Below, piece after piece: positions 1 through 64,000 of a DNA stretch of 64,000 nt (its first letter is position 1; each line of letters begins with the position of its first letter). Source of the stretch: Elusimicrobiota bacterium. Lineage in GTDB: Bacteria; Elusimicrobiota; Elusimicrobia; F11. The position numbers were made by a program, and so were the translations under genes. Below the pieces are notes generated by a model. That model was not told the DNA's origin, did no database searches, and worked only from the letters and a program-made list of their open reading frames with translations. The stretch spans positions 116,947-180,946 of the forward strand of contig JBJXGI010000042.1 in assembly GCA_046153645.1 (NCBI GenBank), in the 5' to 3' direction.

Positions 1-846
1 CATGCCTCCATAAATAAAATCAGCAGCGGCAATTTGCGCATATTTGGCAAAAGGATAAGCGGTCCCAATCTTCTTTGAGAAAAACTCCAACATTTTGGGG
101 GTTTTCCCAAAAGCCCTTTGTGTGTCGGCTTCTCGCCCCTTTTCGCAATAATAAGTTACAGGAATATGGCGCCATTTGTCTTTAAGTTCAGAAAATCGAC
201 CCACAGTGAGCGTCACCAAATAAGTCGCGTGTGGAATATCGTGCCGCCAATGAAATACTTCCTTTGATTTAGATTGTGATTTTTTAATGAGTTTTCCATT
301 AGAGACAGCTGTGAACCCATGAGGAACAGTGACAACAATTTCAGTGGTGGTCCTTTCATGAGGGGCATCATGACATGGGAACCAATAACGCGCATATTCA
401 TCTTCACCTTGAGTCCAAGCCTGCGTAGGATTTTTTGGATAGAACTTATTGGGTTTAACAAAATAAAGACCCATTTTTGGTTTGGTTACTGAATAATCAA
501 TATCAATGGTTACTATGGTTCCCGCTTTAACGGGAGTAAGCGCATTAACTGAAATTTTTCCATCTTTATAGCTATAAGTGACTTTTTTCCCATTCCAAAA
601 AATTCTTTCAATCTCAAAATGGACCGCATCAAAAGTCATTATAGAGACCCCATCAACAATGGCTTTTAACGTTGTTGTGCAACGGCCCCATAATTTTTCT
701 TTATTCAAATCTATCTCAATGGCCAACTTAATGTGTTCAGTATCGAAAGTTCGATCAGGAGCGTACGAAGCAGAAGACCCCTTTAAAGTAAAACGGGCAT
801 CCCAAGATCCAATTGATTTGCGACAAATATGCTGTTGTGTCATCAT
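1..846 (-). CDS. pepN: M1-family aminopeptidase (aminopeptidase N-like), N-terminal part; continues beyond the left edge
   Basis: Not in the ORF track; I translated it by hand. Open frame from ATG 846 (GAGGAGG upstream) to position 1: MMTQQHICRK...AWTQGEDEYARYWFPCHDAPHERTTTE...AVSNG...HATYLV...YPFAKYAQ...FIYGGM. The final GGM is the start of the GxMEN motif. Confidence 0.88.
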   Translation of the reverse strand, partial: MMTQQHICRKSIGSWDARFTLKGSSASYAPDRTFDTEHIKLAIEIDLNKEKLWGRCTTTLKAIVDGVSIMTFDAVHFEIERIFWNGKKVTYSYKDGKISVNALTPVKAGTIVTIDIDYSVTKPKMGLYFVKPNKFYPKNPTQAWTQGEDEYARYWFPCHDAPHERTTTEIVVTVPHGFTAVSNGKLIKKSQSKSKEVFHWRHDIPHATYLVTLTVGRFSELKDKWRHIPVTYYCEKGREADTQRAFGKTPKMLEFFSKKIGTAYPFAKYAQIAAADFIYGGM

Positions 847-946
847 GTCTGTTTCATCCTCCTCACCATTTGTTCCATTGAAAGGTACAAAATATAAAAT
901 TTTACCCTTGGCAGGGAAACAAAGAAGCCCGTAAACTATAGGCACA

Positions 947-1507
947 ATGTCCCGAAACCTGCTGATACTATTTAGTCTCTTGTTTTTTTCTCTTCCTCCT
1001 ATAACTCAAGGAGCAGAAAAGAGAACACATAAATCAATTCATATAAAAAAACTAACACAACAAATAAATTTCTTTATAGAAAAAAAGAATTATTTAGCAG
1101 CACTGAATACCAATTCCCAGCTTCTTAAACTTGATCCAAAAAACCGTTTTGCCCTTAAGCAGTCAAAATTGTTATCCCAAATTGTTTTTGAAAAAGAACT
1201 AAAAAACGCCGCATCAAAAGAAAAAAAAGGGGATCTTGAAGGGGCTCACCTTGCTTACACAAAAGCACTTTCTATTCAAAATAATGCCACCATCAAGAAA
1301 AAGACCGATGAATTAAATAAGTTATTAAAAAGTAAAAAAGAAAAAGAATCTGAGGCTATATACCTAAAAGCATTAGAAGCCTTTCAAAAAGGCGACACGA
1401 AGAAAGCATCTGTCCTTTGCGAACAAGCACTGATTGTTAATCCTAACAACATCTATGCCCAAAAAATGTCAGGGAAGCTTAAATTCCGAATTAACCACTC
1501 CAAATAA
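947..1507 (+). CDS. Secreted TPR-repeat protein
   Basis: N-terminal signal peptide; TPR-like helices (ALEAFQKGDTKKASVLCEQALIVNPNN; LKLDPKN). Confidence 0.7.
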   Translation: MSRNLLILFSLLFFSLPPITQGAEKRTHKSIHIKKLTQQINFFIEKKNYLAALNTNSQLLKLDPKNRFALKQSKLLSQIVFEKELKNAASKEKKGDLEGAHLAYTKALSIQNNATIKKKTDELNKLLKSKKEKESEAIYLKALEAFQKGDTKKASVLCEQALIVNPNNIYAQKMSGKLKFRINHSK

Positions 1508-1692
1508 AATATTTTTTGAGGATGCCCATCCTTGCAGAGAAGGGAATTTGGGTTATATTTTATATTTCTCAAAACTCGCCATTGACTTCTAGTAAGACAT
1601 GCCTAATAATCATTAAGGAAATTAGATAATCGCATGGTTGGTAATTTCGTTATCTATACTTCACGATTAAAAGCTGTAAATTTCGGAGGTCA

Positions 1693-2178
1693 ATGGCAAT
1701 GCAAAAACAATTATTTGGTTTTTTAAATGTCAAATTCAGGCTAAAAAGAGCGCTTGTGATATCGGCCGTTCTTTCGATTGTTTTTTTACAAACAAACTGT
1801 TATGCAGATGGTGAAATCATAACTTACCCACAAAAACTCGGAGATCCCATCAGTGCACTTGGTGAAGGTAGTATTAGTAAGTTTGCTATTTTTGATACAT
1901 GTGACGACGCTATTAAGACTGCCAAGGATTATTATTTCGGTGCGCTTACTAAAGTAGCGAGAGCTTGTCAGAACCTAGGTGGTCGAACTCAGTGGGGTCC
2001 GGAAGTGTTCAACCCGGGTCACAATACTTGTCGACAAGTAGAAGATCGACTTGTTCATACAAGATCCATAAACGGTACATGCGCAGAAGTTCATGTGGCA
2101 CCACCGCCACATGACGCGCCAATACAAGATCCGGTAAATCCAATGCCAACACCAACGCCAACACCAGAGATGTATTGA
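1693..2178 (+). CDS. Hypothetical secreted protein with several Cys and a Pro-rich C-terminal tail
   Basis: GGAGG RBS; hydrophobic signal-like segment; C-terminus PPPHDAPIQDPVNPMPTPTPTPEMY; followed by a terminator. Confidence 0.65.
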   Translation: MAMQKQLFGFLNVKFRLKRALVISAVLSIVFLQTNCYADGEIITYPQKLGDPISALGEGSISKFAIFDTCDDAIKTAKDYYFGALTKVARACQNLGGRTQWGPEVFNPGHNTCRQVEDRLVHTRSINGTCAEVHVAPPPHDAPIQDPVNPMPTPTPTPEMY

Positions 2179-2204
2179 TAAATCAAGTTTTGGTCAATCT
2201 TATT

Positions 2205-2240
2205 AAAGGGGAAGAAAAACTTAAATTTTTCTTCCCCTTT
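2205..2240 (+). terminator. Intrinsic terminator hairpin
   Basis: aaaggggaagaaaaa-cttaaa-tttttcttccccttt is a perfect 15-bp inverted repeat followed by T-rich sequence. Confidence 0.8.
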
Positions 2241-2317
2241 CTCTTTTATTTTAGAACACCAAAAATCATAAATCTCAAGGTTTCTATTTTCTAATTTAGT
2301 TAAACTTAAACGATCAA

Positions 2318-3697
2318 ATGAAAAATACAGAAAAAAATCACTTTTCGTTGTATTTCAATTATTTGTTTCTTATCTCATTGGTTTTACTGTTTTCATGGTG
2401 CTTTAGTTACGTTATCACTAGACTCCATATTATTCCACTAACTCTACTATTAATTACTTTAACCTTATGGTTTATAAAACCTAAATGTGCATTTGGATCA
2501 GTCCTATTTTTTGCGCCATTGCTCCCAAACTACCTCCAGAGCCCCTTAATAGAAGCGCATCTTTTACTTTTGTTTATCCTTTGGATATCTACAAATCAAA
2601 AAAAAATTGTCGATCATATGAGCCGTAATGCCATATTAAAATTTCTCACACTACTAATTGGATTCCATGTATTTATTTTCATTGTTTTAAACCCTGAAAC
2701 GGAAAATATTTTAATGAATTGGGTAAAAATTCCTTATTACATTTTTACAGATGCGGGTTGGGAAAATTTAAGTTTTAGGTTAAGTTTTACTATTCTAGAA
2801 ATTTACACGCTCATTCTTTTTATTCATTCCACCTTTAACAAAGATGATTTGAATTGGATTTCAAAAATTTTAATGGCTTCTTTTTTTATTGTATGTTTAG
2901 CGTCAATAAGACATAACAATATCCTCACCAATTGCACTTTTATCTCACCTCGAACCATTCGAATTAAAGCTCAGTTTACTCATCCGAATCTACTTGCTTC
3001 ATATTTGATAATGGTTATTCCCTTATTTTTTAACTGGATAAATAAATTTAAATTACTCTATTTCTTATTTTTCACTCTTGGTGTTATTGCGCTTATATTC
3101 ACTGGATCAATGGGTGGTGCTATTGCCTTTTTCATAGGAATTTTAATCTATTGTTTGTCTCTTGAAAAATTAAGAAGATCCCATATTTTTAAAATTCTGG
3201 TCATTTCTCTTATTTTTATTTTACTCATGATTAGTGGCAAGATTATTCATGAGAAGATTAAAAGTATTGGGCTTCAATCTGCTAGTCATGGCAGACTCTT
3301 TATTTGGCGAAGTGCCTTCTCGAGTATTAAAGAAAACCCCCTATTTGGAACTGGCCTAGGAACCTCTCATCAATCTATTAAAAAATATTATTTTTATCCT
3401 GAGGGAGGAGATCATTTATACCCTCATGCTCATAACATCTACATTGATGCGCTCCTTCAAACTGGGATATTAGGTGGAATTTTGTCATTCATTCCCTTTG
3501 GATATATATTCTGGAAGAAAAAAGGATTATTAAGAGATCAGAACACCTCAATAGAAAAAGCATTTTTTATTGGACTTATAAGCATACTCATACATAGTAT
3601 TTTTGACTCAACACCCTGTTTTTTCATTATTTCATTTTTAATGGCTATATTTTTTTCATTTTTATCCATGAATGAAAAAGTATTCCGGGAATCTTGA
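2318..3697 (+). CDS. O-antigen ligase / Wzy_C family membrane protein
   Basis: Multi-TM protein; motifs HPNLLASYL, GRLFIW...PLFGTGLG and HAHNIYI...QTGILG. Confidence 0.85.
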   Translation: MKNTEKNHFSLYFNYLFLISLVLLFSWCFSYVITRLHIIPLTLLLITLTLWFIKPKCAFGSVLFFAPLLPNYLQSPLIEAHLLLLFILWISTNQKKIVDHMSRNAILKFLTLLIGFHVFIFIVLNPETENILMNWVKIPYYIFTDAGWENLSFRLSFTILEIYTLILFIHSTFNKDDLNWISKILMASFFIVCLASIRHNNILTNCTFISPRTIRIKAQFTHPNLLASYLIMVIPLFFNWINKFKLLYFLFFTLGVIALIFTGSMGGAIAFFIGILIYCLSLEKLRRSHIFKILVISLIFILLMISGKIIHEKIKSIGLQSASHGRLFIWRSAFSSIKENPLFGTGLGTSHQSIKKYYFYPEGGDHLYPHAHNIYIDALLQTGILGGILSFIPFGYIFWKKKGLLRDQNTSIEKAFFIGLISILIHSIFDSTPCFFIISFLMAIFFSFLSMNEKVFRES

Positions 3698-3746
3698 GAT
3701 TCGTATTGAAAAATCAAAGCTATTCTAGTACGTTTATAGAACTTTC

Positions 3747-4937
3747 ATGTCAACTGAAATACCCCCTACAGCAGTACCAAGAAAAATGGTTCTTATTGTT
3801 GATGATGATCTCATCACCAGAGAATTATTCGCTGAATACTTAAGAGACAACGGCTTTGGAATTGTTTTAGCAGAAAATGGCAAAACCGCCTTAAAACTCA
3901 TTGATGAAAAACGCCCCGATATTATTCTTTTAGATGTCGTTTTACCTGACATGAGCGGTTATGACGTCATTAATGAACTAAAAACAAAACAACAAACAGC
4001 AAACATTCCTATCATCATGTGCACCGCCAACAACTCCAAACCTGAAGATAAAATTAAAGGGTTTAAATATGGAGCAGATGATTATCTGATTAAACCTTTT
4101 GAATTAGCCGAACTTCATGCTCGCATGCTGGCTGTGATGAGAAGATCACAAACAACAATCAAACCAGAAATGTTGAAAGGAATTTATGATGTACTTTCAA
4201 AAAAAAGTGAAGAGGTGCCTCTTGCTAAACCATCACCCGTCACTATTCCTGCGAATATAGCAACGCCACCAATAGAAGAAATAACACCTTTTGAAAGTAC
4301 TCGATCAGAAAAGATTGACACAAAATCTCATCAGAAAAAAATTAATTTATTTCACAGAATCTGGGAAATTCTAGTTTCCCCCAAAGAAGTTTTTAAATCT
4401 ATAAATCCAGAACGAGATTTTTTAATTTCGTTACTAATTGTTTTTTTAACACCATTTACGGATAGTTTGGCCCAACTATTTAAAGGAGCGTCTCATTTTG
4501 ATGCCTGGATTAGTTCAATTTCATTGGGATTGGTTATTAATGCCATTATGTGGATTGGAATAGGTGGAATATTAACTTTGGTTCTGCCTTTTTTTGGAAG
4601 ACACTTAGAAATGAAAGAGGCACTCATCTTATCAGGAATATCATGGGTCCCAAGACTTTTAGGCGCAATTTTAACAGCCATTTATGGATCAATACAAATT
4701 GTTTCCTATATGCTAGATCGGAAAGATTTTTCTGCAGGTATTGACCTCATTCCTTACTTGCCAAACAGTTCATGGGTTCAGTTTTTCTCTCAAGTGAGTG
4801 TTTTCGACCTCTGGTCGACTTGGCTTATTCTCTTAGGAATGTGGCATATGATCGACGAAGATACAGCAAAATGGAATATTGGGACAATTATTATTGGGGT
4901 TATATGTTTAGCCTTTGGTACCCTAACAACCTATTAA
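3747..4937 (+). CDS. Response-regulator receiver domain fused to a Yip1-family (YknW-like) membrane domain
   Basis: REC domain: VLIVDDD, IILLDVVLPDMSG, GADDYLIKPF. Pro-rich linker, then a Yip1-like region (ILVSPKEVFKSI, ~5 TMs, SWVPRLL, SVFDLWS). Confidence 0.8.
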   Translation: MSTEIPPTAVPRKMVLIVDDDLITRELFAEYLRDNGFGIVLAENGKTALKLIDEKRPDIILLDVVLPDMSGYDVINELKTKQQTANIPIIMCTANNSKPEDKIKGFKYGADDYLIKPFELAELHARMLAVMRRSQTTIKPEMLKGIYDVLSKKSEEVPLAKPSPVTIPANIATPPIEEITPFESTRSEKIDTKSHQKKINLFHRIWEILVSPKEVFKSINPERDFLISLLIVFLTPFTDSLAQLFKGASHFDAWISSISLGLVINAIMWIGIGGILTLVLPFFGRHLEMKEALILSGISWVPRLLGAILTAIYGSIQIVSYMLDRKDFSAGIDLIPYLPNSSWVQFFSQVSVFDLWSTWLILLGMWHMIDEDTAKWNIGTIIIGVICLAFGTLTTY

Positions 4938-4938
4938 A

Positions 4939-6423
4939 ATGATGAAAACGATGAAACCTTACAAAAGTTTTCTGATTTATTTGAGTTATACATTATTTAT
5001 TTTCTCTCAATTATTATCCGCGTCAGATTCAAAAGACGCCTCAATCCATCCCATTTCAATTGAAGAATTCACAAAAAAAGCTCTCCAAAACAGTCGTCGA
5101 TTTGAATCCGCAGTTGATTCTCTAGAAAGTTCTCGTTATGGACTTCTAGAAACGACCCGAGGATTAACTTGGCCAACACTCTCAGCCTCTGCAGAAACCA
5201 ATAAATCTTTCAGTGATAATGATCTGGGAAGCGAAACGACCACGAAATCAAATGAAGGCTCACTCAGCTTAACGCAGCCGGTACTGACCGGAACCCTTTT
5301 GTCTTTAAGCAGTACTTGGAGTCAGTCAGATGCTGACACAGAATATTTAAACGACACAACCCATTCGAAAACTCGACTAAAACCAAGTTGGACAGCATCT
5401 ATTAAACAACCTCTTTATATCTTTAATCGGAACAATTCACTGAGAACCAGAAAACAAGCCCTTATTCAATGGGCCTCTAACCGTTCTAACTATCAAGCTG
5501 AATCACTGGGAATTGAATTTGATGCTCGTGTTACCTACTATAATTTACTTTTATTACAGGAAAGCTCCGCCGTAGAAAAGAGAAAATTGGAATCAGCAAA
5601 ACTTGTTTATAAAGTCACCAAAGCTTTGGTGAATGCTGGGAAATTAGCTGAAGTTGAATCAACCCGGGCTGACCTTCGTATGAATCGAGATTTGAGACGA
5701 ATTCAGAATTCTGACTATAACTTAGAAAAAGCTTTCAATGAAGCACGCGACTTTATTCGACTTCCCATCAACAGTAAAATTATTCTCACCTCAAAGTTAA
5801 CCTATATTCCATTTACTTGGGATGAAAATGAACTCATCAAGATTGCCTTAGAAAACAATCCGCAGTTATTAAACTCCAAACGGAACCTGGAACTTTCTGA
5901 AATAAATTTGGCCCAAACAAAAGAAAGCAATAAACTAAAACTAACAGCCAGCGGCTCATATTCCAAAACTCGAAATCGCTCAGACTTAAACGCGCCCCTC
6001 GATCCCTATTCGTGGACACTGGGCTTGGGTGCTACCTGGCCCTTATTTGATGCGACTCAGACAAAACTGAATGTTAAGCAGAGCCAACTTTCTTTAAAAA
6101 ACACCCATAGAAGCTACGAAAAACAAGAAAGCCAATTAAAAATTGATATCAAAAATTCGGTCCTCGAAATTAAAAGAACAGAAACACAAATAAAAGAATT
6201 CGCCGAACAAAAAAAGAATGCGGAACAAAATGTAGAAGCCATGCGTCTTCAATACAGAAATGGACTAACACGTCTCACCGATGTCTTTGACGCAGAAAAC
6301 GAAATGCGGGATTTGGATTTAGAATACCTAAATTTACTCGTTAACTATAACCGCTCTAAGGATAATCTCAAAGTGCTTGTCGGCCTAGATTTTGAACAAG
6401 TTAATTTTGGAAATAAAAAATGA
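4939..6423 (+). CDS. tolC: TolC-family outer-membrane efflux protein
   Basis: Signal peptide; duplicated OEP pattern (YYNLL, ALENNPQL, WPLFD, QYRNGLTRLTDVFDAE). Confidence 0.85.
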   Translation: MMKTMKPYKSFLIYLSYTLFIFSQLLSASDSKDASIHPISIEEFTKKALQNSRRFESAVDSLESSRYGLLETTRGLTWPTLSASAETNKSFSDNDLGSETTTKSNEGSLSLTQPVLTGTLLSLSSTWSQSDADTEYLNDTTHSKTRLKPSWTASIKQPLYIFNRNNSLRTRKQALIQWASNRSNYQAESLGIEFDARVTYYNLLLLQESSAVEKRKLESAKLVYKVTKALVNAGKLAEVESTRADLRMNRDLRRIQNSDYNLEKAFNEARDFIRLPINSKIILTSKLTYIPFTWDENELIKIALENNPQLLNSKRNLELSEINLAQTKESNKLKLTASGSYSKTRNRSDLNAPLDPYSWTLGLGATWPLFDATQTKLNVKQSQLSLKNTHRSYEKQESQLKIDIKNSVLEIKRTETQIKEFAEQKKNAEQNVEAMRLQYRNGLTRLTDVFDAENEMRDLDLEYLNLLVNYNRSKDNLKVLVGLDFEQVNFGNKK

Positions 6424-7475
6424 AAGTTATTCTAAAAACATTAGGAATTTTTTTCGTATGCGGTGTATTGCTCGGACTCAATTTTTATAGAGACATAAAA
6501 AACACATCAACAAAAATGAAATGGTTTACAGTTGAACAAAAAAATCTTTATAGAGGAGTGGCATCTCCAGGAATTATTGAGGCTTTAAATATTAGCGTTA
6601 TTAAATCCCAAGTTGACGAATTTGTTCAAAAAAAATGGGTAAACGAGGGTGATCCAGTAAAAAAAGGGCAAGTACTCATGGAATTAACTCAAGATAAAAT
6701 TCGTATTGATTATGATCAAAGTCAACTAAACTACAACAACACTATTAATGAATATAAAAAAGCTCTTAGAGAATTTACCATTCAAAAAAAGTTGTTTATG
6801 AGTAAAGCGGTTGCCAAAGCCCAAGTAGAAGAAGCTGAACGAAACGTAGAGAGATCAAAATCAAGCAGAGATATTTCAGCGCAACAATTTAAATTAGTTG
6901 AAGAAAAATTAAAAAGTACCACAGTCTTAAGCCCGATAGATGGGATTGTTTTAAAAGATCATACCAAGCCCGATATTCCAATTACTTCCGGGAAAGAATT
7001 ATTTACAATAGGCGACGTCTCTCAATTCATTGTTCGTACAAAAATAGATGAATTAGACATGAACCAAATTAAACTGGGCTTACCAACAGCAATACAAGTA
7101 GACGCCTTCCCCGATAAAAAAATAGAAGGTGTTGTTAAATCCATCGCTACTCAGGCAGAAAGAGAAGCTTTCGCGAAATTAGAAGTATTGATTGATATTG
7201 TTGATGATGGTGGCGTACAACTCAAACACAATCTTTCTGTAAAAACAATTATCAGAAGTGAAGAGATTCCCAATGCTATTGGGATTCCCGTTCCTGCCAT
7301 TATTAGAAAAAAAGGAAATCAAGGATGGGTTTTAGTTAAAAATACATGGAACCTCATCCAAGAAAAAACCGTGGAATTAGGATCTCCTGCAGGAGAACTC
7401 ATTGAAATTAAATCAGGACTTAAATCTGGAGATGAAGTAGGAATTCCTTCTATCGGTGAAGCGGATTTAAAATGA
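6420..7475 (+). CDS. Periplasmic adaptor (membrane fusion protein, MacA/YknX-like)
   Basis: N-terminal TM; lipoyl half-motifs VNEGDPVKKGQVL and VLSPIDGIV; IDELDM; C-terminal GLKSGDEV. Confidence 0.88.
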   Translation: MKVILKTLGIFFVCGVLLGLNFYRDIKNTSTKMKWFTVEQKNLYRGVASPGIIEALNISVIKSQVDEFVQKKWVNEGDPVKKGQVLMELTQDKIRIDYDQSQLNYNNTINEYKKALREFTIQKKLFMSKAVAKAQVEEAERNVERSKSSRDISAQQFKLVEEKLKSTTVLSPIDGIVLKDHTKPDIPITSGKELFTIGDVSQFIVRTKIDELDMNQIKLGLPTAIQVDAFPDKKIEGVVKSIATQAEREAFAKLEVLIDIVDDGGVQLKHNLSVKTIIRSEEIPNAIGIPVPAIIRKKGNQGWVLVKNTWNLIQEKTVELGSPAGELIEIKSGLKSGDEVGIPSIGEADLK

Positions 7476-8170
7476 CCTCTCCTGCTCTGGTCCTCAATAA
7501 CATTTACAAAAAATTTTTAGCAGGCTCTCAAGAACAAGTTATTTTAAAAGGAATAAATATCACCATTCATTTGGGAGAATATGTCGCCATTACAGGCCCC
7601 TCTGGTTCAGGAAAATCAACTCTCATGAATTTATTGGGTTGCTTAGACTTACCTTCTTCTGGTGAACTCTCTATGATGGGTGAAAATGTGTGCAATTTAA
7701 ATGATAACAACCTTTCTGAGTTGAGAGCGAAAACGCTTGGCTTCGTATTTCAACGATTTCATTTATTACCTCACTATGACGCCAGGAACAATGTTGCCCT
7801 CTCCATGGTTTATAGTGGTCGTTTAAATCGATTAGAACGCGCTGAAGAATTATTAACACAATTGGGGCTCGGACACCGACTTTATTCAAAACCTCAAACA
7901 CTCTCAGGGGGTGAGCAACAAAGAGTTGCTATAGCCCGCGCACTTTCAAATGACCCACCCATTTTATTAGCGGACGAACCCACAGGGGCTTTAGATCAAA
8001 CCAATGGGAAAGCCATACTAAAAATATTTGACGATCTTAATCGTTTAGGCAGAACCATTATTGTTGTGACTCATGACCCACATGTGGCTTCATGTGCAAA
8101 AAGAGTTATTAATATCGTCGATGGAAAAATTGAAAGAGACGTTTTAAACAAAAATCATGGAACGCTTTAA
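7472..8170 (+). CDS. ABC transporter ATPase (MacB/LolD-like)
   Basis: Walker A GPSGSGKST; LSGGEQQRVAIARAL; ADEPTGALD; VTHD. Confidence 0.95.
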   Translation: MTSPALVLNNIYKKFLAGSQEQVILKGINITIHLGEYVAITGPSGSGKSTLMNLLGCLDLPSSGELSMMGENVCNLNDNNLSELRAKTLGFVFQRFHLLPHYDARNNVALSMVYSGRLNRLERAEELLTQLGLGHRLYSKPQTLSGGEQQRVAIARALSNDPPILLADEPTGALDQTNGKAILKIFDDLNRLGRTIIVVTHDPHVASCAKRVINIVDGKIERDVLNKNHGTL

Positions 8171-9350
8171 AGAAGCTCTTGCAACTGCGTTTTTTAATCT
8201 CATTAACAATCCCATTCGATCGTTTTTATCCGTGTTAGGCGTGGTCATAGGAATTGCAGCCGTGATATCCGTGTTAGCTGTCGGAGCTGGCGCTAGAAAA
8301 AAAATAATGGACAATATGGATAATCAAAGTGTATTAACTTTTTTCCTTTACACCAAATATGACGAAGCAACTTCTCGAATGGGGAAAATAGAGCCAAGTG
8401 ATATCGAGAAGATAAAACAAGTTCCACTGGTTATCTCGGTTCTGCCTAACATTAATTTATATCGAGAAATTAGAAGTAGAGAAAAATTAAACTATGTCAC
8501 CATCAAAGGAATTGATGAGGAATATTTAAAATCAAAAAAATTTCAAATCCTCTATGGAAGAAATATTTCTCCTATAGAAATGGAGCATCGTTCACCTGTA
8601 TGTTTGATGAGTGAAGCGGCAACTCATTTATTTTTCCCTGAAGAAAACACTCTTTCTCAAAACATTTTTTTTAATGAAAACGCATTCCAAGTGATTGGTA
8701 GTTATAAACGAAGTGCGACAAAGAAAAGTAACTCCGAGGATCTCGAAATTTTGGTTCCTTACACTCTTCTTCTAAGAATGTCGCAAGATGTTTCTATTCA
8801 AAATCTGGAAATAACAATGAAACCAGAAGCTGGATTGGAAGCCAAGGATAGTTTATTAGACGCTATGAGCAGAGGAGAAAAAGATTTAAAAAATCTCTTT
8901 TCCATCCGCGATGAAAAAGAAATTTACGAAAGAAGTCTTTCCATTCGGAAAACCATGTCTATGGTGGGGGTTTTTGTCGCAGGCATATCTTTATTGGTTG
9001 GTGGAATTGGAATGATGAATGTTATGCTTACCTCTGTTGCAGAGCGAACCAGAGAAATTGGTTTACGAAGAGCTGTGGGTGCTCGAAAAAAAGATATTTT
9101 AATTCAATTTTTGGTGGAAAGTTGTGTTCTCAGTTCTCTTGGGGCTGGGCTTGGATTATTATTGGGATCGGCTTTAACAAAAGGATTGCCTGTCATGATA
9201 AAGTCTCTCGAATCAGCAGCGCCAAAAATTGAAGTCAGTTATTTATGGTTGGCAGGAATTTGCGGCATGATCATGGGAATTGTTTTTGGACTTTACCCAG
9301 CTATCAAGGCCTCGAAGCTGTCTCCCGCTGAAGCGCTTCGGAGTGAATAA
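8157..9350 (+). CDS. MacB-type ABC transporter permease
   Basis: RSFLSVLGVVIGIAAV; GGIGMMNVMLTSVAERTREIGLRRAVGA; YPAIKASKLSPAEALR. Confidence 0.93.
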   Translation: MERFKEALATAFFNLINNPIRSFLSVLGVVIGIAAVISVLAVGAGARKKIMDNMDNQSVLTFFLYTKYDEATSRMGKIEPSDIEKIKQVPLVISVLPNINLYREIRSREKLNYVTIKGIDEEYLKSKKFQILYGRNISPIEMEHRSPVCLMSEAATHLFFPEENTLSQNIFFNENAFQVIGSYKRSATKKSNSEDLEILVPYTLLLRMSQDVSIQNLEITMKPEAGLEAKDSLLDAMSRGEKDLKNLFSIRDEKEIYERSLSIRKTMSMVGVFVAGISLLVGGIGMMNVMLTSVAERTREIGLRRAVGARKKDILIQFLVESCVLSSLGAGLGLLLGSALTKGLPVMIKSLESAAPKIEVSYLWLAGICGMIMGIVFGLYPAIKASKLSPAEALRSE

Positions 9351-9684
9351 CTTCTTTTAGTGCAGAAGACAAAGCACGGTCTAATTTACACCACTCCTTA
9401 ATATAAAGACCATATAACTTTTGAGACCCTTCTTGTGTTTTCCATTTAACATCACAAAGACAAATTGATTCATGCCCTTTATAATAAAGAATCACACTTA
9501 ATATAGACCCGACAGGAACATTATAAGGAACTTTCAAACGCATTCCTTTCATTGATACATCTAAAGCATGGCCTGCTACAACAGCTTCAAAAGGCGAAAA
9601 AACAGGATCGTCTCCAAGATTCAGTAAATCAACATTAAACTGTCCTTCAAACCTTGGGTGTTCACGTCGATTTTTTGGATCCAT
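9304..9684 (-). CDS. Stand-alone PilZ-domain (c-di-GMP receptor) protein
   Basis: RREHPR (RxxxR) and DVSMKG (DxSxxG). Start reassigned to ATG 9684, which follows CAGGAGG. Confidence 0.82.
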   Translation of the reverse strand: MDPKNRREHPRFEGQFNVDLLNLGDDPVFSPFEAVVAGHALDVSMKGMRLKVPYNVPVGSILSVILYYKGHESICLCDVKWKTQEGSQKLYGLYIKEWCKLDRALSSALKEVIHSEALQRETASRP

Positions 9685-9733
9685 TCTACTGACCTCCTGA
9701 TGAACTTTCATAATATCACCATAATGGAAAGCC

Positions 9734-9773
9734 GTGACAAAAGCGTGACAAAATTCTGAAATCTATGTGATAA
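9734..9773 (-). promoter_or_regulatory. 11-bp-phased direct repeats (Pho-box/OmpR-PhoB-like) upstream of the PilZ gene
   Basis: On + strand: GTGACAA at 9734 and 9745, a degenerate copy at 9756 and GTGATAA at 9767. The minus strand reads TTGTCAC-N4-TTGTCAC. Confidence 0.5.
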
Positions 9774-9858
9774 AAAAAGGAGGTTTTAATGATATTTATT
9801 AATTCAATCCATCATTTGGGTATGTTTTTATCAAAGGTTCATACTCGCTGGAAATAAA

Positions 9859-9893
9859 AAACTCCTCTTCATGTTTATATGAAGAGGAGTTTC
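9859..9893 (-). terminator. Intrinsic terminator after gyrA
   Basis: aaactcctcttcat-gtttat-atgaagaggagttt inverted repeat; U-tract on the minus strand. Confidence 0.82.
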
Positions 9894-9913
9894 TTATGAA
9901 ACTTAAAAAGAAA

Positions 9914-12391
9914 CTAGGCTTCTGCTACTTCTGAAACAACACTGGCCACGGCCGCGACTTTGTCTCCCTCTTGAATTCTCACCAAACGGACGCCTTGAGT
10001 ATTCCTAGAAATAACCGATAAATCCTTACATTTAAGACGGATTGTAATTCCTTTTTCGGTCATGATCATGACATCATCTTCATCAGTCACCAGACGAATT
10101 CCAACAGCAGGGCCGTTGCGGTCAGTGGCTTTAATGGTAATAACTCCCTTTCCACCTCGCGACTGATCACGATACTCTTGCAAGAAAGTTCGTTTACCAA
10201 AACCATTTTCACAAACAGTAAGTAAAGTTGTTTTCTTTTCTTGGGCAGCGTTTGTTACTTCCATACCCACAACCTGATCGTCCGCATCTAAACGGATGCC
10301 TCGAACACCACTGGCAGATCGTCCCATAGAACGAACTTCATCTTCAGGGAATCGAATAGCCATTCCAGATCGGGTGGCAAGCACAATATCTTGTTTACCA
10401 TCTGTGTATTTAGCACCGATCATGACATCGCCTTCATCAAGACCCATGGCAATAATTCCCGTCTTCCGGATACTATCGAATTCTGTAATTGGGGTTTTTT
10501 TGATTTGACCCGTTCTTGTGCACATTGTTAAAAACCCACCATCTTCATCTTTAAAAGATCGAATAGTAATACAGGCTGTTATTTTTTCATTGGCATCTAC
10601 AGGAATAAAGTTAGCCAAAGCTTTTCCACGAGCAGTTCGTCCAGCATCAGGAATTTCATAAACACGAATGCCATAGACTCTCCCTCGACTGGTAAACAAG
10701 AGGAGATGGGCTAAGGTACTTGTAATGAATATATGCTCAACAAAATCTTCTTCTTTGGTGGTCATACCTGTTAACCCTTTTCCACCGCGCGCTTGTGTAC
10801 GATAAGTGTCGGCAGGCAAACGTTTGACATAGCCGGTATGAGAAATAGTAACAACCACTTCTTCATCTTGAATAAGATCTTCGACATCAAATTCTTCAAA
10901 TGAAGCTTGGATATCGGTACGTCGTTTATCACCAAATTTTTCTTTAAGAACCAATAACTCATCTTTAATAATGGCTAATATTTTTTTGTTATCAGCCAAA
11001 ATTCCTTTCAGACGGGCAATGGTTTTAATGAGTTCTTTATATTCATTTTCTAGCGCGTCTCTTTCAAGACTGGTTAATTGATGCAGTCTCATATCCAAAA
11101 TGGCCTGCGCTTGAATCTGAGAAAATTCAAACTTTTCGATGAGCCTTTCTCTAGCCGTAGCTGTATCTTTTGAAGAACGAATAATTTTAATAACTTCATC
11201 TAAATGATCAATGGCTTTGCGTAAACCCTCTAAAATATGAGCACGGGCCTCTGCTTTGGCCAACTCATAACGAGTTCTTCTCGTCACTACTTCTTGTCGA
11301 TGGGCAAGATAATAATGGAGAACGTCTTTCACAGGTAAAACTTTTGGTTTTCCACCGGCCAGAGCCAACATAATGACGCCAAAAGAAGTTTCCAGCTGAG
11401 TCATCTTAAAGAGTTGATTTAAAACAATTTGGGCATTTCCGTCTCTTTTAATTTCAATCACCATTCGGATCCCTTCGCGGTTGGATTCATCACGAAGATC
11501 AGAGATATCACTAATTTTCTTTTCACGAACTAAACCAGCAATATTCTCTAAGAGAACGGATTTATTCACTTGATAGGGAAGTTCATAAACAATAATCGCT
11601 TGGCGGCCACCTTTCATTTCTTCAATGTCAGTTTTAGCCCGCACACGAATAGAACCACGACCTGTTTCAAAGTAATCTTTGATTCCTTGTTTACCCAAAA
11701 TGGTTCCACCAGTGGGAAAGTCAGGTCCTTTAATAAATTTGGCTAATTCTTTGGACTCAATTTCAGGATTGTCAATAATGGCAATAGCGGCGTCACAAGT
11801 TTCAGTAATATTATGAGGAGGAATATTGGTGGCCATACCAACGGCAATACCTGAAGATCCATTAATCAATAAATTAGGAAGTCTAGCGGGCAGAATAGTT
11901 GGTTCGTTCAAAGAGCCATCATAGTTAGGAATAAAATCAACTGTTTCTTTATCAATGTCAGATAACATCTCGTCGGCCACACGAGCGGGACGAACTTCTG
12001 TGTATCGCATGGCAGCTGCAGAATCGCCATCAACAGATCCGAAGTTTCCTTGACCTTCTACCAAAGGGTAACGCAAAGAGAAATCTTGAACCATACGAAC
12101 AAGTGCGTCATACACTGATAAATCGCCATGGGGATGATACTTACCTAAAACATCTCCTACCACACGAGCGGATTTTTTAAAAGCTTTGTTGTAAACCAAT
12201 CCCATTTCATCCATCGTGAAGAGAACTCGACGGTGAACGGGTTTTAATCCATCTCGAACATCAGGAATGGCACGCCCAACGATAACGCTCATCGCGTAAT
12301 CGATATAGGACGATTTCATTTCATCTTCAATATTTGTTGGGGTAACTCTAAATTCCGACTGCTGTGGTTTATCGTCTGAGGATTTGGCCAT
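9914..12391 (-). CDS. gyrA: DNA gyrase subunit A
   Basis: [25 protein letters not shown] with the catalytic Tyr; GyrA-box QARGGKG. Confidence 0.98.
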
Positions 12392-12406
12392 ATTATTTCC
12401 TTTTTA

Positions 12407-15277
<2,871 letters not shown>

Positions 15278-15281
<4 letters not shown>

Positions 15282-16447
15282 AAAACAACCTCTGTCGTCA
15301 TTGGTTCAAAAGTTGAGGCATGTTCACTGTTGGTTAAACGCTTCACACCATATTCATTAACTTGAAAAATAGAAGCAGGTCTTTTGCACCCTTCTGGCCA
15401 AGCTTCAAACCCGGTTAAAGTTACAAAGCATTGGCCTGTTTGAGACAGTTCGTATAAAAGCTGTTCGGCGCGTTCCGCATCAAATTCAGAAAGAACATCG
15501 TCCAACAAACAAATGGGTTTTTGACCACATCTCTCTTCTATAAAGGGAATTTCAGCTAATTTAAAAGAAACGGCACACGTTCTTTTTTGTCCCTCTGAAG
15601 CGTAAAGGCGTGCAGGTCGATCATTAATTAAAAATAAAAAATCATCACGATGCGGCCCTAACATCGTTGAACCTGTTGCTAATTCCTGAGGTCGTATTCG
15701 TTTAAACTGCTCACACCAACGCTCTAAATCGGTTTCACCCCAAGGAGCTTGAAAAGAAGGTTTATATTCCAATTTAATTTTTTCCTTACCCTTTGATAAA
15801 TGCTGTTGGATAAGAGAAACACATTCTGAAAATTCATTTAAGAAATCGGATCTTTTTTGACATAAATAAAGACCACGTTTGGCGACGATCATATCCCAGG
15901 GCTCTAAAAGAGACGAATCTAACAACCCTTCCGCGCATTGTCTTAAAGCCGCATTGCGTTCTTTAACAGCGTCAGCGTAGGCTTTTAAGTTTTCAGCATA
16001 AGAAGGGTCAACTTGAGACAAAATCATATTAACCGCGCGGCGACGTAAATCTGGTTCACCCTTAACCAAAGATAAATCTTCAGGAACGAAACTAACCAAT
16101 GGTACTTTTCCTAATAAATCTCTCAAACGAACAGCTTTTTTTTCATCCTGACGAATGATGCGAGCTGAACCTGTCCGATATTTCATTTCAAGCGTCAATG
16201 GGTCTTGTGCTTGATCATCAGAAACAAACGTTCCCTTAACAGAAAAACCATCTTTAGACCACATCACCATGCTTTCTGTTTCTGCTCCGCGAGGACTTAT
16301 GCCAGTAGATAATATACCAATGGCTTCTAAAAGATTGGTTTTCCCAGCTCCATTTGAGCCAATAAATAAATTAACTCCGGAATCAACATCGAGCTCCAGA
16401 TTTTCATGATTTCTAAATTGACGGAGAATTAATGACTGAAGAAGCAT
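15278..16447 (-). CDS. recF: DNA replication/repair protein RecF
   Basis: FRNH; GSNGAGKTNLLEAI; GPHRDD; ASEGQKR; LLDDVLSEFD. Confidence 0.96.
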
Positions 16448-16448
16448 C

Positions 16449-17621
16449 CTAAACTTTCATAGGCATCATCACATACCGGTAAGCTTCATCTTCGGCTGGA
16501 CGAATGACACCTGGATTTAAAGGGGTTGTTAACTCAATAAGAATCTCTTGGTCTACAAGTGATTTAAGTGCGTCAATCAAATAGGCAGGATTAAAAGCCA
16601 CTTCAAAATGAGACCCTTCATAATTGGTTGATATTTCTGACTCAACTTCCACCCGTCCTTGAGCAGAGGCCTGAATTTTAATGGCTCCTTTAATCAAAGA
16701 CATTTTAACAGAACCACCACGTTCTAATGTCCCCACAGCAGCACGAGTCACCGATGAGAGTAATGATTGTCGATTCACACGAAGCTGAATTTCTTTTGTT
16801 TTTGGAATAACTTGTTCAAAATTAGGGAAATGTCCTTCGATAAGCCGTGAAAGGATAATAGTGCTTCCAGAAGAAAAACTAATTTGATTATCAGTAAATG
16901 AAATTTGAAAATTATCATTGGTTTCTTTGTTATCAGAAAACATTCTCAATAATTCTTGAACAGCTTTTGTTGGAATAATTACTTTTGTTTTTAAATTTTG
17001 ATCAGAAATAGGGCGTTGAATATAGGCCAATCTTCGACCATCTGTTGATACCGCAGTTGCTTTTCCGGCATCAATAATAAAATGAATGCCGTTTAATACA
17101 TATCTGGTTTCATCAGAAGAGGTGGCAAAAATAGTCTTTTTTATCATCTCTTGAAGAATGGCTTTAGGAAAGGGAGTTGCTTTGGTTTCATCAAATTCAG
17201 GTAACACAGGGTAATCTTCTTTTGGAAGTCCTGTAATGTTAAGTCGATCTCTTCCTGACTTAACTTCAACTTTATTATTTTCTACTACTTCAATTTTTAC
17301 TTCACGGTCATCCTCTAAAGTTTTAATAAAGTCCGTTAAAATTTTTGAGGGGATCGTAATTGCGCCCTTATCAATAACATCAGCCTTAATCCAAGTTCTA
17401 ATTCCTACCTCTAAATCAGTGGCCGATAAACGAAGCCCTTGTGCTGAAGCTTCAAAAAGAACATTAGCTAAAATAGGTAGTGTGCTTCGCGAAGATATTG
17501 CACTTTGAACCATTTGAAGTCCTTGTATGAGGTCTCCTTTAGTGATGTTTAGTTTTAATGATTGTCCTCTTTTAGAGTTAGAACTTTGAGTCGTAGTAGC
17601 GGTATGGGTGTTGGTAGACAT
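16449..17621 (-). CDS. dnaN: DNA polymerase III beta clamp
   Basis: TLPILANVL; ATDLE; DETRYVLNG; STDGRRL; RLIEGHFPNF; VMMPM. Start taken as ATG 17621. Confidence 0.97.
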   Translation of the reverse strand: MSTNTHTATTTQSSNSKRGQSLKLNITKGDLIQGLQMVQSAISSRSTLPILANVLFEASAQGLRLSATDLEVGIRTWIKADVIDKGAITIPSKILTDFIKTLEDDREVKIEVVENNKVEVKSGRDRLNITGLPKEDYPVLPEFDETKATPFPKAILQEMIKKTIFATSSDETRYVLNGIHFIIDAGKATAVSTDGRRLAYIQRPISDQNLKTKVIIPTKAVQELLRMFSDNKETNDNFQISFTDNQISFSSGSTIILSRLIEGHFPNFEQVIPKTKEIQLRVNRQSLLSSVTRAAVGTLERGGSVKMSLIKGAIKIQASAQGRVEVESEISTNYEGSHFEVAFNPAYLIDALKSLVDQEILIELTTPLNPGVIRPAEDEAYRYVMMPMKV

Positions 17622-17640
17622 GATTTTTGGCCCTCTTGCT

Positions 17641-17796
17641 TTTAAAATGCTGATTATCAATTATTTTTACTTAAAACTTATTCGATACGGCTGTGGATAG
17701 TTATCCCCTTTTATCCCTGTTATCCACAGCTTTTAACATCATCCACAAAAAAACGCGCTATTTCTATGGTTTATCCACAACTTATCCCCCGCCTAT
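17641..17796. other. oriC: Chromosomal replication origin oriC (DnaA-box cluster plus AT-rich segment)
   Basis: Perfect TTATCCACA at 17720 and 17771; one-mismatch boxes TGTGGATAG at 17692 and TCATCCACA at 17739; weaker TTATCCC boxes at 17701, 17711 and 17782; AT-rich stretch at 17641-17685. Lies between dnaA and dnaN. Confidence 0.9.
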
Positions 17797-19185
17797 TTAA
17801 GGGGTTACAAGTAAGCTTTCTTCTCTAATTTCTTGGGTAATTTTATTTACCAAAGCAACAAAATAAGGGTCACCACTTAGTTTATTTTTAATTTTTGTGC
17901 ATGCGTGCATAACGGTGGTGTGATCTTTACCCCCAAATCCCATTCCAATTTCAATGGTTGAAAACTCAGTGAGTGTGCGTGTTAAATACATCGCCACTTG
18001 TCTGGGGAACGCAACAGCATCCGTTCTTTTTTTGGATTTCATATCGCGCAGGTCTAAATTGAAATGACGAGCCACTACTTTTTGAATTTGATCAATCGTG
18101 ATCGTAGCTGAATGTTCTGGTGAACCCAAAATATCTTTGAGAACCGAGCGTGCCGTATCAACTGTTAAAGGAACTCCTGTTAAAGTGGAACAAGCCATAA
18201 TTCGAATAATAGATCCTTCTAATTCACGAATATTGGTTTTAATGTGACTGGCGACGAATAAAATAACATCATCAGGAACGCTGGTTCCAGCTTCTTCAGT
18301 TTTTTTTCTTAAGATGGCAATTCTGGTTTCTAAATCTGGGGCTTGAATGTCTGCAATAACACCCCACTCAAAGCGTGAAATGAGTCGATCGGCCACCAAT
18401 GTTTCCTTGGGGGGGCGATCAGAACAAATAACAATTTGTTTTTTGGAATCATAGAGTGAATTAAAGGTGTTAAAAAATTCTTCTTGTGAAGACTCTTTGC
18501 CCATTAAAAATTGAATATCGTCAATAAGCAAACAATCCGCGTTACGATATTTAGTTCGAAATTCCTTCATTTTTTCATAGCGAATGGCATCAATGAATTC
18601 ATTTATGAATTTTTCGCTGGCAACATAGATAATACGAGCATTGGAATTATCTTGAGTAATTCGTTTACCAATAGAATGCATAAGATGAGTTTTTCCAAGC
18701 CCAACACCGCCATATATAAATAAAGGATTGTATACGCGGCCTGGATCCTTAGCAACGGCCTCTGCCGCCGCCTCAGCGAATCGATTGGAGGGACCAACTA
18801 CAAAATTAGTAAAGTCATGGTTTGATTCAATTTTGGTGTCTTCATGAGAATTTATTTTTATAGAAGTTGAAGGTGAAGTTGGTTTCCATTCAGAGTTTAG
18901 CTGCGAGTTTTTAATAGGAGGAAAATCTTCATTTTGAGTTTCAAAAGAAAGTGTTATGGCGGCGCTTAGTTCATTGCTAATAATTTCTTCAATACGATCT
19001 TTATAGTGAGTTTTAACCCAATCAGAGAAAAATCGATTGGGCACACGCAAAATAAATTGACTATTCTCACACCGCAATGCTTTTAGCGGTTTAAGCCATA
19101 AATCAAATGTTTCATCTTTAAGGTCAGATTTTAATAGCGATAATACAGTTGCCCAAAGTTCTTCTGTTGTTTTAGTTGTAATCAT
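17797..19185 (-). CDS. dnaA: Chromosomal replication initiator DnaA
   Basis: YNPLFIYGGVGLGKTHL; LLIDDIQFL; NIRELEG; GGKDHTTVMHA. Start taken as ATG 19185. Confidence 0.98.
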   Translation of the reverse strand: MITTKTTEELWATVLSLLKSDLKDETFDLWLKPLKALRCENSQFILRVPNRFFSDWVKTHYKDRIEEIISNELSAAITLSFETQNEDFPPIKNSQLNSEWKPTSPSTSIKINSHEDTKIESNHDFTNFVVGPSNRFAEAAAEAVAKDPGRVYNPLFIYGGVGLGKTHLMHSIGKRITQDNSNARIIYVASEKFINEFIDAIRYEKMKEFRTKYRNADCLLIDDIQFLMGKESSQEEFFNTFNSLYDSKKQIVICSDRPPKETLVADRLISRFEWGVIADIQAPDLETRIAILRKKTEEAGTSVPDDVILFVASHIKTNIRELEGSIIRIMACSTLTGVPLTVDTARSVLKDILGSPEHSATITIDQIQKVVARHFNLDLRDMKSKKRTDAVAFPRQVAMYLTRTLTEFSTIEIGMGFGGKDHTTVMHACTKIKNKLSGDPYFVALVNKITQEIREESLLVTP

Positions 19186-19304
19186 GTCCCTGCTCTGTTG
19201 GAAACCATCTATATGGCAACCATAAGTAAATTTAGAAAAAGATGGGTAAGGATAGAAAACCAAACACCGAAGGTCAAATAGATATCGCCGGGCAATTTAT
19301 TTGG

Positions 19305-19333
19305 TTGCGGACACTTTTTTCAAAAGCTAAGAT
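19305..19333 (+). promoter_or_regulatory. Putative sigma70 promoter of rpmH
   Basis: TTGCGG-17 nt-TAAGAT, ending 9 nt before the rpmH ATG. Confidence 0.5.
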
Positions 19334-19342
19334 TTGCTCCTC

Positions 19343-19477
19343 ATGAAACCAAGTTATAATCCTAATAATAGACGACGAAAAAAGAAAATCGGATTCCGTG
19401 CCCGTATGAAAACAGCCGGTGGCCGAGCTGCATTAAGTCGTCGTCGCCAGAAAAAACGGAAACGACTCATTAAATAA
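19343..19477 (+). CDS. rpmH: 50S ribosomal protein bL34
   Basis: Hand translation (below the ORF-track cutoff): [44 protein letters not shown]; divergent from dnaA. Confidence 0.96.
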
Positions 19478-19552
19478 CCCAAGCGCGCCATAACCCCACT
19501 CTCCTTATATATAGCCTCAAACAGCGGAGGAGTTTTTTTAAGCGGTTCATTT

Positions 19553-19771
19553 ATGAAAGCAGTGTTATTTTGGAGTATTCGTTTTTATCAAATTTGTATT
19601 TCTCCCTATTTGGGAGAAAGGTGTCGTTTTGTCCCCACTTGCTCCGAATATTCCTTAGAGGCAATTCAGAAAATGGGTGCTTTCAAAGGAATTTTTTTAT
19701 CTTTTAAAAGGATTGTGCGTTGTCATCCATGGGGAAAGCATGGCTACGACCCGGTAATATATGAAAAGTGA
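19553..19771 (+). CDS. yidD: Membrane protein insertion efficiency factor YidD
   Basis: [28 protein letters not shown]. Confidence 0.95.
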
Positions 19772-21341
19772 TAACAAGAATTTTATAATAGCCATTATCC
19801 TCACCATGGGGTTTCTGCTTTTGTGGAATGTGTTTGTGGTAAATAAGTATGCGCCATCAAAAACAATTGATGGACAGTCGGTTTCTACCCCAAACAGCCC
19901 TCCTCCTCCAGTTGTAACCCAGCTATCAAATATTGATAAACCAATTGTTAAATCAGCCACTTCTCTACAAGAAATAGCTTTAGTTGGGAAAAATGAAATG
20001 GTAACCATTTCAAATCAAGGTGGCGTTGTCACCAGTTGGATATATAAGGAGTCTAAGAATAGTATTCAATTAATCGTCCCAAAAACCACTCCGTTAGCTT
20101 TATTCCCTGAACTTTTATATGCCATTGAAAAAGTAAGTGATAGCGAAGTTATTTTAACAGCGGTTCACCCTGGCGGTTTTAATGTTATTAAAAGATTAAA
20201 ATTATCTTCTGAACCTCCTTTTCATCAATTGAGTATTTCCTTTAACAATATTTCTGAAACTCCTGTTGTGGCTAAGGGTGATTTAACCTGGATTGGCGGA
20301 ATAGATCAGCATATTGTTTCTGAGCCCTATGATGAAAAACAAGATTCCACCACGATGATGGAAAATCGCGCCGTGGGTTTAGCAACCCAAGTGCGGAGCT
20401 GGACAATCCCTGGTTTTTTCTCTAAAAGTAGTTTTGAACAAACTTCGGCTGGACCATTTTCTTGGGTTGGCGTTGATAACTCTCCTTTTTTAGTTTCTTT
20501 TATACCAGTTGATTCAACCATCGATAACATTTTCGTTCAAGGTAAAAAAAAGACCCCAACAAATTTATCCATTCCCATCCATGCCAATTTAAACCCCAAA
20601 GAATCAAAGACAGTTCACTTTCAACTTTATGTTGGGCCGAAGAGTTTTGAAGAGTTAAAAAAATTGCCATACCATTTGGATAAGTCTATTGATTTTGGTT
20701 TTTTTGGTCTTATTGCTAAATTATTATTAGGAACTCTACACTTCTTTTATAAATGGACAGGTAACTTTGGATGGGCGATTATTATTGTTACTCTTCTTAT
20801 TCAATTTTTGATGATTCCATTAACCAAGAAAAATTTTCACCACGCAGCACGAATGAAAGAACTACAACCCCAGTTGAAAAAATTACAAGATCAGTTTAAA
20901 GGTGATCCGAAGCGAATGCAAATTGAAACCATGAATTTATATCGTAAACAGGGAATGAAATTTATGGGGATGGAAGGATGTTTGCCAATTATTTTGCAGA
21001 TTCCTGTATTTTTTGCTTTTTACTCTGCTCTTCGAGTCGCTTATGAGCTTCGAGGAGCGCCTTGGATGCTTTGGATTCAAGATTTATCAAAAGCCGATCC
21101 TTATTATGTGCTTCCTATATTAATGGGAATCGGTATGTTTTTTCAACAAAAAATGTCTAATGCCACTATCGATCCAGCTCAAGCCAAAGTCATGATGTTT
21201 ATGCCGATTATTTTTACCTTTATGTTTTTCGCGATGCCCTCAGGATTATGTTTATATTGGGTGGTCAATAGTTTAGTCACTATTGTTATTCAGCAATTTT
21301 TTAAATGGCGCCAAAGTCAAATTTCCGCTCAACCCGCTTAA
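19761..21341 (+). CDS. yidC: Membrane protein insertase YidC
   Basis: Large periplasmic domain; [43 protein letters not shown]. Confidence 0.96.
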
Positions 21342-21358
21342 CAACACATGGAGTTTCT

Positions 21359-22741
21359 TTGAACTCCCATACATATAATTCTACCGATACAATTACAGCC
21401 ATTACAACGCCCATGGGTGAAGGTGGTCTTGGGGTTATTCGAGTTTCAGGATCTCAAGCGATAACCCTTTCCTCTCAAGTTTTTAAAAAATCAGGCCATT
21501 CTTTATTAACTGTTCCTTCTCATACCCTTCATCATGGATGGATTCATAACAATGGAAAAATGATAGATGAAGTGATAGCGGCTGTTTTCCATGCACCACA
21601 TTCCTATACAGGTGAACATATTATTGAGTTTTCATGTCATGGAAGCCCTGTTATCTTAAAAGAAATTCTTTTGCTCTTAATTGAAAGAGGTGCTCGCCAA
21701 GCATTACCAGGCGAATTCACTCAAAGAGCCTATTTGAATGGGAAAATGGATCTAATGCAAGCTGAATCAGTCGCGGAACTAATTCATGCTAAATCTTTTG
21801 AATCGGCCCAAGTGGCATTTGAGCATCTAAGAGGAAATTTAAGTTCGCGCTTAAAAAAAATTCAAACTTCACTGATTGATTTGTTAGCTCATGTGGAAGC
21901 AAATTTAGATTTTGTTGAGGAAGATATTCCACCTCTACAAAAACAAGAAATGATTGAAAAAATCAGTCAAATTAAAAAAGAGATAGAGACTATTTTAGCC
22001 ACCAGTGTTCGTGGCAAGGTGCTCTTAGATGGGGTGAAGGTTGTTTTGGCCGGCGAACCAAATGTTGGGAAATCTTCTTTGTTTAATGCGTTATTATCTC
22101 GAGATCGAGCGATTGTCACTCATATTCCCGGAACAACTCGCGATGTTTTAGAAGATTCAGTTGTTTGGGAAGGATGGCCAATTCTTTTGCAAGATACCGC
22201 TGGCCTAAGAAATTCTATAGATCAAGTTGAACAAGAAGGGCAGCGCCGGGCGAAAGAGGCTCATAATCAAGCAGATATAATTCTATATGTTATTGACGGG
22301 TCAATTAACGTTCTTAATATTGATTTGGTTTTAAAAGAATTTGATTCTAAAAAAACCATTATTGTTATTAATAAGTCTGATACTTTTTCTAATAAAAAAA
22401 CTTTTAATATTCCTTCTTCATATCAACAAATTCAAACTTCAGCTAAATCAGGAGAGGGAATTAATGATTTGATGAAAGCGTGTTTAAATCTTTTGACAAA
22501 GAAGATTGGCGTGCCTGCTGCAGAGGGAATTGTTCTCACTCAAGTAAGGCATATTCATCATATGGAAAAGATAAATGAACATTTAGGAAGGTCAGTCATC
22601 AATGCTGGAAAAAATCAAACAGAAGAAGCCTTAAGCTTGGATTTAAGATCTGCTCTTGAAGAACTTAGCCAAATGACAGGAGAGTCTATTAATGAGCAGG
22701 TGCTTGATTCTATCTTTCGTCAGTTTTGTATAGGAAAGTGA
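21359..22741 (+). CDS. mnmE: tRNA modification GTPase MnmE (TrmE)
   Basis: DTITAITTP; PGEFTQRAYLNGK; GEPNVGKSS; GTTRD; DTAG; FCIGK. Start taken as TTG 21359, after GGAG. Confidence 0.96.
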   Translation: MNSHTYNSTDTITAITTPMGEGGLGVIRVSGSQAITLSSQVFKKSGHSLLTVPSHTLHHGWIHNNGKMIDEVIAAVFHAPHSYTGEHIIEFSCHGSPVILKEILLLLIERGARQALPGEFTQRAYLNGKMDLMQAESVAELIHAKSFESAQVAFEHLRGNLSSRLKKIQTSLIDLLAHVEANLDFVEEDIPPLQKQEMIEKISQIKKEIETILATSVRGKVLLDGVKVVLAGEPNVGKSSLFNALLSRDRAIVTHIPGTTRDVLEDSVVWEGWPILLQDTAGLRNSIDQVEQEGQRRAKEAHNQADIILYVIDGSINVLNIDLVLKEFDSKKTIIVINKSDTFSNKKTFNIPSSYQQIQTSAKSGEGINDLMKACLNLLTKKIGVPAAEGIVLTQVRHIHHMEKINEHLGRSVINAGKNQTEEALSLDLRSALEELSQMTGESINEQVLDSIFRQFCIGK

Positions 22742-22758
22742 TAAACTTTTTAATTGAG

Positions 22759-23475
22759 ATGAAACAAACAATTCTTTTTCTTTTCGATTTAGATGGAACC
22801 CTGGTCACAACGGGTGGCGCAGGGCTTCGTGCTTTAGGGAAAGTTTTTCAAGAGCTTTATAATATTCAAGATGTTTGGAGTTCCATTAATCCCAGTGGAA
22901 AAACCGATCACGCTATATTTAGAGAAATCATTCATAAATTTTTGGATCGTCCCATGTCAGACAATGAAATTAAGCCCATCGCCGAAAAGTACATAAGTTA
23001 TTTGGATCACGAAATTAATAGTACTCCCCATCATGTAAAACCGTTGAAGGGAGTCATTGAGTTTTTAGATGAATGTAAAAAGAAAACACATATTTTTTCT
23101 GCCTTAGGGACCGGGAACCTCGAACAAGGGGCTCGAATTAAACTAAAACCAACAGGGCTTAATGATTATTTTGAATTGGGAGGATTTGGTTCTGATGCTG
23201 AGGCTCGATACGAAGTGTTAAAAGCAGGCCATGCAAAAGTTGAGGAGAAATTAGGAGCCACCATTCATCCTGATTATGTGTTTGTTTTGGGCGATACAAT
23301 ATTGGATGTATCAGCAGCAAGGAAAGCTCAATTTAAAGCCGTCGCTATTGCCAGTGGTGGAAGTTCATATGCCGAACTCGAAAGATCCAAACCAGATTTT
23401 CTATTTCAAGATATGAATGACGCATTAAAACTTTTGGATGCTATCGATAATTTAGATACTCTTACTCCTGCATGA
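22759..23475 (+). CDS. HAD-superfamily hydrolase (phosphoglycolate phosphatase-like)
   Basis: LFDLDGTL; TGN; GGFGSD; GDTILDV. Confidence 0.88.
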   Translation: MKQTILFLFDLDGTLVTTGGAGLRALGKVFQELYNIQDVWSSINPSGKTDHAIFREIIHKFLDRPMSDNEIKPIAEKYISYLDHEINSTPHHVKPLKGVIEFLDECKKKTHIFSALGTGNLEQGARIKLKPTGLNDYFELGGFGSDAEARYEVLKAGHAKVEEKLGATIHPDYVFVLGDTILDVSAARKAQFKAVAIASGGSSYAELERSKPDFLFQDMNDALKLLDAIDNLDTLTPA

Positions 23476-25748
23476 AAGATTTAAGTGCCTTTCTCATTAC
23501 AACCGGTCGTACCTTAGCACAGATGGCACTCTACGCTCCTGATCATCCGGCTGTCAAAAACATGGTTGATGAATCCCATCAGGCGCTAACAAAGATTTTG
23601 ACACAAGAATCTGAGTTGATCCTTTCTTCGATTGAAGGAAAAATTCTTGTTAATGGTCAACCCGCAGAAGAAGTTCCAGAAGCAGCACTCCGGCCTTTTT
23701 TGGTTATTATTAATACCTATGGTTTACATAGCATGGGTTTTCTAAAAGGCATTACTCGTGATGAAATGGTGGCTTTTTTTCGCCTTTCTTCAAATCAAGA
23801 ACTAAAAAAAGGGGCGATTGACTTATCAGGATATCTTGAGACCAACAGCATAAAATCCATTCAGCTTAACCAAGCTCGTTACGCCAAAATTAAAGAAGGG
23901 GAACAAGTTGGTCATAATAATTCTCTTTCTTCTCCCTCAATTTCCGATCAAAAAGTAACTGTTGAACAATTTGAACATTTACCTTTAAATGATGTGATTT
24001 CAAAACTCATTCAACAAGCGATTCCCGATCCTGCTATTCAGGCGCTTCTTATTGCTAAAGTTCTCGATTTAGTTAAAAAAGAAATTGATAGCGCTATTGA
24101 AAAAGTTGTCAAAGAATTTAACAAAGAAAAACTACGAATTACCAACGAGAGAGAAAGAACAGAAGGTGTTTTAACCAACATGGCCGATGGTGTGGTGGTT
24201 GTTGACGAAGCGGGTCGCGTTCTTATGATGAATCCGGTCGCTGAACAAATTTATGGCGTTAAGTTGGGTGATAGTCTTGGTAAGCCGCTGTGGGAAGGGG
24301 TCCGGGGCGAACAAATGGTGGCCTTGGCCAAAGATTTAACTCTTCCCACTGAACAACCCATAACCAAAGAAGTAAGCATCCTTGGTGATGAAGATGTCAA
24401 AAAAACATTAAGAGCCAGTCAGGCCACCGTGCAAGATGTCAATGGTCGTGTGGTCGGTATGGTTTCTGTGGTATCAGATGTCACAAAACAAAAAGAACTT
24501 AATCGTCTTCAAACGGAATTTATGGCCAATGTCACTCATGATTTACGTTCCCCTATTCATGCTATTAAACTTTCCGTGGCTGCTATTTTAGAAGGAGCCG
24601 CTGGGCCCACAACACCTGAGGCCAATAAAATGTTAACGGTGGCCAACAAAAATATAGAACGGCTTTCTCGCCTTATTAATGACCTTCTTGATTTTTCAAA
24701 AATTGAATCTGGCCGCATGGAGATTAATCAACAAGAGGTAGAAATTGAACCGCTTTTACAAGAAGCAGCCAGTAGCATGGAATCTTGGTCCAAAAGCCGT
24801 GGAGTATTTATTTCAGTTGAGAAATCAGGAACCGCGCTTCCTACTTTTTCTGATAGTGATCGAATTCTGCAAGTTGTGAATAATCTTATCTCAAATGCCA
24901 TTAAATTTACTCCCGCTGGAGGAAACATTAAATTAAGAGCTATAAACACCCAGGAAAATGGAAAGAATTTTGTTATGGTTCAGGTAGAAGATTCTGGAAA
25001 AGGAATTTCAGAAGAAGATCAAAAAAGAATTTTTGAACGTTTTGTTCAATTAAAACAAAATGAAAAACACGATATTAGAGGAACGGGGTTGGGTTTAAGT
25101 ATTTGTCGAGCTTATATTGATTTGCACGGAGGAAAATTGTCCGTTCAGAGTCCCGTTCCAGGTGGGTCTTGTGGAACCGTTTTTTCTTTTACGCTTCCAG
25201 CTATGGAAAGAAGCGCTTCTGTTCAATCTCCACTGCCACCTTTTTTTGAGCCTTATCAACAAAAATCAAACAAAAAAGGATTTTGGAAGAATTTTTTTAG
25301 ATTGGGTATTTGGCTTTTTATTGGTTTTATGTTTTCTTCTCAAGTGTGGGCACGCCCTTATTCAGGCTGGGTACGACGTGTATTATCGCCCAATCTCATT
25401 CAACTTCGAGATGGAACCACGGTTCGATATCTTGGTATTCAAACACCTGAACAAAATAGTCCTCTCTATGCGGAAGCTGTAGCAGCCAATCGATCTTGGA
25501 TTGAAAACAAAGAAATACAAATTCGCTATGGTTCACAAGAACGCGATACCACCGGTGCTTGGTTGGGATATGTTTTTGTGGAAGGAATCTTGGTTAATGA
25601 GGAATTGGTTAAAAGTGGAATGGCCACTGTTTCTCGATTACCAAATGAAAAAGGATATTTACCTCAATTGTTATCAGCAGAACGATACGCTCGGCGTAAG
25701 AAAAAAGGTTTTTGGAGTGACGCTGCCATTCCCGCACTCAATCCATGA
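23472..25748 (+). CDS. PAS histidine kinase with C-terminal TM/signal segment and degenerate thermonuclease (SNase) domain
   Basis: N-terminal LYxxxHP domain; PAS (MADGVVVVD..NPVAE); H-box THDLRSP; NLISNAIKFT; DSGKG; GTGLGL. From ~aa 611: a hydrophobic segment, then an SNase-like fold (VRYLGIQTPE, LGYVFV, LVNEELVKSGMA, ARRKKKGFW). Confidence 0.85.
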   Translation: MKDLSAFLITTGRTLAQMALYAPDHPAVKNMVDESHQALTKILTQESELILSSIEGKILVNGQPAEEVPEAALRPFLVIINTYGLHSMGFLKGITRDEMVAFFRLSSNQELKKGAIDLSGYLETNSIKSIQLNQARYAKIKEGEQVGHNNSLSSPSISDQKVTVEQFEHLPLNDVISKLIQQAIPDPAIQALLIAKVLDLVKKEIDSAIEKVVKEFNKEKLRITNERERTEGVLTNMADGVVVVDEAGRVLMMNPVAEQIYGVKLGDSLGKPLWEGVRGEQMVALAKDLTLPTEQPITKEVSILGDEDVKKTLRASQATVQDVNGRVVGMVSVVSDVTKQKELNRLQTEFMANVTHDLRSPIHAIKLSVAAILEGAAGPTTPEANKMLTVANKNIERLSRLINDLLDFSKIESGRMEINQQEVEIEPLLQEAASSMESWSKSRGVFISVEKSGTALPTFSDSDRILQVVNNLISNAIKFTPAGGNIKLRAINTQENGKNFVMVQVEDSGKGISEEDQKRIFERFVQLKQNEKHDIRGTGLGLSICRAYIDLHGGKLSVQSPVPGGSCGTVFSFTLPAMERSASVQSPLPPFFEPYQQKSNKKGFWKNFFRLGIWLFIGFMFSSQVWARPYSGWVRRVLSPNLIQLRDGTTVRYLGIQTPEQNSPLYAEAVAANRSWIENKEIQIRYGSQERDTTGAWLGYVFVEGILVNEELVKSGMATVSRLPNEKGYLPQLLSAERYARRKKKGFWSDAAIPALNP

Positions 25749-26626
25749 CAGTTCTTTCAGCAGACCAACCTGTTTGGTCTAAATCTCGTGTTTCCACGTT
25801 TAAAGAATGCCAGCGAAAGTTTCTCTTTTCTGGGCCAACCATCAACAGCTTTAAGATAAGTGAAGAAACAAAAACCGAAGTTCTTCGGCTCAAAAAAATA
25901 AAAAACCGTTTTCTTTGGACCGGTTCATTTATTCATGAGGCTATTGGTCATCTTCTCAAACAAGTTCGTCAGGGAGAGAAAGTTTTTGATATCGAGGAAA
26001 TCTTAAGTAAGTTCAAAATTTCCATGCGAGAACAATTTGTGAATTCAAAGTCACAGACGCTTTCCGCCAGTCGTCTTTTTGAACATGAATTTCAAATACA
26101 GATCGCTCAGGAAGAATGGAAAAGGCAGTGGGACAATGTAGAAAAAACAATTCGGTGGTTTTTTCAATCCAGTTGGTTTTTGAAACTTAAAGATTTAGGG
26201 CCTGAGAGTTGGAAGGTTATTGATGAGGTGGTCCGTTTTGAATTAAACGGAACACAGGCTTACGCCAAAATTGATTGTGCCGTTGAGGTGAAAGGAAATT
26301 TTTTCCTTATTGATTGGAAAACCAGCTCATCAATGGAGAGTTCCGCTTTAAAAGTTGCCGCACTTTATTCTTTTGAGCAATGGGGTGCCGATCCTTCCAA
26401 TGTGCAGGCTCACGCGGTTAATTTATTTACAGGCAAATCTGAACGGATTGATATTGATGAAGACGCACTTATGGAAACTCAAATGAAAATTGAAGAGGAA
26501 GCCGCTCAATTATTTGAAGCCCAAACTCAATTGGGCGATGATCCGTTAAAATTGCCTATGGCCTCTTCACAAGCTTGTTTACAATGTTCCTATCAAAAAA
26601 TATGTCATCCCAACGGAATTCTTTAG
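25745..26626 (+). CDS. PD-(D/E)XK nuclease (RecB/AddB-like, probable 4Fe-4S)
   Basis: WSKSR..F..C; GSFIHE; KID...IDWKT; C-terminal CLQCSYQKIC. Confidence 0.82.
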   Translation: MTVLSADQPVWSKSRVSTFKECQRKFLFSGPTINSFKISEETKTEVLRLKKIKNRFLWTGSFIHEAIGHLLKQVRQGEKVFDIEEILSKFKISMREQFVNSKSQTLSASRLFEHEFQIQIAQEEWKRQWDNVEKTIRWFFQSSWFLKLKDLGPESWKVIDEVVRFELNGTQAYAKIDCAVEVKGNFFLIDWKTSSSMESSALKVAALYSFEQWGADPSNVQAHAVNLFTGKSERIDIDEDALMETQMKIEEEAAQLFEAQTQLGDDPLKLPMASSQACLQCSYQKICHPNGIL

Positions 26627-26641
26627 AACTTTCACTCTCCC

Positions 26642-27226
26642 ATGGACGCTTATTTCCAATTCAAAAAAAATCTCATTGAATCCCATTGTTCTAAATGTAC
26701 TGATTTATGTTCTGGTCGAACGAACATCGTTGTTGATCGAGGCAATCCGGCTGCCAAAATAATGATTATTGGAGAGGCTCCTGGGGCCAATGAAGATTTA
26801 ACGGGACAGGCATTTGTGGGTCGCGGAGGAAAATTATTAGATGCTCTTCTCTCCTCAGTTGGAATTCAAACGAATACCGATACTATTATCGCCAACGTTG
26901 TTAAGTGTCGTCCTCCCAACAATCGGCCACCCACGCAAGCAGAAGCCGACCATTGTTTACCTTATTTGAAAGAACAAATTAATTTAGTTAAGCCGAAAGT
27001 AATTTTGCTTTTAGGCGCTACAGCCGCCAAACATTTAATCCCCGAACATAAAGATAAAAGTATGAAAGAACGAGTGGGAAAATTTTTTGATTTACCTGAA
27101 TACCCACAAATTAAATTTCAAATTTTATTTCATCCCGCCTATATATTGCGTGATCCTAGAAAAAAGAAAGACATGTTGGAGCATTTAGGGTTTCTAAAGG
27201 AAATGCTAGAAAAAAGTAACGGTTAA
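26642..27226 (+). CDS. udg: Uracil-DNA glycosylase, family 4
   Basis: CSKC..LC; IGEAPGANED; FVGRGG; NVVKCRPPNNR; FHPAY. Confidence 0.93.
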   Translation: MDAYFQFKKNLIESHCSKCTDLCSGRTNIVVDRGNPAAKIMIIGEAPGANEDLTGQAFVGRGGKLLDALLSSVGIQTNTDTIIANVVKCRPPNNRPPTQAEADHCLPYLKEQINLVKPKVILLLGATAAKHLIPEHKDKSMKERVGKFFDLPEYPQIKFQILFHPAYILRDPRKKKDMLEHLGFLKEMLEKSNG

Positions 27227-27360
27227 AATTGTTGATAATCAATCATTTAATCCCATTTCCCCGTTAATTTACAAAAATATTATTTAGATAAAAAAAATGG
27301 TGCTTTTTTAAAAAATCGGAGTAGAATAATCCACATGCCTCACTAAGGAGGACACCCCCC

Positions 27361-27879
27361 ATGATTATTTTGACTTTAGATTTTGATCCCATTATTCAGT
27401 CTATGAGAGATATTTCTCGTGAACGAAATGAATATTATCTCCATTTAAAATCCGGTCAAGTGATGGCGATATCACGCGAGCTCATGTGTTCATTAGGACG
27501 AAGTCGCGAAGATCAATTGGAAATTCTTCCAAGTTGGGATTCCGTTATGATCCCCATTGCCCGAGAAATTGTTATTAAAGGCTCCAATGATTATGTACGA
27601 ATTCCAGAAGCTTTTGGTCAGTGTGAACATCGTTGGATGACAGAATTTGCATTCAATACTTTTTTCCCCAAATTAAGAGAGAAATTAACCTTGGCGCTTC
27701 GGGGACGCGGATCTTGTTCTCGCTTTAGAGAACTCTTAAAACAAGATCGTCAGGAACTTCAGCGTTGGAATAAATTTTGTGAAAATAAGTGGGAAGAAAA
27801 AATAAAAATCTGGCTTGAAAGCCATGCCATTTTAGCGGTTCCAGCACCTGTTTCTAAATCAAAAACAAAAGCAGCTTAA
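27361..27879 (+). CDS. UPF0158-family protein
   Basis: YYLHLKSGQV; YVRIP; WMTEF; LALRGRGSCSRFRELL; WLES; strong TAAGGAGG RBS. Confidence 0.75.
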   Translation: MIILTLDFDPIIQSMRDISRERNEYYLHLKSGQVMAISRELMCSLGRSREDQLEILPSWDSVMIPIAREIVIKGSNDYVRIPEAFGQCEHRWMTEFAFNTFFPKLREKLTLALRGRGSCSRFRELLKQDRQELQRWNKFCENKWEEKIKIWLESHAILAVPAPVSKSKTKAA

Positions 27880-27918
27880 ATAAAATTTGTAAAAATCAGT
27901 TACCTATTATTTCTTTTC

Positions 27919-29043
27919 ATGAAGCTAAACCCACGTACTGTTCTGCTTTCTCCCACTGCTTTTAAAGGAACCTTGTCGCCTTTAGAAGTCACTTCTCTTA
28001 TGAAGGTGGCCATTAAGAAAAAATGGCGTGAGGCAAAAATAATTGAGGCGCCTTTAGCCGATGGGGGCGATGGGACATTGGAGGTTCTCCAAGATTTTTT
28101 TAAAGGAAAAATTTGTAAGAAAAAAGTTCATGGGCCGCTTGGAAAACCTGTTTTGGCACCATGGATTTTTATTAAAACCAATCCACATGTAAAGGTTAAA
28201 ACTGCGCTCATAGAAATGGCCAAAGCATCGGGGCTCGCATTGGTTAAAGGGCAAAATAAAATTTTAGAAGCCACCACTTTTGGAACAGGCGAACTTATTT
28301 TAGAGGCGATCAAAAAAGGATGTAAACACATTATTATAGGTGTGGGGGGAACAGCAACTGCCGATGGTGGGGCGGGTGCGCTTCAGGCGCTTGGTTATCA
28401 ATATTTTAATTCAAAAAAAAAAGAATTAGAGGCTTCACCAGAAGAAATGATTCACTTTTCTTATTATGATCAAAAGCATGTTTATCCGCAGCTTAAAAAT
28501 GTTCAATTCACTATTATTAGTGATGTCACCAACCCCTTATTGGGTCCTCAGGGATCTGCCAAAACATTTGGACCTCAAAAAGGAGCCACTCCTTCTCAAG
28601 TGAAGTTTTTGGAACGAGTTATGCAAGTCTGGGCCAAACAAGCTCCCAGAAATGTGGCTCGTTATCCGGGTGTTGGAGCGGCGGGAGGTCTTTCTTTTGG
28701 ACTTAAATCTTTTCTCAACGCCAAAATTGTTCAGGGAACTCCCTATGTGATGGAACTGTTCCAATGGAAAGAAAAAGCCAAAAATGCCGATATTATTCTA
28801 ACGGGCGAAGGTCAGTTGGATAAAACCAGTTTTTCAGGAAAAGTGATTGGAGCCATTTGTGAGAATACGCCTAAGAAAATTTTAGTCGTCTGTGGAAAAA
28901 ATAGGTTATCCAAGGCAGAATATAGAAATAAAGGAATTTTTCATGTCATCGAAATGGGGCCGCAAGGGCTAAAAAATCCAAAAGAAAGTTTAATAAAAGA
29001 AATGAAAAGATATTTTAGTAATGACGTGAGGGAATTTTTTTAA
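27919..29043 (+). CDS. glxK: Glycerate kinase (GlxK/GarK family)
   Basis: FKGTL; PLADGGDGT; EMAKASGL; GVGGTATADGG; DVTNPLLG; GAAGG; TGEG. Confidence 0.92.
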   Translation: MKLNPRTVLLSPTAFKGTLSPLEVTSLMKVAIKKKWREAKIIEAPLADGGDGTLEVLQDFFKGKICKKKVHGPLGKPVLAPWIFIKTNPHVKVKTALIEMAKASGLALVKGQNKILEATTFGTGELILEAIKKGCKHIIIGVGGTATADGGAGALQALGYQYFNSKKKELEASPEEMIHFSYYDQKHVYPQLKNVQFTIISDVTNPLLGPQGSAKTFGPQKGATPSQVKFLERVMQVWAKQAPRNVARYPGVGAAGGLSFGLKSFLNAKIVQGTPYVMELFQWKEKAKNADIILTGEGQLDKTSFSGKVIGAICENTPKKILVVCGKNRLSKAEYRNKGIFHVIEMGPQGLKNPKESLIKEMKRYFSNDVREFF

Positions 29044-29064
29044 CAAAGGACGTTTATCATTTAT

Positions 29065-31236
29065 ATGGAAATAAAAACCAAAACAAAAATTTCAGCAACT
29101 CAAGATTTATCGCGCGTTTTATCTCCGAAGTCTGTGGCCATTATTGGCGCTTCTCGCAAAGAGGGATCGGTTGGTGAAGCGATTTTTAAAAATTTGCTCC
29201 GAGCTGATTTTAAAGGGAGTTTATATCCCGTTAACCCCAAAGCCGATTCCATCGGAGGAGTTAAATGTTACGCAAGTATTTCAAAAATTCCTGATCCGAT
29301 TGATTTGGCCATTTTGATTGTTCCCAATGTTGTTGTTCCTAATGTACTCAGAGAATGTGCGGCAGCTCATATTCCAGGAGCCATTGTTGTGAGCGCAGGT
29401 TTTAAAGAAATTGGTGGTGAAGGAATTAAATTAGAAGAAGAGGTAAAACATTTAGCCGAAGAATATGGAATCGCACTTATTGGCCCAAACTGTCTCGGTT
29501 TTATTAACACTGATTCCCGCGTTCAACTGAACGCTTCTTTCGCTCAAACTATGCCGAAAGCAGGCAACATTGCTTTTATCTCTCAAAGTGGGGCGCTTTG
29601 TACCGCTGTTTTAGATTACGCCAAAGGAAAAGGTATTGGTTTTTCTAAATTTATCAGCATGGGAAATAAAGCAGTGACCAACGAAACAGATTTTTTACGC
29701 ACTCTTCGTGATGATCCTTTGACGGATGTCATTTTGATGTATGTTGAAGATATTGCCAACGGAACAGAATTTATTCAAACAGCTCGACACATTACCGGCG
29801 AGATTGCTAAGCCAAAACCCATTATTGCCATTAAATCCGGACGCACAACAGAAGGAGCGAAAGCCGCTTCGTCTCATACAGGTTCATTAGCTGGGTCAGA
29901 TGATGTTTATGACGCCGTTTTTTTACAATCTGGAATTTTACGAGTTGAAACCGTTGAAGAACTATTTGATTACGCGGTGGCCTTTTCACAACAACCTTTA
30001 CCAAAAGGAGACCGTGTGGCTATTGTAACCAATGCCGGTGGTCCTGGCATTATGGCCACCGATGCCGCCGTACGACACGGTTTAACATTGGCTCCATTAA
30101 CAGATGAAACGAAAAAAATTCTTCGTGATGAACTTCCTGAAACAGCCAATATTAATAATCCCGTTGATGTCATTGGAGATGCCCGCCACGATAGATACGA
30201 ATCTGCTCTTAAGGCCGTTGTTAAAGACCCAAATGTAGATGGTGTCATTGTGATTCTCACCCCGCAAGCGATGACCAACAGTCGAGAAATTGGCGAAGTT
30301 GTTGTTAATGTAGCAGAAACGCTGAAAGCCTCTCCTTGGCATCAAAAACCAATATTGACCAGTTTCATGGGAATTGGTGACGTGTCAGAAGGCGTTAAAA
30401 AATTAGAAAAAGCCGGAATTCCTCATTACATTTTTCCGGAAGCAGCGGCACGCGCTTTGGCCCAAATGAACAAGTATCAAAAAGATTGGCTATCACGCCC
30501 TCGAACAGAAGTGAAAAGTTATCCCGTTCAACGCGAAGTCGTTGAGAAAATATTTAAAGCGGTTCGTGCCGATAACAGAACTTATTTACCGGAATATGAA
30601 ACATTACAAGTGCTGGCCGCTTATGGGCTGCCTGTGCTCAATACGCGACTTGCTCGTAGTGAAGAACAAGCCATTCAATTTTCTAAAGAGATTGGATTTC
30701 CTGTGGTTTTAAAAATTGCCTCTCCTGCCATTGTGCATAAATTGGATGCGGGAGGCGTTGTGATTAACTTAAATTCTGTTGAAGCAGTATCACAAGCTTA
30801 TCGAAAAATGATCGCCACAGCTGAAGCGTTGGTGGGTAAAGAAAAGATTTGGGGCGTTGAAATTCAACAAATGGCTGGTAAAGGTGTTGAAGTTTTTTTA
30901 GGTTCCAAACGAGATGCCAAATTTGGCCCCATTATTTTGTTCGGGCTGGGCGGAACATTTGTTGAAGTGTTTAAAGATATTTCGTTTAGAGTGGCACCGC
31001 TTCGTGAATGGTCCACCAGAGCCATCATTGAAAAAAGTCGCGCTTATAGGATTCTCAAAGGTTACCGTGGACAACCCACAGATATTGATAAAGTTGCCGA
31101 ATGTTTAGGGAGACTTTCTCAATTGGCAATTGATTTTCCTGAAATTGAAGAACTCGATATTAATCCGCTGGTGGTTTATCCGCTTGGAAATGGCGCGCGC
31201 GTGTTGGACGGGAGAATTGTGCTTAGCTCTTTATAA
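29065..31236 (+). CDS. Acetate--CoA ligase (ADP-forming), fused alpha/beta
   Basis: SVAIIGAS; GPNCLG; SQSGA; ASSHTGSLAG; NPVDV; C-terminal ATP-grasp (PVVLK, HKLDAGGV, ELDINP). Confidence 0.92.
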   Translation: MEIKTKTKISATQDLSRVLSPKSVAIIGASRKEGSVGEAIFKNLLRADFKGSLYPVNPKADSIGGVKCYASISKIPDPIDLAILIVPNVVVPNVLRECAAAHIPGAIVVSAGFKEIGGEGIKLEEEVKHLAEEYGIALIGPNCLGFINTDSRVQLNASFAQTMPKAGNIAFISQSGALCTAVLDYAKGKGIGFSKFISMGNKAVTNETDFLRTLRDDPLTDVILMYVEDIANGTEFIQTARHITGEIAKPKPIIAIKSGRTTEGAKAASSHTGSLAGSDDVYDAVFLQSGILRVETVEELFDYAVAFSQQPLPKGDRVAIVTNAGGPGIMATDAAVRHGLTLAPLTDETKKILRDELPETANINNPVDVIGDARHDRYESALKAVVKDPNVDGVIVILTPQAMTNSREIGEVVVNVAETLKASPWHQKPILTSFMGIGDVSEGVKKLEKAGIPHYIFPEAAARALAQMNKYQKDWLSRPRTEVKSYPVQREVVEKIFKAVRADNRTYLPEYETLQVLAAYGLPVLNTRLARSEEQAIQFSKEIGFPVVLKIASPAIVHKLDAGGVVINLNSVEAVSQAYRKMIATAEALVGKEKIWGVEIQQMAGKGVEVFLGSKRDAKFGPIILFGLGGTFVEVFKDISFRVAPLREWSTRAIIEKSRAYRILKGYRGQPTDIDKVAECLGRLSQLAIDFPEIEELDINPLVVYPLGNGARVLDGRIVLSSL

Positions 31237-31303
31237 TTCTTTATGTTGACATGCGGTCATTTTACGCGGTATTTTGACCGTGATCGTCACTGATTCCGTG
31301 GTG

Positions 31304-32662
31304 CTATCCTGACAACATTCCCCAAATTTGGAGTAGATCTGAATCTTTGGACCAGCGGTTTCCAATGTCTGTGCGGTAAAACATGTTGGGCAAAATGATA
31401 TTTTTAATTCTTCCGTACACTTCTTTTTGGGCATCCGCCATCGTTGGGCCTGAACCAGTTACAACCATGACATAACCACTCGATCCGGCAATTCGCCAGT
31501 CGCCATCCACCAATCGAACGTCGCAGTGATGAATGCCTTGAGTGTTCGGTTTTTTGAAAATAATAGTCGCATCTTCAGAAAATTTTTCAAATACATCGGG
31601 GTCGTCATATGGATACGGTGGGACCGCAATAACAACGCCTATTTGATAACCACGATTGGTTTTGAGATTAAATGGTTGTTTGCTGCCCAAAGCATAAAGC
31701 AAGTCGCCCCAGCGACTGGCAATGCCCTCAATTTGAATATTAATGGTCGGGTATCCAAAACGTGGTGTCATTTCTAAGGGATAAATTCCTCGAGAGTTAA
31801 CGATGCAATTAATATCGAAATATCCCACGTAGCCCAATTCGCTTAAGCGTTTTTCATATTTTTTTAGAGTTTCGTTATAGAGGTGATTGGGTCCTGCCCA
31901 GAACATGGAGGTTCCCATTTCACCCGTGGTGGGTCCAATTTCTTCATTAAACATGCGTTTATGCTCAAAGTTGATGCAGGCTGGCAACAGAAATTCATGC
32001 CCGTTGAAGAACGCGCCGATCGCAACCTCAACGCCTGCAACAAATTTTTGAATTTGAAAACTGCGTATTTTTGTGCCCCAACCGGTTCGATATCGTTCCA
32101 GCATGTTCACCACATCAAGGCCGTCTTCTTCTTGACCTACAAATGAAAGAACTTTTTCATCTTGAGCTTTTCCATTGGGTTTAACCACATAACGGCCCGG
32201 GTTGGCTTTAACAAATTTGATGGCTTCATCAAAGGAAGAGAAATCCCAACACGGAAGAGTGTTCACTCCCACATTCCGCAATTCTTCTTGCGCCCAGTCT
32301 CGATCGAGTTCGAGTTTGTCGCTTAAAGGGGTTCCTCCAACAACTTTTTTTCCTTCTTTTCTTAATTTTTCAGCTATCGCTCCAAAACCAATGTCATCAA
32401 AAACAATCACATCCGCCCAATCAACGGCTTTTTCCCACTCGTCGATTTTCTCAACAAAACCATCTGAAACATTTTTTTCTGTTTTGTCCGCGATGAAATA
32501 TTTAACGTGGTTTCCTTCGGTTTTTACTTGGGTTGCTAGATCACCAATACATCCGATATCGGAGATAAATAAAAATTTTCTCTGTGGAAATTCCGAAAGA
32601 TTACTCTTCGAATTACCGGTTGATTTTTCGCCATTCATGACTTCAGTTTGTTCAGAATTCAT
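31304..32662 (-). CDS. purD: Phosphoribosylamine--glycine ligase-like ATP-grasp protein (divergent PurD type)
   Basis: YVVKP; FEHKR; GPTTGEMG; LEMTPRFGYP; MFYRTDIG. The N-terminus lacks the classic GSGGREH motif. Confidence 0.7.
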   Translation of the reverse strand: MNSEQTEVMNGEKSTGNSKSNLSEFPQRKFLFISDIGCIGDLATQVKTEGNHVKYFIADKTEKNVSDGFVEKIDEWEKAVDWADVIVFDDIGFGAIAEKLRKEGKKVVGGTPLSDKLELDRDWAQEELRNVGVNTLPCWDFSSFDEAIKFVKANPGRYVVKPNGKAQDEKVLSFVGQEEDGLDVVNMLERYRTGWGTKIRSFQIQKFVAGVEVAIGAFFNGHEFLLPACINFEHKRMFNEEIGPTTGEMGTSMFWAGPNHLYNETLKKYEKRLSELGYVGYFDINCIVNSRGIYPLEMTPRFGYPTINIQIEGIASRWGDLLYALGSKQPFNLKTNRGYQIGVVIAVPPYPYDDPDVFEKFSEDATIIFKKPNTQGIHHCDVRLVDGDWRIAGSSGYVMVVTGSGPTMADAQKEVYGRIKNIILPNMFYRTDIGNRWSKDSDLLQIWGMLSG

Positions 32663-32748
32663 TGAAAAATCAACACAAAAATCTTTTTTGAAGAGGAAGT
32701 GCGCAGAAAGGCAAAGATTGCCCTAGAAAAAGTTTTATAATGACACCT

Positions 32749-33867
32749 ATGTCCGTCGAACAACTTGCCCTTATCTTTCTTTTTTCTTTAGGCATTATTA
32801 CAGTGGCCTTTTTAGTTTGGTTTATTAAACAAGGTCGTGATGAGTCGCGTCATCAAGTAGAAGATATTACCCGCCAAATTCTAGACGCGCAAAAAAATAA
32901 TCAATCTATGGAAATTTTGCAACGAGAAATGATTGGTCTTCGTGATCAACTGGCTAAAAGTGTTCAAGAATCGGCCGCGCTCATGGTCAATTCGCAAAAG
33001 TCAGTGGGAGAAAGGCTTGACCGGGCAGCTGAAGTGGTAGGAAAAGTTCAAAAATCATTGGGCGCGTTAGACCAGGCCACGCAACAAGTATTTATGGTGG
33101 GTAAAGATATTGCGCAGTTACAAGAAATTTTGCGAGCACCCAAAGTACGAGGAACTCTCGGTGAACTTTTTTTATCTGATTTATTGGGGCAGATTTTGCC
33201 CGCAACTAATTTTACGCTTCAACACACCTTTAAAACGGGGGAAACAGTTGATGCGATTGTCAGACTTGGAAGCCAATTTGTTCCCGTGGACTCTAAGTTT
33301 CCTTTGGAAAACTTTAAACGCCTTCTTCAATCACAAGACCCGCAAGAAAAAACCATGGCGCGCAAAAAATTTATTTCAGATGTTAAAAAGCATATTGATT
33401 CGATTGCTTCCAAGTATATTCTTCCTGATGAGGGGACTTTTGATTTCGCGCTCATGTATATTCCCGCCGAAAACGTTTACTATGAAACCATTATTAAAGA
33501 TGATGCCACCGGTGACGATTCTTCTCTCATGACTTATGCGTTTTCAAAACGAGTCATGCCAGTTTCTCCCAATTCTTTTTATGCCTATCTTCATACCATT
33601 AGCTTGGGACTTAGAGGAATGAAAATAGAAGAAAATGCCCGTCACGTGATGGACCATTTAGACCGCTTGCGTGGTGATTTTGGTCGCTTCAAAGAAGATT
33701 TTTCTTTGATTGGAAAACATTTGAGTAACTCGCGCTCCAAGTATGAAGACGCTGAAAAAAGATTATATAGATTAGAAGATAAACTTTCTTTGCCTGGAAG
33801 TTCACCTGTTGAGCCTGTACTCAGCAGCGCGCAAGATACCATTGATCAATTAAAGTTGGGGTCATAA
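32749..33867 (+). CDS. rmuC: DNA recombination protein RmuC
   Basis: N-terminal TM and coiled coil; PKVRGTLGE; VDSKFPLE; KYILP.EGTFDFALMYIPAE; VSPNS. Confidence 0.93.
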   Translation: MSVEQLALIFLFSLGIITVAFLVWFIKQGRDESRHQVEDITRQILDAQKNNQSMEILQREMIGLRDQLAKSVQESAALMVNSQKSVGERLDRAAEVVGKVQKSLGALDQATQQVFMVGKDIAQLQEILRAPKVRGTLGELFLSDLLGQILPATNFTLQHTFKTGETVDAIVRLGSQFVPVDSKFPLENFKRLLQSQDPQEKTMARKKFISDVKKHIDSIASKYILPDEGTFDFALMYIPAENVYYETIIKDDATGDDSSLMTYAFSKRVMPVSPNSFYAYLHTISLGLRGMKIEENARHVMDHLDRLRGDFGRFKEDFSLIGKHLSNSRSKYEDAEKRLYRLEDKLSLPGSSPVEPVLSSAQDTIDQLKLGS

Positions 33868-34223
33868 TGAATTGGTTTATGTGGGGATGTTTTCAGCTGG
33901 CGCTTGCAGTTATATTGGGCGCTTTTGGAGCTCACGGCCTTAAAAATAAAGTAACTCCTGAATTATTGGTGATATTTGAAACAGGAAACCGGTATCATTT
34001 TTACCATGGTTTTGCTTTATTAGTGACAGGGATTTTAAGTTTTATTAAAAATGGAACGCAAATCAACACAGCTGGAATTTTGTTTACGATTGGAATACTC
34101 ATTTTTAGCGGCTCTCTTTATTTATTAACACTCACCGGCGTTCGTTGGTTGGGAGCCATTACTCCGATAGGGGGGTTGTCTTTTATTGTTGGCTGGATTT
34201 TTCTCGCAATAGCGGCTCGTTAA
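33867..34223 (+). CDS. DUF423 (TMEM256/YgdD-like) membrane protein
   Basis: LGAFGAHGL; YHFYHG; IFSGSLY; LGAITPIGG. Confidence 0.9.
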   Translation: MNWFMWGCFQLALAVILGAFGAHGLKNKVTPELLVIFETGNRYHFYHGFALLVTGILSFIKNGTQINTAGILFTIGILIFSGSLYLLTLTGVRWLGAITPIGGLSFIVGWIFLAIAAR

Positions 34224-34803
34224 CTAATTTCACTTCCATTGTTTTATCTTTCCAAAGTCCCCGTTTCTCTTTCCTGGCTTCTTGCTCTAATTTTCTAAAG
34301 GGCTCTAAATATTTGTAAGGGTATCGACTAAACGCTCTCGCGTAACCTGCCTCGATAATAAGTGCATTTAAAAACCCTTTTTCATAAGAGTCGCGTTCAC
34401 AAACTTCTTCGGCTAATTCAAAGTCTAAATTCCCACAGTCTTTTGGTTCAAAATAAACATAAGCCAGGATTCGACCATGACGATCTTTATGACCGGTGAC
34501 TTTATTGGCCACTTCATATTCGAGTCGTATACTTTTACCTTGGACCAATTTTTTAACAAATTCAGAAGATTTTCTTCCTAAAGATTGAATTACTTGAACG
34601 TCCCGACGTGTGCGCGCGGCATCTTGATTTAATTTCTCAGAAGGGTGAACTTCAGGAGTATCGATTCCAATCAGTCGAACACGTGTGTTGTTGGTTAAAA
34701 GAAGAGTGTCACCATCGATGACGCGTTTAACACGGACGGTTGTTTCACCGTAAGCGATATATGAAAAAAATAAACAACCAATGAGAACGAGGGGTTTTCT
34801 CAT
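34183..34803 (-). CDS. Secreted thermonuclease (SNase family), catalytic residues intact
   Basis: Signal peptide; VIDGDT; RLIGIDTPE; DRHGRILAYV; ARKEKRGLW. Confidence 0.92.
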   Translation of the reverse strand: MRKPLVLIGCLFFSYIAYGETTVRVKRVIDGDTLLLTNNTRVRLIGIDTPEVHPSEKLNQDAARTRRDVQVIQSLGRKSSEFVKKLVQGKSIRLEYEVANKVTGHKDRHGRILAYVYFEPKDCGNLDFELAEEVCERDSYEKGFLNALIIEAGYARAFSRYPYKYLEPFRKLEQEARKEKRGLWKDKTMEVKLVNEPLLREKSSQQ

Positions 34804-34865
34804 GGAGAGAGTTTATATTTTATCTACTTGTATTTTTCTGAAAATTAACTGATGATTAATATCAA

Positions 34866-34929
34866 TCGTCATCCCCGAAATTTTCTATCGGGGATCTAGA
34901 TTCCCGATAACAACATTCGGGAATGACGA
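34866..34929. repeat. CGTC-type composite palindromic repeat (REP-like), copy 1
   Basis: tcgtcatccccga-aattttcta-tcggggatct-agattcccga-taacaacat-tcgggaatgacga: two hairpins in inverted orientation. A related copy is at 58826. Confidence 0.8.
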
Positions 34930-34948
34930 CTGTCGGGAGGAGTTTAAT

Positions 34949-35512
34949 ATGATCCCAGTTTTAATTTTAGGCTTTATCGTCGTAGGTGTTGTTCTTTATT
35001 TAACAACCATTTATAACAGTTTGGTTGCGGTTAAAAATGATGTTCAAAAAGCGTGGGCGAACATTGATGTGTTGCTTAAACAACGCCATGACGAGTTACC
35101 CAAACTCATTAAAACGTGCGAAACCTATATGCAATATGAACAAGATACACTGAAGAAAGTCATTGAACTTCGTTCAAAAGCGATGGGTGCTGGGTCTGTG
35201 GGTCAAAAAGCTTTAATAGAAGGGGAACTCACTCAAACACTCGGAAAAATATTCGCCTTGGCAGAAAATTACCCCAATTTAAAGGCCGAAGGAACATTCC
35301 AAAATCTCCAAACCAGAATTTCAGGATTGGAAAATCAAATTGCCGATCGGAGAGAATTTTATAACGAAAGTGTTAACAACTATAACATTCGAATCCAGTC
35401 AATTCCTGATATGTTTGTGGCCGGTTTCATGCAATTAAAGGCGATGGAAATTTTTAAAGTTTCTGAGTCAGACCGGGAAGACGTATCGGTTGATATGAAA
35501 CTACCCTCTTAA
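34949..35512 (+). CDS. lemA: LemA-family protein
   Basis: YNSLV; AWANIDVLLKQRHD; ALAENYPNLKA; ENQIADRREFYNESV. Confidence 0.93.
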   Translation: MIPVLILGFIVVGVVLYLTTIYNSLVAVKNDVQKAWANIDVLLKQRHDELPKLIKTCETYMQYEQDTLKKVIELRSKAMGAGSVGQKALIEGELTQTLGKIFALAENYPNLKAEGTFQNLQTRISGLENQIADRREFYNESVNNYNIRIQSIPDMFVAGFMQLKAMEIFKVSESDREDVSVDMKLPS

Positions 35513-35527
35513 AAATTAATTCTTTCC

Positions 35528-36421
35528 ATGCAAAATTTTATTTTTGGCAGTATTTTTTGCATAGTGGGTTTGGGTCTTTTTTTCTTCGGATTCAAACGAT
35601 TGGCCTTGGTTCGCCGAATTCAAACAATGGCGACTTCAAAAAATAGATCTGTTGCTATGGGTTTTGTGGAAGTTTTTGGCTTAGCTAAATCACAATATAA
35701 ACTTCTTGATCCTATTTATAATAATCCCTGTGTTTATTATTCAGTTAAAGTAGAAGAGAGACGTTCCAGCGGAAAAAACAGTCATTGGGTCACTATTTAT
35801 CAAGACAATTCAGCAGGGTTTTCGTTTGCAGTTGAAGATGCCTCCGGACTTGTTGAAGTTTTTCCTAAAGATGCTGAGTTACAACTCTCCTCAAAAATTA
35901 CTTGTACATCTTCTTTTGGGTTCGGCAGTTCTCCCGAAGATTTATTCTTAAAAAAATGGAAGGGATTAAACACAGTACAGTTAACCGCTTACATAATTCG
36001 ACTGGGAGATCCTGTTTTTATTATCGGCCATGTGGGATTAAATAATAAACAAATGGTTTATCCCATTACCATTGCCGATGCTGCGCGTGATTTAAAGAGT
36101 GATGCCCAAGCCATGAAGAAAGCAGATGGAAATCAAGACGGAACAATTGATTCAAGCGAATGGGATCATGCTATTCAGGAAAAGAAAAAAGAAATGGAAT
36201 TTAATCAGAATAAAAAAAACATTTCTGATCCTCAAATTCCTGCTATTCGAAAAGAAAAATCAGAACCTTTTATTATTGGAAACAATCAGGAAGATGTGGT
36301 TAAAAAATTATATTGGTCCGCCATTATCATGATGATTGTCGGACCTATTTTTTTTATTTCAGGATTTATGGTGCTTGTAGTAAAAACAGGAAAAGTGGCA
36401 ACTCAAATATATTTTGGCTAG
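35528..36421 (+). CDS. GIDE-domain (MUL1/SP1-like) two-TM protein with an EF-hand loop
   Basis: N- and C-terminal TMs; TSK.RS.AMG.VEV.G; CVYY; F.VEDASG; canonical EF loop DGNQDGTIDSSE. Confidence 0.7.
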   Translation: MQNFIFGSIFCIVGLGLFFFGFKRLALVRRIQTMATSKNRSVAMGFVEVFGLAKSQYKLLDPIYNNPCVYYSVKVEERRSSGKNSHWVTIYQDNSAGFSFAVEDASGLVEVFPKDAELQLSSKITCTSSFGFGSSPEDLFLKKWKGLNTVQLTAYIIRLGDPVFIIGHVGLNNKQMVYPITIADAARDLKSDAQAMKKADGNQDGTIDSSEWDHAIQEKKKEMEFNQNKKNISDPQIPAIRKEKSEPFIIGNNQEDVVKKLYWSAIIMMIVGPIFFISGFMVLVVKTGKVATQIYFG

Positions 36422-36423
36422 CT

Positions 36424-37896
36424 CTATCTTCTTCTAGCGCCCCCACCAAAAATAGATCCCAATACACCTCTAATAATTTGACGCCCCACTTGACTGGCAG
36501 CCGCCCTGGCTGCGCTTTTGGCCATGGCTTCTAAAATGGAATCACTCGATCGGCCACCACCAAAAGATCTCTGCGCAGGGGCTGATGGAACTGCCACTTG
36601 AGCTTGAGCGGTTGTTTCTTCAACTTTCTTTTTTAGAACTTCAAATGCAGATTCTCTGTCCACTTGTTTTTCATAGTGGCCATAAATAATCGAACTTTGA
36701 ATGATTTTAATTCGTTGATCCGAGGTAATAGCACCAATTTGGCTTTGTGGAGGAAAAATCCACGCTCTTTCAACAGGAGTCGGGGCTCCTTTTTCATCTA
36801 AGAAAGAAACGAGTGCTTCTCCTGTGGCGAGTTCCGTAATGGCTTTTTCGACGTCAAGACCAGGGCTGGCTCTAAAAGTTTGAGCAGCTGTTTTTACAGC
36901 CTTTTGATCAAGTGGGGTAAAAGCGCGGAGTGCGTGTTGAACGCGGTTTCCCAATTGGCCCAAAATTGTCTCAGGAACATCGAGAGGGTTTTGAGTAATA
37001 AAATAAATGCCCACGCCTTTGGATCTCACCAATCGAACCACTTGTTCAATTTTTTCTAAAAGTGCTTTGGGTGCATCAGAAAAAAGGAGATGTGCCTCAT
37101 CAAAGAAAAAAACTAATTTTGGTTTTTCTAAATCGCCCGCTTCAGGAAGTTGTTCAAAAAGCTCAGATAAAAGCCACAAGAGTAAAGTTGAATACACTCT
37201 TGGAGAAAGCAGCAATTTGTCTGAAGCTAAGATATTAACAATTCCTTTTCCGTCGGAAGAAGTTTGAATAAAATCATCTAATGAAAGGGCGGGCTCCCCA
37301 AAAAATTTATTTCCACCTTGTTCGTCAAGTGTAAGAAGACCTCTTTGAATGGCCCCAATACTGGCGGTAGAAACATTTCCATAGGTCGTGGTTAAAGTGG
37401 AGGAGTTATCTCCAACATATTTCACCAAGGCTTGCAAATCTTTAAGATCGAGTAATAACAACCCTTGGTCATCAGCAACTTTAAAAATAATATTTAATAC
37501 ACCTGATTGAACGTCGTTTAAATTTAAAAGCCGACTGAAAAGTACAGGGCCCATTTCAGAAACGGTTGTTCGTACGGGATGTCCTTGTTCACCAAACACA
37601 TCCCAAAACATAACAGGGAATGGTCTGAAATGAGGTTCTGGGAGCTGATATTTCAAAATCCTTTCCTCTAATTTAGGAGTTTTTACGCCAGTTTGAGATA
37701 AACCCGATAAATCCCCTTTCACGTCGGCCATAAAAACAGGAATACCCATTTGGCTGAATTGTTCAGCCAAAACTTGAAGTGTAACTGTTTTACCAGTACC
37801 AGTGGCACCGGTAATAAGTCCATGGCGGTTAGCCATGTTAGGCAAAAGACCTAAAACATTTTTACTTTTAGCGACGGAAAGGAAATTTAAGGGCAT
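36424..37896 (-). CDS. yjgR: DUF853/YjgR HerA-like ATPase
   Basis: [44 protein letters not shown]. Confidence 0.92.
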
Positions 37897-37908
37897 AATA
37901 AACTTTAA

Positions 37909-38250
37909 TTAACTTTTGAATTGGCTAATAATTTTAGGGAGAAGAGTAACTAATTTTCCAGTAACGTCTTCAGAAGAAAGACCTAGTTTTCCAATGGCAC
38001 TTTGGAGAAGGGGATGTTGAATGAGTTTCCCAATTTGGTCAGGGCTAAAAGATATCTGTCCTGCTTGATTTTGAAGTGAGTTGGCAATATTTCCCAAACC
38101 TTGTTCTTGAAACATTTTAATAAGACCACTCAATCCACCTTGTTGTTGAATAAAACCTTTGATTAAAGTTTCAATTCCTGCATCTGATCCGCCAATGGCT
38201 GAACCCAATTTTGACATTGCCGCATCTTTTAATGAATCCATAAGTCCCAT
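37909..38250 (-). CDS. YidB/DUF937-like small helical protein
   Basis: MGLMD start; GGLSGLI..F...GLG; LLPKII. Confidence 0.7.
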   Translation of the reverse strand: MGLMDSLKDAAMSKLGSAIGGSDAGIETLIKGFIQQQGGLSGLIKMFQEQGLGNIANSLQNQAGQISFSPDQIGKLIQHPLLQSAIGKLGLSSEDVTGKLVTLLPKIISQFKS

Positions 38251-38373
38251 AAGTCACCTCTCGTGATTAATTTTACTGACGGTATTTTACTTTAAAAGGT
38301 CAGATTGAAAAGGGGGTATTTTTTGTGGATTTTTAAAGTAAAAAAGGTACAATTCCGTCGCGGTTTTCCTTTT

Positions 38374-38449
38374 GCCCCCATCGTCTAGTGGCCTAGGACA
38401 TCAGATTCTCAATCTGGTAACCGGGGTTCGATTCCCCGTGGGGGCGCCA
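38374..38449 (+). tRNA. tRNA-Glu (anticodon CTC)
   Basis: Acceptor stem GCCCCCA/TGGGGGC; D-arm GTCTAGTGGCCTAGGAC; anticodon arm TCAGA-TTCTCAA-TCTGG; T-loop GGTTCGATTCC; encoded CCA; 76 nt. Confidence 0.96.
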
Positions 38450-38464
38450 AATAATATTGTCAGA

Positions 38465-39121
38465 TTAAGAACCCCGATTTTTTATATCAGGCACTTCCCA
38501 AACTCGAATCCCATTCGGAGGATTTTGGATCGAAAAAACAATATTTTGAACTATTTCTTTTAAGCTCACAAATTCAAATCTTCCTATTCGTTTTTTCAGT
38601 GGCGGAAAAATTTTCACTAATTGATAGAAAGGAATAAGAACTGAAGGCCAATAATGTTCCGGGCCTAAAACATACCAGGGTCTCAAAATGGTGGCGTTGA
38701 TGCCAGACAATTGGATTTCTTGTTCAACACGCGAACGAACTCGAATATAATCTTTCATTATGGGCGCTGGCTGAGCTACACTTAAATAAATGAAATGACT
38801 TGTCTTTTTTTGAGTGGCGGCTTTAACTGATTCGAGTCCAGATACAAGGTCTATTGATTCAAATAAATCTTTTTTATGAGGGCCAGGGTGTGGTGTTCCA
38901 ATGAGTTGAATAAAAACGCTATTTTCAGGAATCAGATGTTGAAAAGTTTCTGCTTTAAGCGCATCGCCAAAAACAATATTTGTCTTTTTTTGGATTTTAT
39001 TTTCCGAACCTTTCCTGCAGAGAACTGTAATTGAATAATTTGATTTTGACAATTCTTCAATAAGGGCTTTTCCAATGTAGCCGCTTCCACCAGTAATAAA
39101 GATACTTTTTATTTCATTCAT
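38465..39121 (-). CDS. NAD(P)-binding atypical SDR / epimerase-family protein
   Basis: IFITGGSGYIG; FIYLS; ATILRPWYVLG. Confidence 0.85.
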   Translation of the reverse strand: MNEIKSIFITGGSGYIGKALIEELSKSNYSITVLCRKGSENKIQKKTNIVFGDALKAETFQHLIPENSVFIQLIGTPHPGPHKKDLFESIDLVSGLESVKAATQKKTSHFIYLSVAQPAPIMKDYIRVRSRVEQEIQLSGINATILRPWYVLGPEHYWPSVLIPFYQLVKIFPPLKKRIGRFEFVSLKEIVQNIVFSIQNPPNGIRVWEVPDIKNRGS

Positions 39122-39173
39122 TTCAAAATAAATAATAGCGTTTAATTATGAAGATGTGCTAGAAAGAGTTTCC

Positions 39174-40610
39174 ATGTTATTTCATTCTTTTACTTATTTT
39201 ATTTTTTTACCATTTGTTGTTATCACCTATCATCTCCTCCCAGCTCGTTTCCGTTGGATTTTATTATTGGCAGCCAGCTATTACTTTTACATGTGTTGGA
39301 AGCCTATTTATGCGACGCTCATTTTATTTTCAACCTCAATAGATTTTTTTACTGGTTTAAAAATGGACGCGTGTGAAAAAAAATCCGACAAAAAACCCTG
39401 GTTGATGTTAAGTCTCATTTCAAATTTATTGCTGTTGTTTGTTTATAAATACACTGATTTCTTTTCCACCTCGTTTAATCAGCTATTTCAAGTTGTTCAT
39501 TTACCCTTCCAATTTCCAGTTCCTCATTGGTTATTGCCGGTGGGAATTTCTTTTTACACTTTTCAATCTTTAAGTTACACCATTGATGTTTATAGAGGGA
39601 ATCAAAAAGCTGAGCCTCATTTTGGAAAATTTGCACTCTTTGTTTCTTTTTTCCCTCAATTGGTGGCGGGTCCCATTGAAAGATCAACTGATTTAATGCC
39701 TCAAATTCATGGAGATCGAAATACGAATCCAGAACGGATTGCCAGAGGAGTAAGATTAATTTTGTGGGGATTTTTTAAAAAACTGGTTGTGGCTGATCGG
39801 TTGTCTCCTTTTGTTGATAGTGTTTATAACAATATGGGTGCGCATAGTGGATTAACCATCTTGATGGCCACTTACGCTTTCGCTTTCCAAATTTATGGAG
39901 ATTTTTCTGGTTATTCTGATATAGCCAAAGGTTCTGCCCAACTTCTCGGGATTGATCTGATGGAGAACTTTAAGACACCTTATTTTTCAACTTCTATTGT
40001 CGATTACTGGAGAAGATGGCATGTTTCACTTTCAACATGGTTTCGAGACTATGTTTATTATCCTTTGGGTGGAAATAAACAAGGGCCTAAAATATGGGCA
40101 CGTAATATTCTTATTGTTTTTATCATCAGTGGTTTATGGCATGGAGCCGCTTGGGTGTTTGTTTTTTGGGGTGTCTATCATGGGGTTTTATTATTGACGA
40201 CTCACTTCTTTTCAAAGTTGGTTGAAAAATATTATCCGGGTTTTAATTCTTTAAAAGAAACTCTTTCGTTTAAGTTAATGTCGATTGTTGTCACGTTTCA
40301 TTTGGTATGTTTTGGTTGGGTTTTTTTTAGGTCTTCTTCACTGGGACAGATAAGGCTATTTCTAAGCCGACTTTCACAAATGAATTGGACATTTCAGTTT
40401 GATAGTAATTTTTCAAAATCTGACTGTCTGGTTGCTATCGCAGCGCTTTTGGCATGGGTTTTAGTTGAAGCAACACAACAGAAAAAAATGCCCTTGTCGT
40501 GGATGCAACTGCCCAAGGTTTTTCGTTGGTCGTTTTTATATGTGCTTTTTTTCAGCATTATTGTTTTAGGCGTTATTGGCGCTAAACCTTTTATTTATTT
40601 TCAATTTTAA
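39174..40610 (+). CDS. MBOAT O-acyltransferase (AlgI/PatA-like)
   Basis: LPVGISFYTFQ; FFPQLVAGPIER; QIYGDFSGYSD; WRRWHVSLS; SGLWHGA. Confidence 0.93.
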   Translation: MLFHSFTYFIFLPFVVITYHLLPARFRWILLLAASYYFYMCWKPIYATLILFSTSIDFFTGLKMDACEKKSDKKPWLMLSLISNLLLLFVYKYTDFFSTSFNQLFQVVHLPFQFPVPHWLLPVGISFYTFQSLSYTIDVYRGNQKAEPHFGKFALFVSFFPQLVAGPIERSTDLMPQIHGDRNTNPERIARGVRLILWGFFKKLVVADRLSPFVDSVYNNMGAHSGLTILMATYAFAFQIYGDFSGYSDIAKGSAQLLGIDLMENFKTPYFSTSIVDYWRRWHVSLSTWFRDYVYYPLGGNKQGPKIWARNILIVFIISGLWHGAAWVFVFWGVYHGVLLLTTHFFSKLVEKYYPGFNSLKETLSFKLMSIVVTFHLVCFGWVFFRSSSLGQIRLFLSRLSQMNWTFQFDSNFSKSDCLVAIAALLAWVLVEATQQKKMPLSWMQLPKVFRWSFLYVLFFSIIVLGVIGAKPFIYFQF

Positions 40611-40611
40611 A

Positions 40612-41652
40612 ATGAAATACAAAAAATTTATTTTTAATGTCATCGTTTTCATATTTATTTTAATTCTAATTCATTCGGGACTGTCTTTTGTGGCGCTTAA
40701 AGCCGCTCAATCTTATAAACAAGGCGTGTTTGTTATCGGTCAAGCCAAACGGGAATGGATTAGAAAGCAGCAACCCAAATTTGAATTAGGGAAAATTAAA
40801 GTCGTATTTTTAGGTAATAGTATTATTTTGTCGGGAATTATTCCTGAAGAATTTGATCGCACCTTTTCAGGGAAAACCTCAACAATTAATTTGGCTTTAC
40901 CAGCCCTTCCGATTGGCCCTGGTTATTTTGCTTTAAAAGATTTAGTTGAAGCGGGTGAAAAGCCTGATGTGGTCGTTGTCCGATTGGTATTAGATAATAG
41001 TGACCAGCCTGGATTATTCGATTTTAATGTTATTCAGGGTCTCCGTTTTCCAGAAGAATTTTTATCTTATTTGATTCATAGGAAAAACCGAGCATTTGCC
41101 CTTAATTATTTGGTGCCTTTACGAATGTATACAAATGAAACAATTCGATTTCTAAAAAACGCTCTTTTTAATAGAGAGGATATTGTTTCAAGTAAAAAAC
41201 GGAATGAAACCGAAGCGAAAAAAATGATCAATGATCGAGGGTATTATTTTATTCGTGATCAAAATATTTTTCCAGAAGGGCGACTACCAGAAGGTTTTGA
41301 TATTTTAGATCCAAAGCAAATAAAGGCAATTGAACCAGGTAAATTTATATGGGGCCAAGATCCTTATTTAGAAAAGTTTTTGGAATATACTCAGAAAAAC
41401 GGAATTAAGGTTTTTTTAATTGGGTCTATTTATCGTGAGTTCACGACGGGGCTCTTTACTCAAAAGCCATCCAGTTGCATTGAGATTTCCAAAAAATACC
41501 CGCATGTGATGAGCGGAGAAAAAAGTTGGCAATCAAAATTTTTGGGGAATTATTATTTTTCTGATAGAGTTCATTTAAATAATGACGGAGCGAAAATTTA
41601 TACGAGGTGGGTGGCAGAAGATTTTGTGAATGAAGTACTCAATCAAAAGTAA
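40612..41652 (+). CDS. SGNH/DltD-like periplasmic partner of the MBOAT
   Basis: N-terminal TM; FLGNS (GxS); DRVH (DxxH); immediately downstream of the MBOAT. Confidence 0.72.
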   Translation: MKYKKFIFNVIVFIFILILIHSGLSFVALKAAQSYKQGVFVIGQAKREWIRKQQPKFELGKIKVVFLGNSIILSGIIPEEFDRTFSGKTSTINLALPALPIGPGYFALKDLVEAGEKPDVVVVRLVLDNSDQPGLFDFNVIQGLRFPEEFLSYLIHRKNRAFALNYLVPLRMYTNETIRFLKNALFNREDIVSSKKRNETEAKKMINDRGYYFIRDQNIFPEGRLPEGFDILDPKQIKAIEPGKFIWGQDPYLEKFLEYTQKNGIKVFLIGSIYREFTTGLFTQKPSSCIEISKKYPHVMSGEKSWQSKFLGNYYFSDRVHLNNDGAKIYTRWVAEDFVNEVLNQK

Positions 41653-41655
41653 AGT

Positions 41656-42558
41656 TTACATGTATCCTTCGCGGCGAAGTTCTTCTAAACCATGTTTGCC
41701 GTCTTGTAAACGACCAGAACGTTCAGCAATATTTTTTAATTTGCCACTTTTTAATTCTTCGATAACTTCTTCAATATTTTTAGCGGTGCTATCAATTGCG
41801 GCTTGGCACGGGGCGCAACCAAGGCTGCGATACCTTTTCCCATCGCCTTGATTGTAATAGAGGGAAACGGTAGGAATATTTTCTCTTTGAATATATTCCC
41901 AGATGTTTAATTCTGTCCAATCCAGTAACGGATGGATTCGAACATGAGTCCCTGGAGCAAAATCAGTCTTAAATTGATTCCAGAATTCAGGGGGTTGTTC
42001 TCCAACGTCCCATAAATTATTTTTATCTCGCGGTGAAAAATAACGTTCTTTAGAGCGGCTTCCTTCTTCATCAGCTCGAGCGCCCACGATGACGCCGTGG
42101 TAAGCTTCTTTATCTGGATCTAATTCATATTTCCCGGTTTTTAAATTAAGTTTTTTTCGCGGCCATGTGCCATTGAGTGTGTTGGTGAGCGCGTCTTTTT
42201 TTAACATCCCACAACATTGAACACGGGTAATCTTTTTAGGATCGCCGTCTGGCAAGTGTTGAGTGTCAGGAAAAGTTGTTTTGGCTTTTAAAGCCTCTAC
42301 ATTCTGACCCACAACCATAGTGAGTTTATATTCCATCGCTAATTTATCGCGATATTCAATCATTTCAGGCATCTTATAGCTGGTATCAATGTGGACGAGA
42401 GGAAATGGAGCATGGCCAAAAAATGCTTTTCTGGCTAACCACAAAAGAACAGTCGAATCTTTCCCAATAGACCATAACATACAAAGCCGTTCAAAATGTT
42501 TGAACGCTTCTCTAAATATATAAATGCTTTGTTGCTCTAATTGGTCTAATGTATTCAT
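41656..42558 (-). CDS. cysD: Sulfate adenylyltransferase subunit 2
   Basis: [48 protein letters not shown]. Confidence 0.93.
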
Positions 42559-42710
42559 AATTAATTTTATTATTTTTCTTTCAGCAGTGCTTCACTTTCA
42601 TTTCGCCAAATTTTAACGTCTTTTGAGTTAAAGCCTGAATGGATGAATCATTCGATATTAGTAATTTTTTGTTCCGAGAATATTTTTAAAGAAAAAAGTA
42701 TATTGAATAA

Positions 42711-43541
42711 GTGAAAAAAGCCCTCATTCTTTGCTTGTTATTCTTTTCTGCATGTGTCCCAACAAATTATTTTTATTATCCCAATAATAATTTACACGCA
42801 GATCCTGAAAAATTTGGACTCACCTATGAAATTATTGATTTTCCTTCTTTGAATGGTAAAAAATGTACCGGGCTCTTATTTCGAACCAAAGAAAAACCCA
42901 GAGGCATGGTGGTTCACTTACATGGAAACTATGGAAATGTGACTTATCATTTTTTTGGTGCTACGTTTCTACTTAAATATGGTTTTGATGTGTTAGTTAT
43001 TGATTATCAAGGATATGGAGGCTCTGAAGGCCGTCCAAGTCCTAAAAAGACAGTGGAAGACGGTATCGCAGCAGTGCGAAAGGCCTATTCCTTAAATAGA
43101 AGTGAGATGAGGGATGTGTTCATTTTTGGTCAGTCATTGGGAGCAGCGGTGGGAGCTCAAGTTGCGATGAGAGAACCTCTGGTAAAAGCCATTGTCATGG
43201 AAGCGGGGTTTTCTTCTTATCGCCAAATGGCTCGGCATGTTTTAAAAAAGAATGTAATTTTGTGGTTTTTATATCCGATTGCACCACTTTTCATTGGCTC
43301 CACATATGATCCGATAAAAGCAGTGGCCCATATTTCACCTAAGCCCATTTTTTTTATTCATGGCAATCAAGACAAAATTGTTCCAGTTCAAATGACCGAA
43401 AAACTTTATAAACAGGCCAAAGAGCCAAAAAAGATATTTATTGTATATGGGGCCGATCACCTTATGTGTTGGAAAGTATTGGGTCAGGAGTATCAGGAAA
43501 AAATTTCTGATTTCTTTCTAGAAAATATAACGATTCAGTGA
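42711..43541 (+). CDS. Alpha/beta hydrolase lipoprotein (YfhR/ABHD13-like)
   Basis: Lipobox FSAC; HGN; DYQGYGGSEG; GQSLG; HGNQDKIVP; GADH. Confidence 0.88.
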   Translation: MKKALILCLLFFSACVPTNYFYYPNNNLHADPEKFGLTYEIIDFPSLNGKKCTGLLFRTKEKPRGMVVHLHGNYGNVTYHFFGATFLLKYGFDVLVIDYQGYGGSEGRPSPKKTVEDGIAAVRKAYSLNRSEMRDVFIFGQSLGAAVGAQVAMREPLVKAIVMEAGFSSYRQMARHVLKKNVILWFLYPIAPLFIGSTYDPIKAVAHISPKPIFFIHGNQDKIVPVQMTEKLYKQAKEPKKIFIVYGADHLMCWKVLGQEYQEKISDFFLENITIQ

Positions 43542-45416
43542 AAACAGAGATTCTTTATTTCTATTTTCTTTCTTGTATTCTAAGCGGACAAAATATTTTT
43601 GACCCAGTGATATGCCGTTTTTGAATTGGAACCCTGTCAATGTTCCTTTTTCTCCGCTGATGAAGTCTCGATAAAATCCGATTGTTTGAATTCTCCAGGT
43701 GGGGATGATTTGAGCAACAAATCCCAAATCTCCACCAATTCCCATCCGATGATTATCAGTAAACATTCCGGCCATTTGTAGTTCCGCTGCGGGCATGGCA
43801 TAAAATTTTATTTTTAATGGAGAAAATTCAGCGCTGGTTAATCCGCCCGCACCTTTAAATAGGGCCACCAATGATTTCTCAGGAGATGTTTTTAAATCAT
43901 GCGCAGTTTCAAGTGCTAATCGCCCATGCCAGGAAAAGGGTTTGGTCCAATTGTTCCAACTTTCAATTGATTTAATATCAACAAGAGTCAAATCTTCCAA
44001 TGTTAATTTTCCGCTTTTATTGTAATAACGAGTTTTTAGACCAAACATCGTCAGCCCACTTGATTCTAAATAGCCTTGCGGGTTTTCCTCTAAATCATGA
44101 AGTGATCCTCGTGTTGAGAATTCCTCAAAGGAATCATTTTGATTCGAATGCCCAAACCCGATTGCAATCCGGGATGATTTGTGGCTTAAATGAGGAGGAA
44201 TAAAAGTTTTGGTTGAAAAGTCAGATTCAAAACTCTTAGTGGATAATTTGCTGCGACTTTCTAATAACAATGTTTCCCTTGTCTGAATGGCTGGGTTTAC
44301 TTCCTGAACATAACCGTAGCGATGTTTAAGTCTTAAATATGCGGTTTCAAGAATAAGCGCTTTTTCTTGGTTGTCTAAAAGATGAATTTCACTCAAACCT
44401 TTATTTATATCGCCACTAAAAAGTTGGTTTACGATTTTTAAGTTTTTTTTGTTTAACCTTTTTTTCATTGCGAATATTTTGAAACTTAAAGACGGTCTTA
44501 ACGAAATATTTTTAATGAAATTTTTACGATCGGTCATTTTTTTTAAGGTGTCAATTGGAATGGTGCGCCAACGAAAACTTTTTGAAAAATCGAAATCTGT
44601 GTTAACCGCATCCAAAGTTGATAAGAGTTCATATGAACAATTTTTGTTTAAGAAAAAATAGGTTTTGGTAGTTTTTCGTATTTCCCACAAATGGTTAATA
44701 AGTTGATTGAGTGTTTTTCCATCTAAATTTATTTTATATTCCCACAGGTCGCGCGAGTTAACGTCGTTATACTGAAGTACTTTTACATAGTATGGTGACC
44801 ACGCGTATCCTCCCCGGAAACCACCAAGTAATCCGCGCATGGCATAGGTAAAACCTTGGGATTTAATAGATAAAGCGCCGTAGCTGGCAGCAAAATCAAG
44901 TAAGTCTGTTCCTTCTTGTGATAACTCTTTATTGATTCTAAGAAATGTATGGCCATACATAGAGGCTGGATTATTAAGATAACTAGAAGCAAAAATAATG
45001 GAAACTGATTTTGCGCTAAGACGTTCTCGCCACTTTTCTAATTCGGTACAGTTTCCTTGAAAATCATTGGGTGATAATTGGAAGCGATCAACAATCCATT
45101 GTGTTCTGGCGGGGAATTGACACGGGTATGTGGGAGAACTTAATAAAACCTGAATGTTTGTAATTAATTCAGCCTGAGGATCACGATGGCCGATTGAGGA
45201 TAAGAAAAAGGATTTGTCGTTAATTTCACTTTTGAAAGAATTAAAGATATTTTTGCTGTAGTGAAGTAAGTTGGTCCAACTTTTTTCAGAGCCTATTTTT
45301 TCTGTTGAAATTTTTGTTAGGAGGTTTTTTTCTAAATCATTGCGACCCGTGCCAAATGCTTGAATCGCACAGGACCAAAAAAGAAAGATGAATAAGATTT
45401 TTGAGTATTTAAACAT
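43518..45416 (-). CDS. DUF4105 (Lnb-like) domain outer-membrane protein
   Basis: CQFPAR; NPASMYGHTFLR; RDLWEY; YFFLNKNCSY; beta-strand-rich C-terminus ending in F. Confidence 0.78.
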   Translation of the reverse strand: MFKYSKILFIFLFWSCAIQAFGTGRNDLEKNLLTKISTEKIGSEKSWTNLLHYSKNIFNSFKSEINDKSFFLSSIGHRDPQAELITNIQVLLSSPTYPCQFPARTQWIVDRFQLSPNDFQGNCTELEKWRERLSAKSVSIIFASSYLNNPASMYGHTFLRINKELSQEGTDLLDFAASYGALSIKSQGFTYAMRGLLGGFRGGYAWSPYYVKVLQYNDVNSRDLWEYKINLDGKTLNQLINHLWEIRKTTKTYFFLNKNCSYELLSTLDAVNTDFDFSKSFRWRTIPIDTLKKMTDRKNFIKNISLRPSLSFKIFAMKKRLNKKNLKIVNQLFSGDINKGLSEIHLLDNQEKALILETAYLRLKHRYGYVQEVNPAIQTRETLLLESRSKLSTKSFESDFSTKTFIPPHLSHKSSRIAIGFGHSNQNDSFEEFSTRGSLHDLEENPQGYLESSGLTMFGLKTRYYNKSGKLTLEDLTLVDIKSIESWNNWTKPFSWHGRLALETAHDLKTSPEKSLVALFKGAGGLTSAEFSPLKIKFYAMPAAELQMAGMFTDNHRMGIGGDLGFVAQIIPTWRIQTIGFYRDFISGEKGTLTGFQFKNGISLGQKYFVRLEYKKENRNKESLFSLNRYIF

Positions 45417-45434
45417 CAATGCGGGATACAAATA

Positions 45435-45467
45435 AAAAAGCGTGTGAGGCGAACCTCACACGCTTTT
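45435..45467 (-). terminator. Terminator/stabilising hairpin between DUF3015 and DUF4105
   Basis: aaaagcgtgtgagg-cgaa-cctcacacgctttt; the minus strand has a UUCG loop and a U-tract. Confidence 0.85.
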
Positions 45468-45485
45468 CTTGAAAAATAAACGAAA

Positions 45486-45971
45486 TTAACTTAAAAGATC
45501 CATGCGGTTCTGCAACGATTGTTGAAGAGCAGTCATGAATTCCGTTGAAGTTGTTTTCTCTGAAGGAAAGAGAGCTGAATATTGACTTTGAAGATAGTTG
45601 TTTAAATCAGGCATCTTTTGAGCGGTCACACCCAAGAGAGAGCTAAGAGCGCTTAAATAAGAGCCGCTGCCTTTGGAAAGCTCATAACGAAGATGTTCGA
45701 AGTTTACTTCGACAAAAGTTTGGATTTCTTGACTTTGAGCCACCAACCCATCTTCTGTGCAACCAGACGTTCCAGAAGTAATTCCGAAAGTTTGAGTTCC
45801 ATAAGAATTATTGAAGGTTGAAGCAAGAATTTGAAGTCCTTTGCTTTTGTTGTCTTTGACGCCTAACATGTAAATTAATCCACATCCTGCCATAGGGTGA
45901 TTATTTTTCGCTTCGGCGACAGTTGGTAGAATTAAACTTGCAACGAATGCTGTTAACACTAATTTCTTCAT
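45486..45971 (-). CDS. DUF3015-family secreted protein
   Basis: Signal peptide; AGCGL; QTFGITSGTSGC; E.SKG.G.YL; GGAGG RBS. Confidence 0.85.
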   Translation of the reverse strand: MKKLVLTAFVASLILPTVAEAKNNHPMAGCGLIYMLGVKDNKSKGLQILASTFNNSYGTQTFGITSGTSGCTEDGLVAQSQEIQTFVEVNFEHLRYELSKGSGSYLSALSSLLGVTAQKMPDLNNYLQSQYSALFPSEKTTSTEFMTALQQSLQNRMDLLS

Positions 45972-46030
45972 TTGGCCTCCTCGATTTTTTGAAAATAACT
46001 ATTTTGATGCACTTTCATCATACATAAAAA

Positions 46031-46984
46031 TCATTTCATTCTGAACCAATCAATTGTTTTGATAATTCCTTTTTCAAAAGGTACGTGAGGATTCCATTTC
46101 AGAACTTTTTTGGCTAGCGAGATATCGGGTTGTCGAATTTTAGGATCGTCGATGGGCAGTGGTTTAAAAATGAGACGGCTTTTACTATGGCACGCTTTAA
46201 TGACCATTTTTGCACATTGCTCAACAGTCATTTCTGTAGGGTTTCCAATATTAACTGGGCCCACATAATTTGAGAGCAACAAGCTTAAAATGCCACGTAT
46301 TTCATCTTCAATATAAGTAAAAGAGCGAGTTTGTTTTCCGTTGCCAAAAACGGAAACCGGCTTATTTTGAAGAGCTTGAGAAATGAAAGCGGGGATGGCT
46401 CGGCCATCATGGCCTCGCATTCTAGGGCCATAGGTATTAAAAATTCGAACAATGCGAACAGGAACTTTGTGAACACGGTGATAAGCCATGGTCATGGCTT
46501 CTCCAAATCGTTTGGCTTCGTCATAAACGCCGCGGGGACCTACTGGATTTACATTTCCCCAATAAGATTCATTTTGTGGATGGATTTTGGGGTCTCCATA
46601 AACTTCGGAAGTGGATGCCAAAAGAAAACGAGCTTTTTTTTGTTTGGCAAGCCCCAGCATATTGTGAGTTCCAAGGGCGCCTACTTTGAGAGTCTGAATG
46701 GGTAGTTTTAAATAATCAATGGGGCTCGCAGGGCTCGCAAAATGAAGAACAGCAAAGAGAGGATGGGAAATAAATAAATTTTTGGTGACATCATGTTTAA
46801 GCAATTTAAATCGAGGATGGTTTTTTAAGTGAGCGATATTATCAGGATTGCCAGTTAAAAAATTATCAACACAAGTAACATGGGCTCCTTCTTCGAGTAA
46901 TAAGTCGCACAAATGGCTCCCTAGAAATCCAGCGCCACCCGTTACTAATATTTTTTTATTTTTAAGTCTATTTTTTGAGATCAT
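46031..46984 (-). CDS. uxs: UDP-glucuronate decarboxylase-family SDR
   Basis: [52 protein letters not shown]. Confidence 0.92.
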
Positions 46985-47705
46985 CTATTAACCAGAATTT
47001 AAGCATCGTATAAATTGCAGAAATTCCATCCTTCCAATTAATTTTTTTTCCTTCTTGATGAGTCCGAGCATGAAAGGAAATGGGCACTTCAAAAATTTTG
47101 TGGTTTAACTTAACTAATTTTATTGTTATTTCAGGTTCAATTCCAAAACGTTCTGATCTCAATGGAAAACTCTGAATGATAGGCCTTTTGATGACTTTAT
47201 AACACGTTTCCATATCAGTCAACTTAAGACCTGTTAAGAGATTAGAAAAGCAGGTGAGAATTTTATTTGCCCAAAGTTGTCTGGTAATAAAATTTCTTGG
47301 TAGATCTCCTAGAAAACGCGATCCATAAACAACCTCCGTTTCACCATTAATAATAGGAGATATCAAATTTTTATAATCGGAAGGGTCATATTCTAAATCA
47401 GCATCTTGTATCAGTACAATTTCTCCGGTGGCGTGTTCTATACCTGTCCTAACGGCGGCCCCTTTTCCTTTATTAACTTGGTGATAAATCACTTTAAGTT
47501 GAGTATTTTGATGGTGAGTTGATTGAAATTTTAATTCTATTTGTTTTAGGAGCTCAGTTGTTCCATCGGTAGAGGCGTCATTAATCAGGATAATCTCTTT
47601 TGGAGTTGGTTCCGAAATAATGAGTTTAAGAATTTTTTCTAAATTTTGAACCTCGTTATAAACAGGGACAATAACTGAAATGAAATTGAATTTAAAATCT
47701 GACAC
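46968..47705 (-). CDS. GT2 glycosyltransferase (DPM1-like)
   Basis: [49 protein letters not shown]. Confidence 0.92.
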
Positions 47706-47756
47706 GAAGCTAATTTATCAAATCTATTTTGCAAATAGCTATGATAACATTGCGAT

Positions 47757-48899
47757 ATGAATTCTTCCGTCGAAATATTCGACTTTGTATTTGTAGGTGG
47801 GGGCTTGGCTGCAGGTTTGGCGGCTTACCGACTCAATCAACAATATCCACGAAAAAGAATTCTCATTATTGAAAAAGGTTTGATGTTGGGTGGGAATCAC
47901 ACCTGGTCTTTTCACGATCAAGATCTAACTTATTTACAAAAAGTATGGATGAAGCCTTTTATTTCTGCTCAATGGCCTTGTTACGAAGTTCAATTTCCTC
48001 AATATTCAAGAATTATTAACTCGCCTTATTATTCTCTATCTTCTGCGCGGTTTCACTCTGTTATTTTAGCGACGGCTATCCAATTTCGATTTAACACCAG
48101 TGTCAAAAAAATGACCCCAAAGTCGCTTGTTCTAGAATCAGATGAAATAATTGAAGGGCATTGTGTTATTGATGCCAGAGGTTGGGATAACGCTGCCAAT
48201 CACGTTCAGTTGGGTTTTCAAAAATTTGTTGGTTTTGATTTGGTTCTCAAAAAACCACATGGTTTAGCCCATCCGGTACTAATGGACGCGAAAATTAAAC
48301 AAGAAGATGGCTTTCGCTTTTTTTATTTACTTCCTTGGGAGGAAAACCGCCTTCTCATTGAAGATACGCACTATAGTGAATCTTCAGTTATTGATAGAAA
48401 TTTATTTCATTCAGAAATGCTTTCTTATGTCAAAAAGAAGAATTGGGAGATCGAGAAACTTGACCGAATTGAACAAGGATGTTTACCGATTCCGATTCGT
48501 GGAACTTTATCGAATTGGAATGATTCTATACCTAGAATTGGAACATTGGCGGGGCTTTTTCACGCAACAACCAGTTATTCTCTTGCTCAATCAGTAAGGT
48601 TGGCCGATGAAATAGCAGATTTGAAAACATTTGAACCCCAAGATATGTTTGAATGGACGTATTCAAAAGCTAAAGATCATTGGAATCGCCAACGATTTTA
48701 TCGTTTTCTAAACCGAATGCTTTTTTCCGCTATAAAACCAGAGGAAAGATATTCCGTTTTGCAGATGTTTTATAAAAAAAATGAAAATTTGATTTCACGA
48801 TTTTATGCGGATAAATTAACAGGCGTAGATTTAATTCAGTTTTTTTTAAGCAAACCTCCGCGGGTTTCATGGGCCAAGTTGGTTAACTGTTTTAATTAA
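47757..48899 (+). CDS. crtY: Lycopene beta-cyclase
   Basis: GGGLAAG; GGNHTWSFH; QKFVG; PVLMDA; QEDGFRFFYLLP; IEDTHYS; EQGCLPI; FHATTSYSL; LNRMLF. Confidence 0.92.
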   Translation: MNSSVEIFDFVFVGGGLAAGLAAYRLNQQYPRKRILIIEKGLMLGGNHTWSFHDQDLTYLQKVWMKPFISAQWPCYEVQFPQYSRIINSPYYSLSSARFHSVILATAIQFRFNTSVKKMTPKSLVLESDEIIEGHCVIDARGWDNAANHVQLGFQKFVGFDLVLKKPHGLAHPVLMDAKIKQEDGFRFFYLLPWEENRLLIEDTHYSESSVIDRNLFHSEMLSYVKKKNWEIEKLDRIEQGCLPIPIRGTLSNWNDSIPRIGTLAGLFHATTSYSLAQSVRLADEIADLKTFEPQDMFEWTYSKAKDHWNRQRFYRFLNRMLFSAIKPEERYSVLQMFYKKNENLISRFYADKLTGVDLIQFFLSKPPRVSWAKLVNCFN

Positions 48900-48904
48900 A
48901 TTTT

Positions 48905-49951
48905 ATGAATAAAGATAAAACAACAAAAAATAACTCTGATTTATTTACTGATCATCTTCAGTTAAAAAACTTCAATAAAATATTGGAATTAAAATTTGGA
49001 GGAGAAATTGGCGATTTATTGACCTCTGTTTTATGGAAACCGTTTATAGATTTAACCGGACGCCGAGGGAAAAAGATTCGAGGTCGATTGGTTGAGCTTG
49101 GTTTTCTTCTCAGTGATGAAAAACCCTCTATTGAAAAAATAGAACAATGTAAAAAATTAATGGTTGCTATTGAATATTTGCACGCAGGGTCTTTAGCCGT
49201 TGACGATGTGCAAGATGGCAGTCAAACCAGAAGGGGCGAACCTTCTCTTCATTTAAAATATGGGCTGCCGATTGCTCTTAATATTGGCAATTGGCTCTAT
49301 TTCCTCCCGCTCGAAATAATCAGGGATTTAAATTTAAACCCTTTGCAAGAATTGGAATTGTTTCATGTCTATCATAGAACTCTGACTCGAGCGCATATGG
49401 GTCAAGCCATGGATATAGGGCTTCCTGTTGATGTGTTACCTCAAGATCGCGTTTATCCTGTATGTTTGGCTTCAATGGAACTAAAAAGCGGTGCTCTTTT
49501 TTCATTGGCATTGGCTTTAGGCGCTATTTTGGGGGGTGTAAATGAGAATCAACTTCAAGCGTTAGATCGGTTTGGCCATGGTTTTGGAATAGGATTACAA
49601 ATGTTTGATGATATTGGTAACTTGAAAGGAGCCGCTGATCCCATCAAAAAATGGGAAGATTTACTTTTAAGGCGCCCCACTTTTGTTTGGGCCTGTGCCG
49701 CAAAATATTATTCTAAAGAAATTTATGAGCAATTTATTTTAGCCATTCATCAATTACCGCATGATTCACACCCTCTTCTTATTTGGCTTAACCAACATCA
49801 TTTCATAGAAAAAGCCAAACAATTAGCTCATGAACATATGAAAAATTGTTTTCAGGTCTTTGAAAAAGAATGCGGTCAAAATTCTTCTTATAAACTCATC
49901 TACCCTAAATTAACAGAACTGGCTTTAGAAGTATCTCAAGCTTATGAATAA
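48905..49951 (+). CDS. crtE: Polyprenyl (probably GGPP) synthase
   Basis: GKKIR; FARM DDVQD..RRG; HMGQAMD; LKSG; SARM variant DDIGN; located in the crt operon. Confidence 0.82.
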   Translation: MNKDKTTKNNSDLFTDHLQLKNFNKILELKFGGEIGDLLTSVLWKPFIDLTGRRGKKIRGRLVELGFLLSDEKPSIEKIEQCKKLMVAIEYLHAGSLAVDDVQDGSQTRRGEPSLHLKYGLPIALNIGNWLYFLPLEIIRDLNLNPLQELELFHVYHRTLTRAHMGQAMDIGLPVDVLPQDRVYPVCLASMELKSGALFSLALALGAILGGVNENQLQALDRFGHGFGIGLQMFDDIGNLKGAADPIKKWEDLLLRRPTFVWACAAKYYSKEIYEQFILAIHQLPHDSHPLLIWLNQHHFIEKAKQLAHEHMKNCFQVFEKECGQNSSYKLIYPKLTELALEVSQAYE

Positions 49952-51476
49952 GAAAAAAGCCATTGTGATTGGAAGTGGTTTTGGTGGTATTTCTGCAGCG
50001 ATTCGATTGCAAGCGGCAGGTTTCCAAACAACGCTTATTGAAAAAAGAGATCAGCCCGGTGGAAGAGCCTACGTTTATAAAGACAAAGGTTTCACCTTTG
50101 ATGCTGGTCCCACCGTTATTACTGCCCCTCACTGTTTAGAAGAATTGTTTGAATTATCTGATAAATCTATAAAAGATTATGTGGAAATGATTCCTATTTT
50201 TCCTTTCTATCGACTTTTCTGGGAAGATGGTTATCATTTTGATTATTCTAACGATGATCAATTATTGTTTGAACAAATTCGGAAGAAAAACTCTGTTGAT
50301 GAGACGGGGTATAAGGAATTTTTAAAATATTCGGAAGCTGTTTTTCATGAGGGGTATGAAAAACTTGTGGACGTCCCGTTTTTAGACTGGTGGAGTATGT
50401 TGCGGGTGGCACCACAATTAGCGCAGTTGTCAGCTTATCGCTCTGTGTATAGCATGGTTTCAAAATATATTTCGGATCCACAACTCCGGCAAGCTTTTAG
50501 TTTTCATTCTCTTTTGGTGGGTGGTAATCCATTTTCTTCATCGGCTATTTATACACTGATTCATTGTTTAGAGAGGAAATGGGGCGTGTTTTTCCCTGCT
50601 GGGGGAACGGGAGCTTTGGTTCAAGGACTTATTCGACTGTTTAAAGATTTGGGAGGAGAATTTCATTTAAATTCTCCTGTAGAGAAAATAAAAACTTCTC
50701 ATGGTTTGGTTTCGGGTGTAGATCTCAAATCGGGAGATTTTTTCCCGGCCGATTTGGTGGTGAGTAATGCCGATGTTGTTCACACGTACCGCGATCTCTT
50801 AAAAGATGAGAAACAAATAGCTTCAACATCTTCAAAAGTTCAGAAGATGCGTCACAGCATGTCTCTATTCTTAATTTATTTTGGTACCAACAAGAAATAT
50901 CCAAACTTAGCACATCACAATGTTATTTTTGGCCCACGTTATAAAGAATTATTAAAAGACATTTTTTCACGTGGTGTTTTGGCTGATGATTTCTCACTCT
51001 ATCTTCATGTCCCTTCAGTCACCGATCCCAGTTTGGCACCGGCCGGATCAGAAGCGTTTTACGTGTTGTCTCCAGTCCCTCATTTGGAGAAAGGAAAAAT
51101 TGATTGGGGTAGGCAAGGACCAATTTATGCAAAAAAAATATTGGATTATCTTGAGGCTCGCTATATGCCAGATCTCAAGAAACATATTGTGACCCAACGA
51201 ATTTTTACGCCGCTTGATTTCAAAACAGAATTAAATGCTCATTGGGGTTCTGCTTTTTCGTTGGAGCCCATTTTAACCCAGAGTGCTTATTTCCGAACGA
51301 AGAACAGAGATCAAAACATTTCTAATTTATATTTTGTTGGCGCTGGAACTCATCCGGGAGCTGGTATTCCTGGCGTTGTTAATTCCGCAAAAGCCACTGT
51401 CAATCTCATTTTAAAGGATTATGGACTTTCAAACCGCTCTTCCTACTTGCGAACAGCTCATCACGCAGGGGTCTAA
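49944..51476 (+). CDS. crtI: Phytoene desaturase
   Basis: IGSGFGG; FDAGPTVIT; SFHSLLVGGNP; DDFSLYLH; YFVGAGTHPGAGIPGV. Confidence 0.96.
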   Translation: MNKKKAIVIGSGFGGISAAIRLQAAGFQTTLIEKRDQPGGRAYVYKDKGFTFDAGPTVITAPHCLEELFELSDKSIKDYVEMIPIFPFYRLFWEDGYHFDYSNDDQLLFEQIRKKNSVDETGYKEFLKYSEAVFHEGYEKLVDVPFLDWWSMLRVAPQLAQLSAYRSVYSMVSKYISDPQLRQAFSFHSLLVGGNPFSSSAIYTLIHCLERKWGVFFPAGGTGALVQGLIRLFKDLGGEFHLNSPVEKIKTSHGLVSGVDLKSGDFFPADLVVSNADVVHTYRDLLKDEKQIASTSSKVQKMRHSMSLFLIYFGTNKKYPNLAHHNVIFGPRYKELLKDIFSRGVLADDFSLYLHVPSVTDPSLAPAGSEAFYVLSPVPHLEKGKIDWGRQGPIYAKKILDYLEARYMPDLKKHIVTQRIFTPLDFKTELNAHWGSAFSLEPILTQSAYFRTKNRDQNISNLYFVGAGTHPGAGIPGVVNSAKATVNLILKDYGLSNRSSYLRTAHHAGV

Positions 51477-52371
51477 AAGTTTTTCTTTAGCTGCACGCGT
51501 GTTTCCAAAAGAAACACGTCAAGCGGCTTTTGCTCTGTATTCTTGGTGCCGTCATTGTGATGACGTGATTGACGAATCAATTTTAGGAATGAAAACAACA
51601 CCCTCAAACCCCAGTGATAGAGGAGTAAAAGATAAGTTATTAAAAGATTTAGTTGAGAAAACAAAACTGGCTTATACGGATTATGTTTTTTCCGACCCCA
51701 TTTTTTTCTCTTTTCAATATGTTGTTAAAAAATATCACATTCCCATTGAATACCCTTTGGATTTATTAGAAGGAATGAAAATGGACATTTCGCATCAGGA
51801 ATATAAAACCATTTCTGATTTAGAAAAATATTGTTACTGTGTGGCTGGAACGGTGGGACTTATGATGTCTCATATTATGGGACTTAGTGATGAGAAAGCG
51901 TTAAAAAATGCTTGTGATATGGGAATTGCCATGCAGCTCACCAATATTGCCAGGGACATAAGAGAAGATTTTGAGATGAACCGAATTTATGTTCCTTTAG
52001 ATTGGTTAAAAAAAGAAAACATTCCTGCAGAAAAATTATTAGATTTAGAGCAGCGGGCCAAGTTAGTAACAATAGCGAAAAACTTAGTTAATGAAGCTGA
52101 AAGTTTTTATGAGTCTGGTGATAACGGTTTAAATAGTCTCTCTTTTCAAGCCGCTTGTGCCGTTTCTTCAGCAAGAGAAGTGTATTCTCAGATTGGAAAA
52201 CAAGTTGTTCAAAAAGGGCCTCAGGCGTTTCAAGAAAGAACGATTGTATCTTTACCAGTAAAAATATTTGTTATGTTAAAAGGGATTTTTAAGATTTTTA
52301 GTTCACTTCCCAAACGAATATTTCACCCTTGGAAAAGAGTGTCCATTAATAAAATGTGGAGAATGACATGA
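51421..52371 (+). CDS. crtB: Phytoene synthase
   Basis: GSKSF; YSWCRHCDDVID; YCYCVAGTVG; QLTNIARDIRED; RIYVP. Confidence 0.95.
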   Translation: MDFQTALPTCEQLITQGSKSFSLAARVFPKETRQAAFALYSWCRHCDDVIDESILGMKTTPSNPSDRGVKDKLLKDLVEKTKLAYTDYVFSDPIFFSFQYVVKKYHIPIEYPLDLLEGMKMDISHQEYKTISDLEKYCYCVAGTVGLMMSHIMGLSDEKALKNACDMGIAMQLTNIARDIREDFEMNRIYVPLDWLKKENIPAEKLLDLEQRAKLVTIAKNLVNEAESFYESGDNGLNSLSFQAACAVSSAREVYSQIGKQVVQKGPQAFQERTIVSLPVKIFVMLKGIFKIFSSLPKRIFHPWKRVSINKMWRMT

Positions 52372-52952
52372 GTCAAGTAAAAGAATCTTTTTGGAATGAG
52401 TTTGTCGAATATGTAAGCCAATTTCGAGTTTTTAGTAAGGGAGATTGGCAATATTATATTTGCTGGATTGGACTTATGATGGGTCTTTTTATTTCAACAA
52501 CTGCATTTCTCTTGATGGGTCATTTTCATGGGGTGCGTTACCCGGCTTATGTTTGGAATATTCCCATTGGGACTGCCACATTTATATTGGCCATTGCTCT
52601 TGATACCATTGGGCATCGAACACGTTATAAAGAACGATTGGATAAAGGTGAAGGTTTTGTTCACACCATCACTATTTTTTTAGGAATCTCTTCCATTGTT
52701 TTGTTGTGTTTAGGTTATTCACGTCCTGATTTTTTTAGAATTCCAGCCTTGGTATTTATGGCCATGTCTATTTTTTACAGCATTGTTGATGAGTGGATGC
52801 ATTGGGGGCGGTATGTTGCTGGTGAATCCGATCGTGTTGAAATGTGGAGTCATGTTTTTATTTTTCTAGGTCATATTATTATGAGTCTTGCCTGGTGGCA
52901 TTGGTTTGAACAAGGGTACCCAGGTGTTTCCGCCACACTTTTTTATTTTTAG
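52368..52952 (+). CDS. Hypothetical multi-TM protein with duplicated DxxxH...ExxxH motifs (putative di-metal enzyme)
   Basis: ATGA overlap with the crtB stop; ~5 TM segments; DTIGH/EGFVH and DEWMH/EMWSH. Confidence 0.75.
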   Translation: MSQVKESFWNEFVEYVSQFRVFSKGDWQYYICWIGLMMGLFISTTAFLLMGHFHGVRYPAYVWNIPIGTATFILAIALDTIGHRTRYKERLDKGEGFVHTITIFLGISSIVLLCLGYSRPDFFRIPALVFMAMSIFYSIVDEWMHWGRYVAGESDRVEMWSHVFIFLGHIIMSLAWWHWFEQGYPGVSATLFYF

Positions 52953-54035
52953 ATGGACTTCTTTTTTTTCATCGTTTCATGTGCTGGAACTTTTATTTAC
53001 CTCAAGCGGCTTTGGCCTCGAGATGAGAGAGAAGAGAATGATTCCGAACCATTAGAGACATTTCCTCTTATCTCAATTATTATTCCCGCGCGAAATGAAG
53101 AAGGTAACCTTCCGCGTTTATTAGATTCACTTCAAAAACTATCTTATCCCAACAAAGAAATTATTCTCATTGATGATCAATCGACAGATAAAACAGCGGA
53201 AATTGCACGGTCTTATCCCATTAAACTTCTTACAGGCACCCCGTTATCTGAGGGTTGGAACGGGAAAAATTGGGCGTGTCACCAAGCTGTTTTGCAAGCG
53301 CAAGGAGAATATTTTCTCTTTACTGATGCAGATACAGAACATACTGAAAATAGTTTGGAAAAAGCATTGGTAGCTTACCGTCATAAAAAAGCTGATTTAA
53401 TGTCTGCTTTGCCCTATCATAGAAATGAGACCTGGTGGGAAAAAATGATGGGCCCCTTTCATGCCCTTTTGTTAACGGCAACCAATGCCTACCAACCGAG
53501 ATTCCGTCGGTTATATGCAGTAGGGCAATATTTATTTTTTTCAAGGTCATCATATTTTGAGCAAGGGGGTCATGAAGGAGTTAAAGCCCAGTATCCCGAT
53601 GATTTGGCCTTAGCCAATGCCTGTATTAGTACAGGTGGTTTTTTTGCCATCTATACCAAAGAACCCTTATTTAATGTGCGAATGTATCCTGGTTTTAAAC
53701 TGTTTATTCAAGGTTGGAGAAGAAATTTTTTAGCGGGGATGCAGCAGTCAGACTTCTCCGGTACTTTTGATGTGATCATGGTAATTATTGCTCTAACTTC
53801 AGCGGGTCATGCACCTTTTTTCTTTTGGGGTGGTTTTACGGCATTTATTTGTGGCGGATTTTTACTGTGGCGCCAACATAAGTGGGGAAATTTTTCAATT
53901 CTAGGTCCCCTGTTTCCCATTGTTTCTTTGGTGCCCTATGGCATTGTAACACTACTGGCTCTTTCTGATTATTTACGCGGCAACGTCCTTAAATGGAAAG
54001 GAAGATCTTACGTGGGTTGGACCTCTAAAGAATAA
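52953..54035 (+). CDS. Carotenoid glycosyltransferase, GT2 (CrtQ/CruC/CruG-like)
   Basis: IIPARNEE; DDQSTD; GWNGKNWAC; FTDAD; DDLAL; VRMY; GWRRN; WKGR; last gene of the crt operon. Confidence 0.8.
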   Translation: MDFFFFIVSCAGTFIYLKRLWPRDEREENDSEPLETFPLISIIIPARNEEGNLPRLLDSLQKLSYPNKEIILIDDQSTDKTAEIARSYPIKLLTGTPLSEGWNGKNWACHQAVLQAQGEYFLFTDADTEHTENSLEKALVAYRHKKADLMSALPYHRNETWWEKMMGPFHALLLTATNAYQPRFRRLYAVGQYLFFSRSSYFEQGGHEGVKAQYPDDLALANACISTGGFFAIYTKEPLFNVRMYPGFKLFIQGWRRNFLAGMQQSDFSGTFDVIMVIIALTSAGHAPFFFWGGFTAFICGGFLLWRQHKWGNFSILGPLFPIVSLVPYGIVTLLALSDYLRGNVLKWKGRSYVGWTSKE

Positions 54036-54038
54036 TTG

Positions 54039-54476
54039 TTATCGAAGATCTATTTGATAAAGCATCCAATAGATAACAACACCCGTCACCGACACGTACA
54101 TCCAAAAAGGCCAAACCCACCGAGCCAGCTGAGCATGTTTTAAAAAATCATTTCTAATGGCGTGATAAATTGTTTTTAAAATAAAAGGAACAATAAGGGT
54201 TGCTAAAATGGTGTGACTAATAAGAATGGTGAAGTATATTGTTCTTATTATTCCCTGCCCGGCAAATTTGGTACTCCCAAAGTGATAGTGGTAATAGAGA
54301 TAAAAACCTAAAAATAGAACTGAAGTCATAAAGGCCAGGCTCATTGAAATTCGGTGAGCTAAAATATTTTTTTTCTTGATACAAATAAAACCTATTAATA
54401 AAAAAAGGGCACAAATTCCGTTTAAAGTGGCATTGAGAGAAGGAATATGGATTGTGTTAAATAGCAAGTTTTTCAA
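54039..54476 (-). CDS. DUF420 (CtaM/YozB-like) oxidase assembly membrane protein
   Basis: PSLNATLN; HRISM; YFTILISHTILA; WMYVSVTGVVIY. Confidence 0.88.
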   Translation of the reverse strand: MKNLLFNTIHIPSLNATLNGICALFLLIGFICIKKKNILAHRISMSLAFMTSVLFLGFYLYYHYHFGSTKFAGQGIIRTIYFTILISHTILATLIVPFILKTIYHAIRNDFLKHAQLARWVWPFWMYVSVTGVVIYWMLYQIDLR

Positions 54477-55101
54477 CTCTCTTTTTTAGCTCTTTCATTT
54501 GATCTGAATCAGCAGTGTTATAATATCCCAATATTTTTCCTTCACCATTAACGAGAACAAACATGGTGCTATGGAGAATGTCTATTCCGTCTTTGGGAAT
54601 GTCATCTCCTTCAACAAGAAGTTTAAAGCTCGTTTCTACTAAATGATAAATTTTTTCACGGTTCCCTGTTAAAAATAACCACTTTTGTGGATCCGCGTTA
54701 TAAGTTTGAGCATATTTTGTGAGAACTTGCGGTGTGTCAAAATCAGGGTCAACACTCAAAGAAATAAATTGGAGATTTGATTTGTGGAGAAACTCTTTAC
54801 TGAAATCAGACATTTTTTTTGTCATGAGAGGGCATGGGCCCATACACCGAGTAAATACAAAATCAACAATCGAAATTTTTCCTTTTAAATCCTCTTGTGT
54901 TATTTTTTTCCCACTTCTCTCAGTGAACTCGAAATCTCCCACTTTTCCGAAATCAATATCGGGTCTTTGAAGGGTTGATGTGGTGGGATCATATGGTGGT
55001 TCAGGTGGCGAAATATTTTTTTTGTGTTTTATGAGTAGCCCAACAATAACAAAAGCCAAAACCACCATGAGGGTTCGACTTATCATTTTTATGCGGTCCA
55101 T
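54457..55101 (-). CDS. sco: SCO/SenC copper chaperone
   Basis: FVFTRCMGPCP (CxxxC); SVDP.FDTP; WLFLTG; HST. Start taken as ATG 55101. Confidence 0.92.
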   Translation of the reverse strand: MDRIKMISRTLMVVLAFVIVGLLIKHKKNISPPEPPYDPTTSTLQRPDIDFGKVGDFEFTERSGKKITQEDLKGKISIVDFVFTRCMGPCPLMTKKMSDFSKEFLHKSNLQFISLSVDPDFDTPQVLTKYAQTYNADPQKWLFLTGNREKIYHLVETSFKLLVEGDDIPKDGIDILHSTMFVLVNGEGKILGYYNTADSDQMKELKKRVEKLAI

Positions 55102-55102
55102 T

Positions 55103-55897
55103 TTAAGAATCCTTTTGATGCGTGACCCATAGAGAAATTCCATATACAACAATGGAAAAGACAAGAGTCACTTGTAATGAAAAAATAGGAGTGGGAAAGT
55201 TTAAGGAACCCATCTCGATGCCGTTTCCGAGCGCTTTTCTTAAACCCGTTAAACTATAAGAGAGTGGATTTAATTTCATAACAATTTTTAACCAACCCGG
55301 TGCTCCTTCGGCAGGAAACATGGCTCCTGATAAAAACCAAAGTGGCATAAGAAAAAGATTCATAATAGCGTGGAACCCTTGAGTTGAGTCCATCTTCCAA
55401 GCAATAATAAATCCAAGAGCGGTTAATGAGAACGACACAAGAAGCATCATAGCAATCGAATAAAGAATATCTAAGAAGCCGGGTTTAATTCCAATAATAG
55501 GGGCCAAGAATAAAAATAATATTCCTTGTCCCGTGGCCAGGGCCGTTCCCCCTAAAACTTTTCCCATAATAATGGCTCCTCGAGGAGCAGGAGAGACCAG
55601 CACGCTTTGGAGAAAACCTTCTTTTCTATCTTCAATAATAGAAATCGTTGAAAAAATCGAAGTAAAAAGGAGAATTAAAAAAATGGTTCCAGGGAAAAAG
55701 TAATTTAGATAATTTGACGCGCTCATCATTTCCACTGTTTGACTGGTATCCTGAAATGATTTTCCAAGTCCTGATCCAATAAGAATCCAAAATAGAAGAG
55801 GCGTTCCAAGAGCGCCAATAATGCGATTTTTCTGTCGTACAAAACGAACCACTTCTCGTTTAAATAAAGTTAAGGACGCGCTTAAAAATAAATTCAT
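55103..55897 (-). CDS. ABC-2 type transporter permease
   Basis: REVVRF; EDRKEGFLQSVLVSP; FLSGAMFP; LNPLSY. Start taken as ATG 55897. Confidence 0.9.
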   Translation of the reverse strand: MNLFLSASLTLFKREVVRFVRQKNRIIGALGTPLLFWILIGSGLGKSFQDTSQTVEMMSASNYLNYFFPGTIFLILLFTSIFSTISIIEDRKEGFLQSVLVSPAPRGAIIMGKVLGGTALATGQGILFLFLAPIIGIKPGFLDILYSIAMMLLVSFSLTALGFIIAWKMDSTQGFHAIMNLFLMPLWFLSGAMFPAEGAPGWLKIVMKLNPLSYSLTGLRKALGNGIEMGSLNFPTPIFSLQVTLVFSIVVYGISLWVTHQKDS

Positions 55898-55898
55898 A

Positions 55899-56849
55899 TT
55901 AAATTTCCTTTTCTTGTTGATGAAAAGTATGTCCCGTTTCTTTAACAAACACATCTTCAAGTGTTGGTTTTCCAACAGATATAGCTGCAATCATTCCTGG
56001 AAAAGCTTCCACGAGAGTGGGAACAAATTTATGCCCCTCTTGGATTTCAATGCGAAAAACGCCATCAACAACCGATGATTTAACAGGAAATTTTTGATTT
56101 ACTTCTTTCGCTAATTTTTGAGGGTCGGCTGTTTGCACTGTAATGATATCGGCTCCAATTTTGTTTTTTAGCTCGAGTGGTGTCCCTTGGGTGATACACC
56201 GGCCTTTATTTAAAATAAGAAGCTCGTCGCACTTTTCAGCCTCTTCCATCAGATGAGTGGTCACTAAAATTGTGACGCCTTTATTTTTTAAGCTTAACAA
56301 GAGTTCCCATAAATCATGTCGAGCTCCTGGGTCTAAGCCTGTGCTTGGCTCATCTAAAAGCAATAACGAGGGATTATGAAGAAGGCCTTTAGCAATTTCT
56401 ACTCTTCTTTGTAAGCCGCCCGATAATGTTTCAACAAAGTCCTCACGGCGATCGCGTAGAGAAAATTGTGTTAAGAGTTGATCGCTTTTTCGACGGATGG
56501 TTTCATGATTAAGTCCATAAAGACGACCTTGATGAATAATGTTTTCAATGACGGTTAATTTTTTATCCAAGCTTGGTGATTGAAACACAACGCCAATTTT
56601 TTTTCTTATTTCATCTGATTGAGAAGAAAGGTCTAACCCAAATATGAGAGCATTGCCTGAAGTTGGTTTGAGTGCTGTTGATAAAATTTTAAATAAAGTT
56701 GTTTTTCCGCCACCATTGGGTCCCACCAGTCCAAAAATAGATCCTTCTTTTACTTGGAAATGTATTTGATTGAGCGCTTGTTGATCTGATTTTGAGCGTT
56801 TTCCTTTATAGGTGTGAGAAAGATTTTTAACATCAATAGCAGTCATCAT
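55899..56849 (-). CDS. ABC-2 type transporter ATPase
   Basis: GPNGGGKTT; LSGGLQRR; LDEPSTGLDP; TTH; PTLEDVF. Confidence 0.94.
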   Translation of the reverse strand: MMTAIDVKNLSHTYKGKRSKSDQQALNQIHFQVKEGSIFGLVGPNGGGKTTLFKILSTALKPTSGNALIFGLDLSSQSDEIRKKIGVVFQSPSLDKKLTVIENIIHQGRLYGLNHETIRRKSDQLLTQFSLRDRREDFVETLSGGLQRRVEIAKGLLHNPSLLLLDEPSTGLDPGARHDLWELLLSLKNKGVTILVTTHLMEEAEKCDELLILNKGRCITQGTPLELKNKIGADIITVQTADPQKLAKEVNQKFPVKSSVVDGVFRIEIQEGHKFVPTLVEAFPGMIAAISVGKPTLEDVFVKETGHTFHQQEKEI

Positions 56850-58606
56850 TAAAAACCCACCTTTAATTGCGGCCAGCGATTCAATACCAGTACCAACATT
56901 AATACAGGAACATACAGAAGCGAAAAAAGAAAAAGTTTTTTTGCGTAAATATTTGAATTGGTTTGGAAAAATTGATAACTATAAATAAGGAGAGGCAGAG
57001 TTAAGAAAATAGCCGTTCCCAAATAAATGAGCCCTGCCATTTTCAAAAAATAAGGTAAACAACTCGCCGCTAATAATAAAATTGTGTTCAATAATGCTGT
57101 TCCTGATGTGGATTTCTCGTTGGGGAAAAAATCGGGAAGCATGTGATATCCTGCTCCTCCATAGTCTTCTTTATAAAGCCACGCTAGAGAAAGAAAGTGG
57201 GGAAATTGCCAGAAAAATATGATTCCAAAAAGATTCCATGCTTCAATGCCAATGGTATTGGTGGCTGCCGCCCAGCCCATCATGGGAGGGAGCGCGCCTG
57301 AAACAGCCCCTACAGTTACACAAACAGCGGAAATTTTTTTAAGAGGCGTATAAATGTATAAATAAATACTTAATGTGAGTGCCGCTAAAAAAGCAGTTAA
57401 ATAATTGATAGATCCAGCTAAGTAAATAATTCCTACAAGAGAACACAATCCGCCAAAAATGAGAACTTCCCAGGGCCGCAATCGACCGGAGGGTAAAGGT
57501 CGTTCCTGTGTACGTTTCATTTGGGCATCACTTTTCATTTCAATGAGCATGTTGAGGGCTCCAGCGCCGGCTGCAACCAGTAATGTGCCAAGGCTCGTAT
57601 GAATTAATTTAATCCAATCAAAATGATCGCGACTTCCAAGAATATATCCACCAAGAGCGGTGATACCCGCCATAAAACTAATGCCTGGTTTTGTGAGTGT
57701 AACGTAGTCTTTCAATATGGTTTGAAGCGGTGGGCTTTGAAGAGGCCTGGTTTTATAAGCAACCAAAGCTTGAATGACTGTTCCACTTAAGAAAAAAGCA
57801 CCTATGACGACATGAGTTGATACCAAAATATAAGACCATAAAGGTCCTGGAATTGTTTCAAATGTGTGGTTGATAATAAAATAAGTGCAAATACCAAGGC
57901 TTATTTGAACCAACAAAAGAAGGGATAATCCTAAACTTAATCGAAATAATTTTTTTCGCTCCGGATGAAATTGAAAAATTCGTTTAGTAACCCAAAATGT
58001 AAGACTCGCCACTAAAACAGCGCCAAAAATATGAAAAGGTAAATTTTCCCCCGTATGACGAGTGAGCGCACCTAAAAATAGTTGAATAAAGGAAGCAAAA
58101 AATAAAATAAGTGTCAGTCGATGGAGCGGGACATATTGTGCTGATTCTGTTCTGATGATGGGTTCTTTATTCCAAAATGAAGAAGTCCAAATAAACAAGC
58201 AAACCACGAGACAAAAAAAAGTTTGAGCCAAGATGGCATGACCCATTGAAATTGGTTTTGGTAGAAGAAATAAAACGGTGAGACCACCCAGAACTCCTTG
58301 GAGAATAACAAGAGCCAATGCTGCCCAGGCCATTTTCTTCAACCATTTTCTCTCTTCTTTCATTTGAAAAAAAACAGCAAGGATAATTGTAATAAACCCA
58401 ACTAAAGTGGCAATCATTCTATGGCCATGTTCATAAAAAATTCCACCGATCATGGGTGGCATAACCTGCCCATAGGAAAGTGGCCAATCAGGTACAGATA
58501 AAGATGAACCTGTACTTTTCACCATTCCTCCAGCAAATATCAGAAGGCCTGTGAAACAAACCAAGACCAATGAAAGGCGATTAAGCCAAGGATTGATTGT
58601 CTTCAT
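56849..58606 (-). CDS. ctaA-ctaB: Fused heme A synthase / heme O synthase
   Basis: N-terminal half: PDWP, EHGHR, MGHA, PFH, STH. C-terminal half: LTKPG, DAQMKRT..RPLPSGR, YTPLKK, GALPPMMG, WQFPHF, EDY. Confidence 0.9.
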   Translation of the reverse strand: MKTINPWLNRLSLVLVCFTGLLIFAGGMVKSTGSSLSVPDWPLSYGQVMPPMIGGIFYEHGHRMIATLVGFITIILAVFFQMKEERKWLKKMAWAALALVILQGVLGGLTVLFLLPKPISMGHAILAQTFFCLVVCLFIWTSSFWNKEPIIRTESAQYVPLHRLTLILFFASFIQLFLGALTRHTGENLPFHIFGAVLVASLTFWVTKRIFQFHPERKKLFRLSLGLSLLLLVQISLGICTYFIINHTFETIPGPLWSYILVSTHVVIGAFFLSGTVIQALVAYKTRPLQSPPLQTILKDYVTLTKPGISFMAGITALGGYILGSRDHFDWIKLIHTSLGTLLVAAGAGALNMLIEMKSDAQMKRTQERPLPSGRLRPWEVLIFGGLCSLVGIIYLAGSINYLTAFLAALTLSIYLYIYTPLKKISAVCVTVGAVSGALPPMMGWAAATNTIGIEAWNLFGIIFFWQFPHFLSLAWLYKEDYGGAGYHMLPDFFPNEKSTSGTALLNTILLLAASCLPYFLKMAGLIYLGTAIFLTLPLLIYSYQFFQTNSNIYAKKLFLFSLLYVPVLMLVLVLNRWPQLKVGF

Positions 58607-58808
58607 TTGATTTTCGTTTGCTGGCTCGAATGATCCAAGTTGTTAAGCCAAGAATGAGAGAGAAAAGGAGGGCTAATAAAACAACAACTCCCCAAAAAAA
58701 ACCGCGTGTCATATTGGAGTTATCACCTCCAAAACAAACCGCGCAAGCAGAGGCTGATTTAATGAGGAATAAAGAGAGACTAAAAAAAACAAATTTCATA
58801 TAGGACAT
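58581..58808 (-). CDS. Small membrane protein with a CxxC (ACAVCFG) motif
   Basis: Signal-like segment ending ASA, then CAVCFG, one TM and a basic tail. Start is ATG 58808 or 58799. Confidence 0.7.
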   Translation of the reverse strand: MSYMKFVFFSLSLFLIKSASACAVCFGGDNSNMTRGFFWGVVVLLALLFSLILGLTTWIIRASKRKSNEDNQSLA

Positions 58809-58825
58809 AAATTTAAAATCCGAAT

Positions 58826-58903
58826 TGTCACCCCCGAAATTTTCTATCGGGGGTCTAAAGTTAGTTAAATTTAGATCCCGCACAGAAGATTTGCGGGATG
58901 ACG
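58826..58903. repeat. CGTC-type composite palindromic repeat, copy 2
   Basis: gtcacccccga-aattttcta-tcgggggtct...agatcccgca-cagaagatt-tgcgggatgacg. The first hairpin is nearly identical to copy 1 at 34866. Confidence 0.8.
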
Positions 58904-58943
58904 GTTATTTTGATGATAGTGCAAGAGGCTAAAGAGAAGTTGT

Positions 58944-59222
58944 TTATTGTAAACCGATGTCTGGTAAAATCGCTAAAACCAAAATAGCCACAAAAAATAA
59001 TGCCGATAAAAGGATGAAGGTAAGGCTTCGGCTGTCAAATTTGAGATGCATGAAGAATGCGGCAATCAGCGCGCATTTGGTTAATGCAATAAGAACGGCG
59101 AGCGCGATTCCCACGTGATGAGGTAATCCCAAATAAGACAAAAGCACTGTGGCTCCTGTTAAAATAGCAAGCCCCACAAAAACAAGCAAATATCTCTTTG
59201 TTGATGATGAACCGTGTTCCAT
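58944..59222 (-). CDS. ctaF: Heme-copper oxidase subunit IV
   Basis: Y..VF..L..LT; K..LIAAFFMHLKFD; 3 TMs. Confidence 0.88.
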   Translation of the reverse strand: MEHGSSSTKRYLLVFVGLAILTGATVLLSYLGLPHHVGIALAVLIALTKCALIAAFFMHLKFDSRSLTFILLSALFFVAILVLAILPDIGLQ

Positions 59223-59229
59223 AATTAAT

Positions 59230-59808
59230 TTACACCAAATAAAAGAGAGGAAATAAAATAACCCAGACTAAATCGACAAAATGCCAATAGAGTCCACAGT
59301 ATTCAACTCTTTCCCATCTTTGATCAGAATATTTTCCGCGTAATCCATTTATGAGGATATACAAATTAAACACAAGACCACCAAGCATATGCAACCCATG
59401 AAGCCCTGTCATGGTGTAGTAAAAAGACCCAAAAAGACTGCTGGTGATGGTAATGCCTTCATGAATTTTATGGTGATACTCAAAACCCTTAATAACGAGA
59501 AAACAAATCCCCAATAAAGAAGTTAAAGAAAGAAATCCTAAAAATCTTTTAACTTTGTTGGCTTGAATAGCGGCCAAAGCAAAAACCATCGTGACACTAC
59601 TGCAGATCAAAACAAAAGTATTTAAAGTCGCTAACGGTTTTCCTAAGAGTTCTGCAGGTGGGCGTCCAAAATTAGAGCTTCCCATGTGCAAAACAATATA
59701 AGAACTAATAAGAGCTCCGAAGAGCATCACCTCAGAAGCCAAAAAGACCCACATTCCTAATTTTCCACTGGGAATACCCGTGGCGTTTCTTTCCATCATT
59801 GTTTCCAT
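59230..59808 (-). CDS. ctaE: Heme-copper oxidase subunit III (short form)
   Basis: GMWVFLASEVMLF; NTFVLICSSVT; TGLHGLH; YWHFVDLVW. Confidence 0.94.
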   Translation of the reverse strand: METMMERNATGIPSGKLGMWVFLASEVMLFGALISSYIVLHMGSSNFGRPPAELLGKPLATLNTFVLICSSVTMVFALAAIQANKVKRFLGFLSLTSLLGICFLVIKGFEYHHKIHEGITITSSLFGSFYYTMTGLHGLHMLGGLVFNLYILINGLRGKYSDQRWERVEYCGLYWHFVDLVWVILFPLFYLV

Positions 59809-59816
59809 GTCTTCCT

Positions 59817-61550
59817 CTATTTTAGTTCCGATTCTGGTTTATCTTGCGGCCACCAATCTTGTTTTTGGTTGGGGACACTATATTCATAGGGATCACAATA
59901 AACCACAGGTTCTTTAACAAAATTGCCGTGAGGGGGAGGTGAAGGGCAAGCCCATTCTAAGGTGGTTGCTTGCCACGGGTTTTCTTCAGATTTTTTACCT
60001 TTAAAAATGCTCACAAAAATATTGATAAGAAATGGGAATTGAAATAAAAGCAGAAGCATAGCCGAAGTAAATTGCATGGGGCTTAATGTTTGTGTTGTTA
60101 AGTTGTGGGCTTGGGCGGTTGGATCGTAAAGTCGCCGTTGCATACCGGCCATACCCTGAATAAACATGGGAAAGAATATGCCATTCATGAAAATAATGGT
60201 TCCCCAAAAGTGAACTTTTCCCCAAAATTGATTCATTTGACGGCCAAACATTTTTGGAAACCAATAATAAATTCCGCCCATAAGAGCAATTAAAGTCCCC
60301 GTGACAACCACATAATGGAAATGCCCAATAACATAATAAGTGTCATGTAGATAAATGTCGGTGGGTAAAAAACCAAGGGGTAACCCTGTAAGCCCACCAA
60401 TGCCAAACATCGGTAAGAAGGCAAGAGCAAACAACATAGGAACCGTAAAACGAATAGAAGCTCCCCAAAGACTAAATAAAAGGCAACTTAAAATAGCTAC
60501 CGAGGGAATGGAAATAATCATGGTTGTCGTCATGAAAATAGTGCTGAGTGATGTTTTCATGCCTGACAAAAACATGTGATGAGCCCAAACTAAGAATGAC
60601 AATAGTCCTAAAAAGAGAATGGAACCCACCAGCGTTTTATAACCATAAAGTGGTTTGCGCGTATTGTTGGCAATAATTTCAGCCACCACACCCATCGCAG
60701 GAAGAATTAAAACATAAACTTCGGGGTGTGCTAAAAACCAAAATAAATGTTGATAGAGAAGCGCACTGCCGCCTCCGACACGATCTAAGATTTGCCCGTT
60801 AATAACAAGCCCGGCAGGAAGGTAAAAACTTGTTCCAGCAACCCGGTCTAATAGTTGGAGAATAGCACCCGATTGCAAGACAGGAAATGCGAATAAAAGA
60901 AGGATGGCTGTAATAAATTGGGCCCAAACAAAAATAGGAAGCTTCATCCAAGTTAACCCTTTGGCTCTGAGGTTTACTGTTGTAACAATAAAGTTAATGC
61001 TTCCAAACAAAGACGAAGTGATCAGAAAAGTCATGGCAATCAGCCAAACAGTTTGCCCCGCCGGCATGATAACGGAAAGTGGAGGGTAAGAAGTCCACCC
61101 TGATTGAGCGGCACCCCCTGGCATAAAAAAACTTGAAAGCATAACAATGCCGCCTAGAAAATAAGTCCAATAGCTCATGGCATTTAATTTAGGGAAAGCC
61201 ATATCTCCAGCGCCAATTTGAAGGGGAAGAAGGTAATTGCCATAAAAACCAACGCCCAAAGGAACAATACCAAGGAAAATCATAATGGTTCCATGCATAG
61301 CGCCGAGTTGATTGTAAAATTCAGGCAACATAATGCCACCCGGAGCAAAGCTATCACCAAAAAATCCGCCGATGAAAGGCATGGGTTTGCCAGGATAAGC
61401 CAATTGCCATCTCATTAAAATGACAAACAAAAAACCTAATAAAAGAAAAATAATAGAAGTAAATAGGTATTGAAGCCCTATGACTTTATGATCAAGTGAG
61501 AATATATATTTGCGCACGAAACCTAGTTCGTGATGATCGTTTTGACTCAT
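59817..61550 (-). CDS. ctaD: Heme-copper oxidase subunit I, A1 type
   Basis: DHKVIG; MHGT; GWTSYPPL; FWFLAHPEVY; WAHH; HDTYYVIGHFHY; GMQRR. Start taken as ATG 61550. Confidence 0.97.
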   Translation of the reverse strand: MSQNDHHELGFVRKYIFSLDHKVIGLQYLFTSIIFLLLGFLFVILMRWQLAYPGKPMPFIGGFFGDSFAPGGIMLPEFYNQLGAMHGTIMIFLGIVPLGVGFYGNYLLPLQIGAGDMAFPKLNAMSYWTYFLGGIVMLSSFFMPGGAAQSGWTSYPPLSVIMPAGQTVWLIAMTFLITSSLFGSINFIVTTVNLRAKGLTWMKLPIFVWAQFITAILLLFAFPVLQSGAILQLLDRVAGTSFYLPAGLVINGQILDRVGGGSALLYQHLFWFLAHPEVYVLILPAMGVVAEIIANNTRKPLYGYKTLVGSILFLGLLSFLVWAHHMFLSGMKTSLSTIFMTTTMIISIPSVAILSCLLFSLWGASIRFTVPMLFALAFLPMFGIGGLTGLPLGFLPTDIYLHDTYYVIGHFHYVVVTGTLIALMGGIYYWFPKMFGRQMNQFWGKVHFWGTIIFMNGIFFPMFIQGMAGMQRRLYDPTAQAHNLTTQTLSPMQFTSAMLLLLFQFPFLINIFVSIFKGKKSEENPWQATTLEWACPSPPPHGNFVKEPVVYCDPYEYSVPNQKQDWWPQDKPESELK

Positions 61551-61569
61551 AATCTTATCCTCTTCGTTT

Positions 61570-62337
61570 TTATTCGGCAGAAGCCAATTTGGCTTGAATT
61601 TGTTCCATTTTCCACTTTTCAAAATCTTCTGGAGAATGAACAATCACGGTTCCTTTCATTCGATAATGTCCGAGGCCGCACAATTGAGCGCAGCCAATTT
61701 CAAAGGCCCCTGTTTTAATGGGTTTAAACCAAAGTGGAATTCGCATGCCAGGAACAGTATCTTGTTTGACGCGAAATTCTGGAACAAAAAAACTATGGAT
61801 AACATCTTTCGATGTCATATAAATAATTGTGGGTTTATCGATGGGAACATGAAGCTCATTTGTAAGAACAAAGTCATCTTGAGATAAAGGGTCTGTGTCA
61901 TCTAATCCAATTAAATTTCCAGAGCTGATGAGTTTGATGTCTTTTTTTCCAAATAAATTGTCAGTTCCCGGATAGTGAAAGCTCCAAGCAAATTGCTCGG
62001 CCACCATTTCAACAACATGAGATTGATTGGCGATGGGAAAATCTTCTTTTACTTTAGACCATATTGGTAAACCAAGAGCAAAAACCAACCAAAGTTCAAA
62101 AGCCAAAACCATGAAATCTGGTAGAAACGAAATCATTCCGCCTTTAGCCGCCGCATGGTTGGCAGAGGGGTTAGCGCCTTTTCGATACTTAAATAAGCAG
62201 AATGTAAAAAAAATTCCCCACAAAACAAAAATAATTAACATTCCAATATGGAGAATATGAAGGGATTTATCAATTTCAGCGGCGTAACTAGAAGCTGCGA
62301 TGGGTAATCCAAAAGTGTAGTTGCTTTGCTCGATCAT
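61570..62337 (-). CDS. ctaC: Heme-copper oxidase subunit II (CuA; no fused cytochrome c)
   Basis: Two TMs; QFAW; DVIHSF; CAQLCGLGHYRM CuA motif; no CxxCH. Confidence 0.94.
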   Translation of the reverse strand: MIEQSNYTFGLPIAASSYAAEIDKSLHILHIGMLIIFVLWGIFFTFCLFKYRKGANPSANHAAAKGGMISFLPDFMVLAFELWLVFALGLPIWSKVKEDFPIANQSHVVEMVAEQFAWSFHYPGTDNLFGKKDIKLISSGNLIGLDDTDPLSQDDFVLTNELHVPIDKPTIIYMTSKDVIHSFFVPEFRVKQDTVPGMRIPLWFKPIKTGAFEIGCAQLCGLGHYRMKGTVIVHSPEDFEKWKMEQIQAKLASAE

Positions 62338-62355
62338 GATTTCATTTTATGTCTT

Positions 62356-62402
62356 AAAAAAAGAAATGCCCCCTCACTCAAAATAAAGAGCGAGGAGGCA
62401 TT
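62356..62402 (-). terminator. Hairpin plus U-tract between the cupredoxin gene and ctaC
   Basis: Minus-strand RNA AAUGCCUCCUCGCUC-UUUAUUUU-GAGUGAGGGGGCAUU-UCUUUUUUU; 15-bp stem with two G-U pairs. Confidence 0.82.
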
Positions 62403-62412
62403 ATATGAGAAA

Positions 62413-63195
62413 TTAAGCGCCTTTAAAGGTGAAAGTTATACTTTTTGTTTCTGAAGCACCAACGGTGACTTTTTGAACAGAAGTGCCATATTTTTCATGC
62501 CAGGCTTCAATTTCATATTCACCCGGAGGCAAATTGGCCAGTGAGAACGAACCATCTTCACCAGTAATAGAAAAATAGGGATGGTTAAACACGCTGATGG
62601 TTCCATGCATCCAAGGATGAACATCGCATTTCACAGGAATTCCAGTTTCAATTTCTGAAAAAGTCTTTTTGTTTTCCATTCCTTGAACGGGTTGACCAAA
62701 GTTGAACCCTTGGTTTTTGGTAGGTCTGGCGTTAACGTTATGAAGAACGCCATCAGAATTACGAACCAATAATTCTTGGCCGGCTTGGAGCGCAACTGCA
62801 TGAGGAACATACAAACAACCAATTTGATCAAGAATGACTGGAGTTGTTGGAGTGGGGAATTTTAAATTCGCATCGAGTCCGCTTTTAACATAAATAACCA
62901 CGTTTTTGAGTGTGTTGTTGGCATTCACAGTCACTTCTTCTGAAAGAACATCGGTGGTATGTTTGGTTTTGCAATAGGCATCAGCGCCCATGGCTAATTT
63001 TTGAGATTTTGGTTTGGCGCCAGTAAATTTGACGCTGCCTGAAACAGTGGCGGCTGTAGCTGAATCAACGGGGTTTTGAACGGCTTGCTCTACGGGAGCG
63101 GCTTCGGTTGGGGCGGCGGCCTGTTCTGATCCGCCTTTTTTGCATCCGCTGAGAGCTAAAAAGCCAGCGGCTAATAAAACGCTAAAACGTGACAT
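62413..63195 (-). CDS. Lipoprotein with cupredoxin-like type-1 Cu motif and carboxypeptidase-regulatory-like beta domain
   Basis: Lipobox LSGC; LDQ.GC.Y.P; HNV...CDVHPWM; DGSFSL.NLPPGEYEIEAWHE; CAGGAGG RBS. Confidence 0.82.
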   Translation of the reverse strand: MSRFSVLLAAGFLALSGCKKGGSEQAAAPTEAAPVEQAVQNPVDSATAATVSGSVKFTGAKPKSQKLAMGADAYCKTKHTTDVLSEEVTVNANNTLKNVVIYVKSGLDANLKFPTPTTPVILDQIGCLYVPHAVALQAGQELLVRNSDGVLHNVNARPTKNQGFNFGQPVQGMENKKTFSEIETGIPVKCDVHPWMHGTISVFNHPYFSITGEDGSFSLANLPPGEYEIEAWHEKYGTSVQKVTVGASETKSITFTFKGA

Positions 63196-63373
63196 ATGAT
63201 ATGCCTCCTGAATTCTCTCCTATTATATTTAAAGATTCGGAAATTCCGAAAAAGGTGAGTTCGAAAAAACACTATCAATCTCTAAGTCATTGGTCAAGAA
63301 CTTGATTTATTTTTTTAATGGTTGTACGGGCCACAGTCAAAGGTGCGTGGTGAGATGGTGTTTGGGTTTTCTA

Positions 63374-63793
63374 TTAAATAATAATCATCTTTATATAAGA
63401 TACCAAAAGAACAATCGAGCATAAAAGAAGCGGCAGGGCTAAAAGAAACATGAAGGCATTAAACTCCATTTTATACATCCACAATCCCAGGTTTATTGCT
63501 CCAAAAATGTAGGGAATCATGGCCCACCAAACAAACCAATTTATTTGGGAAAATATTGAGAGCGGGGAGCCGACAAACTTTTTAAGAATCATGGTGATAC
63601 CGAGCCATAAAGCATAGACAACAGTTGAAAAGAGAATATATCTCAATAAATTGACCGTATACACATTGGTCTCATTTGGTACTTTTGGAAATAAAGTTTG
63701 ATGGTGAGGAATTGAAGCAGAAGCGATGAGAAAGATAAATGGATTTAGAACCGATTTAATCAAGAACATAATGACAACTTTTAAAATAATCAT
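63374..63793 (-). CDS. Hypothetical membrane protein
   Basis: 3-4 hydrophobic segments; GAGGAGG RBS upstream of the ATG. Confidence 0.6.
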   Translation of the reverse strand: MIILKVVIMFLIKSVLNPFIFLIASASIPHHQTLFPKVPNETNVYTVNLLRYILFSTVVYALWLGITMILKKFVGSPLSIFSQINWFVWWAMIPYIFGAINLGLWMYKMEFNAFMFLLALPLLLCSIVLLVSYIKMIII

Positions 63794-63859
63794 AAACTAT
63801 TCCTCCTCTTTCACACTAAAACTTTGCCTGGTTTGGCTCATTTATCGTCGGTAAAAACA

Positions 63860-64000
63860 TTATGACGCAGGTTCTGCACAAACTGTGTCATAACTCTTAA
63901 AAAGTACATAAGAAGTAGAATGCCATAGGGAAGTTGATAATTCAAGGAGAAATTCTTTATGGCGTATATCTATGGCGATCGAGAGCAAACAGTTTTATTT
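63860..64000 (+). mobile_element. Probable left end of an IS1182-family element (inverted repeat plus transposase start at 63959)
   Basis: TTATGACGCAG-N12-CTGTGTCATAA inverted repeat at 63860-63893; AAGGAG RBS; ORF MAYIYGDREQTVLF runs off the edge and resembles IS1182 transposase N-termini. Only 14 codons are visible. Confidence 0.5.

Follow-up and report, generated by a model that had tools for sequence, protein, structure and literature searches.

A histidine kinase joined at its C-terminus to a signal-peptide-like segment and a degenerate nuclease-fold domain in one family of uncultured bacteria

The window, as we call the whole stretch of 64,000 nucleotides analyzed here, carries on its plus strand a gene that joins a histidine kinase to a degenerate nuclease-fold domain. 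The parts of this gene and the gene that follows it are listed below.

23472..25748, plus strand: fused gene for a histidine kinase, a signal-peptide-like segment and a degenerate SNase domain (758 aa, single open frame)
23472..23876, plus strand: N-terminal cytoplasmic alpha/beta domain, aa 1-135, with an LYxxxHP motif and without a family name
23964..24179, plus strand: helical/coiled-coil connector, aa 165-236 (AlphaFold helices 172-183 and 187-236)
24159..24494, plus strand: PAS domain, aa 230-341 (Pfam PF00989/PF08448)
24510..24713, plus strand: HisKA dimerisation domain, aa 347-414 (Pfam E 5.6e-17)
24537-24539, plus strand: codon of the phospho-acceptor His356 (invariant)
24852..25202, plus strand: HATPase_c domain, Pfam span aa 461-577 (Pfam E 1.5e-28)
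25206..25271, plus strand: variable disordered linker, aa 579-600 (18% mean pairwise identity, site rate 2.9, pLDDT <50)
25272..25304, plus strand: amphipathic basic helix KKGFWKNFFRL, with a like motif in the C-termini of most unfused homologues
25302..25352, plus strand: signal-peptide-like h-/c-region ending V-W-A627 (14-20 aa, -1 Ala in 34/35)
25353..25745, plus strand: SNase-fold domain with degenerate active site, aa 628-758 (from Pfam, PDB matches, model and residue counts)
25745..26626, plus strand: PD-(D/E)XK nuclease gene (Pfam PF12705), overlapping the stop codon of the fusion

A sequence-only reading of this DNA had described one continuous 758-aa frame at 23472..25748, and this frame proved intact. 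Pfam and the positions also bear out the order that it gave, with PAS, HisKA and HATPase domains followed by a basic patch, the hydrophobic segment LGIWLFIGFMFSSQVWA starting at 25302 and an SNase domain. Pfam places the latter at aa 650-750 (E 6.1e-15 for the full protein, 1.2e-16 for the domain alone), and a profile built from ten of the fused domains hits the S. aureus thermonuclease structures of the PDB with E 2.6e-19. In the AlphaFold model of the full protein, kinase domains and SNase domain form separate units, and a pTM of 0.37 implies that their mutual arrangement is not defined; the SNase part (aa 628-750) has a pLDDT of about 90 and is preceded by a disordered stretch (aa 581-607) and a low-confidence helix of 21 residues (aa 606-626, pLDDT 46-62). 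Sequence support around 25200-25360 comes from a second, independent public contig that spans 25250-25949 with zero differences, and no listed piece of independent sequence bridges 25176-25250. We reject an assembly artefact, since this contig matches and 34 other 90%-clusters have an identical Pfam architecture.

The kinase part has the sequence hallmarks of the HisKA type, i.e., a DHp domain with the phospho-acceptor His and a following D/E, and an HATPase_c domain with N, G1 and G2 boxes. Among the 35 fused members the H, N, G1 and G2 boxes are invariant, as are H356 (followed by D/E357 in 35/35) and the HATPase_c residues N471, N475, D507, G509, G511, G537, G539 and G541. By its sequence the protein is a HisKA kinase and not a canonical extracytoplasmic sensor kinase, as it has no sensor or TM segment N-terminal to the DHp domain and the only hydrophobic segment noted, aa 611-627, follows the HATPase domain. 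Its best NCBIfam and fold matches are PAS-HisKA-HATPase sensor kinases (WalK/PhoR/PnpS-like, with the HK853 and VicK structures), which share the same catalytic core. However, the fusion scores below every NCBIfam cut-off shown, lacks their N-terminal TM segment and extracytoplasmic domain, and instead carries a membrane segment and an extra domain C-terminal to the ATPase; no response regulator lies beside the fused gene, with 40 receiver-domain matches found elsewhere in the genome. The N-terminal domain (model pLDDT 88.9, pTM 0.82) is common to unfused kinases and HEAT-repeat proteins and has no sequence or clear fold match in the PDB (best Z 5.1, rmsd 3.4, 62 aligned), while an Atlas match to DICT (0.88) is a lead only. 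Since the N-terminal and PAS domains are common to the unfused orthologues, the input domains of the kinase predate the tail. Between ATPase domain and membrane lie about 23 residues of 18% identity, the fastest-evolving part of the protein, and such a floppy linker makes a rigid piston or rotation from tail to kinase unlikely.

The fusion is well conserved within one bacterial family. Kinase and PF00565 domain occur together in 35 clusters including the query, at 50-60% identity (from the best 120 of 5739 homologues). Across the 41 genomes examined, 10 of the 11 of the same family carry the SNase domain on the kinase in uninterrupted frames 770-884 codons long, and the single exception is a genome of 71% completeness that lacks the kinase as well; in all 11 genomes with a match, no stop separates kinase and SNase domain. 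The HisKA+HATPase_c+SNase architecture is thus shared with 34 further clusters and 10/11 same-family genomes, by which we reject a lost stop codon peculiar to this genome. Among 401 genomes searched from the phylum, strong matches (E 1.8e-64 or better) were limited to the 8 genomes of the query's family; five weaker matches have frames of 205-281 codons, and the three of them that were read are intact stand-alone nucleases. The 80 matches listed from a metagenome scan comprise 1 fused locus and 79 stand-alone nucleases, and a scan of the genome collection with the full alignment drew on generic kinase motifs and gave unrelated kinases. The SNase domain was found on none of the 227 unfused or distant kinases scanned, which are top matches only, so that unrelated fusions elsewhere are possible.

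In a quick tree of the kinases, the 35 fused proteins together with the incomplete P0036 and P0037 are split from 15 unfused ones by a long branch with a support of 100. The SNase tree sets 40 fused-type domains apart from 26 stand-alone ones, again with a support of 100, and its subgroups match those of the kinase tree. A single origin followed by vertical inheritance is the simplest reading of these two trees, both unrooted, and judged by these comparisons the fusion is old. Unfused orthologues of other families, labelled Elusimicrobia where named, are about 600-690 aa long and sit in other gene neighborhoods. Source labels of close homologues likewise read Elusimicrobia, which makes Elusimicrobiota the probable lineage of the fusion. 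Among irregular records, P0037 is a kinase of the fused clade that ends after the kinase part, P0161 looks frameshifted, and P0121, P0123 and P0124 are short records beginning at the signal segment, all on small contigs of 703-1052 bp; P0122 shows that truncated gene calls occur.

At the junction, comparison with the unfused orthologues is most informative, as these share the N-terminal domain, PAS, kinase core, linker and terminal amphipathic helix with the fusion and have no SNase domain. They stop directly after a W/K-rich amphipathic motif (e.g., WWKKLLGLK-stop) that lies within the last 20 aa of 80/83 unfused homologues, and a like motif, by a looser pattern, stands directly ahead of the hydrophobic stretch in 35/35 fused proteins. 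The "basic patch" therefore corresponds to the old C-terminus of the unfused ancestor. Its position and that of the hydrophobic segment were rightly called by the sequence-only reading, and their nature can be refined: the one is an ancestral amphipathic helix and the other has the dimensions of a signal peptide rather than of a full TM segment. The helix, which we take to resemble the membrane-targeting helix of MinD, is a probable membrane anchor that would double as n-region of the signal. Counted from the final K/R up to the RP motif, the segment measures 14-20 residues (median 15 in the 35 members), with Ala at -1 in 34/35 (Ser in 1), A/L/V/S at -3 in 33/35 and polar residues at -2 (Q/E/H in 23/35). 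Its hydrophobicity (KD19 1.69, KD11 2.65) compares with 1.72 and 2.59 for heuristic N-terminal signal peptides of this genome (n=172) and with a KD19 of 2.11 for its polytopic TMs, a biased sample selected at 1.8. Identity within the segment is 26%, and the site rate drops from 2.65 for aa 612-626 to 0.11 at A627, a position whose counterpart in stand-alone SNases is Ala in 14/100. The predicted site A627|R628 coincides with the start of the fold, its register differing by at most one residue from that of the secreted nuclease encoded elsewhere in the window, and the genome has two signal peptidase I genes. By these features, the hydrophobic stretch is better read as the kept signal peptide of a once separate secreted thermonuclease than as a TM segment. 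The earlier alternative of signaling through a C-terminal TM or release at V-W-A accordingly tips toward release.

Pattern counts find the basic n-region, short h-region and small residues at -3 and -1 of Sec/SPase I signals, but this signal is not N-terminal, beginning about 600 residues in, and its early mature region is strongly positive. The first 14 residues past the site carry a net charge of +1 to +4 (median +3), and +3 or more is seen in only 5/70 heuristic signal peptides of this genome. Positive charge early in the mature region is expected to hinder Sec export. Export by Tat is rejected, as only a minority of the 35 have an RR pair in the helix and this pair is not conserved. An independent start at TTG 25302, raised beforehand as an explanation that would undo the fusion, is not conserved, and the 11 DNA junctions compared have no internal start at a fixed position. 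Several of them (e.g., L001, L009 and L010) do hold a start codon able to yield a normal signal peptide, and 3/11 lack ATG, GTG and TTG in the 27 codons before the h-region.

The SNase domain has kept its fold and largely lost its active site. An intact nuclease elsewhere in the window (34183-34803, minus strand) reads DGDT / GIDTPE / DRHGR, whereas the fused copy reads SPNL / GIQTPE / DTTGA. Alignment to S. aureus nuclease gives D19->S, D21->N, D40->Q and R87->A with R35 and E43 kept; these six are what we take to be the active-site residues, with roles as in the staphylococcal enzyme. This agrees with the initial claim that Ca-binding Asp residues and one catalytic Arg are lost (D21, D40 and R87 being replaced here) and fold motifs kept, and by Pfam, model and PDB match the protein has the SNase fold without the residues of an active thermonuclease. 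Among the 35 fused domains, D19 is kept in 11, D21 in 10, R35 in 34, D40 in 10, E43 in 7, R87 in 1 and Y85 in 0. None of the 35 keeps all six active-site residues, compared to 82/88 stand-alone relatives (many of them near-copies), and 34/35 have three or fewer. "Catalytically dead" is therefore apt for nearly all members and not for every one: P0003, which branches beside the query, retains five of the six (D21, R35, D40, E43 and R87), and its nuclease domain may be active. Loss of catalytic residues may thus have recurred under relaxed selection.

The domain as a whole is nevertheless under purifying selection, with a site rate of 0.86 against 0.82 for HATPase and a mean identity of 59%, while the E43, K84 and R87 positions rank in the 87th-98th percentile of site rates. 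We hence reject neutral decay of the SNase part, which had been named as a possible refutation; going by these rates, the fold is needed and catalysis is not. The equivalents of K84, Y85, R87 and Y113, which hold the nucleotide in the parent enzyme, are lost or drifting, and net charge has a median of -2 (range -8 to +6, with +5 in the query). With the nucleotide pocket gone and this charge, nucleic-acid binding is not supported. The idea of a nucleic-acid sensor, central to the sequence-only reading, suffers from both points and from the floppy linker of 23 residues. A non-canonical basic site formed by the conserved R635, R636, R652 and R691 is possible from the sequence, with the R35 equivalent, R635, R636 and R691 kept in 32-35 of 35. 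The membrane-proximal strand (R628, P629, V634-V637) is among the slowest sites, and modeling the SNase domain as a homodimer (score 0.00) bears neither way.

In the six same-family regions read, the gene order downstream of mnmE is kinase/SNase, PD-(D/E)XK nuclease, uracil-DNA glycosylase, UPF0158 and glycerate kinase. With the query used, the PD-(D/E)XK nuclease gene was found in 9/11 same-family genomes and in 0/49 others, and a functional link between it and the fusion is a candidate only. A scan for promoters and terminators stayed at chance level.

We tentatively favor a reading in which the tail is exported via Sec and cut by signal peptidase I, which would leave the kinase anchored at the membrane and set free a non-catalytic SNase-fold protein. 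In its favor we count the end of the unfused proteins after the helix, the length and hydrophobicity of the segment, its -1/-3 residues, the site at the start of the fold, the two SPase I genes, the floppy linker and the conservation of the SNase domain while its active site drifts. In the ancestor of the family, a peripheral-membrane histidine kinase with a C-terminal amphipathic helix as anchor would have been joined in frame, once, to a downstream secreted thermonuclease with its Sec signal peptide. The kinase part, its motifs intact, would fold and work in the cytoplasm and probably takes its input through its own N-terminal and PAS domains, as in the unfused orthologues. Helix and hydrophobic stretch would act as an internal signal sequence that sends the C-terminal domain across the membrane via Sec; the cut by signal peptidase I would fall at A627|R628, as the conservation around this site suggests. 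The outcome would be a two-product polyprotein of an anchored kinase and a free periplasmic SNase-fold protein of 131 aa, whose role would no longer be catalytic and most likely lies in binding; its most conserved surface residues would be those of the new N-terminal strand RP-x2-G-x-VRRV. Fusion would fix production at 1:1 and, more speculatively, may tie the state of the kinase to export or cleavage of the tail. Against this reading stands the net charge of +1 to +4 past the site, expected to hinder Sec; moreover, Ala627 belongs to a conserved A-R-P run, and packing instead of cleavage could account for its retention, and the model gives no reason for the products to stay fused, save that several mutations would be needed to split them.

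Alternatively, the exported tail may remain attached as a type II anchor, or cleavage may await a ligand that exposes the site, with ligand binding altering dimerisation, clustering or anchoring of the kinase. We consider such a back-to-front receptor rather unlikely, though not negligible: one stop after the helix would restore the ancestral kinase, and the fusion is kept in 35 clusters and 10/11 genomes with congruent kinase and SNase trees, slow membrane-proximal sites (R628, P629, V634-V637) and an arginine set (R35 equivalent, R635, R636, R691) retained in 32-35 of 35. The helix modeled at 606-626 (21 residues, pLDDT 46-62) would fit as well, and regulated cleavage by signal peptidase is known in RsiV/RsiP (PMC8844934). 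However, a stable TM would be expected to be longer than this segment (median 15 aa) and not to end in polar residues (Q/E/H at -2 in 23/35); the segment also has a canonical cleavage site, the linker is floppy, and selection on a released domain accounts for the conservation equally well. Extracellular DNA or RNA as the ligand takes the smaller share of this already low probability, the rest going to another polyanion or a protein, given the lost nucleotide pocket (Y85 in 0/35, R87 in 1/35, K84 and E43 positions among the fastest) and the median charge of -2. We likewise doubt a version in which the dead nuclease, as an exported C-terminal domain, captures extracellular DNA/RNA or another polyanion via a re-purposed arginine surface and switches the kinase by ligand-dependent SPase I cleavage or clustering.

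The segment is flanked by positive charge at either end (n-side median +5, C-side median +3), which would instead suit a tail that stays in the cytoplasm, with helix and hydrophobic stretch as a monotopic anchor and an SNase-fold domain that binds nucleic acid or a protein partner and links the kinase to DNA processing. One candidate partner would be the cytoplasmic PD-(D/E)XK nuclease, equally family-restricted and encoded by a gene that overlaps the stop and is followed by uracil-DNA glycosylase, although this co-inheritance may reflect one acquisition event only. We regard this arrangement as unlikely, since it leaves the -1/-3 conservation without reason, mid-segment has no conserved helix-breaker, the model shows no defined inter-domain packing (pTM 0.37) and the stand-alone relatives inspected have N-terminal signal or anchor sequences. 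Least probable to us is that the nuclease part is translated separately from an in-frame internal start while kinase read-through is tolerated, or that the tail is a neutral passenger. Usable ATG/GTG/TTG codons at several junctions (L001, L009, L010), the short records P0121, P0123 and P0124 that begin at the signal segment and the truncated kinase P0037 of the fused clade would fit separate translation, but the start position is not conserved, 3/11 junctions lack such codons in the 27 before the h-region, no stop parts kinase and SNase in 11/11 genomes with a match, and the short records come from contigs of 703-1052 bp in a set where truncated calls occur (P0122). A neutral passenger is excluded by the site rates.

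Among known systems, the fusion would by analogy work most like an internal-signal polyprotein such as FbcH or, if regulated, like RsiV/RsiP. The Bradyrhizobium FbcH polyprotein is one gene whose two products, split at an internal signal peptide, are two subunits of one respiratory complex, whereas the fusion joins a kinase to a pseudo-nuclease that is not known to share a task with it. The anti-sigma factors RsiV and RsiP combine a cytoplasmic effector, one membrane segment, an SPase I site and an extracytoplasmic C-terminal domain (PMC8844934), as predicted for the fusion; here the effector is a kinase of 600 aa, and no occluding helix or DUF4179 was seen. With the staphylococcal nuclease/thermonuclease family (PF00565) the tail shares the fold, a signal peptide just ahead of strand 1, R35 and core motifs, but it sits behind a cytoplasmic protein of 600 aa, and 0/35 copies keep all six active-site residues. 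Extended Tudor proteins retain an SNase fold after loss of catalysis, and they differ in being eukaryotic and intracellular and in binding through a Tudor insertion that the fusion lacks, as far as the consulted part of the source goes (PMC7641849). A review of kinase sensing, in the part consulted, mentions no C-terminal sensor (PMC8534201).

The literature searched, which covers few of the subscription journals, yielded no account of a histidine kinase that carries a signal peptide and an SNase domain at its C-terminus, and the sequence-only reading likewise knew of no such system. All parts are known and the arrangement is not: the conserved architecture is real and apparently undescribed, and its reach is limited by its confinement to one small uncultured family. 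A DNA-sensor reading for the fused kinase is possible and not the best supported one; if true, a secreted enzyme and a soluble kinase would have been combined into a receptor de novo. Since unfused ancestor-like kinases, active stand-alone nucleases and the near-intact P0003 all exist, they offer a ready-made series for following a secreted enzyme into a binding module, and the family also suits asking whether Sec and SPase I can act on a signal peptide that lies behind 600 residues of folded protein. Either main reading would break a rule of thumb: if a receptor, this would be a kinase with C-terminal extracytoplasmic input, and if a polyprotein, a kinase made together with a secreted protein as one precursor processed by signal peptidase.

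The fusion of a histidine kinase to a degenerate SNase domain lies about 4 kb from dnaA and follows yidC-mnmE at short spacing and in the same orientation. Features of the window and of related loci are listed below (L-handles, loci in other genomes):

Window 12407-22741: gyrB-recF-dnaN-dnaA and yidD-yidC-mnmE
Window 23472-23876: N-terminal LYxxxHP domain, also at L139-L152, L156 and L157
Window 25745-26626: PD-(D/E)XK nuclease gene, overlapping the stop codon of the fusion
Window 34183-34803, minus strand: second thermonuclease, intact and secreted
L148:2413-4257, L149:5522-7477 and L150:5318-7246: unfused kinase orthologues of family f3

The overlapping PD-(D/E)XK nuclease carries Cas4-like cysteines, and searches with it as query gave matches only in the fusion-bearing family. 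In the SNase tree, the second thermonuclease falls with stand-alone enzymes, apart from the fused domain. In another family, a weak SNase-like match (G035:C1:2035486-2035893) sits within a 625-codon open frame, and the region examined at this locus gave no kinase match.

Among the fused homologues, P0003 keeps the equivalents of D21, R35, D40, E43 and R87 (S. aureus nuclease numbering) and is the only member to lack Q689, otherwise kept across the fused family; judged from these residues, it is possibly a kinase joined to an active nuclease. The subgroup of P0032, P0033 and P0034 has a cysteine 5 residues ahead of the predicted signal peptidase I site, just before RP, in lipobox-like contexts (LGGC, IFSC and LFSC), with tyrosine at -3 in 2 of the 3, and these sequences may reflect a change to lipoprotein-type processing.

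Unfused orthologues adjoin a ComF-family gene in several families (L140, L144 and L145; identity backed by NCBIfam at L140), with a nucleotide-sugar dehydrogenase-like gene upstream; in family f4 a 720-aa membrane-anchored protein is encoded upstream of the kinase. Kinase-core identity is only 21-25% for the f3 orthologues versus 40-47% in other families, making them possible pseudokinases. The LYxxxHP domain, also carried by unfused kinases and 730-aa HEAT-repeat proteins of related families, is modelled with confidence, falls in no Pfam family and gave no clear match in a fold search; it is a candidate unnamed signalling domain.

Follow-up and report, generated by a model that had tools for sequence, protein, structure and literature searches.

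A small membrane protein encoded in a carotenoid operon of an Elusimicrobiota bacterium is, with slightly better than even probability, a di-iron enzyme that stands in for the non-homologous hydroxylase CrtZ and hydroxylates the β-rings of carotenoids. We use X as a working name for the gene and its homologues. X is tied to crtY, excludes crtZ and not cruF, and shares the partner genes of crtZ, and it is this combination that points to a β-ring hydroxylase without homology to CrtZ. The X family is real, unannotated and strongly conserved, and probably represents a new scaffold on which an already known reaction is carried out. If this is true, X would fill a pathway hole in most of the sampled carotenoid-producing Bdellovibrionota-type genomes (46 of 62 genomes with crtY have X without crtZ), would provide a new membrane metal-enzyme scaffold without a solved relative, and would add a small new hydroxylase to the enzymes available for engineering zeaxanthin or astaxanthin. 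It would also bear on the source of 3-hydroxylated antennas in the hosts of Kin4B8-like rhodopsins.

Gene X and its conserved residues

The gene lies in a window of 64,000 nt, the whole stretch of DNA that was analysed (forward-strand positions 116,947-180,946 of contig JBJXGI010000042.1, assembly GCA_046153645.1), from a genome with a completeness of 99.7%. The order of genes on the + strand is crtY-crtE-crtI-crtB-X-GT2 (Table 1). The ATG start of X overlaps the crtB stop codon as ATGA, and the ATG of the GT2 directly follows the TAG stop codon at 52950-52952, in agreement with an earlier sequence-only reading that placed a membrane protein of about 194 amino acids in translational coupling between crtB and a glycosyltransferase. 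The crtI gene is the sole full-length member of its family in the genome. The GT2 is probably a carotenoid glycosyltransferase.

Table 1. Positions in the window of the operon genes and of the X motifs.
Feature	Position	Strand	Support
crtY, lycopene β-cyclase	47757..48899	+	TIGR01789, 367.8 bits, above cut-off
crtE-like polyprenyl (GGPP) synthase	48905..49951	+	PF00348, E 1.5e-40
crtI, phytoene desaturase	49944..51476	+	TIGR02734, 674 bits
crtB, phytoene synthase	51421..52371	+	PF00494, E 7.8e-66
Gene X, 194-aa membrane protein with five long helices, candidate β-ring hydroxylase	52368..52952	+	no Pfam or NCBIfam family
First acid/His motif pair of X, codons of D79-x3-H83 ... E95-x3-H99	52602..52664	+	kept in 272-273/273
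Second motif pair of X, codons of D141-E142-x2-H145 ... E158-x3-H162	52788..52853	+	kept in 273/273
GT2 glycosyltransferase	52953..54035	+	PF00535; weak sub-cut-off HpnB/CruG matches

Profile searches of the window's genome gave no match to crtZ, CruF, CrtC, P450, CrtW or rhodopsin; positive controls were matched in the CruF, CrtC and P450 searches, and the crtZ and CrtW profiles found their matches in other genomes. A lone PF04116 gene lies away from the crt genes and is not CrtZ. Glycosylation by the coupled enzyme requires a hydroxyl group, and as the genome lacks the known suppliers we read X as a hydroxylase. Hydroxylation of an unactivated ring carbon requires O2 and a redox metal. Judged from the sequence, the − strand of the window carries a heme-copper oxidase operon at 54039-63195 with SCO1, DUF420 and an ABC pair, and within it an apparent fusion of heme A synthase and heme O synthase (56849-58606), so that use of O2 by this organism is plausible; on the + strand an MBOAT-like O-acyltransferase and a partner gene (39156-41652) lie beside a sulfate adenylyltransferase-like gene.

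A homologue search with X found 598 sequences, or 626 using a profile, and clustering at 50% left 79 representatives, three of them at 28-29% identity. Conservation was assessed in 273 distinct homologues, made up of the 157 top matches, six distant members and the sequences from the loci. There is no variation at H83, E95, Y137, D141, E142, H145, R148, E158 or H162, and D79 and H99 are each kept in 272. Nine acid/His positions, comprising four histidines and five acids, are therefore kept in 272-273 of 273. H169 (269/273) and Y87 and Y149 (243/273) are replaced in the most distant members. The residues listed by the sequence-only reading are all present, with its numbers shifted by +4 through counting from a GTG at 52356; the correct pattern is D79-x3-H83-x3-Y87...E95-x3-H99, then D141-x3-H145-x3-Y149...E158-x3-H162, and H169. 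The invariant E142 (D-E-x2-H) was overlooked. The same reading described an internal two-fold repeat. The spacing of the motifs does echo between the halves, but their resemblance is no better than chance (the score is reached by 303 of 2000 shuffles, and hhalign gives 0.3%), and the repeat is thus one of motif spacing only.

In the AlphaFold model of X (pLDDT 94.4, pTM 0.86) a short N-terminal helix precedes the five long helices. The acid/His pairs, which had been anticipated at helix ends, are modeled where helices 60-83 and 120-150 end and where helices 88-116 and 156-181 begin, and this would place them all at the same face of the membrane. The loops there are rich in lysine and arginine (3.3 and 2.8 per loop, compared with 0.35 and 1.15 on the opposite side), indicating that the motif side is likely to face the cytoplasm. 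A set of four histidines and five acids, all near the same end of the bundle, would suit two irons. The modeled helix ends and topology are compatible with di-iron four-helix-bundle proteins of the ferritin-like and hemerythrin-like kinds; no known di-iron fold was matched by the model, YtfE lying at Z 7.0 with an rmsd of 5.2.

We infer metal binding and activity of X. CrtE, CrtB, CrtI and CrtY would make β-carotene, whose rings would be hydroxylated by X acting as an inner-membrane oxygenase, most likely at C3. The His and acid residues of helices 2-5 are predicted to meet at the cytoplasmic end of the four-helix bundle, where they would bind two iron atoms. A carotenoid ring would reach this site from the membrane and be attacked at C3 by O2 activated at the irons, with electrons from a ferredoxin-type donor of the cell. 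The expected products are of the β-cryptoxanthin or zeaxanthin type, and would be modified downstream by the GT2 here, and by GT1 or CrtG-like enzymes elsewhere.

Distribution of X and exclusion of crtZ

The co-occurrence of X, crtY and crtZ was counted in one sample of 301 Bdellovibrionota-type genomes, from the phylum of a Bdellovibrionia genome, 49 of which contain X. crtY was found in 62 genomes, in 56 above the cut-off. The crtZ profile, built from six genomes of this sample together with Pantoea CrtZ, matched 29 genomes, of which 27 were kept after two weak matches were dropped. The 62 crtY genomes divide into 46 with X only, 11 with crtZ only, one with both (9.1 expected) and four with neither, giving a Fisher p of 3e-8 in which kin are not independent. 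Six of the 11 crtZ-only genomes contributed to the crtZ profile, and this counts against the weight of the exclusion. When only the 56 over the cut-off are taken, the numbers are 45, nine, one and one; 55 of 56 thus have X or crtZ, the pattern that a single required step would produce. In the four genomes with neither, crtY is weak, partial or lacks an operon. The predicted anticorrelation of X with crtZ is therefore borne out, with both present in one of 49 carriers.

In G324, the sole genome with both, X is broken by an in-frame stop and a frameshift, and crtZ lies in a rhodopsin module of order crtZ-crtW-cruF-acyltransferase-GT2-rhodopsin-blh. The same module without crtZ is present in G258 and G243, where X is intact. 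X is also broken in genomes that lack crtZ, by a frameshift in G167 and by a missing 5' part in G307, which counts against a stand-in for CrtZ. Among 15 crtY loci without X, crtZ adjoins crtB or crtY in six. A further 15 crtZ genomes lack this crtY and also X, and 10 of the 12 that were fetched have a crtI-crtB-crtYcd-crtZ cluster. On the best trees there are 11 changes of state between X and crtZ for CrtY (54 rows) and seven for CrtI (55 rows). Well-supported CrtY branches provide only three independent pairs (p 0.5), and the CrtI tree does not reject the grouping of all crtZ operons in one clade (AU p 0.244). The exclusion is counted by genome, and the phylogenetic contrasts have too little power, which counts against the weight of the exclusion.

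X and crtZ have partners in common. An MGT-like GT1 follows crtZ in two loci (L130, L138) and lies by X in four (L075, L076, L087, L088), and CrtG-like sterol desaturases and an ABC pair accompany both genes alike. According to the accessible text of PMC3324416 and PMC3111180 some CrtG enzymes accept plain β-carotene, so that CrtG partners are no proof of a 3-hydroxyl product.

X is linked to carotenoid genes. crtY is present in 47 of 49 carriers, and among 47 genome loci, taken from about 52 carriers, crtI is found in 44 and crtY in 41. Of 193 metagenome matches 80 loci were kept, many on short contigs, and 61 of these have crtY, crtE, crtI or crtB within 6 kb; crtZ is near X in 0/80 metagenome and 0/47 genome loci. 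Five loci (L015, L022, L030, L035, L050) have at least 600 bases upstream and no crt gene within 6 kb, and L030 carries 6 kb of unrelated genes. Such loci count against β-ring hydroxylation. In a high-GC group (L016, L018, L022, L030, L035, L050) X does not lie by crt genes; a small set of conserved genes and a cation-efflux gene come after it.

The sequence-only reading had proposed that X is the missing oxygenase, hydroxylase or hydratase that creates a glycosyl acceptor, with linkage to GT2 and anticorrelation with cruF. The crt linkage, the exclusion of crtZ and the lack of annotation agree with this; the prediction for cruF failed, and that for GT2 holds in a minority of loci. A GT2 directly after X does occur, but as a minority trait (14/80 metagenome and 6/47 genome loci). 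In tests of CruF, CrtW and rhodopsin in 80 chosen genomes, CruF was present in 12/49 X genomes and 4/26 with crtZ only. This is no anticorrelation, and narrows the choice towards a ring hydroxylase.

In the window's own lineage X was found in two of 60 relatives, and 200 further relatives gave no convincing X (one weak row). Being rare here and common in Bdellovibrionota-type genomes, the crt-X operon of the window may have been acquired.

Several features of the neighboring genes were seen in passing. Between crtE and X of L098 (7494-9998) is an 834-aa open reading frame with a CrtI match and the size of a CrtI-CrtB fusion, and similar cases occur at several other X loci without a separate crtB. 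A BstC-like TPR protein (L110:14922-15662 and 17 other loci), an AsmA-family protein (L128:10267-12372) and a lipocalin (L092:5837-6412) recur beside crt operons, hinting at transport of carotenoids to the outer membrane. L132:7734-8993 is a crtY without crtI or crtB in a glycosyltransferase cluster, and groups with the CrtY of the window (SH-aLRT 98). The crtY-like genes of L139, L140 and L142 are divergent (27-29% identity), and their conserved surroundings have no carotenoid genes.

Comparison with known families and alternative functions

Pfam and NCBIfam scans found no family for X or its distant members, and nothing consistent among 38 members. No match at E <= 0.001 was obtained with Foldseek against PDB and BFVD. 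A sequence search of the PDB produced a single chance match, the ESM Atlas only unnamed clusters and the plasmid search no match. VIA-align tied TMEM120, TSPO and PhoU at Z 8.7-9.2 and rmsd 3.4-4.2, which for this model is the range of generic helical bundles; PSS1, SAA and Wnt chains were not among the 50 best matches listed, which end at Z 6.5. No longer or fused form was seen among 261 candidates, as weak evidence, and three long matches appear to be crtB running on into X after a frameshift. The family thus remains without a Pfam, NCBIfam or clear fold match, as the sequence-only reading had supposed. No description of it was found in the literature that is free of subscription; the supplements of the Lipocone preprint may list it, and the accessible parts of PMC9304148 and PMC2889829 do not mention it.

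X resembles CrtZ (FA_hydroxylase, PF04116) in being a small membrane protein with many invariant histidines, in its place after crtB, in its partner genes (GT1, CrtG-like and the ABC pair) and in its complementary distribution. Unlike CrtZ it has no PF04116 match (hhalign 0.3%) and lacks the HxxxxH/HxxHH boxes of the CrtZ alignment, having instead D/E-x3-H motifs and five acids. We infer that X works like CrtZ and is not a member of its family. There is precedent, as cyanobacterial CrtR and the P450 CYP175A1 indicate that β-ring 3-hydroxylation was invented more than once (PMC3111180, in its accessible part); X has no desaturase-type or P450 match, and the window's genome has no P450. The FA_desaturase family of CrtW and CrtR (PF00487) gives an hhalign value of 0.2%, with weak sub-cut-off matches in only three of 38 members; a distant member reaches 25.9 bits against a cut-off of 29.7. 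The β-carotene 15,15'-dioxygenase Blh/Brp (PF15461) and the hydratase CruF (PF04240) are also membrane carotenoid enzymes of the same genomes. Both, however, are separate genes in X-positive genomes, and X has neither a Pfam nor a profile match to them, the CruF comparison using a shallow two-row alignment. True blh genes adjoin rhodopsins, apart from X. Rhodopsin is present in only 12/49 X genomes and 4/26 with crtZ only, and absent from the window's genome, a distribution that rules out X as Blh. X is therefore neither CruF nor Blh, and its distinctness from the CrtZ and CrtW boxes and from these two enzymes stands, with hhalign at most 0.3% against all four.

A metal oxygenase acting on β-carotene might give another product, such as a 4-hydroxy or 4-keto ring, an epoxide or an apocarotenoid, and compete with CrtZ for substrate. 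The strict tie to crtY would suit this. CrtW is scarce, being found in 2/48 X-only genomes compared with 8/27 crtZ genomes, and X may on that account make a different product from CrtZ. Four histidines, each with an acid one turn away, could also hold a single iron with hydrogen-bonded acids, as in carotenoid cleavage oxygenases, and the cleavage variant would use such a four-His site with second-shell acids. Yet crtW co-occurs with intact X in G243 and G258 and mostly forms a cassette with an adjacent crtZ, rhodopsin is present in only 12/49 X genomes and has real Blh beside it, and the near-universal presence of X or crtZ in full-score crtY genomes is that of one needed step. We regard another product as unlikely. 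Less probable still is that X hydrates a carotenoid double bond, as CruF and CrtC do in forming a 1'-hydroxyl group, to provide an acceptor for a GT2 of what we take to be the CruC type. The GT2 after X shares 31% identity with a GT2 from a cruF module, an acyclic-end type, which also counts against ring hydroxylation, and the window's genome has no CruF or CrtC. Against the hydratase, CruF is more frequent in X genomes than in those with crtZ only, the exclusion concerns crtZ and not cruF, few genome loci have a GT2 after X, and the profile of X is unlike CruF.

The Lipocone family VanZ-2 (PF04892) may share with X a membrane core of four helices, in which H2 carries His, H3 Glu and a second polar residue, and H4 an acid with a polar residue four later. 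X contains the VanZ motif as H99, E142 and E158 (Glu for Asp), and H99, Y137, D141-E142, H145, S154, E158 and H162 are in register with VanZ motifs. The His-Glu spacing of 43 and the 16 from Glu to the next acid are close to the 41-43 and 15 of VanZ (22/22 rows). VanZ is the best of 11 profiles for X, level with a VanZ-Wok positive control, and its score beats 100/100 column shuffles, although this control is weak. The accessible part of the preprint (10.1101/2025.01.14.632903) describes a gene of the Wok family that neighbors carotenoid genes. X might then act on an isoprenoid phosphate head group, for example by removing or exchanging the diphosphate of a prenyl-PP, and not on the carotene ring. 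But the hhalign probability is only 1.3-6.4% (p about 0.02-0.04), Blh scores close behind (10.4 vs 11.0), and the structural neighbors of the two models barely overlap. Even the VanZ model reaches PSS1/PSS2, which are known Lipocones, at no more than Z 6.1-6.2, below the Z 6.5 at which the list for X stops. X also has an extra N-terminal helix, D79/H83 and His in place of Gln/Asp, with three extra invariant histidines, and its site is predicted to be cytoplasmic whereas the accessible preprint text predicts outer-leaflet Lipocone sites. A head-group reaction leaves the exclusion of crtZ and the tie to crtY unexplained, and we consider it quite improbable. The least probable function is that of a non-catalytic carotenoid-binding, scaffolding or export protein like TSPO/CrtK. 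TSPO is among the best structural rows (Z 9.1-9.2, rmsd about 4), and AsmA, BstC-like, lipocalin and ABC genes are neighbors of X; this Z is no better than that of generic bundles such as TMEM120 and PhoU, there is no Pfam match, X has nine invariant acid/His residues, and a carrier need not exclude crtZ.

Bdellovibrio pigment and Kin4B8-like rhodopsins

The carotenoid genes of the yellow bacterium B. bacteriovorus HD100 are given as bd1723-bd1725 and bd1730 in the accessible part of PMC3539863. Four X loci have crtE-crtI-crtB-X, three genes and then crtY; this spacing is the same, and bd1726 is therefore probably X. No structure of the HD100 pigment was found in the literature.

Kin4B8, a rhodopsin from an uncultured member of the Bdellovibrionota, is reported to bind zeaxanthin and lutein and not β-carotene, through Gly153, Ser208 and Tyr209 (10.1101/2022.08.24.505090, in its accessible part). 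Three genomes with X and without crtZ, G128 (508.8 bits to 7YTB), G100 and G114, encode full-length Kin4B8-like xanthorhodopsins that are close relatives of Kin4B8. All keep the Ser and Tyr and have Ala at 153, so that binding of an antenna is not assured.

The β-ring hydroxylase reading of X can be extended to its origin, although we hold the extension to be unlikely as a whole. X would be a further independent hydroxylase, derived from a VanZ/Lipocone-type lipid head-group fold that the extra helix flipped in the membrane and that turned into a di-iron oxygenase by acquiring histidines. Predatory Bdellovibrionota would hydroxylate their carotenoids mainly through X, and where crtZ is absent this would include the antenna of Kin4B8-type xanthorhodopsins.

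Kin4B8-like xanthorhodopsins with Ala for the fenestration Gly153 lie beside blh in L165, L166 and L184. A module of cruF, acyltransferase and GT2 recurs in L152-L157, L167 and L171. It is often accompanied by crtW, blh and a xanthorhodopsin, and suggests that Bdellovibrionota-type genomes have an antenna pathway like that of salinixanthin.
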